Below, piece after piece: positions 1 to 64,000 of a stretch of 64,000 nt of DNA. The notes below the pieces were generated by a model, which saw only the letters and a list, made by a program, of their open reading frames with translations, did no database searches and had not been told where the DNA came from. Each line of letters starts with the position of its first letter. The stretch's first letter is position 1. Position numbers and translations under genes: made by a program. Origin of the DNA: Alphaproteobacteria bacterium (lineage in GTDB: Bacteria > Pseudomonadota > Alphaproteobacteria > MPNO01); NCBI GenBank assembly GCA_965248835.1, contig CBDFLJ010000001.1, forward strand, positions 1,024,001-1,088,000. Direction: 5' to 3'.

Positions 1-83
1 TAAACCCCGACGATCTGTCGCCCCGCGAGGCGCTCGAATTCCTCTACAAGATGCGCGCGGCGCTCGACGGCGCGACATCCTGA
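1..83 (+). CDS. mutS: DNA mismatch repair protein MutS, C-terminal end (partial at window edge)
   Basis: Frame 3 reads NPDDLSPREALEFLYKMRAALDGATS*, the typical MutS tail (DxLSPREALxxLY); mutS-glnD-murJ-trpS adjacency is common in alphaproteobacteria. Confidence 0.8.
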   Translation, partial: NPDDLSPREALEFLYKMRAALDGATS

Positions 84-144
84 CCGATCCGCCGCCGCAT
101 CCGATTCCCGGTTCGGTCAATCCGAATGGCGCTATAGTCCGCCC

Positions 145-2934
145 ATGGCTTCGATCCCCAGACAGCGCGCGATCCTCGACCGGGCCGCGCTCAATGCGGC
201 CCTGGATGACGTGATCCTGGCCGCGCGCTCGGCGGCGTCGTGCCGGGCGGAGCTCCTGGGCGTGCTCAAGGATGCCCACGGTCGGGGCGATGCCGAGATC
301 CGCCGCCGCTTTGACGCCGAGGAGGCCTCGGGTGAGGATACGGTGCGCGCCCGATCCTTCCTGATCGATCAGCTCATACGGGCGATCTACGATCTGGCGG
401 CGCAACGGGTCTACCCGGCGGCTAACCCGACTTCGGCCGAGCACCAGTGCCTGACCGCGGTCGGCGGCTACGGCAGGGGCGAGTTGGCGCCCCACTCCGA
501 CATCGATCTGCTGTTCCTGGTGCCCTACAAGCCGACGCCGCGGGCCGAGCAGGTCCCGGAGTACGTGCTCTACATGCTCTGGGATCTGGGCCTGAAGGTC
601 GGCCACGCCACCCGCTCGATCCCGGACTGCATCCGCCTGTCCAAAGCCGATCAGACCATCTGCACCGCGATCCTGGAGACCCGCTACATCTGGGGCGAGA
701 AGGCGCTCTACAACGACCTGCGCGAGCGCTTTCGCAGCCAGGTCGTGGCCGGCTCGCAGACCCAGTTCGTCGAAGCCAAGCTCGCCGAGCGCGACCAGCG
801 CCATCACCGCATGGGCGATTCACGCTACGTGCTGGAGCCCAACATCAAGTACGGCAAGGGCGGGATGCGCGACCTCCAGACCATGTTCTGGATCGCCAAG
901 TACCTCTACCGCGTCGATGACGCCGCGGGCCTGGTCCGGCACAACGTGCTCACCCAGGCAGAGGCGGCCGGCTTCGACAGGGCGCAGCGTTTCTTCTGGA
1001 ACGTGCGCTGCCATCTTCACTACCTCACCGGGCGCGGCGAGGACCGCCTGACCTTTGACTACCAGGCCGAGATCGGCGAACGGCTCGGCTACCGGAACCG
1101 TGCCGGAAGCCGCGGCGTCGAGCGGTTCATGAAGCACTACTACCTGACCGCGAAAGGCGTCGGAGACCTGACCCGGATCTTCTGCGCGGCGCTGGAGGCC
1201 GAGCACACCAAGCGACCGCGGTTCGCTTTGCCCCGGCTGGGCCGCGTCCAGCGCGTCGGCGAACGGCTGACCGTCGAGAGCGGCCGGCTGGCGCTCGCCA
1301 AGCCCAACAAGTTCGCCGACCGGCCGGTCGATATCCTGCGCCTGTTCCATGCCGCCCAGGAACACGAGCTCGACGTCCATCCCCGGCCGTTGCGCTCGGT
1401 GACCCGCAACTTGCGGCTGGTCGACGGCCTGCGCGAGGATCCGGAAGCCAACCGGCTGTTCCTGGAGATGCTCACTTCGGAAAAGGATCCGGAGACGACG
1501 CTGAGACGGCTCAACGAGGCCGGGGTGTTCGGCCGGTTCATCCCGGACTTCGGCCGGATCGTCGCCCAGATGCAGCACGACATGTATCACGTCTATACCG
1601 TCGATGAGCACACCATCATGGCGATCGGGATCCTGCGCGGCATCGAGGCCGGCAGGTTCGCCGAGCAGATGCCGATCGCAACCGAGGTGGTCAAGACCGT
1701 CCACTCCAGGCGCGCGCTCTATATGGCGGTCCTGCTGCACGACATTGCCAAAGGCCGCGGCGGCGACCATTCGGTCATCGGCGAGCAGATCGCCCTGCGG
1801 CTGTGCCCGCGAGTGGGGCTGAGCGAGGAGGAGACCGAGACGACGGCCTGGCTGGTGCGCCAGCACCTGGTGATGTCGAACACCGCCTTCCGGCGCGACA
1901 TCAACGATCCGCAGACGATCGCCGATTTCGTCGAGACGGTCCGCTCGCTTGAACGGCTGCGGCTGCTGCTGGTGCTGACGGTGGCCGATATCCGTGCGGT
2001 GGGCCCCGGCGTCTGGACGGCGTGGAAGGCGGCGCTGTTGCGCGACCTCTACCGCGCCGCCGAGGAGATCCTGACCGGCGGCTTCGCGGCCGAGGGCGGA
2101 GAGCACAGGATCGCCGAGGCCAAGGACGCGCTGCGCACGGCGCTCGGCGATTTCCCGCCCGAGGATATCGAGGACCACATCGCGCGCGCCAATCCCGCCT
2201 ATTGGCTGTCGTTTTCCGCCGAGGCCCACGTCCGCCACGCGCGGCTCGTCCGCCGCGCGCGCGCCCAGGACAAGCCGCTGGCGATAGAGACCCGGATCGA
2301 CCGGTACCGCGGCGTGACCGAGATCACGCTGTGCGCGGCCGACCAGGCCGGGCTGTTTTCCCAGATTGCCGGGGCGCTTTCGATCTGCGGGGCGAACATC
2401 GTCGATGCCAAGATCGTCACCATGACCGACGGCATGGCACTGGATACCTTCTGGGTGGAGGACCGCAACGGCGGCCCGGTCACCCGGTCCGACCGGCTGG
2501 AACGGATTTCCGCGACCATTGAACGCACGCTCGCCGGCGACGGCGGGCTGCGGGAAGAGATCGGGCGGCTGATGCGCAACGAGCACCGCGGCCGCGAGCG
2601 GGTCTTCGACGTCGCCCCCCGGGTGATCATCGACAACGCCGCCAGCCGGACCCACACGGTCGTTGAGGTCAACGGCCGGGATCGGCCGGGCCTGCTGTTT
2701 GCGCTGACCCGGGCGCTGACCGCTCAGAACGTCCAGATCGCCAGCGCTCAGATCGCCACCTATGGCGAGAGCGCGGTCGATGTCTTCTACATCAAGGACG
2801 TCTTCGGGCTGAAGATCGCCCGCGAGGCCAAGCGTGCACAGATCCGTGCCGCGCTGCTGGACGCGCTTTCGTCATTCGCCGCGCCTGCGGCGCAGGGCGA
2901 TATGCCGGCGGTTGCATCGAGGCGCGCCTCGTAA
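145..2934 (+). CDS. glnD: [protein-PII] uridylyltransferase / uridylyl-removing enzyme
   Basis: 929 aa; AVGGYGRGELAPHSDIDLL nucleotidyltransferase motif, YHVYTVDEH and LLHDIAKG HD domain, two C-terminal ACT domains. Confidence 0.98.
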   Translation: MASIPRQRAILDRAALNAALDDVILAARSAASCRAELLGVLKDAHGRGDAEIRRRFDAEEASGEDTVRARSFLIDQLIRAIYDLAAQRVYPAANPTSAEHQCLTAVGGYGRGELAPHSDIDLLFLVPYKPTPRAEQVPEYVLYMLWDLGLKVGHATRSIPDCIRLSKADQTICTAILETRYIWGEKALYNDLRERFRSQVVAGSQTQFVEAKLAERDQRHHRMGDSRYVLEPNIKYGKGGMRDLQTMFWIAKYLYRVDDAAGLVRHNVLTQAEAAGFDRAQRFFWNVRCHLHYLTGRGEDRLTFDYQAEIGERLGYRNRAGSRGVERFMKHYYLTAKGVGDLTRIFCAALEAEHTKRPRFALPRLGRVQRVGERLTVESGRLALAKPNKFADRPVDILRLFHAAQEHELDVHPRPLRSVTRNLRLVDGLREDPEANRLFLEMLTSEKDPETTLRRLNEAGVFGRFIPDFGRIVAQMQHDMYHVYTVDEHTIMAIGILRGIEAGRFAEQMPIATEVVKTVHSRRALYMAVLLHDIAKGRGGDHSVIGEQIALRLCPRVGLSEEETETTAWLVRQHLVMSNTAFRRDINDPQTIADFVETVRSLERLRLLLVLTVADIRAVGPGVWTAWKAALLRDLYRAAEEILTGGFAAEGGEHRIAEAKDALRTALGDFPPEDIEDHIARANPAYWLSFSAEAHVRHARLVRRARAQDKPLAIETRIDRYRGVTEITLCAADQAGLFSQIAGALSICGANIVDAKIVTMTDGMALDTFWVEDRNGGPVTRSDRLERISATIERTLAGDGGLREEIGRLMRNEHRGRERVFDVAPRVIIDNAASRTHTVVEVNGRDRPGLLFALTRALTAQNVQIASAQIATYGESAVDVFYIKDVFGLKIAREAKRAQIRAALLDALSSFAAPAAQGDMPAVASRRAS

Positions 2935-2962
2935 TCCGGCCAGGAACTGCTATTTAAGCCGC

Positions 2963-4513
2963 ATGCGCCTGCTGAGCTCGATCGCGACCGTCGGCGGCTA
3001 CACCATGGTGAGCCGGGTCCTCGGCTTCGCGCGCGACATCCTGATCGCCGCCACGCTGGGCGCGGGTCCGGTGGCGGACGCGTTCTTCGTCGCCTTCAAG
3101 CTGCCGAATTTCTTCCGGCGCCTGTTCGCCGAGGGCGCGTTCGCCGCGGCTTTCGTGCCGCTGTTCACCGGCGTGCTGACCGACGAAGGGCTGGACGCCG
3201 CCCGCCGATTCGGCGCACAGGTCCTTGCGGTCCTGGCCGCGGCGCTGTTGGTGTTCTGCACGGCCATGCAGATCGCGATGCCCTGGGCGATGCATGTCTT
3301 CGCGCCGGGCTTCGCAGAAGATCCGGCGAAGTTCGCACTCGCCGTCGAGCTGGCGCGGATCACCTTTCCCTATCTCCTGTTCGTCTCGCTGGTCTCGCAG
3401 TTGAGCGGCATCCTCAATGCGCTCGGACGCTTCGCGGCGGCCGCGGCGGCCCCGATCCTGCTCAACATCACCCTGATCGTCATGCTCCTCGCGGCCACGC
3501 CGTATCTGGAGACCCCCGGCCACGCCCTCGCCTGGGGGGTGTGCGCCGCCGGGCTCATCCAGTTCCTGTGGCTGATCGAGGCCTGCCGGCGCCAGGGCAT
3601 GCGGTTCCATCTGCCGCGGCCGCGGCTCAACCCACGGGTCAGGCAGCTCCTGATGCGGATCCTGCCGGGCGCCGTCGGTGCCGGCGTGGTCCAGATCAAC
3701 CTGATGATCGGCACCATCCTCGCATCGCTCCTGCCGACCGGAGCGGTCTCCTACCTCTATTACGCCGACCGGGTCTACCAGCTTCCGTTGGGCGTGATCG
3801 GGGTGGCTGTGGGCACCGCGCTGCTGCCGCTGCTGTCGCGCCAGATCCGCGCCGGGGAGTTTGAGGCCGGCATGGCCAGCGTCAACCGCGCGGTCGAGTT
3901 CGCGCTGCTCTTGACCCTGCCGGCCGCGGCCGCGCTGATCGTGATCCCGGGCCCGATCATCGCCGTGCTGTTCGAGCGCGGCGCCTTCGATGCCGCGGAC
4001 AGCGCCGCGACCGCCAATACCCTGATGGCCTTCGCCCTGGGGGTGCCGGCTTTCGTGCTGGTCAAGGTGCTGGCGCCGGGGTTCTTCGCCCGCGAGGACG
4101 TGATCACCCCGGTCAAGGTGGCCGCGGTCGCGGTCGCGGCCAACATCGTGCTCAGCATTGTCCTGCTGCGGCCGCTGGAGCATGTCGGGCTGGCGCTGGC
4201 GACCTCGGCCGCCTCGTGGATCAACGCGGCCCTGCTTTGGCTCATCCTGGCCCGGCGCGGCCATTTCACCATCGACGCGCGGCTCAGGACCAGGGTGGTG
4301 CGGATGGGGCTGGCGACGATCGGCATGGTGGGCGGGCTTGCCGCGAGCCTCGCCGGCGTGGCCACCATGGTCGCCGCCGGCGGGCTGGAGCGCGCCGCGG
4401 CACTGGTCCTTCTGGTGCTTGCCGGCATTGCGTGCTACGGCGCCCTTGCGGTGCTTGCCGGGGCCGCCGGGCTCAAGGAGATGCGCCGATCGATGACCCG
4501 GCGCGGGGCTTGA
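2963..4513 (+). CDS. murJ: lipid II flippase MurJ (MviN)
   Basis: [44 protein letters not shown]; start placed at ATG 2963. Confidence 0.97.
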
Positions 4514-4577
4514 CCCCTCAAGGCGTTGGGAGGATAACCCGGCCGCACCCCGCCTGGTGCGGGCTGGAGCATCTGAC

Positions 4578-5576
4578 TTGAGCCGAATCTTCTCCGGCGT
4601 GCAGCCGTCGGGCAACCTGCACCTGGGCAACTATCTGGGCGCGATCCGCAACTTCGTCCGGCTGCAGGAGTCCTACGACTGCATCTACTGCGTCGTCGAT
4701 TTGCACGCGATCACGGTCTGGCAGGATCCCGCGGATCTGGTCCGCAGCACCCGGGAATGCGCGGCCACCTTTATCGCCGCGGGCATCGATCCGCAGCGCA
4801 GCATCATCTTCAACCAGTCCCGCGTGGCCGCCCACGCCGGGCTCGCCTGGATCTTCAACTGCACCGCCAGGCTCGGCTGGCTCAACCGGATGACCCAGTT
4901 CAAGGAAAAGGCGGGCAAGCACCGCGAGAATGCCTCCGTCGGTCTGTACGTCTACCCAACCCTGATGGCCGCGGACATCCTGGCCTACCGGGCGACCCAC
5001 GTGCCGGTAGGCGAGGACCAGAAGCAGCATCTCGAGCTTGCCCGCGATATCGCCCAGAAGTTCAACCACGATTTCGGAAAGGACTTCTTCCCGATCATCG
5101 AGCCGCTGATCCTGGGCGAGGCGACGAAGGTGATGAGCCTGCGCGACGGGACGGTGAAGATGAGCAAGTCCGACCCGTCCGATGCCTCGCGCATCAACCT
5201 GTCCGATCAGGCCGATGCGATCGCCCGCAAGATCCGGCGCGCGCGCACCGACTCCGAGCCGCTGCCCGACAGCCAGGCGGGCCTCGCCGGCCGGCCGGAG
5301 GCGGCGAACCTGGTCGGCATCTTTGCGGCGCTTGCCGAGCGCAGCGTCGCCGAAGTGCTGGCCGAGTACGGCGGCAGGGGGTTCGCCGACTTCAAGGGCG
5401 CGTTGAGCGACCTGGCGGTCGAGACCCTGGCGCCGATCGGTGCCGAGTTGACCCGGCTCAACGCCGATCCGGCCTATGTGGACCAGGTGCTCACCGCCGG
5501 CGCCGAGCGCGCGCGCGCCGTCGCCGACCCGGTGCTCGAAGAGGTCCATCGCATCGTCGGCCTGCTGTCCGCATGA
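4578..5576 (+). CDS. trpS: tryptophan--tRNA ligase
   Basis: [15 protein letters not shown] (HIGH-like), [18 protein letters not shown]; start TTG 4578 or GTG 4557. Confidence 0.97.
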
Positions 5577-5599
5577 CCGGATCACCCTGAGACCCAGGC

Positions 5600-6523
5600 A
5601 TGCAGATCTACCTGCCGATCGCCGAGATGTCCGTCAACGTGCTGCTGCTGCTCGGGCTCGGCGGCGGCGTCGGCTTCCTGTCGGGCCTGTTTGGCGTGGG
5701 CGGCGGGTTTCTGATGACCCCGCTGCTGATCTTCATCGGCGTGCCGCCAGCGGTGGCGGTCGCCACCGAGGCGAACCAGGTCGTCGCGGCGTCGGTTTCC
5801 GGCGCGCTGGCCCATTGGCGGCGCGGCAACGTCGACGTCAAGATGGGCCTGGTGCTGCTGGCCGGCGGCTTCGTCGGCTCCTCGCTGGGGGTGTGGCTGT
5901 TCACCTTCCTGCGCGGGCTGGGCCAGATCGACTTCGCGATCTCGCTGTCCTATGTCGTCTTCCTCGGCATCGTCGGCGCGCTGATGGTCGTGGAGAGCGC
6001 GCGCGCCTGGTTGCGCGCCCGCCGGCCATCGGCCCCGCCGCGCAAGCTGCACCAGCACACCTGGGTTCACGGTCTGCCGCTCAAGATGCGGTTCCGCGCC
6101 TCCAAGCTTTATGTCAGCTCGCTGCTGCCGTTCTCGGTCGGGCTGTTCGTCGGCGTGCTGGCCGCGATCATGGGTGTCGGCGGTGGGTTCGTGATGGTGC
6201 CGGCGATGATCTATCTGATCGGCATGCCGACCTCGATCGTCGTCGGCACCTCGCTGTTCCAGATCGTGTTCGTGACCGCCAACGTGACCTTCCTGCAGGC
6301 GTTCAACAACCAGACCGTGGACATCGTGCTGGCGCTGTTCCTGCTGATCGGCGGCGTGATCGGCGCCCAGATCGGCGCCCGCTTCTCGGCCAAGCTGCGC
6401 GGCGAGCAGCTTCGGATCCTGCTCGGGTTGATCGTGTTGGCGGTCTGCGTGCGGGTCGCATACGGCCTGGTAGCCACGCCGGACGATTTGTTCAGCCTGG
6501 GCGCGGTGGGGACGGTCCGATGA
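5600..6523 (+). CDS. TauE/SafE (TSUP) family membrane permease
   Basis: MQIYLPIAE start, two GxFGVGGGF repeats, multiple TM segments. Confidence 0.93.
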   Translation: MQIYLPIAEMSVNVLLLLGLGGGVGFLSGLFGVGGGFLMTPLLIFIGVPPAVAVATEANQVVAASVSGALAHWRRGNVDVKMGLVLLAGGFVGSSLGVWLFTFLRGLGQIDFAISLSYVVFLGIVGALMVVESARAWLRARRPSAPPRKLHQHTWVHGLPLKMRFRASKLYVSSLLPFSVGLFVGVLAAIMGVGGGFVMVPAMIYLIGMPTSIVVGTSLFQIVFVTANVTFLQAFNNQTVDIVLALFLLIGGVIGAQIGARFSAKLRGEQLRILLGLIVLAVCVRVAYGLVATPDDLFSLGAVGTVR

Positions 6524-7272
6524 GCGCCGCAGCACAGACTTGCGTTGCCGCCCTCGCGTTGGGCCTGATATGCGCGACCGGCGGGCCGGCGGCAGCGGCC
6601 AAAACGCTGGTCGCGGATCTGTCGAGCCATGAGATCGCGATCACCACGGGGTTCTCCGGCACCAAGCTGCTGCTGTTCGGCGCCAAGGACCCGGGCGGCG
6701 ATGTGGTGGTGGTGATCCGCGGGCCGGCCCGCGACGAGAGGGTCCGCCGGCGCGTGCGGATCGCCGGGATGTGGGTCAACGGCGCCTCGATGGTCTTCCC
6801 CGGCCTGCCGGCCTTCTACCATGTGGCCGCGACGAGGCCGCTGGAGGCGGTGGCGCCGCAGGCCGTGCTGGCGGACCGCCGGATCGGAGTCGACCGCCTC
6901 GCCCTGCCGGCGGCCGCCAATGCGACCGGAGACACCGCGCTGGTCTATCGCAAGGCGTTGATCCGCAACAAGACCCGCCAGCAGCTTTATGCCTACGACC
7001 CGACGGGGATCAAGGTCATCGGCGACCGGCTCTTCCGGACCGCCGTGATCTTCCCCGCCAACGTCCCTACCGGGCCATACCGGGTCGAGGTCTTCCTGTT
7101 CGACCAGGGCCGCGAGGTCGGCCGGCGCGAGTCCACACTGGTCGTGCGCAAGGTCGGCATCGAGGCAAGCGTGTTCAACCTCGCCCACCAGCAGTCGGCG
7201 CTATACGGGGCGGCCGCGATCCTGATCGCGCTGGGTTTCGGGTGGCTCGCCGGCGTCATATTCCGAATGTGA
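6520..7272 (+). CDS. TIGR02186-family conserved transmembrane protein
   Basis: Signal peptide, LVADLSSHEIAITTGFSG, GMWVNG, FPANVPTGPY, C-terminal TM; ATGA overlap with the TauE gene, its usual partner. Confidence 0.88.
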   Translation: MSAAAQTCVAALALGLICATGGPAAAAKTLVADLSSHEIAITTGFSGTKLLLFGAKDPGGDVVVVIRGPARDERVRRRVRIAGMWVNGASMVFPGLPAFYHVAATRPLEAVAPQAVLADRRIGVDRLALPAAANATGDTALVYRKALIRNKTRQQLYAYDPTGIKVIGDRLFRTAVIFPANVPTGPYRVEVFLFDQGREVGRRESTLVVRKVGIEASVFNLAHQQSALYGAAAILIALGFGWLAGVIFRM

Positions 7273-7291
7273 CGAGATAGGGATAGCAGGC

Positions 7292-7801
7292 ATGAGCAAC
7301 CAGGTCGCTTCCCGGGATGCCAACGGCACCGCGCCACGTTCGGACCGGGTGTTCCTGTGCGTGATCGATTCCAGCGAGGAAGTCCATGTCGCGCTGCGCT
7401 TCGCGGCGCTCAGGGCACGGCGCTCGGGCGGGCGCATCGCGCTTCTCTACGTGATGGAGCCGGGCGACTTCCAGCACTGGATGTCGGTTGCCGAGAAAAT
7501 GCGCGAGGAACGCCGCGAAGAGGCCGAGCAGGTGCTGCAGACCCACGCCGCGGAGGTCAGCGCGGTCACCGGCCAGACGCCGACTCTGTACGTGCGCGAA
7601 GGCAGCCCGCGGGACGTGATCCTCGCTCTGATCGAGGAAGAACCCTCGATCTCGATCCTCGTCCTGGGTGCGGGCACCGGCAGCAAGGGCCCCGGCCCGC
7701 TGGTGTCCTCGCTCGCCGGCAGGCTGTCGGGCCGGTTCCCGATCCCGATCACCGTGGTGCCGGGCAACCTCACCGACGAGCAGCTCGACGGGCTCGCATA
7801 G
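7292..7801 (+). CDS. universal stress protein (UspA family)
   Basis: FLCVIDSSEE...ALRFA, ILVLGAG...GPGPLVS, IPITVVPG. Confidence 0.92.
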   Translation: MSNQVASRDANGTAPRSDRVFLCVIDSSEEVHVALRFAALRARRSGGRIALLYVMEPGDFQHWMSVAEKMREERREEAEQVLQTHAAEVSAVTGQTPTLYVREGSPRDVILALIEEEPSISILVLGAGTGSKGPGPLVSSLAGRLSGRFPIPITVVPGNLTDEQLDGLA

Positions 7802-7941
7802 GCCGCCGCAGGCGCGTTGACAGCCGGCTTGGAGGCAAGCATCCTCGCGGCCAGGCGACGGTAGTCCTTGATGGGGGACGCGACTTGGCGTTGCGGGGCA
7901 AGGTGACCGCCGTCGGGGCTTTGCCGGCCGCGGCAGTCGCA

Positions 7942-8958
7942 ATGATCGGTATTCGGAAAGGCTTGATCCGCCGCTCCTTTACGTTGGGCGCGGTTCTGAC
8001 GGCGCTGGCGGCGTCGGCCTTCCTGGCTGTGCGGCCGGCATCTGAGGCGATCGGTCCGGAGACGCTTCCGACTTTGCGCGCGGGCGCGCCCGCGCCGGAC
8101 GTGAACCGGACGGTGATACCCTTCGCGCCGGTGATCCCGCCCCGGGCGAGCGTCCTCGTTCGGGCCGACACGACCGCCGCGCTGGTCGATGTCTTCGACC
8201 GACATAGCTACCGCCTTGCCGGCGTGCAGCGCTTCGGCACCGTGCCGCGGCTGTTCGTCGCCAGCTTGCCGCGGGACCTGAGAACGGTAACCGAGGCGGC
8301 GGAGCGCAAGGCGCTGTTCATACGGATCATCCTGCCGCTGGTTCTCGCGGTCAACGGAACGATTGCGGCGAACCGGGCACGCATCGAGAGGCTGCGCAGC
8401 AGACTGGTCGAAGAGCAGCCGCTGACGATCGAGCAGGAGGGCTGGCTGGCCGAGATGTTCATCCGCCACGATGTGCCGATGTTCGATTTCGCCGAGCTGC
8501 TGCGCCGGGTCGACGTCATCGCGCCCTCGCTCGCCATCGCCCAGAGCGCGGAGGAGAGCGGCTGGGGCACCTCGCGGTTCGCGCGCACGGCCAACGCGCT
8601 GTTCGGGCAGCGGATCTTCAAGGGCGGCAAGGGGCTCGTCCCGCGTGCGCGCGAGGCCGGCGCGCGCTATCGCGTGCGCGCCTTCGACCGGCTGATGGAT
8701 GCCGTGCGGGCCTATGCCGCGAACCTCAACGCGCACCCGGCCTATGCCCGGTTCCGGTCCGCGCGCGCCGATCTCCGCCGCCGCAACCGCCCGCTCGACG
8801 GGCTGGCGCTGGCCAAGACAATGCGCATGTATTCCGAACGCCGGGACGCCTATGTCGCCACGATCACGCGGATCATCCGCACCAACAGGCTGACCGTCTT
8901 CGACGACGTCCGGCTGGGCGGGGCGGCCGCGGACCTCGTCCTGGAGTCCGAGGACTGA
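7942..8958 (+). CDS. glucosaminidase-domain (Bax/FlgJ-like, GH73) peptidoglycan hydrolase
   Basis: N-terminal TM; RKALFIRIILP, RVDVIAPSLAIAQSAEESGWGTSRFA..NALFGQ, NLNAHPAY, YSER; start uncertain. Confidence 0.88.
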   Translation: MIGIRKGLIRRSFTLGAVLTALAASAFLAVRPASEAIGPETLPTLRAGAPAPDVNRTVIPFAPVIPPRASVLVRADTTAALVDVFDRHSYRLAGVQRFGTVPRLFVASLPRDLRTVTEAAERKALFIRIILPLVLAVNGTIAANRARIERLRSRLVEEQPLTIEQEGWLAEMFIRHDVPMFDFAELLRRVDVIAPSLAIAQSAEESGWGTSRFARTANALFGQRIFKGGKGLVPRAREAGARYRVRAFDRLMDAVRAYAANLNAHPAYARFRSARADLRRRNRPLDGLALAKTMRMYSERRDAYVATITRIIRTNRLTVFDDVRLGGAAADLVLESED

Positions 8959-8967
8959 GCGGCCGGG

Positions 8968-10005
8968 CTATCGGCGCAGCACGTAGAACTGTGTGCCGTA
9001 CCAGCGCCAGCGGCCCTCGCGCGCCGGCATGGTGCAGTTTATCCGGGCCCGCCCGGGCGCCAGCGGCTTGTCCAACCGGATCTCGATCCGCGCAACCCCC
9101 AGGCGCTCGATCCGGGCCTTGCCCTGGCCGGATGCGTAGCACGCCAGGGTGCCGAGGCGCTTGAGCGCTTCGCCGAACACGGTGAACCCGTAGTTCGGCG
9201 GGTTGGTCCGGGCATCGAACAGCGGGTCGAGCGGGATGACGTCCTTGACCTGCAGGGGCAGCGCGTTGGCCGCCATCCTGAAGCGGGCGATGTCGCCATA
9301 GACCTCGTTCATCGTGAACCGCGGCAGGAAGTGGAACCGAGAGCCCGGATGGAGGACCCCGGAATGCTGCCCGAACGAGGCGGTGAACCCGTGTTCGACG
9401 ACCACCTCGCGCGCCTCCAGCGACATCTCGCCGTAGGGGAAGACGAACAGCCGCGGCTTGCGGCCGAGCTCCTCCTCGAAACGGCGGTTGGACTTGACGA
9501 TGTCGCGCACGTTCCGGTCGCGGCTGACCAGCGGCATGTGAGGCCGTGAAGCGGTCTGACTGCCGATCGTCACGCCGTTTTCGGCCAGATCGCGGATCTG
9601 ATCCCAGCTCATGTAGCCGGGAACCCCGCCATCGACCGAATCGGTGGCCACGAACAGCGTAAACGGCAGTCCGGCTTTGCGCAGCCGGGGCCAGGCCTCG
9701 GTGTGGACCGAGAGATAGGCATCGTCGATGCTGAGCCCGATCGTGCGCTCCGGCAGTTCGCCGCCGTTGCGCAGCGAGGCAAGGATCTCAGGGATCGGCA
9801 GGACGTTCAGGCCGCGTTGGGCGATCTCGGCGAGATGAGCCTCGAACTGGTCGAGGCGGATATTGGTGGACGGCGTCGCATCCTCGCCGAAACGGTGATA
9901 CACCATAACGACTGCCGAGTTCGCCGCCTCGGCCCCCGACGCGACGGCAAGGCCGGTCAGGCCGACGAGCCCGGCCACCGCGGCCGCGCAGATCGAGCAA
10001 GACAT
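8968..10005 (-). CDS. polysaccharide deacetylase family protein (exported)
   Basis: Signal peptide, VVMVYHRFGE, SIDDAY, PFTLFV, YMSWDQI, FPYGE, LPRF; start at 10005 or 10029. Confidence 0.88.
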   Translation of the reverse strand: MSCSICAAAVAGLVGLTGLAVASGAEAANSAVVMVYHRFGEDATPSTNIRLDQFEAHLAEIAQRGLNVLPIPEILASLRNGGELPERTIGLSIDDAYLSVHTEAWPRLRKAGLPFTLFVATDSVDGGVPGYMSWDQIRDLAENGVTIGSQTASRPHMPLVSRDRNVRDIVKSNRRFEEELGRKPRLFVFPYGEMSLEAREVVVEHGFTASFGQHSGVLHPGSRFHFLPRFTMNEVYGDIARFRMAANALPLQVKDVIPLDPLFDARTNPPNYGFTVFGEALKRLGTLACYASGQGKARIERLGVARIEIRLDKPLAPGRARINCTMPAREGRWRWYGTQFYVLRR

Positions 10006-10163
10006 GGAACGGACCTGGAAGAGCGGCATCTTGGAGTCCAAAGCTGGGCTGGCGCCGTTTGTAGCGCGTGCCGGAACAACGCGACAAGCGGCAACTCGTA
10101 TCGGCGATCGGCCGGAACAGGTTCCGAACGCGCCGGACCGGCCCGATCCGATCGGCACATGCC

Positions 10164-10715
10164 CTAAATCATCGGCAGGTCGAGATCGGAATTGCCGAGC
10201 ACCGGATATGACCGCGCGTCGAAGAGTTGATAATGCCACCATTCGTTGCGATAGAAATCCCAGCCCGCCGCAGTCATCAAGCCCAGCAGGACCAGCCGGT
10301 TGCGCTGGGCCTCGACGCCGATCTCGGTGTTGGCGTGGTGCGACAGCGGCGTGAAGGCATCGAACGGCGTGCCCATCTCCAACGGCACGTCGTCGGCGCC
10401 GATCAGGGTGAGGTCGAGCGCCGCGCCGCGCGAATGCGGAGAACCGCGCCGCGGGTCGGCCAGGAAGTCGGGATCGGGGGTGTGGTTCCACAGCGCCCAC
10501 TGTGCCTCGCTCGGCCGGAACGCATCGTAAATACGCAGCCGCAGACCGATCCCCGCTGCCAGCCCGACCGCCCTTTCGAGCGCATGCGAGGCGTCTTCGT
10601 GCAGATAGCATGCCGCACGGCTGTAGACCGGCTTGCCGGTAAAGTTTCCCGCGGTGGCATAGACCATGTCGATCTCGACATCGAAACCCCGGGGTGTGAT
10701 CTCGACAAGCGCCAT
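10164..10715 (-). CDS. ddpX: D-alanyl-D-alanine dipeptidase (VanX/DdpX, peptidase M15D)
   Basis: YATAGNFTGKPVY, IYDAFRP, GSPHSRGAALDLTL, MGTPFD, EWWHY zinc motifs. Confidence 0.95.
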   Translation of the reverse strand: MALVEITPRGFDVEIDMVYATAGNFTGKPVYSRAACYLHEDASHALERAVGLAAGIGLRLRIYDAFRPSEAQWALWNHTPDPDFLADPRRGSPHSRGAALDLTLIGADDVPLEMGTPFDAFTPLSHHANTEIGVEAQRNRLVLLGLMTAAGWDFYRNEWWHYQLFDARSYPVLGNSDLDLPMI

Positions 10716-10810
10716 CGCGGCCCCCTGCCCGACCTGCTGGGACGGCGCGAAGATACACCAGAGGCCCGGCGCCCGGTACCGGGCGCCGCCACCCGCCCGG
10801 AAGCGGCGCC

Positions 10811-11506
10811 ATGACGGTGCTCGCCATCGATGCGGCATGTTCGGCGTGCTCGACTGCGGTCCTGCGGGACGGGCGGATCCTGGCCGCGGACCGTATTGCC
10901 GCCGATCGCGGCCATGCCGAGATCCTGATGCCGATGGTCGTCCGGACGCTCGCCCGGGCCGGGCTCGGGTTCGCCGAAATCACCGCGCTGGCGGTCACGG
11001 TCGGCCCGGGCTCGTTCACCGGGATCCGGATCGCGCTCGCTGCCGCGCGCGGCCTGGCGCTGGCGCTCGACCGCCCGGTCCTCGGCGTGACCACGCTGGA
11101 AGCGATCGCTCATGCCGCGCTGGGCGAGCGGCGCGGCGCGGCGGCGCCTTGCCTGGTTGCGCTTGATACCCGGCGGGAGGACTTATACGTTCAGACCTTC
11201 GCGCCCGACGGCGCGCCGAGAACCCGTCCGGAGGCCGCGATGCCGGAGACGATCGCCGCGGGATTGACGGAGCCCGATGTGCTTGTTGCCGGCACTGCCG
11301 CGGCCCGGATTGCGCCGTTTCTAAAGGACCGCGGGCTTCGCCCGGCAATCGCCGCGGGCGACGGCAACCCCGACGCCCGGGTCGTGGCGCGTATCGCCGA
11401 CGGCCGGCTGGCCGGCGGCGGCGCCGAAGCCTTTCCGGCTCTGCCGGTCTATCTGCGCGCGCCCAATGCGGTCAAGCCGGCCGATGGCGGACGGCTGCGG
11501 TCATGA
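10811..11506 (+). CDS. tsaB: tRNA t6A biosynthesis protein TsaB
   Basis: VLAIDAA, GHAEIL, AVTVGPGSFTGIRI, PVYLRAP. Confidence 0.95.
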   Translation: MTVLAIDAACSACSTAVLRDGRILAADRIAADRGHAEILMPMVVRTLARAGLGFAEITALAVTVGPGSFTGIRIALAAARGLALALDRPVLGVTTLEAIAHAALGERRGAAAPCLVALDTRREDLYVQTFAPDGAPRTRPEAAMPETIAAGLTEPDVLVAGTAAARIAPFLKDRGLRPAIAAGDGNPDARVVARIADGRLAGGGAEAFPALPVYLRAPNAVKPADGGRLRS

Positions 11507-12063
11507 CCGAAATCCTCATCGCACCGCTTGCCGGCGAGGAGATCCCCCTGCTCGCCCGGATCCACGCCCGGTGCTTCGATGACCCCTGGTCGGCCGAAAT
11601 GGTGCGGCGGGTGCTGGAGACCGCCGGCGCGTTCGGCCTTGCTGCGCGGTGCGGACCCGCGGCAGAGCTGGCCGGGTTCGCGCTCGGCCGGGTTGTCGTC
11701 GATGAATGCGAGCTCCTGTCGCTCGGCGTCGCGCCTTGCCGGCGCCGCCACGGGCTGGGCGCGGCGCTGCTCGACGCGGCGATGGATTGGGCGGCCGGGC
11801 TTGGTGTTCGCGGGTTCTTCCTGGAAGTCGGGGAATTCAACCAGGCCGCACGTCGGCTCTATGACAGCCGGGGCCTGGTCCGGGTCGGCCGCCGCCGAGG
11901 CTATTACGAGCTCAAGGACGGCGGCACGATGGATGCCCTGACCATGCGGTGCGAACTCGACCGGTCCGCTCAGGCCTTGACGATCCGCAGGCAGATGTCG
12001 CCCGCGCGCACCTGGTTGCCGGGCGCTAGCCAGTCGCGCGCCGGATCGTCCTTCAGCGGCTGA
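11503..12063 (+). CDS. rimI: RimI-like GNAT N-acetyltransferase
   Basis: DECELLSLGV..RRRHGLG, FLEVGEFNQAARRLY, GRRRGYY; follows tsaB. Confidence 0.85.
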   Translation: MTEILIAPLAGEEIPLLARIHARCFDDPWSAEMVRRVLETAGAFGLAARCGPAAELAGFALGRVVVDECELLSLGVAPCRRRHGLGAALLDAAMDWAAGLGVRGFFLEVGEFNQAARRLYDSRGLVRVGRRRGYYELKDGGTMDALTMRCELDRSAQALTIRRQMSPARTWLPGASQSRAGSSFSG

Positions 12064-12239
12064 ACGCCAGCCACGACGTGGCCCAGCTCGATCACCGAGG
12101 CGGGCACGTTCTCGATCGGCTCGGGCCCGCGCAGCAGGATCGTCGCGGTATCGCCCGATGCCATCCGTTCAATAAGCAGCCGAGCCCGGACAAAGGTCAT
12201 CGGGCAGACATCGGCCGTGATATCGAGAAAATGCTCCAT
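11970..12239 (-). CDS. TusA/SirA-family sulfur carrier protein
   Basis: LDITADVCPMTFVRARL (CPxP-type motif variant), EPIENVP...GH. Confidence 0.88.
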   Translation of the reverse strand: MEHFLDITADVCPMTFVRARLLIERMASGDTATILLRGPEPIENVPASVIELGHVVAGVQPLKDDPARDWLAPGNQVRAGDICLRIVKA

Positions 12240-12352
12240 CGGATCGCCAAGCGTGCTGACCGGGGCGGCACAATATTTAGCTTGTTAAATCGAATACATG
12301 GTGCATATAAGCAGTCCTCTGCAAAGGTCGTGAAAACAGGATGGTTCCCAAA

Positions 12353-12754
12353 ATGGCAGAAGACCAAAACATTGACCAAAGCGAGCTCTTGCCATGGACA
12401 GTGCGAATCGTCACGGCGCATCTAGGCAACAGCAAGCTGCGCTTGGAAGAGATTACACCTTTGATCGACACCGTCCACTCCGCGCTGGCGAAGATCGCCG
12501 GGACCGTCCAACCGGAAGCGCCGAAGCCGGCCGTGCCAATCAACAGCTCGGTGACCCGCGACTATATAATATGTCTGGAGGACGGCCGGCAGTTGAAAAC
12601 GCTGAAGCGGCATCTCAGCAGCGCCTACAACATGACGCCGGAGGCGTATCGCGCCAAGTGGGGCCTGCCGCCGGACTATCCGATGGTCGCGCCGAGCTAC
12701 GCACGCAAGCGCAGCGCACTGGCCAAACGGATCGGCCTCGGCCGCCGCAGCTGA
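12353..12754 (+). CDS. mucR: MucR/Ros family zinc-finger transcriptional regulator
   Basis: PAVPINSSVTRDYIICLEDGRQLKTLKRHL...YRAKWGLPPDYPMVAPSYA. Confidence 0.95.
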   Translation: MAEDQNIDQSELLPWTVRIVTAHLGNSKLRLEEITPLIDTVHSALAKIAGTVQPEAPKPAVPINSSVTRDYIICLEDGRQLKTLKRHLSSAYNMTPEAYRAKWGLPPDYPMVAPSYARKRSALAKRIGLGRRS

Positions 12755-12838
12755 GCCGGCGCGGCGCGCCGGCGCCAGATCGACTTTGACTACGGTGCGG
12801 CCAAGCCCTACTGTCAGTCTGTCGTAGCGGAGCGCCCC

Positions 12839-13282
12839 ATGCTGTCGCGTATCGAGCAGGTCTGTCGCGAAAAAGGGATGAAGATGACCGACCAGCGGCG
12901 GGTTATCGCCCGTGTGCTGTCGGATTCAAACGACCATCCCGATGTCGAAGAAGTCCACCGCCGCGCCGTGGAGATCGACGACCGGGTGAGCATCGCCACA
13001 GTCTACCGCACCGTCCGGCTGTTCGAGCAGGCCGATATCCTCGAACGGCTCGATTTCGGGGATGGCAGAGCGCGCTACGAAGAGGCCGGCGAGCGGCACC
13101 ACCACCATCACCTGATCAATCTCGACACCGGCGATGTCATCGAATTCGAGAGTGACGAGCTGGAAGCGCTGAAGCGCAGGATCGCCAAGAAGCTCGGCTT
13201 CGAACTCGTCGGCGAGCGGCTCGAGCTCTACGGCGTGCCGGCGAAGCGGCACGGCCGAACCCAGAAGACCACCAGCAAGTAG
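12839..13282 (+). CDS. fur: Fur/Mur family metal-uptake regulator
   Basis: MTDQRRVIARVL..DHPDVEE, SIATVYRTVRLF, HHHHHLI. Confidence 0.93.
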   Translation: MLSRIEQVCREKGMKMTDQRRVIARVLSDSNDHPDVEEVHRRAVEIDDRVSIATVYRTVRLFEQADILERLDFGDGRARYEEAGERHHHHHLINLDTGDVIEFESDELEALKRRIAKKLGFELVGERLELYGVPAKRHGRTQKTTSK

Positions 13283-13288
13283 GTCATC

Positions 13289-14167
13289 TTGAGCACCAGC
13301 GGAACCTCATCGCGCATGCGCGATGGCGATCGGACCAAGCAAGCCGTCGGGCCGGAGCCGCGCGCGCCGGCGCCGAGACCGGACTCGGACCTGGCGCCCA
13401 TCCTGCAAAGCGGGCTGGAAGCGCGGCTCGCGACGTCCGAGGAGGACATCGCCGCGGCGCAGGCGCTGCGCTACCGCGTCTTCTACGAGGAGATGCGCGC
13501 GAAGGCTTCCGCCGAGACCGCGGTGCTCGGGCGCGACATCGACAGCTTCGATGCGGTCTGCGACCACCTGCTGGTGATCGATCCCAAGCGCAGCGACCTC
13601 GCCGGAGGGGTGGTCGGCACCTACCGGCTGCTGCGGCGCGCCGAGGCCAACCGCAATGACGGGTTCTATTCCGCCGACGAGTACGACATCTCGCATCTGG
13701 AGCAATACCCCGGCGAGATCCTCGAGCTCGGCCGGTCCTGCGTCGAGGCGAGCTATCGCAACCGGCCGACGATGCAGCTGCTGTGGCGGGCGATCGCGGC
13801 CTATATCTTCCACTATGACATCGTCTTGATGTTCGGCTGCGCCAGCCTGCCCGGGACCGATCCCCAGGGGTTGAAGCAGCAGCTTTCCTATCTCTACTAC
13901 TACCATCTCGCCCCGCCGGCGCTGCGGCCGCGCGCGCTCGACCGCCGCTATGTCGACATGAAGATCCTCCCGCGACGGGAGATCGACCCGCGGGCCGCGC
14001 TGTCGGAGATGCCGCCGCTGATCAAGGGCTATCTGAGACTCGGCGGGTTCATCGGCGACGGCGCGGTGGTCGATTACCAGTTCAACACCACCGACGTCTC
14101 GGTCGTGGTCAAGACCGATCTGGTGACCGACAAGTACCTGCGCCACTACGAGCGGGAGCGGCGCTGA
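13289..14167 (+). CDS. olsB: ornithine-lipid N-acyltransferase (OlsB-like GNAT)
   Basis: AQALRYRVFYEE, DSFDAVCDHLLV, VGTYRL, LELGRSCV, PPLIKGYLRLG; paired with an acyltransferase; start uncertain. Confidence 0.85.
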   Translation: MSTSGTSSRMRDGDRTKQAVGPEPRAPAPRPDSDLAPILQSGLEARLATSEEDIAAAQALRYRVFYEEMRAKASAETAVLGRDIDSFDAVCDHLLVIDPKRSDLAGGVVGTYRLLRRAEANRNDGFYSADEYDISHLEQYPGEILELGRSCVEASYRNRPTMQLLWRAIAAYIFHYDIVLMFGCASLPGTDPQGLKQQLSYLYYYHLAPPALRPRALDRRYVDMKILPRREIDPRAALSEMPPLIKGYLRLGGFIGDGAVVDYQFNTTDVSVVVKTDLVTDKYLRHYERERR

Positions 14168-14178
14168 GGGCCGGCGCG

Positions 14179-14973
14179 GTGCTTTCCCCCGGGCGCGCGG
14201 TTCTGCGGATCACGGTCTACCTGGCGCTGACGATCCTGATGATCCCGGTGCAGTCCGCGGCGCTGCTGGTCAGCCGCCCGATGGCCGTCCGAATCCCGCT
14301 GGTCTATCACCGGTGGTGCTGCCGGATCTTCGGCATCGCGGTCAGGGTGCGCGGCACCCGCTCGCGCAACACGCCGACCCTGTTCGTCTGCAACCATGCC
14401 TCCTATGTCGACATCGCCGTGTTGGCTTCGGTCGTTCCGGCCTCGTTCATCGCCAAGGCGGAGGTCGCCTCCTGGCCGCTTTTCGGCCTGCTGGCGAGGC
14501 TGCAGCGCACCGTTTTCGTGGAACGCCGCACCGGACGCGCCGCCCGCCAGCGCGATGCCATTGCCGACCGTCTGGCGCGCGGCGACAACCTGTTCCTGTT
14601 CCCCGAGGGTACCAGCGCCGACGGCATGCGGGTGCTGCCCTTCAAGAGCGCGCTGTTCAGCGTTGCACAGATCGAGATTCCCGGCCGCACGATCACGGTC
14701 CAGCCGGTCTCCATCGCCTATACCGGGCTCGACGGCATGCCGCTAGGGCGCGGCTTCAAGCCGTTCGTGGCCTGGTACGGCGACATGGCCATGGCTTCCC
14801 ATCTGGTCGAACTGATGGGCCTGGGCAGGATATCCGTGGACCTGATCTTTCACCCGCCGATCGCGCTGGATGCATTTCCGACTCGCAAGGCGCTGTCGCT
14901 GCATTGCCAGGACGTCGTCGCCCGGGGCGTAGCCGCGGCCAATGCCGGGCTCGCCCCGGCCGCCGGCGGCTGA
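14179..14973 (+). CDS. lysophospholipid acyltransferase (PlsC/OlsA-like)
   Basis: NHASYVDI, FIAKAEV, FPEGTS, PFKS motifs. Confidence 0.92.
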   Translation: MLSPGRAVLRITVYLALTILMIPVQSAALLVSRPMAVRIPLVYHRWCCRIFGIAVRVRGTRSRNTPTLFVCNHASYVDIAVLASVVPASFIAKAEVASWPLFGLLARLQRTVFVERRTGRAARQRDAIADRLARGDNLFLFPEGTSADGMRVLPFKSALFSVAQIEIPGRTITVQPVSIAYTGLDGMPLGRGFKPFVAWYGDMAMASHLVELMGLGRISVDLIFHPPIALDAFPTRKALSLHCQDVVARGVAAANAGLAPAAGG

Positions 14974-15084
14974 GCCGAGAGCCGCGCTTTGCCGCCGGCC
15001 CGGGCCATGCTAGGGTTTCCGGCCCGCGGTGCGCGGCCGATGCGTGCGGCCCGCCGGCCGCGGCAACCGCGCAGGGACCGCTCC

Positions 15085-16494
15085 TTGGCCAAGCTGCTGT
15101 TCATCAAGAGCTACGGGTGCCAGATGAACGTCTATGACGCCGGCCGGATGGCCGACGTCCTGGCGCCGCTGGGCTATACGAGCACCGATGATGCCGACGG
15201 TGCCGACGTGGTCATCCTCAATACCTGCCATATCCGCGAGAAGGCCGCCGAGAAGGTCTATTCCGAGATCGGCCGGCTGCGGGCGCGTCGAGGGGCCGGC
15301 CGGCCGCGCTCCGATGCCGGGGCTGGGCCCGTGGTGGTGATCGCCGGCTGCGTCGCGCAGGCCGAAGGCGCGGAAGTTCTGCGGCGTGCGCCCTGGGTCG
15401 ACGTGGTGGTCGGGCCGCAGGCCTACCACCGGCTGCCCGCGCTGATCGCGCGCGCCAGGGCCGGCGGGCGGGCAGTGCTGGACACCGAATTCCCCGCCGA
15501 GTCGAAGTTCGACCATCTGCCCGAGGAGACCGCCGCGACCGGGCCGGCCTGCTTCCTGACGATCCAGGAAGGCTGCGACAAGTTCTGTTCGTTCTGCGTG
15601 GTCCCGTATACCCGGGGCGCCGAGTTCTCGAGGCCGGCCGCGGACGTGCTCGCCGAGGCCGGCCGCCTGGTCGCCGCCGGCGCCCGCGAGATCACGCTGC
15701 TCGGCCAGAACGTCAACGCCTATCACGGCGCCGCGCCCGACGGCGCCGACGAATGGGGTCTCGCCCGGCTGATCCGCGCGCTGGCGGGGATCGAATCCCT
15801 GGAGCGGATCCGCTATACCACATCCCACCCCAACGACATGGACGAGGCGCTGATCGCCACCCACGCCGAGGTGCCCGAACTGATGCCCTATCTCCACCTG
15901 CCGGTGCAGTCGGGCTCCGATGCGGTGCTGGCGGCGATGGGCCGCCGGCATTCCGCCGAGGATTACCTGCACCTGGTCGAGCGGCTGCGCGCGGCGCGGC
16001 CCGATCTGGCGCTGTCCTCGGACTTCATCGTCGGCCATCCTGGCGAGACCGAGGCCGACTTCGCGGCCACCCTCGCGCTGGTGCGCGCGGTGGGCTACGC
16101 CCAGGCCTATTCGTTCAAGTTCAGCGCTCGGCCCGGTACGCCGGCCGCCGGGCTCGACGGCCAGATCGGCGAGGCCGAAAAATCCGACCGGCTGGCCGAA
16201 CTCCAGGCCCTGCTGAGCGAGCAGCAGCGCCGCTTCAACGAGGCCTGCCGCGGCCGCAGAATGCCGGTGCTGTTCGATCGCCGCGGACGCCGCCCGGGCC
16301 AGGTCGCCGGACGTTCACCTTTCCTCCAAGCGGTCCACGTCGATTGCGGCGAGGACATGGCCGCACTGGTCCAGGGGCGGATCCTCGAGGTGGCGATCAC
16401 TCAGGCCCACCCGAACTCGCTGCAGGGCAGCTTCGCGGCGGCGGCGCCAGGCCGGGAGGGCGCGGCAAGCGCGGTGCGGTCATTTGACGCCTGA
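15085..16494 (+). CDS. miaB: tRNA-2-methylthio-N6-dimethylallyladenosine synthase
   Basis: [26 protein letters not shown] radical-SAM motif, TRAM domain; TTG start at 15085. Confidence 0.97.
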
Positions 16495-17509
16495 CAATTC
16501 CGAGATCGGCCTCGCCGACGGGCAGATCGCCGTCAGCTTCGACGACAACGCGCTCCTGCCGCTGCTCTATGGCGAGTTCGACCGCAACCTCGCGCGGCTC
16601 GAGCAGCAGCTCGAGGTCTCGGTATCCTCGCGCGGCAATACGGTGGTCATCAGCGGCAGGCAGCGCCCGGTCGAGATCGGCCGCGCCGCGCTGCAAACAC
16701 TCTACCTGCGCCTCGAAAAGGGGCTCGGTGTCGACCAGGCGGAGGTCGACGCGGCGGTCCGCCTGGCCGAAGGCATGACCGGGGACGCGCTCGCCGATGC
16801 CCAGGCCGAGGCGCCGGTCATCCGCACCCCGCGGCGCCATATCTCGCCGCGCTCGCCGGGTCAGGACCGGTATATGAACGCGCTTTTCGATGTCGAGCTC
16901 GTCTTCGGCATCGGTCCGGCGGGGACCGGCAAGACCTATCTCGCGGTCGCCCGCGCGGTCGCGATGCTGCTGGCCGGCACGGTCGATCGGATCATCCTGT
17001 CCCGCCCCGCGGTCGAGGCTGGCGAGCGCCTGGGCTTCCTGCCCGGCGACATGCGCGACAAGGTCGATCCCTATCTGCGCCCGCTCTACGATGCGCTCTA
17101 CGACGTGATGCATGGCGATCAGGTCGTCAAGCGGCTGAATTCGGGCGAGATCGAGATCGCGCCGCTGGCCTTCATGCGCGGCCGGACGCTGGGCAACGCC
17201 TTCGTGATCCTTGACGAGGCGCAGAACACCACCCAAATTCAAATGAAGATGTTCCTGACGCGGCTCGGCCAGAACTCCCGTATGGTGGTCACCGGCGATC
17301 TGACCCAGATCGATCTGCCGTCGGGGATGACCTCGGGCCTGCAGCACGCGGTGCGGACCGTCAAGGACATCGAGGGGGTCCGCGTCGTCCGGCTCACCGA
17401 TGCCGATGTCGTCCGGCACGGGCTGGTCACGAAGATCGTTCAGGCCTATGAGGGCGCGAACCGGAGAGATGCCGCCGGATCGGCGGATATCGGCGGCGGG
17501 GACGTGTAG
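16484..17509 (+). CDS. PhoH family ATPase (YbeZ)
   Basis: [40 protein letters not shown]. Confidence 0.96.
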
Positions 17510-17515
17510 GGCGCC

Positions 17516-18031
17516 TTGAGCGCGGAAGTTTCGATCGCCACGCATTGCGCGGGTTGGCACCGGGCCGTCACCGATGCGGCGGGGCTCTGCCGCCGCGCCG
17601 CCGGGGCCGCCTGGGCGATGGCCGCCGGTGAGGCCGGCGGCGCGGCGGACGGACCGGAGATCACGCTGGTGCTGACCGACGACGCCGAGGTTGCCCGGCT
17701 CAACCACCGCTTCCGCGGCATCGAGGGACCGACCAACGTGCTGTCGTTCCCGACCGGCGAGCCGGTCACCGGAGCGGGTGCGGAGGACGGGCCGCCGATC
17801 ATGCTGGGCGATATCGTCATCGCCCTGGAAACCGCCGCGCGCGAGGCCGAACGCGACGGCAAGCCGCTCGACGATCACCTGCAGCATCTGGTGGTCCACG
17901 GCCTTCTGCACCTGCTGGGTTACGACCATCAGGGCGAGAGCCAGGCCGCGGACATGGAATCCCTGGAAGTGGAGATTTTGAGCCGTCTGGGCGTGCCGAA
18001 CCCCTATGCCGAAGGAGCGGCCCGGTCCTGA
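17516..18031 (+). CDS. ybeY: rRNA maturation endoribonuclease YbeY
   Basis: PTNVLSF, LGDIVI, HGLLHLLGYDH. Confidence 0.96.
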   Translation: MSAEVSIATHCAGWHRAVTDAAGLCRRAAGAAWAMAAGEAGGAADGPEITLVLTDDAEVARLNHRFRGIEGPTNVLSFPTGEPVTGAGAEDGPPIMLGDIVIALETAAREAERDGKPLDDHLQHLVVHGLLHLLGYDHQGESQAADMESLEVEILSRLGVPNPYAEGAARS

Positions 18032-18041
18032 CCGACAAGCG

Positions 18042-18947
18042 ATGAACGAACCTGCAGAGCCTAGAAGGCCCCGTAGCAACGGGGCCGCAACCGAAACCAC
18101 GGTTCCGACGACGGGCTTGCGCCACTGGCTGCGGCGGTTGTTCCGCGGCCGCAACGGCGCAGAGTCGCTGCGCGACACCATCGAGGAGCTGATCGAGCAG
18201 GGCGAGCAGACCGACATCGAAGCCGAGGACGAGATCGTCTTCGTCCGCAACATCCTGCGGCTGCGCGACCTGACGGCCGATGACATCATGGTGCCGCGCG
18301 CCGACATCGTCGCGGTGGACATCGAAACCCCGCTGACCGAGCTGGTCGAGCGCATGAGCGGGTCCGCCCATTCCCGCATGCCGGTCTACCGCGACACCCT
18401 CGATGACGCGCTCGGCATGGTCCACATCAAGGACGTCTTCGCCTGGCGCGAGTCCGGCGGGCCGTTCAAGATCCAGACCATCCTGCGGCGCATCCTGTTC
18501 GTGGCGCCGTCGATGCCGATCCTCGAGCTGCTGCTGCAGATGCGCGTCAGCCGCACCCACATGGCCCTGGTGGTCGACGAGTTCGGCGGCACCGACGGGC
18601 TGATCACGATCGAGGACCTGGTCGAGGAGATCGTCGGCGAGATCCAGGACGAGCACGACTCCGAGATCGCGCCGGCGATGATCGATTCGCCGGACGGCTC
18701 GATCGAAGCCGACGCACGGGTCGAGATCGAGGACTTCGAGACCAAGGTCGGTGCCCTGCTGACCGCCGAGGAACAGGACGCCGATATCGACACGCTGGGC
18801 GGGCTGGTGTTCGCTTTGGCCGGCCGTGTGCCCGCCCGCGGCGAAGTGATCCGCCACCCCTCCGGTGCGGAGTTCGAGGTGCTCGACGCTGACCCGAGGC
18901 GGATAAAGCGGCTGCGGATATGCCGCCCGCCGAAACCGGCCGTCTGA
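18042..18947 (+). CDS. corC: CBS/CorC_HlyC domain Mg/Co transport-associated protein
   Basis: IMVPRADI, HSRMPVY, HMALVVDEFGGTDGLITIEDLVEEIVGEIQDEHD, DTLGGL. Confidence 0.92.
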   Translation: MNEPAEPRRPRSNGAATETTVPTTGLRHWLRRLFRGRNGAESLRDTIEELIEQGEQTDIEAEDEIVFVRNILRLRDLTADDIMVPRADIVAVDIETPLTELVERMSGSAHSRMPVYRDTLDDALGMVHIKDVFAWRESGGPFKIQTILRRILFVAPSMPILELLLQMRVSRTHMALVVDEFGGTDGLITIEDLVEEIVGEIQDEHDSEIAPAMIDSPDGSIEADARVEIEDFETKVGALLTAEEQDADIDTLGGLVFALAGRVPARGEVIRHPSGAEFEVLDADPRRIKRLRICRPPKPAV

Positions 18948-20560
18948 GCGCCGCCTGCATCGTCCTGTCGGCGTGGTGCGCCGGCATGGCCCGCGGACTG
19001 GCGCAGCAGCGGGGCTGGCGTGCATGGCTGATCGCCTTTGTGTGCGGGCTGCTGGCGGCGGCTTCGCTGCCGCCGCTGAGTGTTGTGCCCGCGGTCTTCG
19101 TCGCCGCCACGGTGCTGGTCTGGCAGATCGACGGGGCATCGGGCTGGCGCCCGGCGCTGGCGTTGGGCTGGTGGTTCGGCCTCGGTCATTTCCTGGCCGG
19201 GACCTATTGGATCTCCAACGCGCTTCTGGTCGAGGCCGACCGCTTCTGGTGGATGATCCCGTTCGCGACGATCGGGCTTTCGGCCTATCTGGCGCTCTAT
19301 CCGGCGGCCGCGTGCGGGTTTGCCCGGTTGCTGCGGCCCGGCATCGCCCGCGTCGCCGGCCTGGCGCTGGCCTGGACGGCGATGGAGCTTTTGCGCGGCA
19401 TAGCGTTGACCGGGTTCCCGTGGAACCCGATCGGATCGATCTGGGCGGATTACCCGGCGATGATCCAGTCCGCGGCGCTGTTCGGCGTCTTCGGGCTGAG
19501 CCTGTGCACCATGGCCCTGGCCGCCGCACCCGCGCTTCTGGCGCGCGGTCCCGGCGCGGCGCGGACGGTGCCGGTCGGCATCGCCATGGTCCTCGCCGCC
19601 GCCTGGGCAGGGGGGGCAGCCCGGCTGGCCGGGGCCGGCGATGCGACCGTGCCCGGCGTCCGCCTGGCGATCGTCCAGCCCGACATCGACCAACGCGACA
19701 AGGTCCAGGCCGGGCTGCGCCGGCGGAACTTCGCGCGGCACGCGCGCATGACCTTCGACCGCGTCGGGCCCGGCGTCACCCATGTCATCTGGCCCGAAAC
19801 CGCCATCGGCCTGCCGATCGACCGCGTGCCTTCGGTCACCAGAGCGATCGCCGCGGCGATCCCCGACGGCGGTTGGCTGATCGCCGGCGCAGTCCGCGCC
19901 AGCCCGCCGGGCGAGTCGCCGGTCAGGGTATGGAACAGCCTGCATGCGTTTGATCGCCGGGGGCAGGTGGTGGCAAGCTACGACAAGGCGCACTTGGTGC
20001 CGTTCGGCGAGTATGTTCCGCTCAGATCGATCCTCGGTTTCGCCAAAGTGGCCGGCGGCAGGATGGATTTCTCCGCCGGGCCCGGCCCGCGCACCCTGGA
20101 AATGCCCGGCGCGCCGCCGTTCGGCGCGCTGATCTGCTACGAGGCGATCTTCCCCGGCGCGGTCGTCGGCCCCGGCCGGCGGCCGGCGTGGCTGGTCAAT
20201 CTCACCAATGACGGCTGGTTCGGTGCCAGCGCCGGTCCGCACCAGCATTTTGCCGGCGCCCGGCTGCGCGCAGTCGAGGAAGGGATCCCCGTCGTCCGGG
20301 CGGCGAATTCGGGGATCTCCGGCGTCATCGACGCCCATGGCCGGACCCGCGCCAGCCTCGGCATCGGCCGCGCCGGCGTCCTGGAAGCCGCGCTCCCGGC
20401 GGCCCTGCCCAGCTCGACACCGTTTTCGTGGCTCGCCAATGTCCCGGTCGCGATCCTGTCGTTTTTCGGAGCGGCCATGCTGTTCTGGCGCGCCAGGGCG
20501 GCCCCGCGGAAGTCGCCAACCGAGGAGTCGCCGCGCGCGGATGGGATGGAATCCGGATAG
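18920..20560 (+). CDS. lnt: apolipoprotein N-acyltransferase
   Basis: TGFPWN, IWPE, YDKAHLVPFGEYVP, ICYE, NLTNDGWFG, RAANSGIS; start 18920 or 18986. Confidence 0.96.
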   Translation: MPPAETGRLSAACIVLSAWCAGMARGLAQQRGWRAWLIAFVCGLLAAASLPPLSVVPAVFVAATVLVWQIDGASGWRPALALGWWFGLGHFLAGTYWISNALLVEADRFWWMIPFATIGLSAYLALYPAAACGFARLLRPGIARVAGLALAWTAMELLRGIALTGFPWNPIGSIWADYPAMIQSAALFGVFGLSLCTMALAAAPALLARGPGAARTVPVGIAMVLAAAWAGGAARLAGAGDATVPGVRLAIVQPDIDQRDKVQAGLRRRNFARHARMTFDRVGPGVTHVIWPETAIGLPIDRVPSVTRAIAAAIPDGGWLIAGAVRASPPGESPVRVWNSLHAFDRRGQVVASYDKAHLVPFGEYVPLRSILGFAKVAGGRMDFSAGPGPRTLEMPGAPPFGALICYEAIFPGAVVGPGRRPAWLVNLTNDGWFGASAGPHQHFAGARLRAVEEGIPVVRAANSGISGVIDAHGRTRASLGIGRAGVLEAALPAALPSSTPFSWLANVPVAILSFFGAAMLFWRARAAPRKSPTEESPRADGMESG

Positions 20561-20714
20561 ACAAGACGAAGCCTCGTTGTCTACGTTTAAATCCTGCGCC
20601 GTGCGCAGGGTTCTTCTTTGTGTTCCAGCAGTTTGAGCGGGTTACAGGCAGCGGCGCGGCGCCCGGTCGGCGACGCGGAAACAAAACAGGCAACAATGGG
20701 GGTATAAGGCGAAA

Positions 20715-21200
20715 ATGGTCGAAACGGACCGAGCGATGCAACGCGCTCGGACACGGGGCACGCGCCGACGATCGAATTCCATAGACGCCCACGTCGGCAG
20801 CCGGGTCAGAATGCGCCGTACGCTGCTCGGATTGAGCCAGGAAAAGCTGGGCGAAGCGCTTGGGCTGACCTTTCAGCAGGTTCAGAAATACGAGCGCGGC
20901 GCGAACCGTATCGGGGCGAGCCGTCTGTACCAGATAAGCCGGGTCCTCGAGGTCCCGGTCTCGTTCTTCTATGACGGGATGCCCGAGGCGGTCAGCGAGG
21001 CGGCATCCGGGTCGACGCCCCCCGGCCTTGCCGAGACCGCGGATCACCACGCGCACGACCCCCTGGCCAGGCGCGAGACGCTGGAGTTGGTCCGGGCCTA
21101 CTACAAGATCGTCGATCCGCGGGTCCGCCGCCGGTTGTTCGACCTGGTCAAGGCGGTCGCACGCGCGGAGGATCTGGAGGACTCGACAGCGGACGGTTGA
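20715..21200 (+). CDS. XRE-family HTH transcriptional regulator (conserved between lnt and metK)
   Basis: HVGSRVRMRR..LGLSQEKLGEALGLTFQQVQKYERGANRIGASRL. Confidence 0.93.
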   Translation: MVETDRAMQRARTRGTRRRSNSIDAHVGSRVRMRRTLLGLSQEKLGEALGLTFQQVQKYERGANRIGASRLYQISRVLEVPVSFFYDGMPEAVSEAASGSTPPGLAETADHHAHDPLARRETLELVRAYYKIVDPRVRRRLFDLVKAVARAEDLEDSTADG

Positions 21201-21407
21201 AGGCCGGTTTTCGAACCCGGTTGACGTCGGCTTCGAATCGCTGTCTAAACGGCCGCCCGGCCCTTCCGGCCGGCCGTTCCTGCATGACGGCGCAGCGACA
21301 GATTCGTATCGCGCGCCCTGCCGAGCGTCGATCCAGGGTCCGTCAGGAAGCCTTTGGAATACAACCGCCGGACGAGAGCCTCCACCAGCACCAAGGGGCG
21401 TGCACGA

Positions 21408-22577
<1,170 letters not shown>

Positions 22578-22596
22578 GGGCCAGCCGCCGCGACAT

Positions 22597-23325
22597 GTGA
22601 ACGCAGCCGCACCCCGACGCATCCTCTACGGCCGGCGCAAGGGCCGCCGGTTGCGCGCCGCCCAGCGCGGCGTGCTCGAAGACGCCGTCCCGAGGCTGCG
22701 GATCACCCCCCCGCCGGGCGAGGTACCGCTCGACCCACCGGCTCTTTTCGACCGCCAGGTCGACCAGGTGTGGCTGGAAATCGGCTTCGGCGCGGGCGAG
22801 CACCTGCTGGCCCAGGCGGCAGCCAACCCCGACATCGGCTTCATCGGCTGCGAACCCTATCTCAACGGCGTGGTCCGTCTGGCCAGCGGCCTGGATGCGG
22901 CGCGGGCAGGCAGGGTAAGGGTATGGCAGGACGACGCGCGGCTGTTGCTGGAACGCCTGCCCGAGCGGTCCTTGTCCCGGGTCTTCGTGCTGTTCCCCGA
23001 CCCCTGGCCCAAGACCCGCCACCACAAACGCCGCATCATCTGTCCGGCGGTGCTGGGTCATCTCGCCCGGACGATGCGCGCCGACGCCGAGCTTCGTATC
23101 GCGACCGACGATCGAGGCTATCTGATATGGATCCTCGAACACCTTCAGCGCTGCGCCGACTTTGCCTGGACGGCCCGCGCGCCGGCGGATTGGCGCGACA
23201 GGCCGGACGACTGGCCGGCGACCCGATACGAGCGAAAGGCCGTCGCCGCAGGCCGGCACTGCATTTATTTGCGCTATCGCCGCATCGCGGCACCGGGCGC
23301 CGACCGGCTCCCAGAATCTCCTTGA
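22597..23325 (+). CDS. trmB: tRNA (guanine-N7)-methyltransferase
   Basis: LEIGFGAGEH, FPDPWPKTRHHKRR, ATD, TRYE. Confidence 0.96.
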   Translation: MNAAAPRRILYGRRKGRRLRAAQRGVLEDAVPRLRITPPPGEVPLDPPALFDRQVDQVWLEIGFGAGEHLLAQAAANPDIGFIGCEPYLNGVVRLASGLDAARAGRVRVWQDDARLLLERLPERSLSRVFVLFPDPWPKTRHHKRRIICPAVLGHLARTMRADAELRIATDDRGYLIWILEHLQRCADFAWTARAPADWRDRPDDWPATRYERKAVAAGRHCIYLRYRRIAAPGADRLPESP

Positions 23326-23385
23326 AAAACTGCCGCCGGGCGCTTAGGTTCGAACCGCGTTGGAACATCGACGTGGCACAAGAAG

Positions 23386-23413
23386 AAAGTGGGCCCGCCG
23401 CCCGCTTTTTTTT
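23386..23413 (+). terminator. terminator-like hairpin in the rimP-nusA leader (possible attenuator)
   Basis: AAAGTGGGC-CCGCC-GCCCGCTTT followed by a T run, about 25 nt before rimP. Confidence 0.7.
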
Positions 23414-23439
23414 GTTCCCGGCCGCGGCGCTGCCGGGCG

Positions 23440-23961
23440 ATGCTTATGGAACCGGGGCTTGGAGACGACTTGCTGGCGATTGAGGCGCTCGAACGGCTGG
23501 TGGAGCCGCCGCTGGACGGTCTGGGCTACGATCTGGTCCGGGTCCGGCTCGACGGTGGCGCCGCGCAGACCCTGCAGATCATGGCCGAGCGCAAGGACCG
23601 GGCCGAGATGAGGGTCGAGGACTGTGCCGAGATCTCGCGCGCGGTCTCCGCGCTGCTCGATGTGGAGGACCCGATCCCGGGAGCCTATACGTTGGAGGTT
23701 TCCTCGCCCGGCCTCGCCCGGCCGCTGGTCCGGCTGTCGGACTACGACAGGTTCAGCGGGCGTGAGGCGCGTGTGGAGACCTGGCAGCCGATCGAGGGCC
23801 GCAGGCGTTTCAAGGGCCGGCTTGCCGGCGTGCGCGGGCAGAGTGTGCTGATGATGTGCGAGGGCGTGGAGCGCGAGATACCGTTCGAGCGCGTCGCGCG
23901 TGGAAAACTGCTGCTGACCGATGCGCTGGTCGCCGCAGCGATGAAGGGGCAACACGGGTAG
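23440..23961 (+). CDS. rimP: ribosome maturation factor RimP
   Basis: TLQIMAER, VEDCAEISRAVSALLDVEDPI, YTLEVSSPG. Confidence 0.96.
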   Translation: MLMEPGLGDDLLAIEALERLVEPPLDGLGYDLVRVRLDGGAAQTLQIMAERKDRAEMRVEDCAEISRAVSALLDVEDPIPGAYTLEVSSPGLARPLVRLSDYDRFSGREARVETWQPIEGRRRFKGRLAGVRGQSVLMMCEGVEREIPFERVARGKLLLTDALVAAAMKGQHG

Positions 23962-23966
23962 TCGCA

Positions 23967-25577
23967 ATGAATATGGATGCTGTACCGTCCGCCGGGATCG
24001 ACCGGCTCGAGATCCTCCAGGTCGCCGATGCCGTCGCGCGAGAGAAACTGATCGAGCGCGACGAGGTGCTCGAGGCCATGGAGCAGGCGATTCAGAAGGC
24101 GGCGCGATCGAAATACGGCCAGGAGCACGACGTCAGGGCCCAGATCGACCGCAAGACCGGGGACATCAAGCTCGCCCGGTTCCTTGAGGTCGTCGAGGAG
24201 ATCGAGAACGAGATCACCCAACTCACCCTCGATCAGGCGCGGCGCAAGAAGCCCGATGCCGAGCTTGGCGAGTTCCTGGTCGACCCGTTGCCACCGATCG
24301 ACTTCGGCCGGATCGCCGCCCAGACCGCCAAACAGGTCATCGTTCAGCGGGTGCGCGATGCCGAGCGCCAGCAGCAGTTCGACGAGTACAAGGGCCGGGC
24401 CGGCGAGATCGTCAACGGCATCGTCAAGCGGGTCGAGTTCGGCAATCTGACCGTCGATCTCGGCCGCGCCGAGGCGGTGCTACGCCGCGACGAGATGATC
24501 CCGCGCGAGTCCTTCCGCGCCGGCGACAGGGTGCGCGCCTACATCTACGACGTGCGCCAGGAACCGCGCGGGCCGCAGATCTTCCTGTCGCGCACGCGAC
24601 CGGAGTTCATGGCCAAGCTGTTCGGCCAGGAGGTGCCGGAGATCTATGACCACATCATCGAGATCAAGGCGGTCGCCCGCGACCCGGGCAGCCGGGCCAA
24701 GATCGCGGTGCTGTCCAACGATTCCAGCATCGACCCGGTGGGCGCCTGCGTCGGCATGCGGGGCAGCCGCGTCCAGGCGGTCGTCGGCGAGCTGCAGGGC
24801 GAGAAGATCGACATCATCCAATGGAACCGCGATCCGGCGACGTTCATCGTCAACGCCCTGGCACCGGCCGAGGTCGCCAAGGTGGTCCTCGACGAGGAGC
24901 AGAGCCGGATCGAGGTCGTGGTGCCCGACGACCAGCTCAGCCTTGCGATCGGCCGGCGCGGCCAGAATGTGCGCCTGGCATCGCAGCTCACCCAGTGGGA
25001 GATCGCGATCCTCACCGAGGACGAGGAGTCCGAGCGACGGCAGGAGGAATTCCGCACCCGCTCGCAGATGTTCATCGATGCGCTGGACGTCGATGACGTG
25101 CTCGCCCATCTGATGGTCGCCGAAGGATTCTCCACGGTCGAGGAGGTCGCCTTCGTGCCGATGGTCGATCTGTTGAACATCGAGGGCTTCGACCAGGACC
25201 TGACCGATGAGCTGCGCGACCGCGCCCGCCAGTACCTGGTCGAGGAGGAGGAGCGCCAGACCAAGCGCCGCCACGAGCTGGGGGTCGCCGACGAACTGGC
25301 CGAGATTGCCGGGCTCAGCGCGGCGATGCTGGTCACCCTGGGCGAGGCGGGAATCAGGACGCGCGACGACTTCGCCGACCTGTCGGTCGATGAGGTGATC
25401 GATGTCGATGAAGGGGTCTTGCGCGGGTACGGGTTGAACGAGCCCGAGGCCAGCGATCTGATCATGGCCGCCCGCGCCCATTGGTTCGCGGACGACGAGG
25501 CGCCGCCGGCCGAAGCGGTCGAGGATGGCGCGCAGGCCGAGACCGCGGCCGCATCCACCACCGATCCCATGGCCTGA
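23967..25577 (+). CDS. nusA: transcription termination/antitermination factor NusA
   Basis: FGRIAAQTAKQVI, S1 and KH domains (ARDPGSRAKIAV, AIGRRGQNVRLA), acidic repeats. Confidence 0.98.
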   Translation: MNMDAVPSAGIDRLEILQVADAVAREKLIERDEVLEAMEQAIQKAARSKYGQEHDVRAQIDRKTGDIKLARFLEVVEEIENEITQLTLDQARRKKPDAELGEFLVDPLPPIDFGRIAAQTAKQVIVQRVRDAERQQQFDEYKGRAGEIVNGIVKRVEFGNLTVDLGRAEAVLRRDEMIPRESFRAGDRVRAYIYDVRQEPRGPQIFLSRTRPEFMAKLFGQEVPEIYDHIIEIKAVARDPGSRAKIAVLSNDSSIDPVGACVGMRGSRVQAVVGELQGEKIDIIQWNRDPATFIVNALAPAEVAKVVLDEEQSRIEVVVPDDQLSLAIGRRGQNVRLASQLTQWEIAILTEDEESERRQEEFRTRSQMFIDALDVDDVLAHLMVAEGFSTVEEVAFVPMVDLLNIEGFDQDLTDELRDRARQYLVEEEERQTKRRHELGVADELAEIAGLSAAMLVTLGEAGIRTRDDFADLSVDEVIDVDEGVLRGYGLNEPEASDLIMAARAHWFADDEAPPAEAVEDGAQAETAAASTTDPMA

Positions 25578-25604
25578 CGCCGGCCGGGTCGGGAGCAGGA
25601 TTAG

Positions 25605-26207
25605 GTGCAGGAACTGGACGTGACCGAGCCCGCGAAATCGCCTCAGCGGCGGTGCCTGGTCACCCGCCGGAGCCTGCCGCGCGAGGCCATGGTGCGGTTC
25701 GTGCCGGGCCCCGACGGGGTGATCGTTCCCGATGTCGCCGCGCGCCTGCCCGGTCGCGGATTGTGGCTGCAATCACGCCGCGATATAGTCGAGCGCGCGG
25801 CGGCGGCGAATGCGTTCGCCAAGGCGGCGCGGCGCGATGTCGGGGTGCCCGAGGCGCTCGCCGACCAGGTCGAGCGGCTGCTGGCGGCGCGATGCGTCGA
25901 TCTCATCGGCCTCGCGCGCCGTGCGGGTCAGGCGTTGTCGGGTTTCGATACGGTACGACGTGCGTTGCAACGGGGCTGGGCGGCGTTGCTGGTCGTGGCC
26001 TCGGACGGGTCGCCGCGCGAGCGCAGCCGGATGCCGGCGGCAAACGCGCCAGGTCCGATCGTCGATGTCTTGAGTGCGGCGGAGCTCGGCGGGGTCTTCG
26101 GGCGCCCGCGGGTCGTTTACGCCGCGTTCTGCCACTGCCGGCTCGCAGGTCAATTTCGCCTCGAAGCCGCGCGGTTGGCGGGGTTTCGCTGTGCGCAGAA
26201 GAGTTGA
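25605..26207 (+). CDS. YlxR/DUF448 RNA-binding protein with L7Ae-like C-terminus
   Basis: RRCLVTR, RFVPGPDG, LPGRGLWL, GLARRAG; between nusA and infB. Confidence 0.9.
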   Translation: MQELDVTEPAKSPQRRCLVTRRSLPREAMVRFVPGPDGVIVPDVAARLPGRGLWLQSRRDIVERAAAANAFAKAARRDVGVPEALADQVERLLAARCVDLIGLARRAGQALSGFDTVRRALQRGWAALLVVASDGSPRERSRMPAANAPGPIVDVLSAAELGGVFGRPRVVYAAFCHCRLAGQFRLEAARLAGFRCAQKS

Positions 26208-26213
26208 ACGGAC

Positions 26214-28826
26214 ATGAACGAACAGAAAGAAGAAACAACACCGAAGAAGAGGCTCGTCCTGTCGCGGCCCGGCCGGCTGGAGCTCAAGAAGACAGTCGAC
26301 GGCGGCCAGGTCCGGCAGAGCTTCTCGCACGGCCGGACCAAGTCGGTCGCCGTCGAGGTGCGCCGCAAGCGGACCTATACCCAGGCCGCCGACGGCGCGA
26401 TGACCGAAGTGAACGCTGCCCAGGAGGCGGCTGCCGAGGCGCTCAAGGTCGCCGGGAGCGAAGCTGCGGTCGACGCGCTGGTTGAAGACGAAAAGCGTAC
26501 ACCGCCGCGCGAGCTCACCGAGGGCGAGAAGGCCGCGCGGGCACGGGCGCTGTCGGGCTTGAAGCACCAGGAAGCCGAGGACGATGCGCGGCGCGAGGTC
26601 GAGGAGGAGCGCGCCCGCGCCGAGGCGGAAACTGCGCGGCTCGCCGAGGAACAGCACCGTCGCACCGAAGTGGAAGAGGAAGCCAAGAGGCGGGAATCGG
26701 GCGATGCCGCGGAGTCTGCCGCAGCGCCGCCGGCCGAGCCCGAGGGTCTCGTGCAGGACCACCAGGCGATCGCCGAGGCGCAGGCCGCGAAGCCCGAGAC
26801 CGGAAGCCAGCCTGCGGCCCGGGCGGGCGAGCCTGCGACTCCGTCGGAAGCCGACGAGGACGGCGAGCGCGGCCGCGGCCGCAGGACCGGACGAGTCGAG
26901 CCGCGCCGGCCGCCGGCGAAACGGGGTGAGCCCAAGCGCCGCGCCGGCCGGCTTACCATCGCCCAGGCGCTCAACGAGGAGGAGCGCGTGCGCAGCCTCG
27001 CCTCGTTGCGGCGGCTGCGCGAGCGCGAGAAGCGCGCCCAGCGCAATTTGGGCGAGCCGGCCGCCAAGATCGTTCGCGACGTCGTGCTGCCCGAGACGAT
27101 CACCGTCCAGGATCTCGCAAACCGGATGGCTCAGCGCAGCGCCGATGTCATCAAGGCGCTGACGAAGCTCAACGTGATGGCAACCATCAATCAGGCGGTC
27201 GATGCGGACACCGCCGAACTCGTCGTCGCCGAGTTCGGGCACAAGGCCAAGCGGGTCAGCGATGCCGACGTGGAGATCGGCCTCATGGGCGAAGAAGATC
27301 CAGACACCGACAAGCTTCCGCGCCCGCCGGTGGTCACCGTGATGGGCCACGTCGATCACGGCAAGACCTCGCTGCTGGATGCGATCCGCAACACATCGGT
27401 GGTCTCCGGCGAGGCCGGCGGCATCACCCAGCATATCGGCGCCTATCAGGTCCACCTGGACCGCGGCGAGCCGATCACCTTCATCGACACCCCGGGCCAT
27501 GCGGCCTTCACCGCCATGCGGGCCCGCGGCGCCAACGCCACCGACATCGTGGTCCTGGTGGTGGCCGCCGATGACGGCGTGATGCCGCAGACGATCGAGG
27601 CGATCGACCACGCCAAGGCAGCCGGCGTGCCGATCATTGTCGCGGTCAACAAGATCGACCGGCCCAACGCCGATCCCACGAGGGTGCGCAACGAGCTGCT
27701 CCAGCACGAGCTGGTGGTCGAGGAGTTCGGCGGCGAAGTGCTGTCGGTCGAAGTCTCGGCGACCGAAGGGACCAACCTGGACAAGTTGCTGGAGACGATC
27801 CTGCTGCAGGCGGAGCTCCTGGAGCTCAAGGCCAACCCGAACCGCTCAGCGGAGGGCGTGATCGTGGAGTCCAGGCTTGAGCGCGGGCGCGGACCGGTGA
27901 CCACCCTGCTGGTCCAGCGCGGTACGCTGCGCGCCGGCGAAATCGTCGTCGCCGGCCAGGAATGGGGCCGGATACGGGCGATCTTCGATGACACCGGCGG
28001 GCAGATCGACAACGCCGGACCGGCGCGGCCGGTCGAGATCCTGGGGCTCGGCGGCACGCCGAACGCGGGCGAGGCGTTCGGCGTCGTCGAGAACGAGGCC
28101 CGCGCGCGCGAGATCACCGAGTTCCGCGCCCGCCGCGAGCGCGAGTCCAGGGTGAAGATGGCCAGCCGCGGTACCATGGAGCAGATCTTCGAGAGCTTCG
28201 GCAAGGAAGAGACCAAAGAGTTCGCCATCGTCATCAAGGCGGACGTGCAGGGGTCGGTCGAAGCGATCAGGGCGGCCGCCGAGAAGCTTTCCAACGAGGA
28301 GGTCGCGGTCCGCATCCTTCATGCCGGCGTCGGCGGGATCAACGAATCCGACATCACGCTGGCCAAGGCCTCGAACGCCATCGTCTTAGGCTTCAATGTC
28401 CGCGCCAATCCGCAGGCCCGCGCGATGGCCGATCAGGACCATGTCGAGGTGCGCTACTACGCCGTGATCTACGACGTGCTCGACGACATCAAGGCGGTTT
28501 TGAGCGGGATGCTGTCGCCGATCAAGCGCGAGCACTTCTTGGGCAACGCGGAGATCCTCCAGGTCTTCAACATCTCCAAGCTCGGCCGCGTCGCCGGGTG
28601 CCGGGTGAGCGAGGGGCTGGTGCGCCGGGGCGCGCGGGTGCGCCTGCTGCGCGACAACGTGGTGATCCACGAGGGCACGCTGTCGACGCTGCGCCGGTTC
28701 AAGGACGAGGTGCGCGAGGTCCGCGACGGGCTGGAATGCGGCATGGGGTTCGAACACTACCAGGATCTCAAGGAGCACGACGTCATCGAGTGCTTCGAGG
28801 TCGAGGAGGTCGCCCGAACGCTGTAA
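26214..28826 (+). CDS. infB: translation initiation factor IF-2
   Basis: [32 protein letters not shown]. Confidence 0.99.
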
Positions 28827-28866
28827 GGCGGTCGGGCGCCGGCCGGTTGCGGCAGGGTATCGGGGC

Positions 28867-29301
28867 ATGAAAGCGCGCAAGCCGTCCGGGCCGGGCCGGT
28901 CGGGAGAGGCTCGCGGCCCTTCGCAGCGCCAACTCCGCGTCGGCGAGTCCATGCGCCACGTCCTGTCTTCCATCCTCGAGCGCGATGCTTTTCACGATCC
29001 GGACCTCGCCGGGGTCTCGATCACGGTAACCGAGGTGGCGATGTCACCCGACCTGCGGATCGCGACGGCCCACGTGATGCCACTCGGCGGCGAGGACGGC
29101 GGGCGCATCGTTGAAGCGCTCAACCGCGCGTCGCCGGCCGTCCGCCGGCTGCTGGCGCCGACGAACACGCTGCGGTTCCTGCCCGCGGTGCGGTTTGCGC
29201 TCGATACGACCTTCGACCAGGCCGAACGGATCGAGGCGCTGCTCGCCAGGGCGCGGGCCGGGCGCCCGACCTCTGGCCCGGACGGCACCGATGGCCCGTA
29301 G
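28867..29301 (+). CDS. rbfA: ribosome-binding factor A
   Basis: SQRQLRVGE, ITVTEVAMSPDLRIA, RFLPAVRFALD. Confidence 0.96.
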   Translation: MKARKPSGPGRSGEARGPSQRQLRVGESMRHVLSSILERDAFHDPDLAGVSITVTEVAMSPDLRIATAHVMPLGGEDGGRIVEALNRASPAVRRLLAPTNTLRFLPAVRFALDTTFDQAERIEALLARARAGRPTSGPDGTDGP

Positions 29302-30220
29302 GCGCGGGGGCCGGCCGATCCACGGCTGGGTGGTCATCGACAAGCCCGCCGGCATGTCCTCGGCCCGGGTCGTCGCCAGGGTCCGCGGCCTGACCGAGGC
29401 GGCAAAGGCCGGCCATGCCGGGACGCTCGATCCACTGGCCACCGGCGTCCTGCCGATCGCGCTCGGCGAGGCAACCAAGACCGTGGCCTGGGTGATCGAC
29501 GGCCGCAAGCGCTATCGCTTCACCATCCGCTGGGGCGAGGCGCGCGATACCGACGACGCCGAGGGCGCGGTGATCGCGACCAGCGACCTGCGGCCCGGCG
29601 CCGCGGCGATCACCGCGGCGTTGCCCGCTTTCCGCGGCACCGTCGTCCAGCGTCCGCCGCGCTATTCCGCGATCAAGCTCGCGGGCCAACGGTCCTACGC
29701 GTTGGCCCGCGCGAAGGCCGACGCCGAACCGCCGCCGCGCGCGGTCGAGGTCGATGCGCTGGATCTGGTCGCGGTCATCGACGCGGACCACGCGGTCTTC
29801 GAGATGCGCTGCGGCAAGGGCACCTATGTCAGAAGCATCGCCCGCGACCTCGCCCGGGCTCTGGGCGGGGTGGGCCATGTCGCGGAACTCAGGCGCCTGG
29901 CGGTCGGCCGCTTTTCCGCCGAGGCCGCGATTTCGCTAGATAAACTCGAAGCGCTCGTGCATATTGCGCCGCCGCAGGATTACCTGCTGCCGATCGAGAC
30001 GGCGCTGGACGACATCCCGGCGCTCGCCCTGTCGGAGACGCAGGCCTCCTTGCTCAGGCATGGACGACCGGTACGGATCGAGGCCGCAGGCCGCAGGTCC
30101 GTCGCTGCCGAGGGGCTCGGCGAAGGCGCGATCGTCTTCGTGCTCGCCGGCGGCAGGCCGGTCGCGCTGGCGCGCATCGAGCGTGGCGAGATCCGCCCGA
30201 CGCGCGTGCTCAACCTTTGA
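29291..30220 (+). CDS. truB: tRNA pseudouridine(55) synthase
   Basis: [37 protein letters not shown]. Confidence 0.97.
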
Positions 30221-30234
30221 AGTCGGAGTCTACG

Positions 30235-30504
30235 ATGTCGATCACTTCCGCTCGCAAGGCCGAGCTCGTTACCGAATACGCAACCGCTCCCGCCGATACC
30301 GGCTCGCCCGAGGTCCAGGTCGCGATCCTGTCCGAGAGGATCCGGAACCTCACCGAGCACCTGAAGGAGCACAAGAAGGATTCCCATTCCCGCCGCGGGC
30401 TTTTGATGATGGTCGGCCAGCGGCGGCGGCTGCTCGATTATCTCAAGCGCAAAGACCAGCCCCGCTACACCGCGCTCATCGGGCGGCTCGGACTCAGGCG
30501 CTGA
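30235..30504 (+). CDS. rpsO: 30S ribosomal protein S15
   Basis: [35 protein letters not shown]. Confidence 0.99.
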
Positions 30505-30680
30505 GCCCGAGGCCGCCGCCCGGTAGGGCGCCTTGCCGGTCCAACCGGACGCGAAGCCGGCCCGTGCCCATATCGGCGCGCGGCGCGCTTGCCCCCGCAA
30601 TTTCGCTTTTGTCGACTTTCATCGGTTTGACGTACGGTCCGCCGCATAGGGCGGCGGGCTCTTGAGGGAAGGATACTGAA

Positions 30681-32819
30681 ATGTTTACCACGCACCGGAA
30701 GGAACTGACCTGGGGCGGCCGCAAGCTGGTCATGGAGACCGGCAAGATCGCCCGCCAGGCCGACGGCGCGGTGCTCGTCACCTATGGCGAGACCACGGTC
30801 CTGTGCACCGCCGTCGCGCAGAAGGAGGCCAAGCTAGGCATCGACTTCTTTCCGCTGACGGTCAATTACCAGGAGAAGGCGTTCGCAGCCGGGCGCATTC
30901 CCGGCGGGTTCTTCAAGCGCGAGGGAAGGCCCTCGGAGAAGGAGACCCTGACCTCGCGGCTGATCGACCGGCCGATCCGTCCGCTGTTCGCCGAGGGGTT
31001 CCGCAACGAGACGCAGGTCATCTGCACCGTGCTGAGCCACGATCTGGAGAATGATCCCGACATCGTCTCGATGATCGGCGCATCGGCCGCGCTGACGATC
31101 TCGGGCATTCCGTTTCTCGGCCCGATCGGCGGCGCCCGCGTCGGCATGATCGAAGGCGAGTTCGTGCTCAACCCGACGCCCGCCCAGCTCGAGGACTCCA
31201 GGCTCGACATGGTGGTCGCCGGGACCGCGGATGCCGTCCTGATGGTCGAGTCCGAAGCCCAGGCGCTGAGCGAGGAGGAGATGCTGGGCGCGGTGATGTT
31301 CGCCCACCAGGAATCCCAGCCGGTGATCGACGCGATCATCGCGCTCGCCGAAGAGTGCGCCAAGGACCCCTGGGACGTTGCGCCGCCCGATCCGGCGATG
31401 GTCGATGTTGCCGACCGCGTCCGCGCGCTGGCCGAGACCGGCCTGCGCGAGGCCTATGCCGAACAGGTCAAGCAGGCCCGCGTCGAGAAGATCGCCGCTG
31501 CCAAGGCCCAGGCCCGGGAGGCGCTCGCGGAGGACGGCAACGGCGACGCGGTCGCCGGCGCGCTCAAGGGCCTGGAAAAGGACATCGTGCGCCATGCCAT
31601 CCTCGATACCGGCATCCGCATCGACGGCCGCGATACCAGGACCGTCCGGCCGATCGAGGCGGAGGTCGGCATGTTGCCGCGCTCGCACGGCAGTGCGCTG
31701 TTCACCCGCGGCGAGACCCAGGCTGTGGTGGTGGCCACGCTGGGGACCGGACAGGACGAGCAGATCATCGATGCCTTGGAGGGCGAATACCGCGAGCATT
31801 TCCTGCTGCACTACAACTTCCCGCCCTATTCGGTCGGCGAGGCGAGCTTTCTGCGCTCGCCCGGACGGCGCGAGATCGGCCACGGCAAGCTCGCCTGGCG
31901 GGCGATCCGCGCGGTGATGCCGACCAAGGACGCGTTCCCCTATACCCTGCGGGTGGTCTCGGAGATCACCGAGTCCAACGGCTCGTCTTCGATGGCCACG
32001 GTCTGCGGCGCTTCGCTGGCGCTGATGGATGCGGGCGTCCCGCTCAGCGATCCGGTGGCCGGCATCGCCATGGGGCTGATCAAGGAGCAGGACCGGTTTG
32101 CCGTCCTGTCCGACATCCTGGGCGACGAGGACCATCTGGGCGACATGGACTTCAAGGTCGCCGGCACGAGGAACGGGGTGACCGCGCTGCAGATGGACAT
32201 CAAGATCACCGGCATCACAGAGGAGATCATGCGGATCGCGCTGAGCCAGGCGCGCGAAGGCCGGATGTCCATCCTCGACCACATGGACCGGGCGCTGTCC
32301 GCCGCACGCGAGGGGATCAGCGACTACGCGCCGCGGATCACCACATTCACGATTCCCAAGGACAAGATCCGCGAGGTCATCGGCACCGGCGGCAAGGTGA
32401 TCCGCGAGATCTGCGAGGTGACCGGTGCCAAGATCGACATCGAGGACGATGGGACGATCAAGGTCGCCGCAGTTGATTCCGAGGCCGGCACCAGGGCGAT
32501 CGACTGGATCAAGGACATCGTCGCCGAGCCGGAGGTCGGCGCGATCTATTCCGGCAAGGTGGTCAAGGTGGTCGATTTCGGCGCCTTCGTGAACTTCCTG
32601 GGCTCACGCGACGGGCTGGTGCATATCTCCGAACTCGCCCCGCGCCGCGTCGGCAAGGTCACCGACGTCGTCAACGAGGGCGACGAGGTCAAGGTCAAGG
32701 TGCTGGGCATCGACGACCGCGGCAAGGTGCGGCTCAGCCGCAAGGCGGTCGATCAGCAGACCGGCGCGGATCTGTCGGAGGAGCCCCGGCAGGCGGAGGC
32801 CGTAACGAGCGAGGCTTGA
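30681..32819 (+). CDS. pnp: polyribonucleotide nucleotidyltransferase
   Basis: [37 protein letters not shown] and S1 domains. Confidence 0.99.
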
Positions 32820-32871
32820 CCGCACAGCCTGGCTTGGTTCCAGGAAGCGGCGGCGCCCTTGGCAAGCGAAA

Positions 32872-32894
32872 GGGCGGGGTCGTTCACCCCGCCC
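32872..32894. terminator. GC-rich hairpin downstream of pnp
   Basis: GGGCGGGGT-CGTTC-ACCCCGCCC perfect 9-bp stem; weak U tail. Confidence 0.5.
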
Positions 32895-33172
32895 TGACTT
32901 CGCGATGATGTAATTTTTTCCGAAGCTCGCGTCCCGATTCGAGAAGTTTTTGCCAAATGTGATGATTCAGAGTCGATTCGATGGACTTGGTTTACCCGAC
33001 GCGCCACGGCGGTTCCGGTCCCGGCCTGCGCGGTATCGACCGGGCCGGGGCCGGGCATTGCGGCGGGCGCCGCGCCTATGGGGGGCTGGTCGTTTGTCAA
33101 TCGGTTGATATATAGGGTTAATAGAGTCGCGCCCGTAACCTGCAACGGCCCGACAGAAACGGGAGAATTCAC

Positions 33173-34570
33173 CTGAAGCCGTTGAATTCCCTGGTTATTT
33201 CCGGCAAAGAAGTGCCGCCCCTGGTGGAGGGCGGCAAGGGCATCGCGGTGTCCAACGGACAGAGCGCAGGCGCTTGGGCAGCCGCCGGCGGGGTCGGGAC
33301 GTTCTCGGCCGTCAACGCCGATGCCTACGATTCCGACGGCAGGCTGATCCCGGTGCGCTATAGCGGGCGCACGCGCAAGCTGCGCCACGAGGAGCTTCTT
33401 GCCTACGCCGTCCAGGGCGGCATCACCCAGGCGCGCATCGCCCATGAGATGTCCGGCGGCCAGGGCCGGATCCACATGAACGTGCTGTGGGAGATGGGCG
33501 GCTCCGAGCGGGTGCTGCACGGCGTGCTGACCGGTGCCAAGGGGCTGATCCACGGCGTGACCTGCGGCGCCGGCATGCCCTATCGCATCGCCCAGATCGC
33601 CGCGGAGTACGGCGTCCACTATTATCCGATCGTTTCCTCGGCGCGCGCGTTCAAGGCGTTGTGGAAGCGGGCCTACCACAAGTTCGCCGAATGGCTGGGC
33701 GGGGTGGTCTACGAGGATCCGTGGCGCGCCGGCGGCCATAACGGCCTGTCCAACGGCGAGGATCCCGACGCACCGCAGGACCCCTATCCGCGGGTGGCCG
33801 AACTGCGCGAGACCATGACCGAGATGGGGCGCGCCCAGACGCCGATCTTCATGGCCGGCGGCGTATGGTGCCTGCGCGAGTGGGAGGACTGGATCGACAG
33901 TGCCGAACTCGGGCCGATCGCCTTTCAGTTCGGCACGCGCCCGCTCCTGACCCAGGAGAGCCCGATTTCGCCGGAATGGAAGCGCCGGCTGTTGGCGCTC
34001 CAGCCGGGCGACGTCTCGCTCAACAAATTCAGCCCGACGGGGTTCTATTCGTCGGCGGTGTTCAACGACTTTCTCGACGAGCTGAAGCTGCGCTCGGAAC
34101 GCCAGATCGCGATCTCGGCCGAGCCGGTCGGCGGGCTCGCCGAGGAGCTCGTCGTCGGACCGCGCGGACGGCGGGTGTTCGTCACCCATGCGGACCGCAA
34201 GCGGGCCGAGGCGTGGCTCGACAGCGGCTATACCGAAGGCCTGCGCACGCCCGATTCGACGATGATCTTCGTCTCGCACGATAAAGCCCGGGAAATCCGC
34301 ACCGATCAGGCGAACTGCATGGGCTGCCTTTCGGCATGCCAGTTTTCCAACTGGTCGCAGGCCGAGACCGGCACGACCGGGCGCAAGGCCGACCCGCGGT
34401 CCTATTGCATCCAGAAAACCCTGCAGAACATCGCCCATGGCGGTTCGGTCGACGAACAGCTCATGTTCGCCGGCCACAACGCCTACCGGTTCCGCGACGA
34501 CCCGTTTTATTCGAACGGTTTCGTGCCGACCGTCAAACAGCTCGTCGAACGGCTGCATTCGGGCGACTGA
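33173..34570 (+). CDS. nitronate-monooxygenase/FabK-superfamily flavoprotein, FabX/UfaA-like (FMN + Fe-S)
   Basis: LVEGGKGIAVS, GAGMP, AGGHNG, FQFGTR..TQES, SPTG, C-terminal CMGCLSAC...YCI, LMFAGHNAY; start probably CTG 33173 (TTG 33182 alternative). Confidence 0.85.
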   Translation: MKPLNSLVISGKEVPPLVEGGKGIAVSNGQSAGAWAAAGGVGTFSAVNADAYDSDGRLIPVRYSGRTRKLRHEELLAYAVQGGITQARIAHEMSGGQGRIHMNVLWEMGGSERVLHGVLTGAKGLIHGVTCGAGMPYRIAQIAAEYGVHYYPIVSSARAFKALWKRAYHKFAEWLGGVVYEDPWRAGGHNGLSNGEDPDAPQDPYPRVAELRETMTEMGRAQTPIFMAGGVWCLREWEDWIDSAELGPIAFQFGTRPLLTQESPISPEWKRRLLALQPGDVSLNKFSPTGFYSSAVFNDFLDELKLRSERQIAISAEPVGGLAEELVVGPRGRRVFVTHADRKRAEAWLDSGYTEGLRTPDSTMIFVSHDKAREIRTDQANCMGCLSACQFSNWSQAETGTTGRKADPRSYCIQKTLQNIAHGGSVDEQLMFAGHNAYRFRDDPFYSNGFVPTVKQLVERLHSGD

Positions 34571-34594
34571 GCGTCGGAATCGCGTTCGGCGCGA

Positions 34595-34611
34595 ATTTGA
34601 CTTGTTCCAAA
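34595..34611. promoter_or_regulatory. weak ICE (Irr box)-like site upstream of irr
   Basis: ATTTGACTTGTTCCAAA vs TTTRGAAYNRTTCYAAA; right half perfect, 3 mismatches in left half. Confidence 0.4.
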
Positions 34612-34671
34612 CTGCGCCCGTCACTATTGTAACAGAAGTGTAATGATGTGGCCGGTTGACGAGTTTCGGCG

Positions 34672-35088
34672 ATGCAACGACCCTACACGCCGCTGATCGA
34701 GATGCTCAAGCGCCACGGCCTGCGCCCGACGCGCCAGCGCTTGGCGCTGACCAGGCTGCTGTTCGCCGGCGCCAACCGCCATGTCAGCGCCGAGAGCCTT
34801 CACGAGGAGGTGCTGCGCGACGGGGCGAGCGTTTCGCTGGCGACCGTCTACAACACCTTGCACCAGTTCACCGCCGTCGGCCTGCTGCGCGAGGTTATGG
34901 TCGATCCGAACCGATCCTACTTCGACACCAACACGACAGATCACCATCACCTTTATTTCGAGGACACCGGTCGCCTCGAAGACCTCGAGCCCACCGCCGT
35001 GCGGATCAGCAACCTGCCCGATCCACCCGCCGGAACGACGATCAGCCGGGTCGATCTGGTCATCCGGGTCACTGCCCGCCCGGACTGA
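34672..35088 (+). CDS. irr: iron response regulator Irr (Fur family)
   Basis: GLRPTRQRLAL, VSLATVYNTLHQFT..GLLREV, SYFDTN..DHHH. Confidence 0.93.
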   Translation: MQRPYTPLIEMLKRHGLRPTRQRLALTRLLFAGANRHVSAESLHEEVLRDGASVSLATVYNTLHQFTAVGLLREVMVDPNRSYFDTNTTDHHHLYFEDTGRLEDLEPTAVRISNLPDPPAGTTISRVDLVIRVTARPD

Positions 35089-35118
35089 CCGGGTTGCCGC
35101 CGACGGTGGATAAGGATT

Positions 35119-35135
35119 GTTAGAACAATTCCAAG
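35119..35135. promoter_or_regulatory. ICE (iron control element, Irr-binding) upstream of katG
   Basis: GTTAGAACAATTCCAAG matches TTTRGAAYNRTTCYAAA at 15 of 17 positions. Confidence 0.75.
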
Positions 35136-35138
35136 CTA

Positions 35139-35167
35139 TTGACCAACCCGTCCCGACGTCATATAAA
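35139..35167 (+). promoter_or_regulatory. sigma70-type promoter for katG
   Basis: TTGACC-17 nt-TATAAA, 3 bp downstream of the ICE box. Confidence 0.7.
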
Positions 35168-35274
35168 TATCCCTGCCGACAGCTTCCGGGGGTGTCTTTG
35201 CGAGGCCGAGATCCGTGGGGGTTGGCGTGAACGCATGAAGAGCAGGGATGAATGCCTGCGCTTGAGGGAACTAA

Positions 35275-37506
<2,232 letters not shown>

Positions 37507-37633
37507 TCTCAGCCGAAAGGTCTTCGAGGGCTTCTAGAGAGCAGCCGCGACTGGGCGTAGGGCGATCAGGATCAGATCGAGGCTACGCAAATCCTACGCA
37601 AGCCTGTGGAAACCCTCGAGGCCGGTGGAAGAC

Positions 37634-37825
37634 ATGGACAAGAAATCCGGGTTAAAGGGTCTAAGGCCGAGCAGAATCTGAAGGCTGCCTTCGCCGGCGA
37701 ATCGCAGGCCAACCGGCGCTACCTCTATTTCGCCCAGAAGGCGGACGTGGAGGGCTACAATGACGTCGTCGCGGTGTTCCGCTCGACCGCCGAGGGCGAG
37801 ACCGGCCAGGCCCATGGCCATCACC
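37634..37825 (+). pseudogene. rbr: rubrerythrin, N-terminal remnant
   Basis: [56 protein letters not shown]; ATG 37634 is out of frame with this body (1-nt loss near LKG), and similarity stops after the first iron-ligand pair. Confidence 0.85.
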
Positions 37826-37927
37826 GTGGACGGCGCGGCCGCGGCCGGCATCGGCAATCCGAACTACGGCCACATGGCGGTCATGCCCGAAACGACGCGC
37901 GCAGCACTGACCGGCGATCTCGATTAA
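37826..37927 (+). pseudogene. DUF3501-family protein, C-terminal remnant
   Basis: [33 protein letters not shown] resembles the DUF3501 C-terminus as recalled (HPNYxHMAVMPExVRxALxxDFD); DUF3501 normally accompanies rubrerythrin. Confidence 0.6.
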
Positions 37928-37937
37928 CCGATCCTTG

Positions 37938-37967
37938 GCGGGGGTTCGAATCCTGCCGGGGCTACCA
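37938..37967 (+). other. tRNA 3'-end fragment (T arm, acceptor strand, CCA); possible att site
   Basis: GGTTCGAATCCTGCCGGGGCTACCA; no D arm or anticodon arm upstream. Confidence 0.7.
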
Positions 37968-37969
37968 AA

Positions 37970-38357
37970 TCAGAGCGTGTGCAGACCGAGATGCTTCGCG
38001 ACCGCGTCGAAATCCCGGTCGGCATGAAGCAAACGGTGTCCGTTCTCCATGCAGAAGGTCGCGATCAGCATGTCGATGGTCTTGCGAACGGTAACACCCC
38101 TGGCGCAAAGAGCACGGTAATTGCGGGCACTGGCCAGGGCGATGCTGCGGCCGACCATGGGCTCGAAAATGAGCGTATCCAACGCTGCGCGCGCGGCGAA
38201 GGTCGCGGTCGTCGCGAAAGCCTTGCAGAACCTCCGCAAAGATGAGATCGCCGACCAAGACCGGTTCTATGCCGAGGATTTCGTCGAGCAGCGCGGTCTC
38301 ACGAGTCTCGACGCCGTTGAAGTAGTCGATCCATACCGAGGAATCGACGACGATCAC
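37970..38357 (-). pseudogene. vapC: VapC PIN-domain toxin, frameshifted
   Basis: MIVVDSSVWIDYF...AEVLQGFR in one frame; RKTIDMLIATFC...LLHADRDF in another; shift near 38190. Confidence 0.85.
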
Positions 38358-38377
38358 CTGTCTCGCCGCATGCGGTC
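38354..38377 (-). pseudogene. last codons of a VapB antitoxin, truncated at the IS630 remnant
   Basis: DRMRRDR*, with TGA overlapping the vapC GTG as in coupled TA operons. Confidence 0.5.
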
Positions 38378-39091
38378 ATGCGGGAGCAGCCGGACATCAC
38401 GCTGGCGGAGCCGCAAGGCCGGCTGGCCGCCGAGAAGGCGGTCGCGATCTCGTTGCAGGCGATCAATGAGACGCTCAGGGCGCTGGGCTACAGCTTTAAA
38501 AAAACTTCGCGGGAGGGCGAACAGGACCGTCCCGACATTGCCGTCAAGCGCTGGCACTGGCGCCGCTGGCAGCACTGGCTGAGACCGGAGCCAAGACCAA
38601 CATGGCCCGGCTGCGCGGGCGCTGTCCCCGCGGCCAACGCCTGAACGCCACCCTGCCCTGGGGCCACTGGAAGACCACCACGTTCGTCGCCGGGCTGCGC
38701 CTGGATGGCTTGCACGCTCCCATGGTGCTCGACGGCGCCATGGACGGCGACGCTTTCAGGACCTACGTCGAACAGATCCTGGCGCCTTGCCTGCGGCCCG
38801 GTGATGTCGTCGTCATGGACAACCTGTCGGCCCACAAGGTCGCGGGCGTGCGTCAGGCCATCAAGGCGCGCGGCGCGTTCCTGCTCTATCTGCCGGCCTA
38901 CTCACCCGAGCTCAACCCCATCGAACAGGCCTTTGCCAAGCTCAAGGCGCTGCTCCGAAAGGCCGCCGCCAGAACCATCGACACGCTCGAAGCCGCCATC
39001 GCAACAGCGCTCGAAAACTTCACCCCCAATGAATGCGCCAACTACTTTACAAACTCGGGATACAAGCCGAATTGATCCGAAAATGCGCTAG
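38378..39091 (+). mobile_element. IS630-family element remnant (truncated transposase and right end)
   Basis: QPDITLAE...YSFKKT with an A-run slip site; HWKTTTFVAGLR, VVVMDNLSAHK, YLPAYSPELNPIEQAFAKLK; ends ...GAAAATGCGCTAG. Confidence 0.9.
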
Positions 39092-40079
39092 CAGGGTCTG
39101 AAAAACGGCCAGTTGCGGTCGGGTTGGTTGTTTTGAACGGGTTGTCGATGGCGTGGTTAGGGGTTCGAGGTCGGATCGTGGCGTGGATGGGATGGGGTTC
39201 GGCGGCTGTCGGGCATCTGCGCCGCGGCGATGAGTTTGGGCAGCCGGACCAGGTTGTAGGCGGCGGCGGTCAGGGTGAACATCCAGCCCACCCGGTCGAG
39301 CCCGCGATGCCGGGTCTTGGCCAACCCGCCGGTTCTTGATCCAGCCGAAGCCCTCCTCGATGCGCTTGCGCAGCCGCTGGCTCGCGGCGTAACGAATGCC
39401 GGGTGGTGCGCCGGTCGATCCGGGTCTTGCGCCGCTTACCGGTCTTGCTCAGGCGGCGTCGACGGCACGGCGCGGTCGCCAACGCCTCGACAAGGTCGCC
39501 TTGTCGGCGCCGAGCGTGATCCGTCGCCTTTTGCTGCGGCGCCCCAGCATGGCCAGCGCCGCCTCCCGCTCGGCGGTCGGTGGCCCGGCCAGCGCCATCG
39601 ACGATCAGGGCGTTGCCGTTCTCCATCAGCAGATGGCCCATCAAGCCGGCCATCGCAACACGCGTGGGTCGCATTCGCGCGCCGCTCGCCGCGGAAGTCG
39701 CGCTCGGCGTTGCGCCCGGCGGGCGGCGCGTCATCGTCGCCGCCATCTTTGCGGCGGAAGCTCTTCATCGACGCCCAGGCCTCGATCAGCGTGCCGCGCG
39801 AAAAGTGCTCCTCCGAAACCCGGCTTGCGCCGCCAGGAACCATCGACACGCTTCGAGAAGCCGCACACCGGGTCGCGAACAGCGCAAGAGGTTGTAGTCC
39901 AGCGCTCCATCAAAACGGATGGTGTTGCAGCAGAAGCGCCCGCAGCACCCCCAATGCGAATGCGCTCGAAAACTACTTTCACCAGAGCCCGGACAAACGG
40001 ATGGTCGGGCGACGTAGCAAGCCCGCCGCCGCGTTCGTCCTCGCCGAATCCAGCACCGATGATCCGAAAATGCGCTAGC
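39073..40079 (+). repeat. 20-bp exact direct repeat of the IS630 end (39073-39092 and 40060-40079)
   Basis: TGATCCGAAAATGCGCTAGC occurs twice; 39832-39980 also contains scrambled pieces of the IS630 3' region. Confidence 0.9.
39092..39830 (-). mobile_element. IS5-family element remnant with multiple indels, beginning at CTAG
   Basis: EHFS..GTLIEAWASMKSFRRKD, DFRGERRANATH, GHLLMEN, GWMFTLTAAAYNLVRLPKL in shifting frames; terminus CAGGGTCTGAAAAA. Confidence 0.8.
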
Positions 40080-41090
40080 GCTCGCCACGCAGCTCCACGA
40101 TGCGCTTGTGGACCGCGATCAGGAACTTGTCGGCCTGGCCCGGGACGTCGATCGGGTCGCCGAAGGTGATCTTGTTGCGCTGCTGCGCCTCGACCATCGG
40201 GATGTCCTCGGTAAGGATCGTCGTCTCCTGCTCGCGGCGCATGTCCTCGTCATTGGGATAGCCGCCGTCCAGCGCGAGGTCGCGGGTAAACGCGAAAAAG
40301 TAGTGGCTCGACGTCTCGGTCTCGGGCGTCATGACGTGGTCGTGGTTGATGGTGATCCTGTTCTCCTCGTTCTCCATCACCAGCTCGATATTGACCGTGT
40401 TCGGCGGCCGTCAGTTCTGCAAGGTCGTGCGCGTGACCGGCTTGGTGAACCCGCCCCAGGCCGCGGCCATCGGCCCCAGCGCGACGTTCTTCAGCACCCG
40501 CCGGCTGTGGACCGAGCCCGGCATTGTCCAGGTCTCCATCTCCTGGCGGACGGCGTCGGTCTCGCCCCTCTGGCCGGCGCGCGAGCCGAAGCTGCCGGCA
40601 TGGAGAAAATCGGCATGGCTGACGTCCAGCAGGTTGTCGGCCATGAGCTGGTCGTTGGCCTGGGCGTGGAACCGGCTGAGAATGGACGAGCGGTCATCGG
40701 CCACCAGCCAGGGCATCTCCGGGATCATCGCCGGATCGGCCCTGGACGCATATCGCCCAGCCAGGTCCAGACGAACCCCCAGTGCGCCTCGATCGGGTAG
40801 CTCTTGATCCGCGCGTTGCGCGAGACCGTCTCCTGGTGGGGGACGTGGACGCAGCGCCCGTCGGCGGCCACCACCCAGCCGTGATAGCCGCACATGATCT
40901 CATCGCCGATCACCCTGCCCATCGACAGCGGTGCCTGGCGGTGCGGACAGCGATTCTCCAGCGCCACCAGCGTGCCGGACCTGGCAGTCTGGAACAGGAC
41001 GATCGGCTGGTTGCACACCACCCGCTCGATCGGCTGGCTCGAAAGCTCAGAGGCGCGAGCGACGCAGTACCAGATGTCTTCGAAGAACAT
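40075..41090 (-). pseudogene. Rieske non-heme iron oxygenase alpha subunit (VanA-like), two frameshifts
   Basis: CPHR...CGYHGW Rieske motif; DNLLDVSHADFLH; HVMTPET...ED; frame changes near 40750 and 40410 (may be sequencing errors). Confidence 0.82.
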
Positions 41091-41371
41091 GTTCGCGACC
41101 CCGTCATCGGACTCTGCTTGGCATTCCCTATTGTGAGATTTTAGCCCTGTACATGTGTCTGGCAACGACCGGACCCCAGTCAGGCAGGTCCCGGCACGTG
41201 ACTATTCCCCGCCCGGGAGCCGATCGCCACCGGCACGAAGGTGATGGAGCGCTTCGATAATCTCAATGGGTCATGCCTAGCTGAGTGTCACTGGATGGCG
41301 TTCGAGGCTGGATCGGCCGTCCTGGGTTGGTCTAGGTTCGAGCGTCGATCGGTGGAGAGTCGGGAGAGGCC

Positions 41372-42187
41372 ATGCTGACGCTATACCATCAGGGAAGCTC
41401 GGTCTGCGCGGCCAAGGCGCGGATCGTGCTCCATGAGAAGGGGTGTGAGTGGAAGGGCGAGTATGTCGACGTGCTCAAGGGCGAGCAATTCCAGGATTGG
41501 TATCTGGCGCTCAACCCGAACGCGGTCGTGCCGACCCTGGTCGACGACGGCCGGGTGATCATCGAATCGACGGTGATCTGCGAGTATCTCGACGACGTCT
41601 TTCCCGACCCGCCGCTCAAGTCCACCGATCCGTATGACCTGGCCATGATGCGGATCTGGACCAAGCGGATCGACGAGCGGCTGCACCCGATGACCAGCGT
41701 GCTGACCTATTCCGCGTCGCACCGGCACACGATCCTCGACAACAACACGGCGGAGCAGGTCGAGGCGATCATCAACGAGACCCGCGATCCGGTGAAGCGC
41801 CAACGCAAGCGCGAATGGATCGAGCTTGGGATCGAAGCGCCGAGTGCACGCGCGGCCGTCGTCGAATTCGAAAAGACCCTGGCCGACATGGAAGAGACGC
41901 TCTCGCGCACGCCGTGGCTCGCCGGCGATGCCTACTCGCTCGCCGATGTCGGCATGACGCCCTATGTCAACCGGTTGTCGATGCTGGGGATGGAAGGATT
42001 TTGGAACGGCCGTGCGCATGTCGCGGACTGGTTCGCGCGAGTGCGCAGCCGCGAAAGCATCATGCCCGCGCTGATCGCCGCCGTTCCCGACGACCTGACC
42101 CGTTCGCTTGCCGACAACGGCGCTCGGAGCTGGCCCAGGGTCGAGGCGATGCTGGAGACCGTCCGCGCGGCCGCCGCCGGAGCCTAG
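41372..42187 (+). CDS. glutathione S-transferase family protein
   Basis: SSVCAAKARIVLHEKG, LNPNAVVPTL, ESTVICEYLD, WLAGDAYSLAD. Confidence 0.95.
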   Translation: MLTLYHQGSSVCAAKARIVLHEKGCEWKGEYVDVLKGEQFQDWYLALNPNAVVPTLVDDGRVIIESTVICEYLDDVFPDPPLKSTDPYDLAMMRIWTKRIDERLHPMTSVLTYSASHRHTILDNNTAEQVEAIINETRDPVKRQRKREWIELGIEAPSARAAVVEFEKTLADMEETLSRTPWLAGDAYSLADVGMTPYVNRLSMLGMEGFWNGRAHVADWFARVRSRESIMPALIAAVPDDLTRSLADNGARSWPRVEAMLETVRAAAAGA

Positions 42188-42311
42188 GTGCCCCGAGTCA
42201 GCCGGCCGCGGACCGACCGGTAGGCCGGCTCCGGCGAGGTGCCGGTGATCCCGTTCGATGCGGAGCTCCGGTCGGGACCGGTCGGAGCATGACGAAAAAT
42301 GCACGAACCGA

Positions 42312-42324
42312 AATCAAGCCGTTG
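42312..42324 (+). promoter_or_regulatory. IHF consensus site
   Basis: AATCAAGCCGTTG = WATCAANNNNTTR, with A tracts upstream. Confidence 0.5.
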
Positions 42325-42470
42325 AAAACTCAGCCCTTTTTCCAAGGACCTTTTTATGCCTCCATTCTGGCGATTCCGGCAAGCCGGCAAACAATCGGAT
42401 CATAAGTCCAGACTGCGAATGGCGGCGTTTGCCACAGCCGCTGAACCCTTACGCGCGCGCGAGGATGCGG

Positions 42471-42556
42471 ATTCCTACGCACTTGACGGCCGGTTCCTAT
42501 TTTACTTGACGGGGATTCCTACAACATTTGACCGCGAATCCTAGGCACTTGACCGT
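42471..42556. repeat. four imperfect direct repeats at exact 22-bp period (iteron-like)
   Basis: TCCTA at 42473, 42495, 42517, 42539, each followed by TTGAC (42483, 42506, 42528, 42549). Confidence 0.85.
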
Positions 42557-42784
42557 CACGGCTGTGCCGGTGGGGTTTCTCCCTTGAGTTGATGCGAGGG
42601 GCCGGCCGGTGGCCGGCCCGAGGCGAGCGTAAGCGAGCCCCGGTTGATATTCAAAGGCCTGTCGGGCGCGGCGACAAGCCCCGTCATGAGGCATGCCGCC
42701 GCGCCGGCCCGGCGGACGATCAAACGGGGGGAAACGGGCGCCACCCGGAGGCGGCGCCGAGTGCTCAACCGACGTCGACCGCGC

Positions 42785-43798
42785 CTACTTGTTGGGATCG
42801 TAGAGCTTCGATTTCAGGGTCTGGTAGTCCACGATAAACTTGTCGGCCAGGGCATCGTTCTCCGCCCACTTCGCGCCGTAGATCGTCCGGACGTAGGCAT
42901 CGCGGTATTCGCCTTCGAGCTTGAGCCACTGCACCCCGGCCTTGGCGAGCGCCGCGTCGTCGCGCCGGCCGAGCCGGATCACCGACTCGTCGGCGGTCGT
43001 TTCGTATTGCCGGGCCATCTTCTCGAGGAAGGCCTGCTCCTCGCTAGTCATCGAATCCCACTTCTTCTTGTTGACCAGCACCAACATCGTGGCGCCGAAG
43101 AACGACGGCTCGACCCGGTATTTGAGGAACCTCCCCCATCCGTAGGTGTTAACCGAACCCCAGGGCCAGGCCAGGCCCTCGACCACGCCGCGCTCGAGCG
43201 CGGAGTAGACGTCGCTCGGCGAAATGACGATCGGGGTCGCGCCCATCTTGCGCATGAAGGCCTTGTATAGGCCGGTGGAGCGCATCTTCACGCCGGTCAG
43301 GTCGATCCCGGTCGTCTTGCTGAGCTTGGGCTTGAACCGCGTATAGACGTAGAATCGCTGCCCGTTCTGGAAGGTCCAGGCCAGGATCCGTGAGTTGAGG
43401 CCCTTGTCCCAGGCCTCCTGCATCATGTCCCAGGCGCCGTTGGAGCGGATCTCGTCGAGCGACTTGTTGTGCGCGCCGGGCAACCGGCCCTCGGCGAGGA
43501 TGCCCGAGTAGTAGGTGCCCGGGCAGTAGATCATGTCGACCAGCCCACGCTGTATGGCGCTGCCCTGACCCTTCCAGGGAATAACCTCCGGCCCGCCCCT
43601 GTAGCGGATACTCACCGGGCCGTTGGCCTTGTTGATCGGGTCGATGAAGTGCTCATGCAGCGCGTTGACGTAGTCGTGGTTGCGCTGGAAGCAGGCCAGA
43701 GCCTGCAACTGGGTGGCAGCGACCGCCGGGATGCTCCAGGCGGTGAGCGCCACACCGGCCGCCGCGACCGTGAGCGTGATGTTCGATCTGGCCGTCAT
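42785..43798 (-). CDS. dctP: TRAP transporter solute-binding protein DctP
   Basis: Signal peptide, GGPEVIP, GLVDM, DLTGVKMRS, DVYSALERGVVEG, VNKKKWDSM. Confidence 0.9.
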   Translation of the reverse strand: MTARSNITLTVAAAGVALTAWSIPAVAATQLQALACFQRNHDYVNALHEHFIDPINKANGPVSIRYRGGPEVIPWKGQGSAIQRGLVDMIYCPGTYYSGILAEGRLPGAHNKSLDEIRSNGAWDMMQEAWDKGLNSRILAWTFQNGQRFYVYTRFKPKLSKTTGIDLTGVKMRSTGLYKAFMRKMGATPIVISPSDVYSALERGVVEGLAWPWGSVNTYGWGRFLKYRVEPSFFGATMLVLVNKKKWDSMTSEEQAFLEKMARQYETTADESVIRLGRRDDAALAKAGVQWLKLEGEYRDAYVRTIYGAKWAENDALADKFIVDYQTLKSKLYDPNK

Positions 43799-44073
43799 TG
43801 GTACGTTCCCTTCTGTGTTTCCCCGCATAGGTTTCCCCGCATAACAGGCATCCGCGCGACCGGCTTCCGATTCCTGCCGCCCATCCGGCCGGTTCTTTCG
43901 TCCTTCGCGGGCGGCGGCGTTGAGCCGCGGTTTCACGCTTGCTTTTGCACGTTGGACGCATCAGCCTATCGTCGAGAGCTTAGGCGGGCCCGGCGCAACA
44001 CACAAGTGCGCCACGCCGGATCCCGTGGCGTCCGGGGTCGAACCCGGACGAAATGCGACGGCGAAGGAGCGGC

Positions 44074-44598
44074 ATGGGGGGTGTCATCCGCGCGTACAAC
44101 GCGCTCATCAACCTGCTGCGCTTCCTTGCCGGCGTCATCGTCTTCGGCATCTTCGTGCTGATCTGTGTCGACGTGCTACTCCGGCTGTTCGGCGGCTATG
44201 TCGGCATGCAGCCCTGGACCTACTCGGTGCCGGTGGTCGAATACGGCCTCCTGTGGTTCGCCATGCTGGCCGCCCCCTACCTGGTGCGGATCAAGGGCCA
44301 CGTCTTCATCGCGGCGCTGACCGAAATCGTCCCGCCTCGGGTGCGATGGGGAATGGCCAAGCTCTCCTATCTGGGCTGCATCGTCGCGGCCTGCATCTTC
44401 GCCTGGTACTCCTGGGGCGTGCTGCTGGAGGCGATGCAGCGCGGGACGCTCGACATCCGCGCCGAGGAGATCCCGCTCTGGTACCTGCTCCTCCCGATGC
44501 CGTTCTGCTTCGCGCTGGTGGCGGTCGAGTTTGGCCGCTATCTGATCGGCATCGATTCCATGTACGGGGACCGGACCGAGGTGCAGGAGAACGTCTGA
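44074..44598 (+). CDS. dctQ: TRAP transporter small permease DctQ
   Basis: Four TMs, DVLLR, EYGLLW..MLAAPYL...GHV. Confidence 0.9.
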   Translation: MGGVIRAYNALINLLRFLAGVIVFGIFVLICVDVLLRLFGGYVGMQPWTYSVPVVEYGLLWFAMLAAPYLVRIKGHVFIAALTEIVPPRVRWGMAKLSYLGCIVAACIFAWYSWGVLLEAMQRGTLDIRAEEIPLWYLLLPMPFCFALVAVEFGRYLIGIDSMYGDRTEVQENV

Positions 44599-44600
44599 CC

Positions 44601-45914
44601 GTGGAGTGGTACTGGGCATTCATTCTACTGCTCGGACTGATCGTCGGCATGATGGCGCTCGGCATGCCGGTCGCGTTCGCATTCCTGTCGACCAACATCC
44701 TGGGCTGGGTCTACTTCAACGACTGGAACCTCAACGTGCTGCCGCAGGTGGTCGACAACTCGACCGTCCTGATCAGCCGGTTCACCCTGGGCCCGGTCCC
44801 GATGTTCATCATGATGGGCTCGCTGTTCTTCCATACCGGGCTCGCGATACGGGTGTTCGATGGTCTGGAGGTGCTGTTCGGTCGGCTGCCCGGCCGGCTG
44901 TGCTTCCTGACAGTCGCCGGCGGCACGATCTTCTCCACCCTGACCGGTTCGTCGATGGCCAACACCGCCATGCTGGGCTCGCTGATGGTGCCGGAGATGC
45001 AGCGCCGCGGCTACAGCCGGCGCATGTCGATGGGCCCGATCCTGGGCACCGGCGGGCTTGCCATGATCATCCCGCCGTCCGCGCTCGGCGTGCTGCTGGC
45101 CAGCGTCGCCAGCATCGATGTCGGCAAGCTGCTGATCGCGGGGTTCATCCCGGGCTTCACCCTGGCCTTGCTCTATGCCGGCATGATCCTCCTGCAGCTT
45201 TGGCTTTTGCCGGGCTCGGCGCCGGCCTACGACGTCGAGCGGACCACCTGGGGCGAAAAGGCACGGGTCGTTGCCACCAACATCCTGCCGATGAGCTTCG
45301 TCATCTTCATGGTGATCGGCTTCATCATCTTCGGCTGGGCGACGCCCACGGAGGCCGCGGCGATCGGCGTGCTGTCCGTGATGATCCTGGCCGCCGCCTA
45401 CCGACGGCTGACCGTCGCGGCGATCTTCGTCGCCGTCGACGCCACCTTGAAGGTCGGTGCGATGGTGTTCTTCATCCTGATGAACTCCACCGTGTTCAGC
45501 CAGCTTCTCGCGTTCTCGGGCGCCAGCCAGGGGATGCTCGAATGGGTGACCGGCTTCGAGGTCCACCGGCTGACCATCCTGTTTGCGATGTTCTGCGTCC
45601 TGCTCTTCCTCGGCATGTTCATGGACGCCACCTCGATGATGCTGATCACGGTACCGATCTTCTTCCCGCTGGCGAACTTGCTCGGCTTCGACCTGATCTG
45701 GTTCGGCCTGTTCGTGCTCATCACCATCGAGATGGCGGGCACCACGCCGCCCTTCGGGCTTTTGCTCTACGTCATGATGGGGGTCGCGCCGAAGGGTACC
45801 ACGCTTGTCCACGTGGCGAGCGCGGCCGCGCCGTTCCTGGTGTGCGACACGGTGCTCATCCTGATCTTGGTCGCGTTCCCGCCGCTCGCGCTTTGGCTGC
45901 CGAGCCTGATGTGA
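44601..45914 (+). CDS. dctM: TRAP transporter large permease DctM
   Basis: GMPVAFA, PMFIMMG, GSSMAN, IIPPS, TPTEAA, TPPFG; GTG start. Confidence 0.95.
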   Translation: MEWYWAFILLLGLIVGMMALGMPVAFAFLSTNILGWVYFNDWNLNVLPQVVDNSTVLISRFTLGPVPMFIMMGSLFFHTGLAIRVFDGLEVLFGRLPGRLCFLTVAGGTIFSTLTGSSMANTAMLGSLMVPEMQRRGYSRRMSMGPILGTGGLAMIIPPSALGVLLASVASIDVGKLLIAGFIPGFTLALLYAGMILLQLWLLPGSAPAYDVERTTWGEKARVVATNILPMSFVIFMVIGFIIFGWATPTEAAAIGVLSVMILAAAYRRLTVAAIFVAVDATLKVGAMVFFILMNSTVFSQLLAFSGASQGMLEWVTGFEVHRLTILFAMFCVLLFLGMFMDATSMMLITVPIFFPLANLLGFDLIWFGLFVLITIEMAGTTPPFGLLLYVMMGVAPKGTTLVHVASAAAPFLVCDTVLILILVAFPPLALWLPSLM

Positions 45915-45977
45915 GCGGCCGAAGCCGGCGAGGCACGCGCCCGTTCCGGCGTGAGCCCGATCGCCAGGCTTCCAGCC

Positions 45978-46084
45978 ATGCAGCGCTTCGGACTTATCCT
46001 GTTCATCGCGGTCTCGCAGTTCGCCGGGACCGTGATGCATGTGATGGTCGGCGTGACGCTGCCGACGGTGGGGCGCGAACTGGG
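45978..46084 (+). pseudogene. MFS transporter first-helix remnant
   Basis: MQRFGLILFIAVSQFAGTVMHVMVGVTLPTVGRELG resembles an EmrB/QacA-type start; similarity ends abruptly. Confidence 0.55.
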
Positions 46085-46180
46085 GAGAACCTGTTCACGA
46101 TCATGGGGCCGTCCAGCCCCTCGGTGCTCGCCAACATGGTTTCCGCTATCGAGCAGCACGTCGAGTGGATTGCCGGCTGC
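46085..46180 (+). pseudogene. Baeyer-Villiger (cyclohexanone-type) monooxygenase internal fragment
   Basis: ENLFTIMGPSSPSVLANMVSAIEQHVEWIAGC matches the conserved BVMO segment PNLFxITGPGSPSVLxNMxxxIEQHVEWI. Confidence 0.75.
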
Positions 46181-46725
46181 CGAGCGCACGCGGCAGGCCG
46201 TAGCCGGAAAGTCATTCCCCGGTTCTTCAACGGACGGCGCGGCAGGCTTCGCGGCTTCGAAGCACGGCCCAGACGATCCTTGCGTTCCTGTCCGGACAAC
46301 GTCGCTTCTTCGACCGCACGAAGCCGCTGCCTGATGGCAGCGGAGCTCGTGGACAGAGCGCCCGCAGGGCTGGATCGGCGCGGGTGCCCCCGAGTGTGAT
46401 TGGATTATTCCGGCAAGCAACAAGCCGCAGCGGCACAAAAACTCTCGGCAATTCAGAAGGTCGCAACGGATCAGACCGGGATTTCGATCAAATGTCGGTC
46501 TCGGTGGTTGCGAGCCCCCGCAATCGGCTCACAAGATCGATCTGGTAATGCGCGCCGATAAGCTTCTTGCTGGGGTGCGGCGTTTTCTTCTCAATGCCGC
46601 CCGCGCCACCCGAAAAGTCAGCATCACCGTCGCCGTGCGCGCCACTGCGCCGGATCAAGGCGAGCGTGCATTGTGTGAAAACACTCCGCGAACCCGACCG
46701 CTTCGGAGGCTGCCGTCCGGAAAGC

Positions 46726-46977
46726 TCAGGCGGCCCCGGCAAGAAGCTTCACGGTCTTCCGGGCGGTGTGCCCGGCATTTCGCATGACAACCTCAAGCTC
46801 GTAATGGGATTGGAGGTTGAGCTGGAATGAAGCGGACACGCCGAAGGCCCGCTCCAGCCTGAGCGCGGTATCGGCCGTGATGCCGCGCCGACCGCGCATG
46901 ATGCCGCTGAAGCGGTTTTGCGCAATGCCGTCGGCGCTGAATGCATAGGGCTCGATGAAATCCTCGTGGAGGGTCAC
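46726..46977 (-). pseudogene. HigA-family antitoxin (XRE HTH), degenerate
   Basis: LHEDFIEP...RGRRGITADTALRLERAFGVSASFQLNLQSHYEL; lacks the HPGE start and part of the HTH; no toxin nearby. Confidence 0.75.
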
Positions 46978-47271
46978 GCCCGCAGACCATGCCCGATCAT
47001 CGGCGATGTTCGTTCTCGATTCCCGTGACCGGAGGGTCGCTTCGTCAACACGTGCTGCGGGACGACGGCGGGCGGGAGGAGGCCGGGGCTCGGCGCGCGC
47101 GTCTGTCGGGAAACCTTCGAAGGCGATGAAACTCCGGGCACCTTCCGAGGATCAGATCGCGATCACAAGCGAATGTCGGTTTCGGTCATTGCGGGCCGGT
47201 CCCGCCGGCACGGCTGGCGCCTTGCTGCGAATTCGGTGATGCTTGGGGTGCAGGCAGGAAGGACGGCGCGC

Positions 47272-48321
47272 ATGAAATTCGGGATCTTCGATCACGTCGA
47301 CCGCTCGGACAGAGCCCTGGTCGACCAGCTCGACGGGCGGCTTGCGTTCCTGGCCGCCGCCGACGCGGCGGGGTTCTACGGCTATCACGTCGCCGAGCAT
47401 CACGCCACGCCGCTCAACATGGTCCCGGTGCCCGGCGTCTATCTCGGCGCGGTGGCCAACGCCACAAGCCGGATCAGACTCGGGCCGATGACCTATCTGC
47501 TGCCGCTCTATTCGCCGCTCCGGCTGATCGAGGAGATCTGCATTCTCGACCATCTCAGCCACGGCCGGCTCGAGGTCGGCGTCGGGCGCGGCGTCTCGCC
47601 GTTCGAGCTCAATTTCCACAACATCAGCGCCGAGACCTCGCGCGCGGTCTTCCAAGACGCGTTCGCCGCCATCACCAGCGGCTTGACCGGCAGGACGCTC
47701 GACCACGCGGGCGAGCATTACAGCTATTCGGACGTGCCGATGGAGCTGGCCCCCTATCAGCGCCCCCACCCGCCGTTCTGGTACCCGTCGTCGAACCCGG
47801 AAAGCAGCGCCTGGTCGGGATCGGCCGGGCTCAACTTCCTCACCCTCGGGCCCGCGGCGGCGGCCGGCAGGTGCATCGCCGCCTACAAGGAGGCCTATGC
47901 CGGGCGCGGCGCGCCGTCCGGCCCCGCGCTCGACTTTCCCGGCGGGACCGCGATCGGCGTGAACCGCCACGTCGTGATCGCCGAGACCGATGCGGATGCC
48001 CTCAGGATCGCCGCACCGGCTTACGAGCGCTGGTACGCCAGCCTGATAAAGCTCTGGGTCGACAACAACATGCCGGGCCCGGCGTTCGCGCGGACGACCA
48101 ACGGCGAGGTCACCGCGGCGATCGCCGAGGGCTCGGTCATCGTCGGCTCGCCCGGGACGGTGCGGGCCCGGATCGCCGAGCAGATCGATGCGCTGGGGGT
48201 CAACTACTTCACGCTCGCCTTCTATTTCGGCGCGATCGCGCACGAGGACGCCATGCGATCGCTTAGCCTGTTCGCCCGCGAGGTCATGCCGGCCTTCGAG
48301 GCGGACGGCGCAGCCGCCTGA
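47272..48321 (+). CDS. LLM-class flavin-dependent oxidoreductase
   Basis: MKFGIFDH, AEHH, LPLYSPLRLIEEICILDHLSHGRLEVGVGRG, PYQRPHPP. Confidence 0.94.
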   Translation: MKFGIFDHVDRSDRALVDQLDGRLAFLAAADAAGFYGYHVAEHHATPLNMVPVPGVYLGAVANATSRIRLGPMTYLLPLYSPLRLIEEICILDHLSHGRLEVGVGRGVSPFELNFHNISAETSRAVFQDAFAAITSGLTGRTLDHAGEHYSYSDVPMELAPYQRPHPPFWYPSSNPESSAWSGSAGLNFLTLGPAAAAGRCIAAYKEAYAGRGAPSGPALDFPGGTAIGVNRHVVIAETDADALRIAAPAYERWYASLIKLWVDNNMPGPAFARTTNGEVTAAIAEGSVIVGSPGTVRARIAEQIDALGVNYFTLAFYFGAIAHEDAMRSLSLFAREVMPAFEADGAAA

Positions 48322-48352
48322 TACTGCCGGTCCAGCCGGTTCGCAACCGGCT

Positions 48353-49084
48353 TCAGCCCGCCGCCGCATCCAACGCATCGCCCAAATGGCAGATGCCGTT
48401 GAAATAGGTTTCCCACACCACCAGGTTGCGGCGGCAGGACTCCACGACCGCATCGACCAGCTTGAGCTCCTCGGCGTAGCGCGCCACGGTCTGCCAGCCG
48501 AGTTCGGAGTGCTCCCGGTCGGCCTCGGTGTGCAGCGTGAAGAACCTGACATCGTCCTCGCCGAGGTCCCAGATCTCCTGCCAGATGCGCCCGACCATGG
48601 CGTTCCAGCCCTTTTCCCTGGCCTCGCCGGTCCCGTAGCCCGGCACGTTGACCCGCTCCGAGCAGGTGTTGGCGATCAGCCCGAGCAGCCAGTGGCAGTT
48701 CGCCATCAAGCCCATCCAGGCGTCCCAGCAGAGCTGCGTCGTCGGCGTCGGCGCCGCGCTCTGGATCGCCTGCCGGTCCATGCCGATGCGCACGCCGAGA
48801 TCCTCGAGAATCTTCCAGTGCGGCTCGCCGCCGCCGAATTCATGGTCGGCGATGATCTCCTGCGCGCAGGCCTCGATAATGTCGAGCTTGACCTCCCAGA
48901 TCGGGCAGTTGGTCGCCGTCTTGAGCTTGAGCACCGAATTGCGCTGGCGCGAGTTCAGCCGGTGCTGCAGCACCCAGGCGCGGCAGCGGTTCGGTGTCCA
49001 GGCGTCTTCCCGGAAGATCAGGCACCGGCCGACAAAGTCGTTGAGCTCCGCATCCAGCCGTCCGACGACCGATCGGTTTGGCAT
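48353..49084 (-). CDS. heme-oxygenase-like iron-containing redox enzyme (TenA/PqqC/CADD-like fold)
   Basis: QEIIADHEFGGGEPH, central SE, FFTLHTEADREHS match the E..H / E / H..D..H diiron ligand pattern. Confidence 0.75.
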   Translation of the reverse strand: MPNRSVVGRLDAELNDFVGRCLIFREDAWTPNRCRAWVLQHRLNSRQRNSVLKLKTATNCPIWEVKLDIIEACAQEIIADHEFGGGEPHWKILEDLGVRIGMDRQAIQSAAPTPTTQLCWDAWMGLMANCHWLLGLIANTCSERVNVPGYGTGEAREKGWNAMVGRIWQEIWDLGEDDVRFFTLHTEADREHSELGWQTVARYAEELKLVDAVVESCRRNLVVWETYFNGICHLGDALDAAAG

Positions 49085-49233
49085 CGCCAAGTCCCTGCGC
49101 GAACAAACCGCCACTGTAGGTGCCGGCCGAAGGCGCGTCCATCCGGGCGGGGCGGCTTGCGGCGCCTTGCGGCAGATGCCACGATTGCCGGTGCGGCGCG
49201 GTCGACAGCGCCGTCGATGGCTGGGAGGATCGC

Positions 49234-49407
49234 ATGAAGTCGGCTCGTCTTGCCGTCTTGGCGCTCGCCGTCGGCGCCGGTCTGCCATCGACGGCCGCGG
49301 CCGTCGATGCCGTCACGCTGAAATTTCTGACTGCCTGGAACAAGCGCTCCGCGCCCCATGTCAGAAAGCTGCGCGAGATCGCCCGCAAGGCCGGTCTCGC
49401 GGAGTAG
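49234..49407 (+). pseudogene. internally deleted TRAP DctP-like stub
   Basis: 57 aa: signal peptide and AVTLKFLTAWNKR joined to SAPHVRKLREIARKAGLAE*, followed by a terminator. Confidence 0.55.
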
Positions 49408-49432
49408 ACCCGCGCGGCTTGCGGCGTCAGGA

Positions 49433-49456
49433 AAGGGGGCGCTTCGGCCCCCTTCT
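49433..49456 (+). terminator. intrinsic terminator-like hairpin
   Basis: AAGGGGGC-GCTTCG-GCCCCCTT. Confidence 0.65.
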
Positions 49457-49474
49457 CATTCGGGAGGCCGATGA

Positions 49475-49966
49475 ATGAAACTCGAAGGATCCTGCCATTG
49501 CGGCGCGGTGCGCTTCTCGGTCAATTCGCGCACCCCCTATCCGTTCAACCACTGCTATTGCTCGAAATGCCGCAAGACCGGCGGCGGCGGATACGGCATC
49601 AACATCATGGGCGAGCACGCGACGCTGACGGTGAGCGGCGGCGAGAACATCTCGGTCTACCGCTCGGCCAACAACCACCGCGGCCTCTACGAGGAGGACG
49701 GGCTCGGCTACTCGCGGCGCAGCTTCTGCAAGACCTGCGGGACGCCGTTGTGGATCTACAACCCGCGCTACCCGGACGCCGTCTACCCGTGCGCCACCGC
49801 GATCGACACGCCGCTGCCCGCAGCGCCTGCGCGCACCCACCACATGCTGGGCTACAGGGCACATTGGGTCCCGGTGCCCGAGGGCCCGAACAACACCCGC
49901 CACGAGTTCTACCCCGACGAAGGGATCGAGCAGTGGCACCGCCGGCTCGGGCTCTACGAGGAATAG
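49475..49966 (+). CDS. GFA/CENP-V family zinc protein
   Basis: GSCHCGAVRF, CYCSKCRK, RSFCKTCGTPL. Confidence 0.92.
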   Translation: MKLEGSCHCGAVRFSVNSRTPYPFNHCYCSKCRKTGGGGYGINIMGEHATLTVSGGENISVYRSANNHRGLYEEDGLGYSRRSFCKTCGTPLWIYNPRYPDAVYPCATAIDTPLPAAPARTHHMLGYRAHWVPVPEGPNNTRHEFYPDEGIEQWHRRLGLYEE

Positions 49967-50026
49967 GATTCGCAACAGCGGGCGTCGGAACGGCCGGCTA
50001 AACGCCGCGCTGTCGAACCGGCTCGA

Positions 50027-51058
50027 TCAGGCTGCGCCGCGCGCCGCCTGTTCGCCGGCGAGGCGGTCCAGGATGCGGCGCGCCTCCAGCCCGCCGGCAT
50101 CGCCGTTGATGTCGACCCCGGCCCAGCCCGGTGCGCGCCCCAGCGCCGCCTGCTGTGCCTCCAGCACCGCCTTGTCCTCCATGAACGCCTGGTGCACCTG
50201 CTCGTAGAGCAGGTCGGTAACCGCCGGCTGATCGATGTTGAAGTTGTGCGCATCGGCCCAGAAATAGTGCACGGAGGTTGCGGTCTCCGGGGTGATCGCG
50301 TTCAGGCTGCGCCGCTCGAAACCCTTGCTGCGGTCGCCGTCGCGGGCGCCGCTGCCGGTCGGCGCCCCGCCCAAATCGAGCTTGACGAAGCACGGCGGGG
50401 CGAAGTCGATGATCTGCCAGCGGTCGATATTGGTCGTGAAGTCCATCAGCTTGCCGTACATCGGCGGGGCCGGCACGTCGATCATCCAGCGCGTCACCCG
50501 CACGCCCGGGCCATGGCGCTCGGTCCTGACCTCGGCGGCCTCGACCACAGCGGCGTTGCCGAGCGTCGTCTGGTGCACGAAGCTCAGATGCGAAAGATCG
50601 AGCAGGTTGTCGACCGCCAGGCGATAGTCGCAGCCCATCGGGATGCGGCTGCCGCGGGCCCGCCATGCCGGGTCGTCGAGCTCGTGGAAATCCGCGATCA
50701 GCGCCGCGTCGGCGCCGTCGGCGGCGCCCATCCAGATCCATACCCAGCCCCAGCGCTCGGCGACCGGGTAGGACCGCACCCGGGCGCCGGGCGGCACCGC
50801 GGACTGGCCCGGCACCTCGACGCAGGTTCCGTCCGGCGCGAAGACCAGGCCGTGATAGCCGCATCGCAGCCGGTCGCCGTCAGCTTCGCCCATCGACAGC
50901 GGAAGCTGCCGATGGCAGCACCGGTCCTCCAGCGCGATCACCTGGCCTCGGGCGCCGCGGTAGAGCACCACCGGCTGGTCGAGGAACGTGCGGGCAAGCG
51001 GCGCCTCGGAGACCTCATCGGACCACGCCGCGACATACCAATAGTCCTTCAGGAACAT
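50027..51058 (-). CDS. Rieske oxygenase alpha subunit (vanillate O-demethylase VanA-like)
   Basis: MFLKDYWYVAAW, DRCCHR..LS.G...CGYHGL, DNLLDLSHLSFVH, ITPET, FMEDK. Confidence 0.93.
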   Translation of the reverse strand: MFLKDYWYVAAWSDEVSEAPLARTFLDQPVVLYRGARGQVIALEDRCCHRQLPLSMGEADGDRLRCGYHGLVFAPDGTCVEVPGQSAVPPGARVRSYPVAERWGWVWIWMGAADGADAALIADFHELDDPAWRARGSRIPMGCDYRLAVDNLLDLSHLSFVHQTTLGNAAVVEAAEVRTERHGPGVRVTRWMIDVPAPPMYGKLMDFTTNIDRWQIIDFAPPCFVKLDLGGAPTGSGARDGDRSKGFERRSLNAITPETATSVHYFWADAHNFNIDQPAVTDLLYEQVHQAFMEDKAVLEAQQAALGRAPGWAGVDINGDAGGLEARRILDRLAGEQAARGAA

Positions 51059-51082
51059 TGCACCCTCCCGGGGCCTATGCGT

Positions 51083-52141
51083 TCAGGAGATGTCCATCAC
51101 CGTAATCCACACCGTCCGCCGCCGGCCCTGGTTTACGACGGTCAGTTCGACCTGGGTACCGATGCCGGCCTGGGCGAACTCGCTGGCGAGATCGGACACC
51201 GACCGGACCGCCACACCGTTGACCTTGGTGATGATGTCGCCGAGCAGCCGGCGCTCGAGATTCGCCGGCAGCAGCCCGGCCTGCTCGGCCGAGGAGCCGG
51301 GCAGGACGCGGCTCACCACCAGCCCGGTCACGCCGAGCCGCGCGACCGTCTCCTCGCCCATCACGACGATCCCGATCCCCGGACGCGGCACCTTCCCGTC
51401 GCGGATCAGCCGCGGGACGATCCGGTTGACGATATCGACCGGGACCGCGAACCCGATCCCCGACGATGCGCCGGTATCGGACAGGATCGCGGTGTTGACC
51501 CCGATCAGCCGCCCCGCGGAATCGAGCAGCGGCCCGCCGGAGTTCCCCGGGTTGATCGCTGCATCGGTCTGGATGACGCCGCGCACCTCGCGGTCGCTGG
51601 CCGTCGGCAGCCGCCGGTTGAGCGCGCTGATCACGCCGGCGGTCAGCGTCCGCGAAAGCCCGAACGGGTTGCCGATGGCAAAGACCGACTGGCCGACCCG
51701 GAGATCGGCCGAGGTGCCGACCGGGATCGGGCGCAGCGCGGTCCGCGTCTCGGACAGCCGCACCACGGCCAGGTCGTAGTCGGGCGCGGTGCCGACGACC
51801 GCCGCGCCGACGGCTTTGCCGTCGTCGAGCCGGACGTTGACCTCCCGGGCGCCTTCGACGACATGGAAATTGGTCACCACATGGCCGGCCCGGTCCCACA
51901 TCAGGCCCGAACCTGCGCCGCTGCCGCCGCTGCCGCTGGTGAAGATGTAAACCACCGAGGGTGCGGCGGTCTCGAACAGCGCGACGGTGGAGGCCTCCAT
52001 CGCGGCGAGATCGCCGCGCGGGGTGACCGCGCGCGGCACCTCGGCGGTCAGGAACACGTCGCGCACGAACCGGTCGGCGACATAGATCGTCGCCAGGATC
52101 AGGATCCAGATGGCGGCGAACAGTCCCCAGCGCCGGTTCAT
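51083..52141 (-). CDS. trypsin-like serine protease with one PDZ domain (HtrA/Deg family)
   Basis: N-terminal TM, VTNFHVV, DLAV, IQTDAAINPGNSGGPL. Confidence 0.95.
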   Translation of the reverse strand: MNRRWGLFAAIWILILATIYVADRFVRDVFLTAEVPRAVTPRGDLAAMEASTVALFETAAPSVVYIFTSGSGGSGAGSGLMWDRAGHVVTNFHVVEGAREVNVRLDDGKAVGAAVVGTAPDYDLAVVRLSETRTALRPIPVGTSADLRVGQSVFAIGNPFGLSRTLTAGVISALNRRLPTASDREVRGVIQTDAAINPGNSGGPLLDSAGRLIGVNTAILSDTGASSGIGFAVPVDIVNRIVPRLIRDGKVPRPGIGIVVMGEETVARLGVTGLVVSRVLPGSSAEQAGLLPANLERRLLGDIITKVNGVAVRSVSDLASEFAQAGIGTQVELTVVNQGRRRTVWITVMDIS

Positions 52142-52157
52142 GTCTGCACAGCGGCGG

Positions 52158-52259
52158 TCATGACGGGGCTGCACTCATGGCGTCAGCGGTCTTCTCGGCC
52201 GACTTGATCGTCGGGATCTCGGTGGTCGCTCGCGGCACCGCGGGCGCGATCCAGGCGTC
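52158..52259 (-). pseudogene. GMC oxidoreductase C-terminal remnant
   Basis: DAWIAPAVPRATTEIPTIKSAEKTADAM resembles the GMC tail DASIMPxVPxANTNxPTIMIAEKxAD. Confidence 0.6.
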
Positions 52260-52399
52260 GCGCGCGGGCCGGTTGTACCATACACCACCCGGCCCCGGAT
52301 CGGTAACCGCACCCGACCGGAAGCGGACCCGGCGCCTTGCCGGGGCGATCCCGGCTGCATAGACTCCGGCGCCGTTTCGCGCCGCGCCGAAGGACGACC

Positions 52400-53605
<1,206 letters not shown>

Positions 53606-53614
53606 CCGGGAGCC

Positions 53615-54526
53615 TCAGAGCGGGTCCGGCGAAAGCCCGGTGACCGCCTCGGGCGGTTCGATGCCGCGGCGGCGGCAGGCGGCGATCACCGTGTTGCGCA
53701 ACAGGCAGGCGATGGTCATCGGCCCGACCCCGCCCGGCACCGGCGTGATCGCTCCGGCCACCGCGCGGGCGGCGGCGAAATCGACATCGCCGACCAGTCG
53801 GGTCTTGCCGTCCGGCGTCGGCACCCGGTTGATCCCGACATCGATGACCACGGCGCCGGGTTTGATCCAGCCGCCCTCGACCATGCCGGGCCGGCCGACG
53901 GCGGCGATCAGGATATCGGCCCGCCGGCAACGTTCGGCGAGGTCGCGGGTCCGCGAATGCGCGATGGTCACCGTGCAATGGGCCGCCAACAGGAGCAGGG
54001 CGACCGGCTTGCCGACGATGTTCGAGCGCCCGATCACCACCGCATCGAGCCCGGCAAGCCCGCCACAGGCGCCGCGCAGCAGGATCATGCAGCCCTGCGG
54101 CGTGCATGGCACCAGGGCATCGCGCCCGGCCGCGAGCCGGCCGATATTGACCGGGTGAAAGCCGTCGACATCCTTGGCCGGGTCGATCGCTTCGATCACC
54201 CGGTCGGCATCGATCCCCGCCGGCAGCGGGAGCTGGACCAGGATGCCGTCGACCGCAGGCTCGTCGTTGAGGCGGCCGACCAGCGCCAGCAGGTCGTCCT
54301 GGGTGGCGGTCGCGGCCAGCGTGTGCTCGATCGAGCGCAGTCCGGCTTCGGCGCAGGCGCGCACCTTGTTTCGGACATAGACCCGGCTCGCCGGGTCCTC
54401 GCCGACCAGCACGGTGGCAAGCCCCGGGGTGACCGCCCGGGGCTGGAGCGCCGCGACGGCCTCCGCCACCCGACCGCACAGCGTTGCGGCCTCCGCTTTG
54501 CCGTCAATCAGCGCGGCTTCGCCCAA
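53615..54526 (-). CDS. folD: bifunctional methylene-THF dehydrogenase/cyclohydrolase
   Basis: [46 protein letters not shown]; TTG start. Confidence 0.97.
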
Positions 54527-54597
54527 CGGCCTCCTCCGGCGGAGCGTCGGCGGCAAACGGTACGTTGTCCGCGGCGGGCGGGCGCAACACGCCGGCC

Positions 54598-54900
54598 TTA
54601 CGCCCCGACCTGGAACGCCAGACGACGCAGCACGTCGCGGACGAACCAGATCCCCAGCAGGAGCACGAGCGGCGAGATGTCCAGACCGCCGAGATTGGGC
54701 AGGAAGCGCCGGATCGGCGCCAGCAGCGGCTCGGTCAGGCGGTAGAGGATGTCGGCGACCACATAGACCGCCCGGTTGGCGGTCTGCAACACGTTGAAGG
54801 AGATCAGCCAGCTCACCGCCACGGTGAAGATCAACACCCAGACATACAGCCCGAGAACGATATCGATCAGTGCGAAAAGAGGTCCGAGGATCACGCTCAT
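54598..54900 (-). CDS. YggT family membrane protein
   Basis: [31 protein letters not shown]. Confidence 0.93.
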
Positions 54901-55112
54901 GGTCGACGGGCTCGCGGTTTTGGAATGACGTGCGCACGCGCGCAGCAGGCGGTCGGACGGCTGGCGCGACCCTAGCCGCAGCCCGATGGGCGCGCAAGCG
55001 TTTCACCGGCCCTCGCCCGCCTCGCCGGCCGGCCGCGAATGAGCGCTACGCCGCGCCCGGCGGGTTTGATATCCTCGGCGAAACCGTCGGGAGCCCGCTC
55101 GTGATCCAAGCC

Positions 55113-56276
55113 ATGCCGCGTTTCGGGGTCTTCCTTGGCCCCTTCCATGCCCTGAACGAGAACCCGACGCTGATGCTCGAGCGCGACCTTGCGCTGATCG
55201 TTCTGCTGGACCGGCTGGGGTTCGATGAGGCCTGGATCGGCGAGCACCATTCGGGCGGGTTCGAGATCATCGCCGCGCCGGAGATCTTCATCGCGGCGGC
55301 GGCGCGGGAAACCGGCCGGATCCGGCTCGGCACCGGGGTGAAGTCGCTGCCCTACACCCACCCGTTCATGCTCGCCGATGCGATGGTGCAGCTCGACCAC
55401 ATGACCCGCGGGCGGGCGATGTTCGGGGTCGGACCCGGTGCGCTGCCGTCCGATGCCGCGCAGATGGGAATCGACGCGCGCCGCACCCGGCGGATGATGA
55501 ACGAGGCGCTGGAGGTGATCATCCCGCTGCTCGAAGGCGAGCGGGTGAGCGCCAAGACCGACTGGTTCACGCTGCAGGATGCGAAGCTGCAGATCGCCCC
55601 CTACACCCGGCCGCGCATGGAGATGGCGGTGACCACGATCCGCTCGCCCGCGGGCGCGCTGCTCGCCGGCCGCCACGGGCTCGGCCTGCTGTCGCTGGGC
55701 GGGCATTCGGACGAGGCGCTGGCGGCCTACGCGCGGAACTGGCGGATCTACGAGGAGGCCGCACAAGCCCACGGCCATCGGGCGGACCGGCGCGGCTTTC
55801 GCATCGCGGTGCAGATGCACATCGCCGAGACCCGCGAACAGGCGCTGCAGGACATCCGGTTCGGCGTCGAGGCCTGGGGCGGCTATGCCCGCGACGTGCT
55901 GCCGCTCGGCCCGGTGCCGAAGGAGGTGCGCGACGTCGGGGCGTTCATCGTCGAGAACCGCGGCGCGATCGTCGGCACGCCGGACGACGCGATCCGCGAG
56001 ATCCAGCGCATGCAGACCGGCTCCGGCGGGTTCGGCGTGGTCATGTTCATGTGCCACGACTGGGCCGACTGGCCGGCGACGCAGCGCAGCTACGAGCTGT
56101 TCGCACGCCATGTGATCCCGCATTTCCGGGACCAGTTCGCCGCCCGGCAGGACAGCTACGACGACGCCGCTTCCCGCCAGCCGGAATTCCGCGCCGCGGC
56201 GCTCGACGGCGTGGTCGCGGCCACCGAGCAGTACGAAGCCGGGCCGGCTACCAGAAGCCGTCGTGGGCAGCGATGA
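55113..56276 (+). CDS. LLM-class flavin-dependent monooxygenase (limonene 1,2-monooxygenase-like subgroup)
   Basis: FGVFLGPFH, EAWIGEHHSGG, LDHMTRGRAMFGVGPGALPSDA, SYELFARHV. Confidence 0.92.
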   Translation: MPRFGVFLGPFHALNENPTLMLERDLALIVLLDRLGFDEAWIGEHHSGGFEIIAAPEIFIAAAARETGRIRLGTGVKSLPYTHPFMLADAMVQLDHMTRGRAMFGVGPGALPSDAAQMGIDARRTRRMMNEALEVIIPLLEGERVSAKTDWFTLQDAKLQIAPYTRPRMEMAVTTIRSPAGALLAGRHGLGLLSLGGHSDEALAAYARNWRIYEEAAQAHGHRADRRGFRIAVQMHIAETREQALQDIRFGVEAWGGYARDVLPLGPVPKEVRDVGAFIVENRGAIVGTPDDAIREIQRMQTGSGGFGVVMFMCHDWADWPATQRSYELFARHVIPHFRDQFAARQDSYDDAASRQPEFRAAALDGVVAATEQYEAGPATRSRRGQR

Positions 56277-56724
56277 TCTCGGCTTCGAGCGCGGGGTAGG
56301 GGCCGCGGATCCGGACGTTGCGCCGGCCGGCGGCGAGGACCTTGCGGCAGCCCAGATCCATGGTCGGGTTCTCCGGGTTGTCGCCGGTCAGCGCAGCCAG
56401 ACGGCTCTCGGCCAGGCCGTAGACCAGGGTTCCGATCCCGGCCCAGTAGATGCCGCCGGCGCACATGCTGCACGGCTCGACCGAGGTCACCAGCGTGCAG
56501 GTCTCGAGCACCTCAGGCTCGAACAGAAGCACCGCCTGGCGGGCGAGGTTGAGCTCGGCGTGGCCGATACTCTTCTCGGTCCGGTAGGTGTTGCCGCATT
56601 CGAGCGCGATCCCGCCGTCGGCATCGACCAGCAGCGCGCCGAAGGGGTGGTTTCCCGAGCGCCGCGCTTGGTGTGAGATCCGGATCGCCTCGCGGAGATA
56701 GTCGATGTCGGTGCGCGGCGCCAT
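56248..56724 (-). CDS. nucleoside/nucleobase deaminase (CDA/TadA superfamily)
   Basis: GNHPFGALL, GHAE, EPCSMCAG. Confidence 0.93.
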   Translation of the reverse strand: MAPRTDIDYLREAIRISHQARRSGNHPFGALLVDADGGIALECGNTYRTEKSIGHAELNLARQAVLLFEPEVLETCTLVTSVEPCSMCAGGIYWAGIGTLVYGLAESRLAALTGDNPENPTMDLGCRKVLAAGRRNVRIRGPYPALEAEIIAAHDGFW

Positions 56725-56732
56725 CGCGCGCC

Positions 56733-57395
56733 TCACGCCGGCCCGGGCAGATCCGCCAGGGCGCCGGCGATCGTGCGCTCGTACGCCCTGACCGCGGCGG
56801 CCGGCCCGTCGGGATGGTCCCACACGCCTGAGGCGACGGCCAGGAAATCCGCGCCGGCGGCGGCCACCGGGCCGCAGTTCTGCGCGGTGATGCCGCCGAT
56901 GGCAACGCACGGCACGGTCGCCACCTGCTGCCAGGTCCCCAGGATATCGAGGCTCGCCGGCGTGGTGACGCCCTTTGTCCGGCTGGCGAAGAATGCTCCG
57001 AACGCGACATAGTCGGCGCCGGCCTCGGCCGCCTCCATCGCCAGGTGATAGGAGCTCTTGCAGGTCACGCCGACGATTGCGTCTGCACCCAGCGCCGCGC
57101 GAGCCTCGGCATAGGGCACGTCGTCCTGGCCGACATGGACACCGTCGCAGCCGGTGAGCCCGGCGAGGTCGGGCCGGTCGTTCATGATGAAGGCGATGTC
57201 GCGCGACTGCGCCACGGGGGCGAGGCGCCGGGCGGCTTCGATGACCGCCTCGTCGCCGGTGTCCTTCAGCCGGAGCTGGACGCAGGCCACATCGCCCGCA
57301 TCCAGCGCCGCGGCCAGGGTCTCCGAAAAAGCCCCCGGGCCGCCCGGACCGAGGTCAGGCGGCGTGATCAGATACAGCCTGCAGGTCCGTTGGAT
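56733..57395 (-). CDS. thiE: thiamine phosphate synthase-like protein (start codon unresolved)
   Basis: [45 protein letters not shown]. Confidence 0.9.
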
Positions 57396-58314
57396 GAGCC
57401 TTGCCCTGGTAGATCTTGATGATCGAATCGAGCATCGCCAGCGCCTCTTCGCGCGGCCGCTGGAAGGAGTTGCGCCCGATGATCGAGCCGTTGCCGCCGC
57501 CGTCGCGGATCGCCCGCACCTCGCGGTAGATACCCTCGAGGTCCTTTGCCTCGCCGCCGGAGAAGACGACGATCCGCCGGCCGTTGAAGCAGGACTGCAC
57601 GACATGGGCGATCCTGGCCGACAGATCGGCGATCTCGATCCGCTGGGTCTCGTAGACCTTCTTCGCCGCATCGAGGAACAACGCATCGGTGGGCGGCTTG
57701 ACCTTGACGATATGAGCGCCCATCAGGCAGGCCAAGTGGGCGGCGTAGGCGCAGATGTCCATCGCCGTCTCGCCCTCCTTGGACAGCGCGCCGCCGCGCG
57801 GATAGGACCAGATCACGGTGGCGATGCCGGCGGCCTTGGCCTCTTCGGACAGCTCGCGGATCTCCTCCATCATCTCGTACTGGTCCTCGGAGCCCGGATA
57901 GATCGTAAAGCCGATCGCCGAGCAGCCGAGCCTGAGCGCATCACCCACCGTGCCGTAGACCGCCTGGTCCTTGTTGGTCGAAAGGCTGTTGGCGCTGTTG
58001 AGCTTGAGAATGGTCGGGACTGCGCCGGCGTAGGTGTCCGCACCCGCCTCGATCATGCCCAAGGGCGCCGCAAAGGCGCTGAGCCCGGCATCGATGGCGA
58101 GCTGGAAATGGTAATGCGGGTCGTAGCCCGCCGGGTTGGACGCAAAACTGCGGGCCGGGCCGTGTTCGAAGCCCTGGTCGACGGGCAGGATCACCAGCCG
58201 CCCGGTGCCGCCGAGTTTGCCGTTCATCAGGATCCTGGCGAGGTTCGCCTTGGTGCCCGGGTTGTCGCTCTCGTAGCCGGCGAGGATCTTCCTGACCTTC
58301 TGCGTCACCTTCAT
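57355..58314 (-). CDS. fbaB: class I fructose-bisphosphate aldolase (DhnA/FbaB type)
   Basis: [39 protein letters not shown]. Confidence 0.95.
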
Positions 58315-58393
58315 ATCAGGGGGCCTCCATCCAGGATCAACCGGTCACACCATGCCATAAATGGCAACGCCGTTGCGTCAATAATCGGTCAAT

Positions 58394-58827
58394 TTACACT
58401 GATCGGGTCGGCCCACAAGGCCGGCCAGCAACGCGGTGACGGCCTCGACGGGATCGGCGGTGCCGTCGAGATCGAGCGCCGGCCTCCGATCGCGGTCGAG
58501 CCGCGCGCCCCGGGCGGCGGCGGCGGCGGCCAGCCTGCGCCGCATCGGGGCCGGGCCGTCGTACCGGACGGCCTCGATTCCACGGCGCAGCGCCGCCAGC
58601 ACATCGCCCGGCGACTCGCCGCAATCCAGCACCGCCTCGACCACAGCGGACGGATGAGCGCGCCGGGCCTGGGCGATCACCTCGGCGAACCAAGCCGGCC
58701 CCGCATAGCCCGCCGCCCCGGGGGCGCTGAGGACCCGCACCGGACGACCGGTCGCCACGGCCGCAGCGGCGGCCGCAAGCGCGTGCTCCAAGCTGTGAAT
58801 GATCACCGATTTCGGCGGCCTGGCCAT
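58394..58827 (-). CDS. conserved hypothetical protein upstream of fbaB
   Basis: IIHSLEHA, LSAPGAAGYAG..WF, LDCGESPG..LAALRRG; co-oriented with fbaB. Confidence 0.75.
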
Positions 58828-58960
58828 ATGCCATCGTGGCCGCCCGGCACGGCCGGATCAACGATTCCCCCGCTCTTGGGGCCTGATTTGTTGACCGCAC
58901 GCGGACCGCGAGCGTAAGCTGATTGCCCCCGCAGCCTTGCCGGAGGCGCCGGACCGCTCC

Positions 58961-59161
58961 ATGACGCGAATCGACGAAGCCCAGGAAAGGCTCGCCACGG
59001 CGCTCACCAGGCTGGAGAAGGCCGCGCGCAACCGGCCGTTGCCGGAGGGTGCGCTCGCCGAGGCCGAGGCGCGCTACGACCGGCTGCAGAGCGAGGCGCG
59101 CGCGGTTTCCGAGCGCCTCGACCGCACGATCGAGCGGGTGCGCGGCCTCCTTGGGCGCTGA
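58961..59161 (+). CDS. small coiled-coil protein (DUF4164-like) preceding zapA
   Basis: RLATALTRLE...VSERLDRTIERVRGLL; usual position before zapA. Confidence 0.75.
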   Translation: MTRIDEAQERLATALTRLEKAARNRPLPEGALAEAEARYDRLQSEARAVSERLDRTIERVRGLLGR

Positions 59162-59179
59162 TCGGAGGGACGCGCCGCG

Positions 59180-59527
59180 ATGCCGCAGGTCGAGGTGACC
59201 ATCAACGGACGCCGCTACCAGATCGCCTGCGAAGAGGGCCAGGAGGATCACCTGTCCGGTCTCGCCGGCTATCTCGACGACCGCGTCCGGGAGCTGGTCG
59301 CGGCGATCGGCCAGGTCGGCGACGCGAGGCTCCTGGTGATGTCCAACCTGCTGGTGGCCGACGAGCTGTCGGAAGCGTATTCGATACTGTCCAAGGCCGG
59401 GCTCCAGCCGCGGAGGGAAGGATCGCCCGCGGCCCGGATGGACGCGCGCGATGCCGGGCTCGCCGAGCGCATCGAATCCCTTGCCGAGCGCATAGAGGGT
59501 GTTGCGGCCGCGCTCGAGCAGGCCTAA
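59180..59527 (+). CDS. zapA: cell division protein ZapA
   Basis: VEVTINGRRYQIACEEGQE, RLLVM..LLVADEL. Confidence 0.93.
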   Translation: MPQVEVTINGRRYQIACEEGQEDHLSGLAGYLDDRVRELVAAIGQVGDARLLVMSNLLVADELSEAYSILSKAGLQPRREGSPAARMDARDAGLAERIESLAERIEGVAAALEQA

Positions 59528-59535
59528 ACATCTCC

Positions 59536-59697
59536 TGGGCGGGGCTGCCCGGTTCGCGAAACCATTTATCCCTGGGGCCAATATCAACCTCTCGGGAGCC
59601 GTCCCTGCCGGGGTTGTGGCCTCGGCACATGGCGCCCACCTGCCAAAGCAGGCCGCGGAGGATATGTATGGCCGGTCGGCCGCTGCGGCTCCGCCCA
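59536..59697 (+). ncRNA. ssrS: 6S RNA
   Basis: Between zapA and ygfA; ends pair (TGGGCGGGGCTGC / GCGGCTCCGCCCA); internal CCCTGGGGCC, GTCCCTG, GGCGCCCACC segments typical of alphaproteobacterial 6S. Confidence 0.88.
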
Positions 59698-59732
59698 CCG
59701 CCCGGCCGAGCCCTGCGCAAGGGAGACCGCGC

Positions 59733-60335
59733 ATCCGTGTCACCAGCCTTCGGGAGGCCAAGCGTGCCCTGCGCGCCGAGATGGCCGCCACCCGCGCGGC
59801 CTGGAACGGCGATCAAGCGGCCGCTGCGCTGGCGCTGCGCGACCAGTTTCTCGCGCTGTTCGTCGACGCGGCACCGCCGTCGGTGGCCGCCGGCTATTGG
59901 CCGATAGGAGACGAGCTCGACCCGCGCCCTCTGCTGGACGCGCTTTGCGGGCGCGGCTGGACCTGCGCGCTGCCGGTGGTCGTCGCGCGTGGCGAGCCGT
60001 TGTCCTTCCGGCGCTGGCGGCCGGGTGATCGGCTGGTCACTGCCGGCTTCGGGCTCAGTGAGCCGCACCCGGACGCCCCGGATGCGGTGCCCGATATCGT
60101 GATCGCGCCGATGCTCGCGGCCGACCCGGCCGGGCGCAGGCTGGGCTATGGCGGCGGGTTCTATGACCGGACCGTCGGCAAGCTGCGCGCGGCATCGACG
60201 GTGACGGTGGTTGCGATCGGCTATGATGTGCAGATCCGCGGCGCGGTGCCCGCCAGCGCCACCGACCAGCGGGTCGACTGGGTGCTGAGCGAAGCGCGCA
60301 CGGTGCGCTGCAGCACTGCACGGCAGGGAAGGTGA
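59733..60335 (+). CDS. ygfA: 5-formyltetrahydrofolate cyclo-ligase (start unresolved)
   Basis: KRALR, AGYWPIGDELD, PDIVIAP, RLGYGGGFYDRT, DQRVD. Confidence 0.92.
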   Translation: MRVTSLREAKRALRAEMAATRAAWNGDQAAAALALRDQFLALFVDAAPPSVAAGYWPIGDELDPRPLLDALCGRGWTCALPVVVARGEPLSFRRWRPGDRLVTAGFGLSEPHPDAPDAVPDIVIAPMLAADPAGRRLGYGGGFYDRTVGKLRAASTVTVVAIGYDVQIRGAVPASATDQRVDWVLSEARTVRCSTARQGR

Positions 60336-61160
60336 ATGCGGATACTGTTTTGCGGCGACGTGGTCGGACGGTCCGGCCGCACGGTCGTCACCCGGCGCCT
60401 GCCGGAGCTGCGGCAATCGCTCGACCTCGATTTTGTTGTGGTCAACGGCGAGAACGCGGCCGGCGGGTTCGGCATCACGCCGAAGATTTGCGAGGATCTG
60501 TTCGCCGCCGGGGCCGATGCGATCACCACCGGCAACCACGTCTTCGATCAGCGCGAGATCATCCCCCATTTCGACCGCGAGCCGCGCCTGCTCAGGCCCG
60601 ACAACTACCCCAAGCCGACGCCCGGCAGGGGCACCGGCGTCTTCGCGGACCGGCGTGGCCGCAAGGTCCTGATCCTGCACATGATGGGGCGGCTGTTCAT
60701 GGACCCGCTGGACGACCCGTTCGCCTTCGCGGCTGCGGCGCTGGAGCGCGACGGGCTGGCCCGCACGGTGCATGCGATCCTGGTCGACTTCCACGGCGAG
60801 GCGACGAGCGAGAAGATGGCCATGGGCCATTATCTCGACGGCCGGGTCTCGCTGGTCGTGGGCACCCACACCCATGTGCCGACGGCCGATGCCCAGATCC
60901 TGCCCGGCGGCACCGGCTACCAGAGCGACATCGGCATGTGCGGCGACTACGATTCGGTGATCGGCATGAAGAAGGCGGTCTCGGTGGAGCGCTTCGTGCG
61001 CAAGATGCCGACCCAGCGGCTGGAGGCCGCCGACGGCCCGGCGACGCTGTGCGCGACCTTCGTCGAGCTCGACGACGCCTCCGGCCTGACCAGGCGCATC
61101 GCTCCGGTGCGTCTGGGCGGGCGTCTGGCCGAATCGGTGCCCGAGATCCGTCCCGGCTGA
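60336..61160 (+). CDS. TIGR00282/YmdB family metallophosphoesterase
   Basis: GDVVGRSGR, NGENAAGG, TTGNH, DFHGEATSEK, GTHTHVPT. Confidence 0.95.
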   Translation: MRILFCGDVVGRSGRTVVTRRLPELRQSLDLDFVVVNGENAAGGFGITPKICEDLFAAGADAITTGNHVFDQREIIPHFDREPRLLRPDNYPKPTPGRGTGVFADRRGRKVLILHMMGRLFMDPLDDPFAFAAAALERDGLARTVHAILVDFHGEATSEKMAMGHYLDGRVSLVVGTHTHVPTADAQILPGGTGYQSDIGMCGDYDSVIGMKKAVSVERFVRKMPTQRLEAADGPATLCATFVELDDASGLTRRIAPVRLGGRLAESVPEIRPG

Positions 61161-61333
61161 GCCGAATCGTCATTTCGCAACAGGGAATTACCGAAAAGCC
61201 CAATTCTTGCCATATTGGCCTGATACCGGCGTGAGGCCTGATCACGCGGTTTCCGGAATCGGCCGGGTTGGTGTAGTCTCCGCGCCGCCCGTCCAGGATC
61301 GGACACCGGAGTCCCCAGGCGGTTCGAGGTTGC

Positions 61334-62083
61334 ATGGCCGGTCATTCCAAATTCAAGAACATCATGCACCGCAAGGGCGCGCAGGACGCCAAGCGCGCCA
61401 AGCTGTTCACCCGCCTGATCCGCGAGCTTACCGTCGCGGCCCGATCCGGCCTGCCCGACCCGGAGCAGAACCCACGGCTGCGCGCAGCGATGCTGTCGGC
61501 GAAGGCGGCCAACATGGGCGGGGATACGATCGAACGCGCGATCCGGCGCGGCTCCAGCGCCGAGGAAGGCGAGCAGTATGACGAGGTCCGCTACGAGGGC
61601 TATGGACCGGCCGGGGTCGCGATCATCGTCGAGGCGCTGACCGGCAACCGCAACCGCACCGCGAGCGAGGTCCGCACGGCGTTCGCCAAGCACGGCGGCA
61701 CACTGGGCGAGACCAACAGCGTCGCGTTCATGTTCGAGCGCGTCGGGATGATACAGTTCCCGCTGAACAAAGCGTCCGCCGAGGAGATGTTCGAGGCCGC
61801 GCTCGAGGCCGGCGCGAGCGAGATCGATACCTCCGGTGACGGCCACGAGGTGCTGTGCGCGCCCGACGACTTCAACGACGTGCGCGAGGCGCTGGAAGGC
61901 CGCTTCGAGGGGGCCGAGAGCGCCGCGCTGTCCTGGCGGCCGCAGACCACGGTCGATCTCGACGAGGACAGCGCAGGCCGGCTCTTCAAGCTGCTCGATG
62001 TCCTGGAGGACAACGACGACGTCCAATCGGTGGCGACGAATTTCAGCGTCTCCGACGACGTGGCAGCGAAGCTGACCGGCTAA
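61334..62083 (+). CDS. yebC: YebC/PmpR family protein
   Basis: [34 protein letters not shown]. Confidence 0.97.
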
Positions 62084-62110
62084 GCGGATGAAGGGCGGCG
62101 GAATTTCGAC

Positions 62111-62620
62111 ATGAGACTCCTCGGGCTCGATCCCGGCCTGCGCGCCACCGGTTGGGGCGTGATCGACGCGGCGGCGAACCGGCTCCGCCATGTCGCACAC
62201 GGGACCATCCTCCCGCCGCGCGAGGGCACGCTGGCCGAGCGCCTGGCCGCGCTCTACCGGGCGCTGGTCGCGGTCATCGAGGCCCAGAGGCCCGACGAGG
62301 CGGCGGTCGAGGAGACCTTCGTCAACCGCAATCCGGCGTCCACCTTGCTACTCGGCCAGGCCCGCGGGGTGGTGCTGCTGGCGCCTGCCGAAGCCGGGAT
62401 CGTGGTCGCGGAGTACCCGGCGAACCTGGTCAAGAAATCGCTGGTCGGCGCCGGCCACGCCGATAAGCGCCAGATCGCCGCCATGGTGGAGGCGCTCCTT
62501 CCCGGCACCGGGGCGGTCGCCGGCGACGCCGCCGATGCGCTGGCGGTCGCGATCTGCCATGCCCATCACCGCGCGACCCGGCGGCGCTGGGCGGACGCCC
62601 AGGCGGAGGCGCTTCCGTGA
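62111..62620 (+). CDS. ruvC: Holliday junction resolvase RuvC
   Basis: [31 protein letters not shown]. Confidence 0.97.
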
Positions 62621-63222
62621 TCGCCAAGCTGTCCGGCACGCTCGATTCGGCTGGCGAGGATTCGCTGATCGTCGATGTCGGCGGCGTCGGCTATCTGGTG
62701 TTCTGCTCGATGAGAACCCGCGAGGCGCTGCCCGGGCCTGGCGAGCCGATGAGCCTCCATATCGAGACCCATGTCCGCGAGGACCATATCCACCTCTACG
62801 GCTTCGCGGCCGCCGCCGAGCGCGAGTGGTTCCGGCTGCTGACCACCGTCCAGGGGGTGGGCGCCCGCGTCGCGCTGGCGATCCTGTCGGCGCTCAGCCC
62901 CGAACGGCTGTCCGATGCGCTGATCGGCGCAGACCGGGCGATGCTGACCCATGCGCCCGGCGTCGGCCCGAAGCTCGCCGGGCGGATCGTCTCCGAGCTC
63001 AAGGACAAGGTCGCGGTCGTCGACGGGCCGCTGGCCGGGTTTGCCGCCGTGCCGCCGGCCGAACGGCCGGCGGCGCTCGACGACGCGGTCTCGGCCCTGG
63101 TCAATCTGGGCTATAGCCGCGGCGATGCCTTCGGCGCGGTTGCCCAGGCCGCCCGCGGCCTCGGCCCGGGTGTCGCGGTCGAGTCATTGATCCGCGCCGG
63201 GTTGCGGGAGCTCAGCGCATGA
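62617..63222 (+). CDS. ruvA: Holliday junction branch migration protein RuvA
   Basis: [37 protein letters not shown]. Confidence 0.97.
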
Positions 63223-64000
63223 ACGAGCCCGGCCCGGTCGACCCCGACTACCATGCCGAGAGCGATTCCGGCGAGGGTGTGCTCCGCCCGCGCCAGCTCA
63301 CCGACTTCATCGGACAGGCCCAGCTCCGGCGCAACCTGGCGGTGTTCATCGAGGCCGCCCGGAGCCGGGGGGACGCCTTGGACCACGTCCTGCTGCACGG
63401 CCCGCCGGGGCTCGGCAAGACGACGCTGGCCCATATCATCGCGCGCGAGCTCGGCGTGGGATTCCGTGCCACTTCCGGCCCGGTGCTCGCAAAGGCCGGC
63501 GACCTGGCCGCGGTGCTGACCAATCTCGAGCGGCGCGACGTCCTGTTCATCGACGAGATCCACCGCCTAAACCCGGCCGTGGAGGAGATCCTCTATCCGG
63601 CGATGGAGGATTTCCAGCTCGACCTGATGATCGGCGAGGGGCCGGCGGCGCGCTCTGTCAGGATCGACCTGGCACGGTTCACCCTGATCGGGGCGACCAC
63701 CCGGTCCGGGCTGGTGGCGACGCCGCTGCGCGATCGGTTCGGCATCCCGCTGCGACTGGATTTCTATACCGCCGCCGAGCTCGAAGTGATCGTCACCCGC
63801 GCGGCCGGACTGCTGGATGTCGCCGTGTCGGGCGACGGCGCGGCGGAAATCGCCAGGCGGTCGCGCGGCACGCCGCGGATCGCCGGGCGCCTGCTGCGCC
63901 GGCTGCGCGATTTTGCCGCCGTCGAAGGTGCGGTCCGGATCGATGCGGCAATGGCCGACGAAGGCCTGCGCCGGCTGGAGGTCGACCGGCTCGGGCTCGA
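63219..64000 (+). CDS. ruvB: Holliday junction helicase RuvB (runs off window)
   Basis: [52 protein letters not shown]. Confidence 0.97.

Follow-up and report, generated by a model that had tools for sequence, protein, structure and literature searches.

A long FabX-like flavoprotein in the pnp-irr slot as the probable replacement of FabA/FabB in Alphaproteobacteria

We analysed a stretch of 64,000 nucleotides (the window) from an alphaproteobacterial genome, in which the slot between pnp and irr is held by a gene that we refer to as X (33173..34570, + strand). Sequence, alignment and fold comparison indicate that X encodes a long FabX-like protein with a predicted FMN/[4Fe-4S] content. It is likely that X is a long-form flavoprotein of the FabX/UfaA group that places the double bond in unsaturated fatty acids and replaces FabA/FabB. 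X is most likely the double-bond enzyme not only in this organism but in most genomes of its class. The FabA/FabB pathway is the usual textbook source of unsaturated fatty acids for alpha- and gammaproteobacteria and, with FabI2, is the canonical pathway of E. coli, Caulobacter and Sinorhizobium. Among the sampled genomes of the class, 58% gave no match to FabA or FabB and carry X instead.

The X gene and the pnp-irr slot

The preliminary description placed the start of X at the CTG at 33173, which gives a protein of 465 aa, while the TTG three codons downstream, at 33182, gives an ORF of 33182-34570 (+) and a protein of 462 aa. A GGGAG sequence lies 7 nt before the CTG and is kept in close relatives, and many X homologues have 465 aa and an MKPL start, so that either start is possible. 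X is the sole gene between pnp and irr, as first described, and the NMO fold, the GGHNG motif and the CxxCxxxC...YCI cysteines were all found as reported; the other listed ORFs in this interval all overlap the X frame. On its upstream side, the slot is bounded by pnp (polynucleotide phosphorylase; 30681..32819, + strand), which was recognised by its RNase_PH, PNPase, KH and S1 Pfam domains and is the end of the run infB-rbfA-truB-rpsO-pnp. Downstream lies irr (iron response regulator of the Fur family; 34672..35088, + strand), which scored above the cut-offs of both NF045678 (IrrA; 193.8 bits, cut-off 150) and NF045677 (178.4 bits).

The slot is shared with the canonical genes. Of 80 related loci with X, 65 have pnp upstream and 50 have irr downstream. 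In 20 fabA loci, pnp lay within 20 kb in 11 and irr in 10, with both of them flanking in 6. All five annotated fabA loci have fabA, fabB and fabI downstream of pnp, and in four of them the trio reaches up to irr; no irr was found in the remaining locus, L087. The earlier expectation that fabA, fabB and fabI would normally occupy this position, stated for Sinorhizobium and Brucella as the order pnp..fabI-fabB-fabA-irr, was thus borne out for FabA-positive relatives within the class, including the two other genomes of the same order as our organism, and the trio occurs at the slot in two orientations. In S. meliloti, fabA-fabB-fabI2 is described as an operon that is transcribed as a unit and serves to make unsaturated fatty acids (PMC11616126).

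Beyond irr, the window contains katG (catalase-peroxidase; 35317..37506, + strand; NF011635, 1273.6 bits), which was present in just 5 of the 80 related X loci and lies outside the conserved slot. It is followed by a rubrerythrin-like ORF (37606..38094, + strand; Pfam Rubrerythrin over residues 24-67); such an ORF was found after irr in 31 of the 80 X loci and was also seen in FabA-positive loci. We considered the irr-rubrerythrin neighbourhood as a clue to H2O2 formation by X and rejected it, because the same neighbours flank fabA in FabA-positive loci and are therefore uninformative on any peroxide made by X.

When the 353-nt spacer between pnp and X was aligned with the spacers of four close relatives, a block of invariant columns was seen at 33083..33123 (+ strand), with the sequence GCTGGyCGTyTG...ATATATAG..TTA. 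To judge from its conservation, this element is probably a promoter or operator of X. A scan for the sigma-70 consensus gave no promoter, and terminator-like sites were found at chance level only. Rfam detected nothing at the gathering score of any family over 30400-35400; the only sub-threshold matches, at the end of pnp and in the pnp-X spacer (32762-32962), were RF01730 with 22.3 bits (gathering score 51) and RF00457 with 15.8 bits (gathering score 100). An Irr-box consensus matched one site, at 35119-35135 in the irr-katG interval, with three mismatches. This candidate was dismissed, as it is weak, was equalled in 8 of 100 shuffles and does not lie upstream of X. Among sequencing runs, four of DNA type from one study contain this stretch, and a look-up of RNA runs for 32700-35200 gave none.

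Comparison of X with FabX and its inserted subdomain

The only Pfam family detected in X was PF03060 (NMO), with a weak score (33 bits versus a cut-off of 28), which shows that X belongs to this broad family and nothing narrower. When X was compared to solved chains with phmmer, the FabX chains came first at E 2e-15, with FabK at 0.0087 and NMO/PA1024 at 0.11. An AF2 model of X (pLDDT 90.7) gave the same order in Foldseek for FabX (E 7e-21 to 2e-19) and FabK (5e-14). In the VIA comparison, the model matched FabX with Z 40.0 and an rmsd of 2.8 over 352 of 366 residues; this alignment spans the FabX chain from 5 to 363 and thus includes the Fe-S subdomain. The best FabK reached Z 32.5 with 298 aligned residues. 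FabK and NMO/PA1024 share with X the barrel and the position of the catalytic His (Z 30.7-32.5), but are without the cysteine cluster subdomain. Both by sequence and by predicted fold, X therefore groups with FabX and not with FabK or true NMOs, which is what the proposal of a FabX-like enzyme had demanded.

To compare individual residues, the catalytic and FMN-contact residues of FabX were taken from the account in PMC8626469. The catalytic His182 of FabX aligns in sequence with H186 of X, which is part of GGHNG (G184-G185-H186-N187-G188; 33731..33745, + strand), a motif with each residue invariant in 81 of 81 sequences. Further pairs of FabX and X residues are N99=N100, E175=E178, Q240=Q249, T243=T252 and C320=C409. 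In X, N100, E178, H186, Q249 and T252, as well as C379, C382, C386 and C409, were all invariant in the 81 orthologues. At the ACP-docking positions, R164 of FabX corresponds to K167 in X (69 of the 81 sequences have Lys here and 12 have Arg), and the ACP contact T130 to an invariant Y134.

The four cysteines are the predicted [4Fe-4S] ligands (CMGCLSAC ... YCI; 34316..34408, + strand). They are arranged as C379-x2-C382-x3-C386, followed by Y408-C409-I410, and are kept also in the divergent members P0123, P0124, P0130 and P0138. Their spacing, Cx2Cx3C...x22...C, differs from the Cx3Cx3C...x11...C of FabX (C300, C304, C308 and C320), and HMMER aligned only C409 with C320, leaving the first three cysteines of X unaligned with FabX. 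Going by sequence and model, the C-terminal four-cysteine subdomain of X is predicted to hold a [4Fe-4S] cluster and matches that of FabX despite the different spacing.

FabX of Helicobacter pylori (HP0773; PDB 7E1Q and 9LT5, among others) is an FMN/[4Fe-4S] decanoyl-ACP dehydrogenase and trans-2-to-cis-3-decenoyl-ACP isomerase. It resembles X in its NMO TIM-barrel, to which an Fe-S subdomain is joined at the C-terminal end, the catalytic His of GGH, the FMN contacts and four cysteines of which the last lies in [YF]CI, and its host genome likewise has FabZ, FabF and FabI and is without FabA or FabB. On the other hand, FabX has 363 aa compared to 462 aa for X, and X differs from it by an insert of about 85 residues, the cysteine spacing and Tyr134 at the position of T130. 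Identity between the two proteins is 26-27% over the structural alignment. X thus falls outside the bound of >50% identity at which Zhou et al. counted FabX homologues (PMC8626469). Neisseria gonorrhoeae UfaA (NGO1024), which is reportedly required to make unsaturated fatty acids anaerobically, is of the same superfamily, and X was likened to it by description. The kinship with FabX and UfaA given in the preliminary description was supported, though not as a close one, in view of the identity of about 27%, the extra subdomain and the different cysteine spacing.

The inserted subdomain comprises residues ~296-378 (34067..34315, + strand), is made of strands and two helices, and appears as a gap in the FabX alignment. 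It is located directly before the cluster ligands and is absent from FabX and from short homologues. Folded alone, the insert had a pLDDT of 90.9. Compared with 48,161 solved chains, it reached a Z of 4.5 at best, so the fold is unrecognised, which does not in itself show it to be new. The conservation score of the insert was 0.71, compared to 0.84 for the rest of X. As these ~85 residues are without counterpart, the chemistry or the partners of X may differ from those of FabX.

X belongs to a separate long clade of just 5 full-length clusters at 50% identity, and full-length X matches across the class are about 59-75% identical. Other classes of the phylum have short homologues of 369-413 aa, which share 27-30% identity with X, are without the insert and have a cysteine spacing of Cx5Cx3C or Cx3Cx3C. 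With E 1e-78 and 1e-50, short homologues match FabX much better than X does, and we infer that they are UfaA-type proteins. A search of a limited set of papers found no description of X, and the tree of Isabella and Clark (2011) may already include the long clade. In a metabolic reconstruction of Rickettsia (PMC5615194), the terms sought on this subject were absent.

Distribution of X, FabA and FabB

Replacement of FabA/FabB had been proposed from the locus, with the prediction that the genome would not encode them elsewhere. Indeed, the genome (an assembly scored as 9.5% contaminated) has one PF07977 match, which is FabZ, and its single true KAS is the FabF encoded in a fabG-acpP-fabF cluster; FabA and FabB had no match elsewhere. 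One FabI (424 bits) is encoded away from the X slot. The desaturase search, which covered the membrane desaturase family PF00487, gave no match in this genome.

The anticorrelation expected for a replacement was also observed across the class. In 401 genomes, which are not independent because of their kinship, X was found in 234 and FabA in 142, with both in none and neither in 25. FabB was present in 139 genomes, all of them FabA-positive and none of them X-positive. For the 336 genomes that are at least 90% complete, the counts were 198 for X, 121 for FabA and 120 for FabB. FabI was detected in 228 of the 234 X-positive genomes, and three of the six without it are <85% complete. Azospirillum is among the X-positive bacteria. 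Mixed X and FabA states were seen in families f8, f78 and f113 and in the order of our organism, never with both in one genome. Only these three sampled families are mixed, and the zero overlap of X and FabA could come mostly from a few ancient switches. UfaA is reportedly found in bacteria that have no FabA but do produce unsaturated fatty acids (PMC11300592, PMC4549310).

That 25 of 401 genomes are without X and FabA implies that other unsaturated fatty acid routes, or none, exist in the class; five of these 25 had no homologue at E 1e-3. Outside the class, five X-positive genomes had FabZ only. X proteins of families outside the class are only 68-72% identical to any named locus, and pnp and irr were absent from the 1.5-kb flanks of these X loci.

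Proposed role of X and alternative explanations

By analogy with FabX, X would bind decanoyl-ACP and oxidise it at FMN to trans-2-decenoyl-ACP, with His186 as the catalytic residue, and would then isomerise this product to cis-3-decenoyl-ACP. The [4Fe-4S] cluster would relay the two electrons of FMN to an acceptor, which may be O2, as for FabX in vitro, or one that is O2-independent, as reported for Neisseria UfaA. The single FabF would elongate the cis-3 intermediate, as the single FabF of H. pylori is said to do, with the cycles completed by FabZ and FabI. From the same analogy we infer the substrate, chain length, isomerase activity, cofactor content and electron acceptor of X. X and FabA/FabB would then have the same role, in which cis-3-decenoyl-ACP is made and elongated, and they occupy the same pnp-irr slot. 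FabA itself is unrelated to X, being a hot-dog dehydratase/isomerase that acts on 3-hydroxydecanoyl-ACP without a redox step.

Since the displaced fabA-fabB-fabI operon includes a fabI, X might instead be an enoyl-ACP reductase of the FabK kind that replaced this fabI rather than FabA/FabB. FabK is the second-best fold match to X (Z 30.8-32.5), and the FabK model TIGR03151 is its only NCBIfam match, yet the score of 22.8 bits is to be compared with a cut-off of 453.1. Moreover, X has a FabX-type Fe-S subdomain where, according to the structural account in PMC8626469, FabK has its NAD(P)H-binding part. FabI is already encoded in this genome and in the X-positive genomes counted above, and the missing FabA/FabB would be left unexplained, which makes this explanation highly improbable. 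We also regard it as very unlikely that X is an oxidoreductase unrelated to lipids, that is a nitronate monooxygenase or a PA1024-like NADH:acceptor reductase, with the exclusion of FabA reflecting lineage history, in which X stayed in one old clade while fabAB was acquired by another, and the shared slot a coincidence. Databases do name X a nitronate monooxygenase or a YrpB-like flavin oxidoreductase, the Pfam NMO cut-off is passed and most sampled families are uniform in their X/FabA state. However, the solved NMO/PA1024 chains are far behind FabX in the phmmer comparison, X has four invariant cysteines, and X and FabA occur together in 0 of 376 genomes, including the three mixed families and the order of our organism. 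In addition, the replacement took place at the same pnp-irr slot and in two orientations, and a housekeeping function would leave X-positive genomes without a known route to the double bond.

A role in fatty acid synthesis with a chemistry unlike the C10 dehydrogenation and isomerisation of FabX, for instance desaturation of longer acyl-ACP or acyl-lipid chains or a reaction that needs a partner docked to the insert, would agree with the unrecognised fold next to the cluster ligands, the changed cysteine spacing, the X-FabX identity of only 27% and the short homologues being so much closer to FabX. We consider this unlikely, as X retains the entire FabX fold together with the residues for catalysis and FMN contact, and as the exclusion extends from FabA to FabB, in agreement with a route that feeds in at the same cis-3-decenoyl stage. 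The reading of X as a FabX-like enzyme in place of FabA/FabB can tentatively be extended. X may represent a third, long branch of the FabX/UfaA group that is the main double-bond route of the class, with the insert docking a cellular electron acceptor, and fabA-fabB-fabI may have come later and ousted X from the pnp-irr slot on more than one occasion. With such docking, X would need no O2 and release no superoxide, in contrast to FabX in vitro. We put this extended version forward as possible but rather doubtful.

If X indeed makes the double bond, a step essential to membrane synthesis would be assigned for a large share of environmental, plant-associated and symbiotic bacteria, and metabolic models as well as annotations as "nitronate monooxygenase" would need correction. 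The electron acceptor of such dehydrogenases would become testable in easily grown aerobes. The pnp-irr slot would also provide a clear example of an operon being displaced, at one and the same site of the chromosome, by an enzyme unrelated to its products.

Gene order in the pnp–irr interval

In the window, infB (26214–28826), rbfA, truB, rpsO (30217–30504) and pnp (30681–32819) are followed, after a 353-nt spacer, by the gene of X (P0001), an NMO-fold protein called "nitronate monooxygenase" in databases. The X ORF (33182–34570) gives 462 amino acids from a TTG, and the other ORFs of the interval overlap its frame. Downstream lie irr (34672–35088), katG (35317–37506) and a rubrerythrin-like ORF (37606–38094). 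The preliminary description placed the start of X at 33173, a CTG three codons upstream of the TTG and 7 nt past a GGGAG shared with close relatives. Many homologues of X have 465 amino acids and the N-terminus MKPL. Judged by sequence, either the CTG or the TTG may be the start.

Within the spacer, the window and four close relatives share a conserved block at 33083–33123 (GCTGGyCGTyTG...ATATATAG..TTA), which may be a promoter or operator of X; the remainder of the spacer was not alignable. Searching the pnp–irr region with Rfam gave nothing near the gathering score, only two sub-threshold matches at the pnp end and pnp–X spacer (32762–32962). In the irr–katG gap, a weak Irr-box-like site (GTTAGAACAATTCCAAG, 35119–35135) has three mismatches to the Irr-box consensus, and at least one such match occurred in 8 of 100 shuffles. 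In the window, katG separates irr from the rubrerythrin-like gene, as it does in just 5 of the 80 related loci; the usual irr–rbr pair seems to have been split here by a local insertion. Past the rubrerythrin-like ORF, 38121–39075 holds a 153-amino-acid ORF without a family and then a fragment of a DDE_3 transposase (PF13358, 96 bits). The G+C content is 0.636–0.660 across 32001–48000, compared to about 0.67–0.71 in the flanks (2-kb windows).

Relationship of X to FabX

Pfam gave a weak NMO match alone for X (33 bits, cut-off 28). When X was compared with all solved chains, the top matches were H. pylori FabX chains (E 2e-15; X residues 13–301 and 399–437), followed by FabK (E 0.0087) and NMO/PA1024 (E 0.11), which places X with FabX and not with true NMOs or FabK. 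The AlphaFold2 model of X, built from 32 sequences, is confident (pLDDT 90.7, pTM 0.89), and the comparison with FabX that the preliminary description had called for gave the same order. In Foldseek the first five hits were FabX entries (E 7e-21 to 2e-19) and FabK came next (5e-14). VIA-align matched the model to FabX with Z 40.0 (rmsd 2.8, 352 residues, 27% identity) and to the best FabK with Z 32.5 (298 aligned). As the FabX alignment spans chain positions 5–363, the match to X extends along the full FabX chain and takes in the C-terminal subdomain, which FabK does not have.

Zhou et al. (2021; PMC8626469) described H182 as the catalytic residue of FabX, N99, E175, Q240 and T243 as FMN ligands, and C300, C304, C308 and C320 as ligands of the [4Fe-4S] cluster. 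In the sequence alignment N99 corresponds to N100 of X, E175 to E178, H182 to H186, Q240 to Q249, T243 to T252 and C320 to C409. These six residues of X, together with C379, C382 and C386, show no variation in any of the 81 sequences aligned (the window's X and 80 related loci), nor in the most divergent family members. The motifs noticed earlier are present as written: GGHNG at residues 184–188, CMGCLSAC at 379–386 and YCI at 408–410.

However, X is about 100 residues longer than FabX and carries an extra strand-and-helix subdomain (residues ~296–378) immediately ahead of the first cysteine. This insert folded confidently in isolation (pLDDT 90.9), a comparison with 48,161 solved chains reached no higher than Z 4.5, and its mean column identity was 0.71 compared to 0.84 for the remainder of the protein. 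The cysteine spacing is Cx2Cx3C...C in X and Cx3Cx3C...C in FabX, the ACP contact T130 of FabX is an invariant Tyr134, and R164 is matched by Lys or Arg at position 167.

In a library of 1.84 billion proteins, 172 relatives of X reached E 1e-30 or lower; just five of them are full-length clusters at 50% identity, and the remaining listed matches are shorter or partial. Short homologues from other classes of the phylum (369–413 amino acids, 27–30% identity to X) have no insert and a Cx5Cx3C or Cx3Cx3C motif. Those with Cx5Cx3C are presumably UfaA-type. Two short forms match FabX over the full length (E 1e-78 and 1e-50); X accordingly forms a distinct long branch within the FabX/UfaA group and is not a close FabX. 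One divergent member (P0138, JGI, 39% identity) has W at many sites where all others have G; our guess is an organism with TGA as Gly (code 25), translated with TGA as W.

Distribution of X, FabA and FabB

The preliminary description proposed that X may replace FabA/FabB. In the window's genome (4.89 Mb in 2 contigs, scored 100 for completeness and 9.5 for contamination), FabZ and FabF were found but no FabA or FabB. The single PF07977 match is FabZ (NF000582, 185.6 bits; FabA model 21.9, cut-off 124). The only strong ketoacyl synthase, encoded in a fabG–acpP–fabF cluster, is FabF (TIGR03150, 648 bits; FabB model 344, cut-off 630). FabI is encoded elsewhere (424 bits; next SDR 81.5). No PF00487 desaturase was found in this genome by a search that recovered the family in four control genomes. 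X apart, these searches, which covered FabA, FabB and PF00487 desaturases, revealed no known enzyme for making the double bond.

Searches for X, FabA, FabB and FabI all used a single set of 401 genomes from the class. X was present in 234 (E 1e-40 or better; 59–75% identity among listed full-length matches) and FabA (NF003509) in 142; none had both and 25 had neither. FabB (NF005935) occurred in 139 genomes, all with FabA and none with X, so the expected anticorrelation was indeed seen. The counts include two unpublished genomes (G040 and G240), both with X, and excluding them (232/399) altered nothing. When the set was restricted to the 336 genomes that reach 90% completeness and do not exceed 5% contamination, X was found in 198, FabA in 121 and FabB in 120. 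Since related genomes are not independent, a Fisher value makes the exclusion look stronger than it is. The majority of families show one state throughout, but both states occur, never in one genome, in three families (f8, f78 and f113) and in the window's order. Most of the genomes lacking both genes are small (0.5–2 Mb) or incomplete; in five good ones, relaxing the threshold to E 1e-3 still revealed no X homologue. Outside the class, hand counts gave about 105 genomes of three families with full-length X at 60–70% identity, and 63 with weak short-type matches only. Five of the X-containing genomes outside the class were checked and had one FabZ each and no FabA.

X lies downstream of pnp in 65 and upstream of irr in 50 of 80 loci from named public genomes, many of which end at contig boundaries; a rubrerythrin-like gene follows irr in 31. 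Among named records a Defluviicoccus MAG comes closest (81%), and the others are mostly Rhodospirillales, Dongiaceae, Stellaceae, Azospirillum, Skermanella and Holosporales. At the loci of X-containing families outside the class (L116–L143), neither pnp nor irr was beside X within 1.5-kb flanks. In 20-kb stretches around fabA from 20 genomes, pnp was found in 11, irr in 10, both flanking fabA in 6 and neither in 5. All five annotated fabA loci have fabA, fabB (680–728 bits) and fabI directly downstream of pnp, bearing out the fabI–fabB–fabA content that the preliminary description gave for this slot. The trio extends to irr in four; no irr was found in L087. L087 and L088, both other genomes of the window's order, read pnp–fabA–fabB–fabI(–irr–rbr) with the trio on the pnp strand, whereas it is opposite to pnp in L089, L091 and L095. 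That the slot holds the trio both ways round points either to an inversion or to its having arrived more than once.

Proposed function of X

Homology, residue conservation and the genomic pattern make it quite likely that X acts as FabX does, as a decanoyl-ACP dehydrogenase/isomerase. Decanoyl-ACP would be oxidised at the FMN with His186 to trans-2-decenoyl-ACP, which X would isomerise to cis-3-decenoyl-ACP for elongation by FabF, and electrons would exit via the cluster. FabX used O2 in vitro and produced superoxide (PMC8626469), and UfaA was reported active anaerobically with an unknown acceptor (PMC11300592). Speculatively, an electron acceptor might dock on the insert beside the cluster. 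The peroxide-defence neighbours were rejected as a clue to the acceptor, because irr–rubrerythrin adjoins fabA too.

FabK was the only NCBIfam match of X, but its score (TIGR03151, 22.8 bits; cut-off 453) contradicts a FabK-like reductase, as do the Fe-S subdomain and the FabI counts: FabI is present in 391 of the 401 genomes and in 228 of the 234 with X, and three of the six lacking it are less than 85% complete. X could also be an unrelated oxidoreductase whose exclusion of FabA reflects lineage history, but the mixed families, the slot common to X and the fabA trio, and the lack of another double-bond route among the gene families searched contradict this reading. X may still be a lipid enzyme with chemistry unlike that of FabX.

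Among the papers searched in full text, none ties FabX, UfaA or this "nitronate monooxygenase" to alphaproteobacterial unsaturated fatty acid synthesis; an earlier mention of the long X clade may exist elsewhere. The tally of Zhou et al. (PMC8626469) covered FabX homologues above 50% identity only.

Two FabI matches were seen in some FabA-containing genomes (e.g. G169 and G309), and one in G000 and some X-containing genomes; these are examples only. If general, this would fit a loss of the operon's fabI along with fabA–fabB where X is present. In S. meliloti fabA–fabB–fabI2 is reported as a co-transcribed operon, with fabI2 specialised for unsaturated fatty acid synthesis (PMC11616126). If X acts like FabX, it would therefore replace a whole module of this kind.
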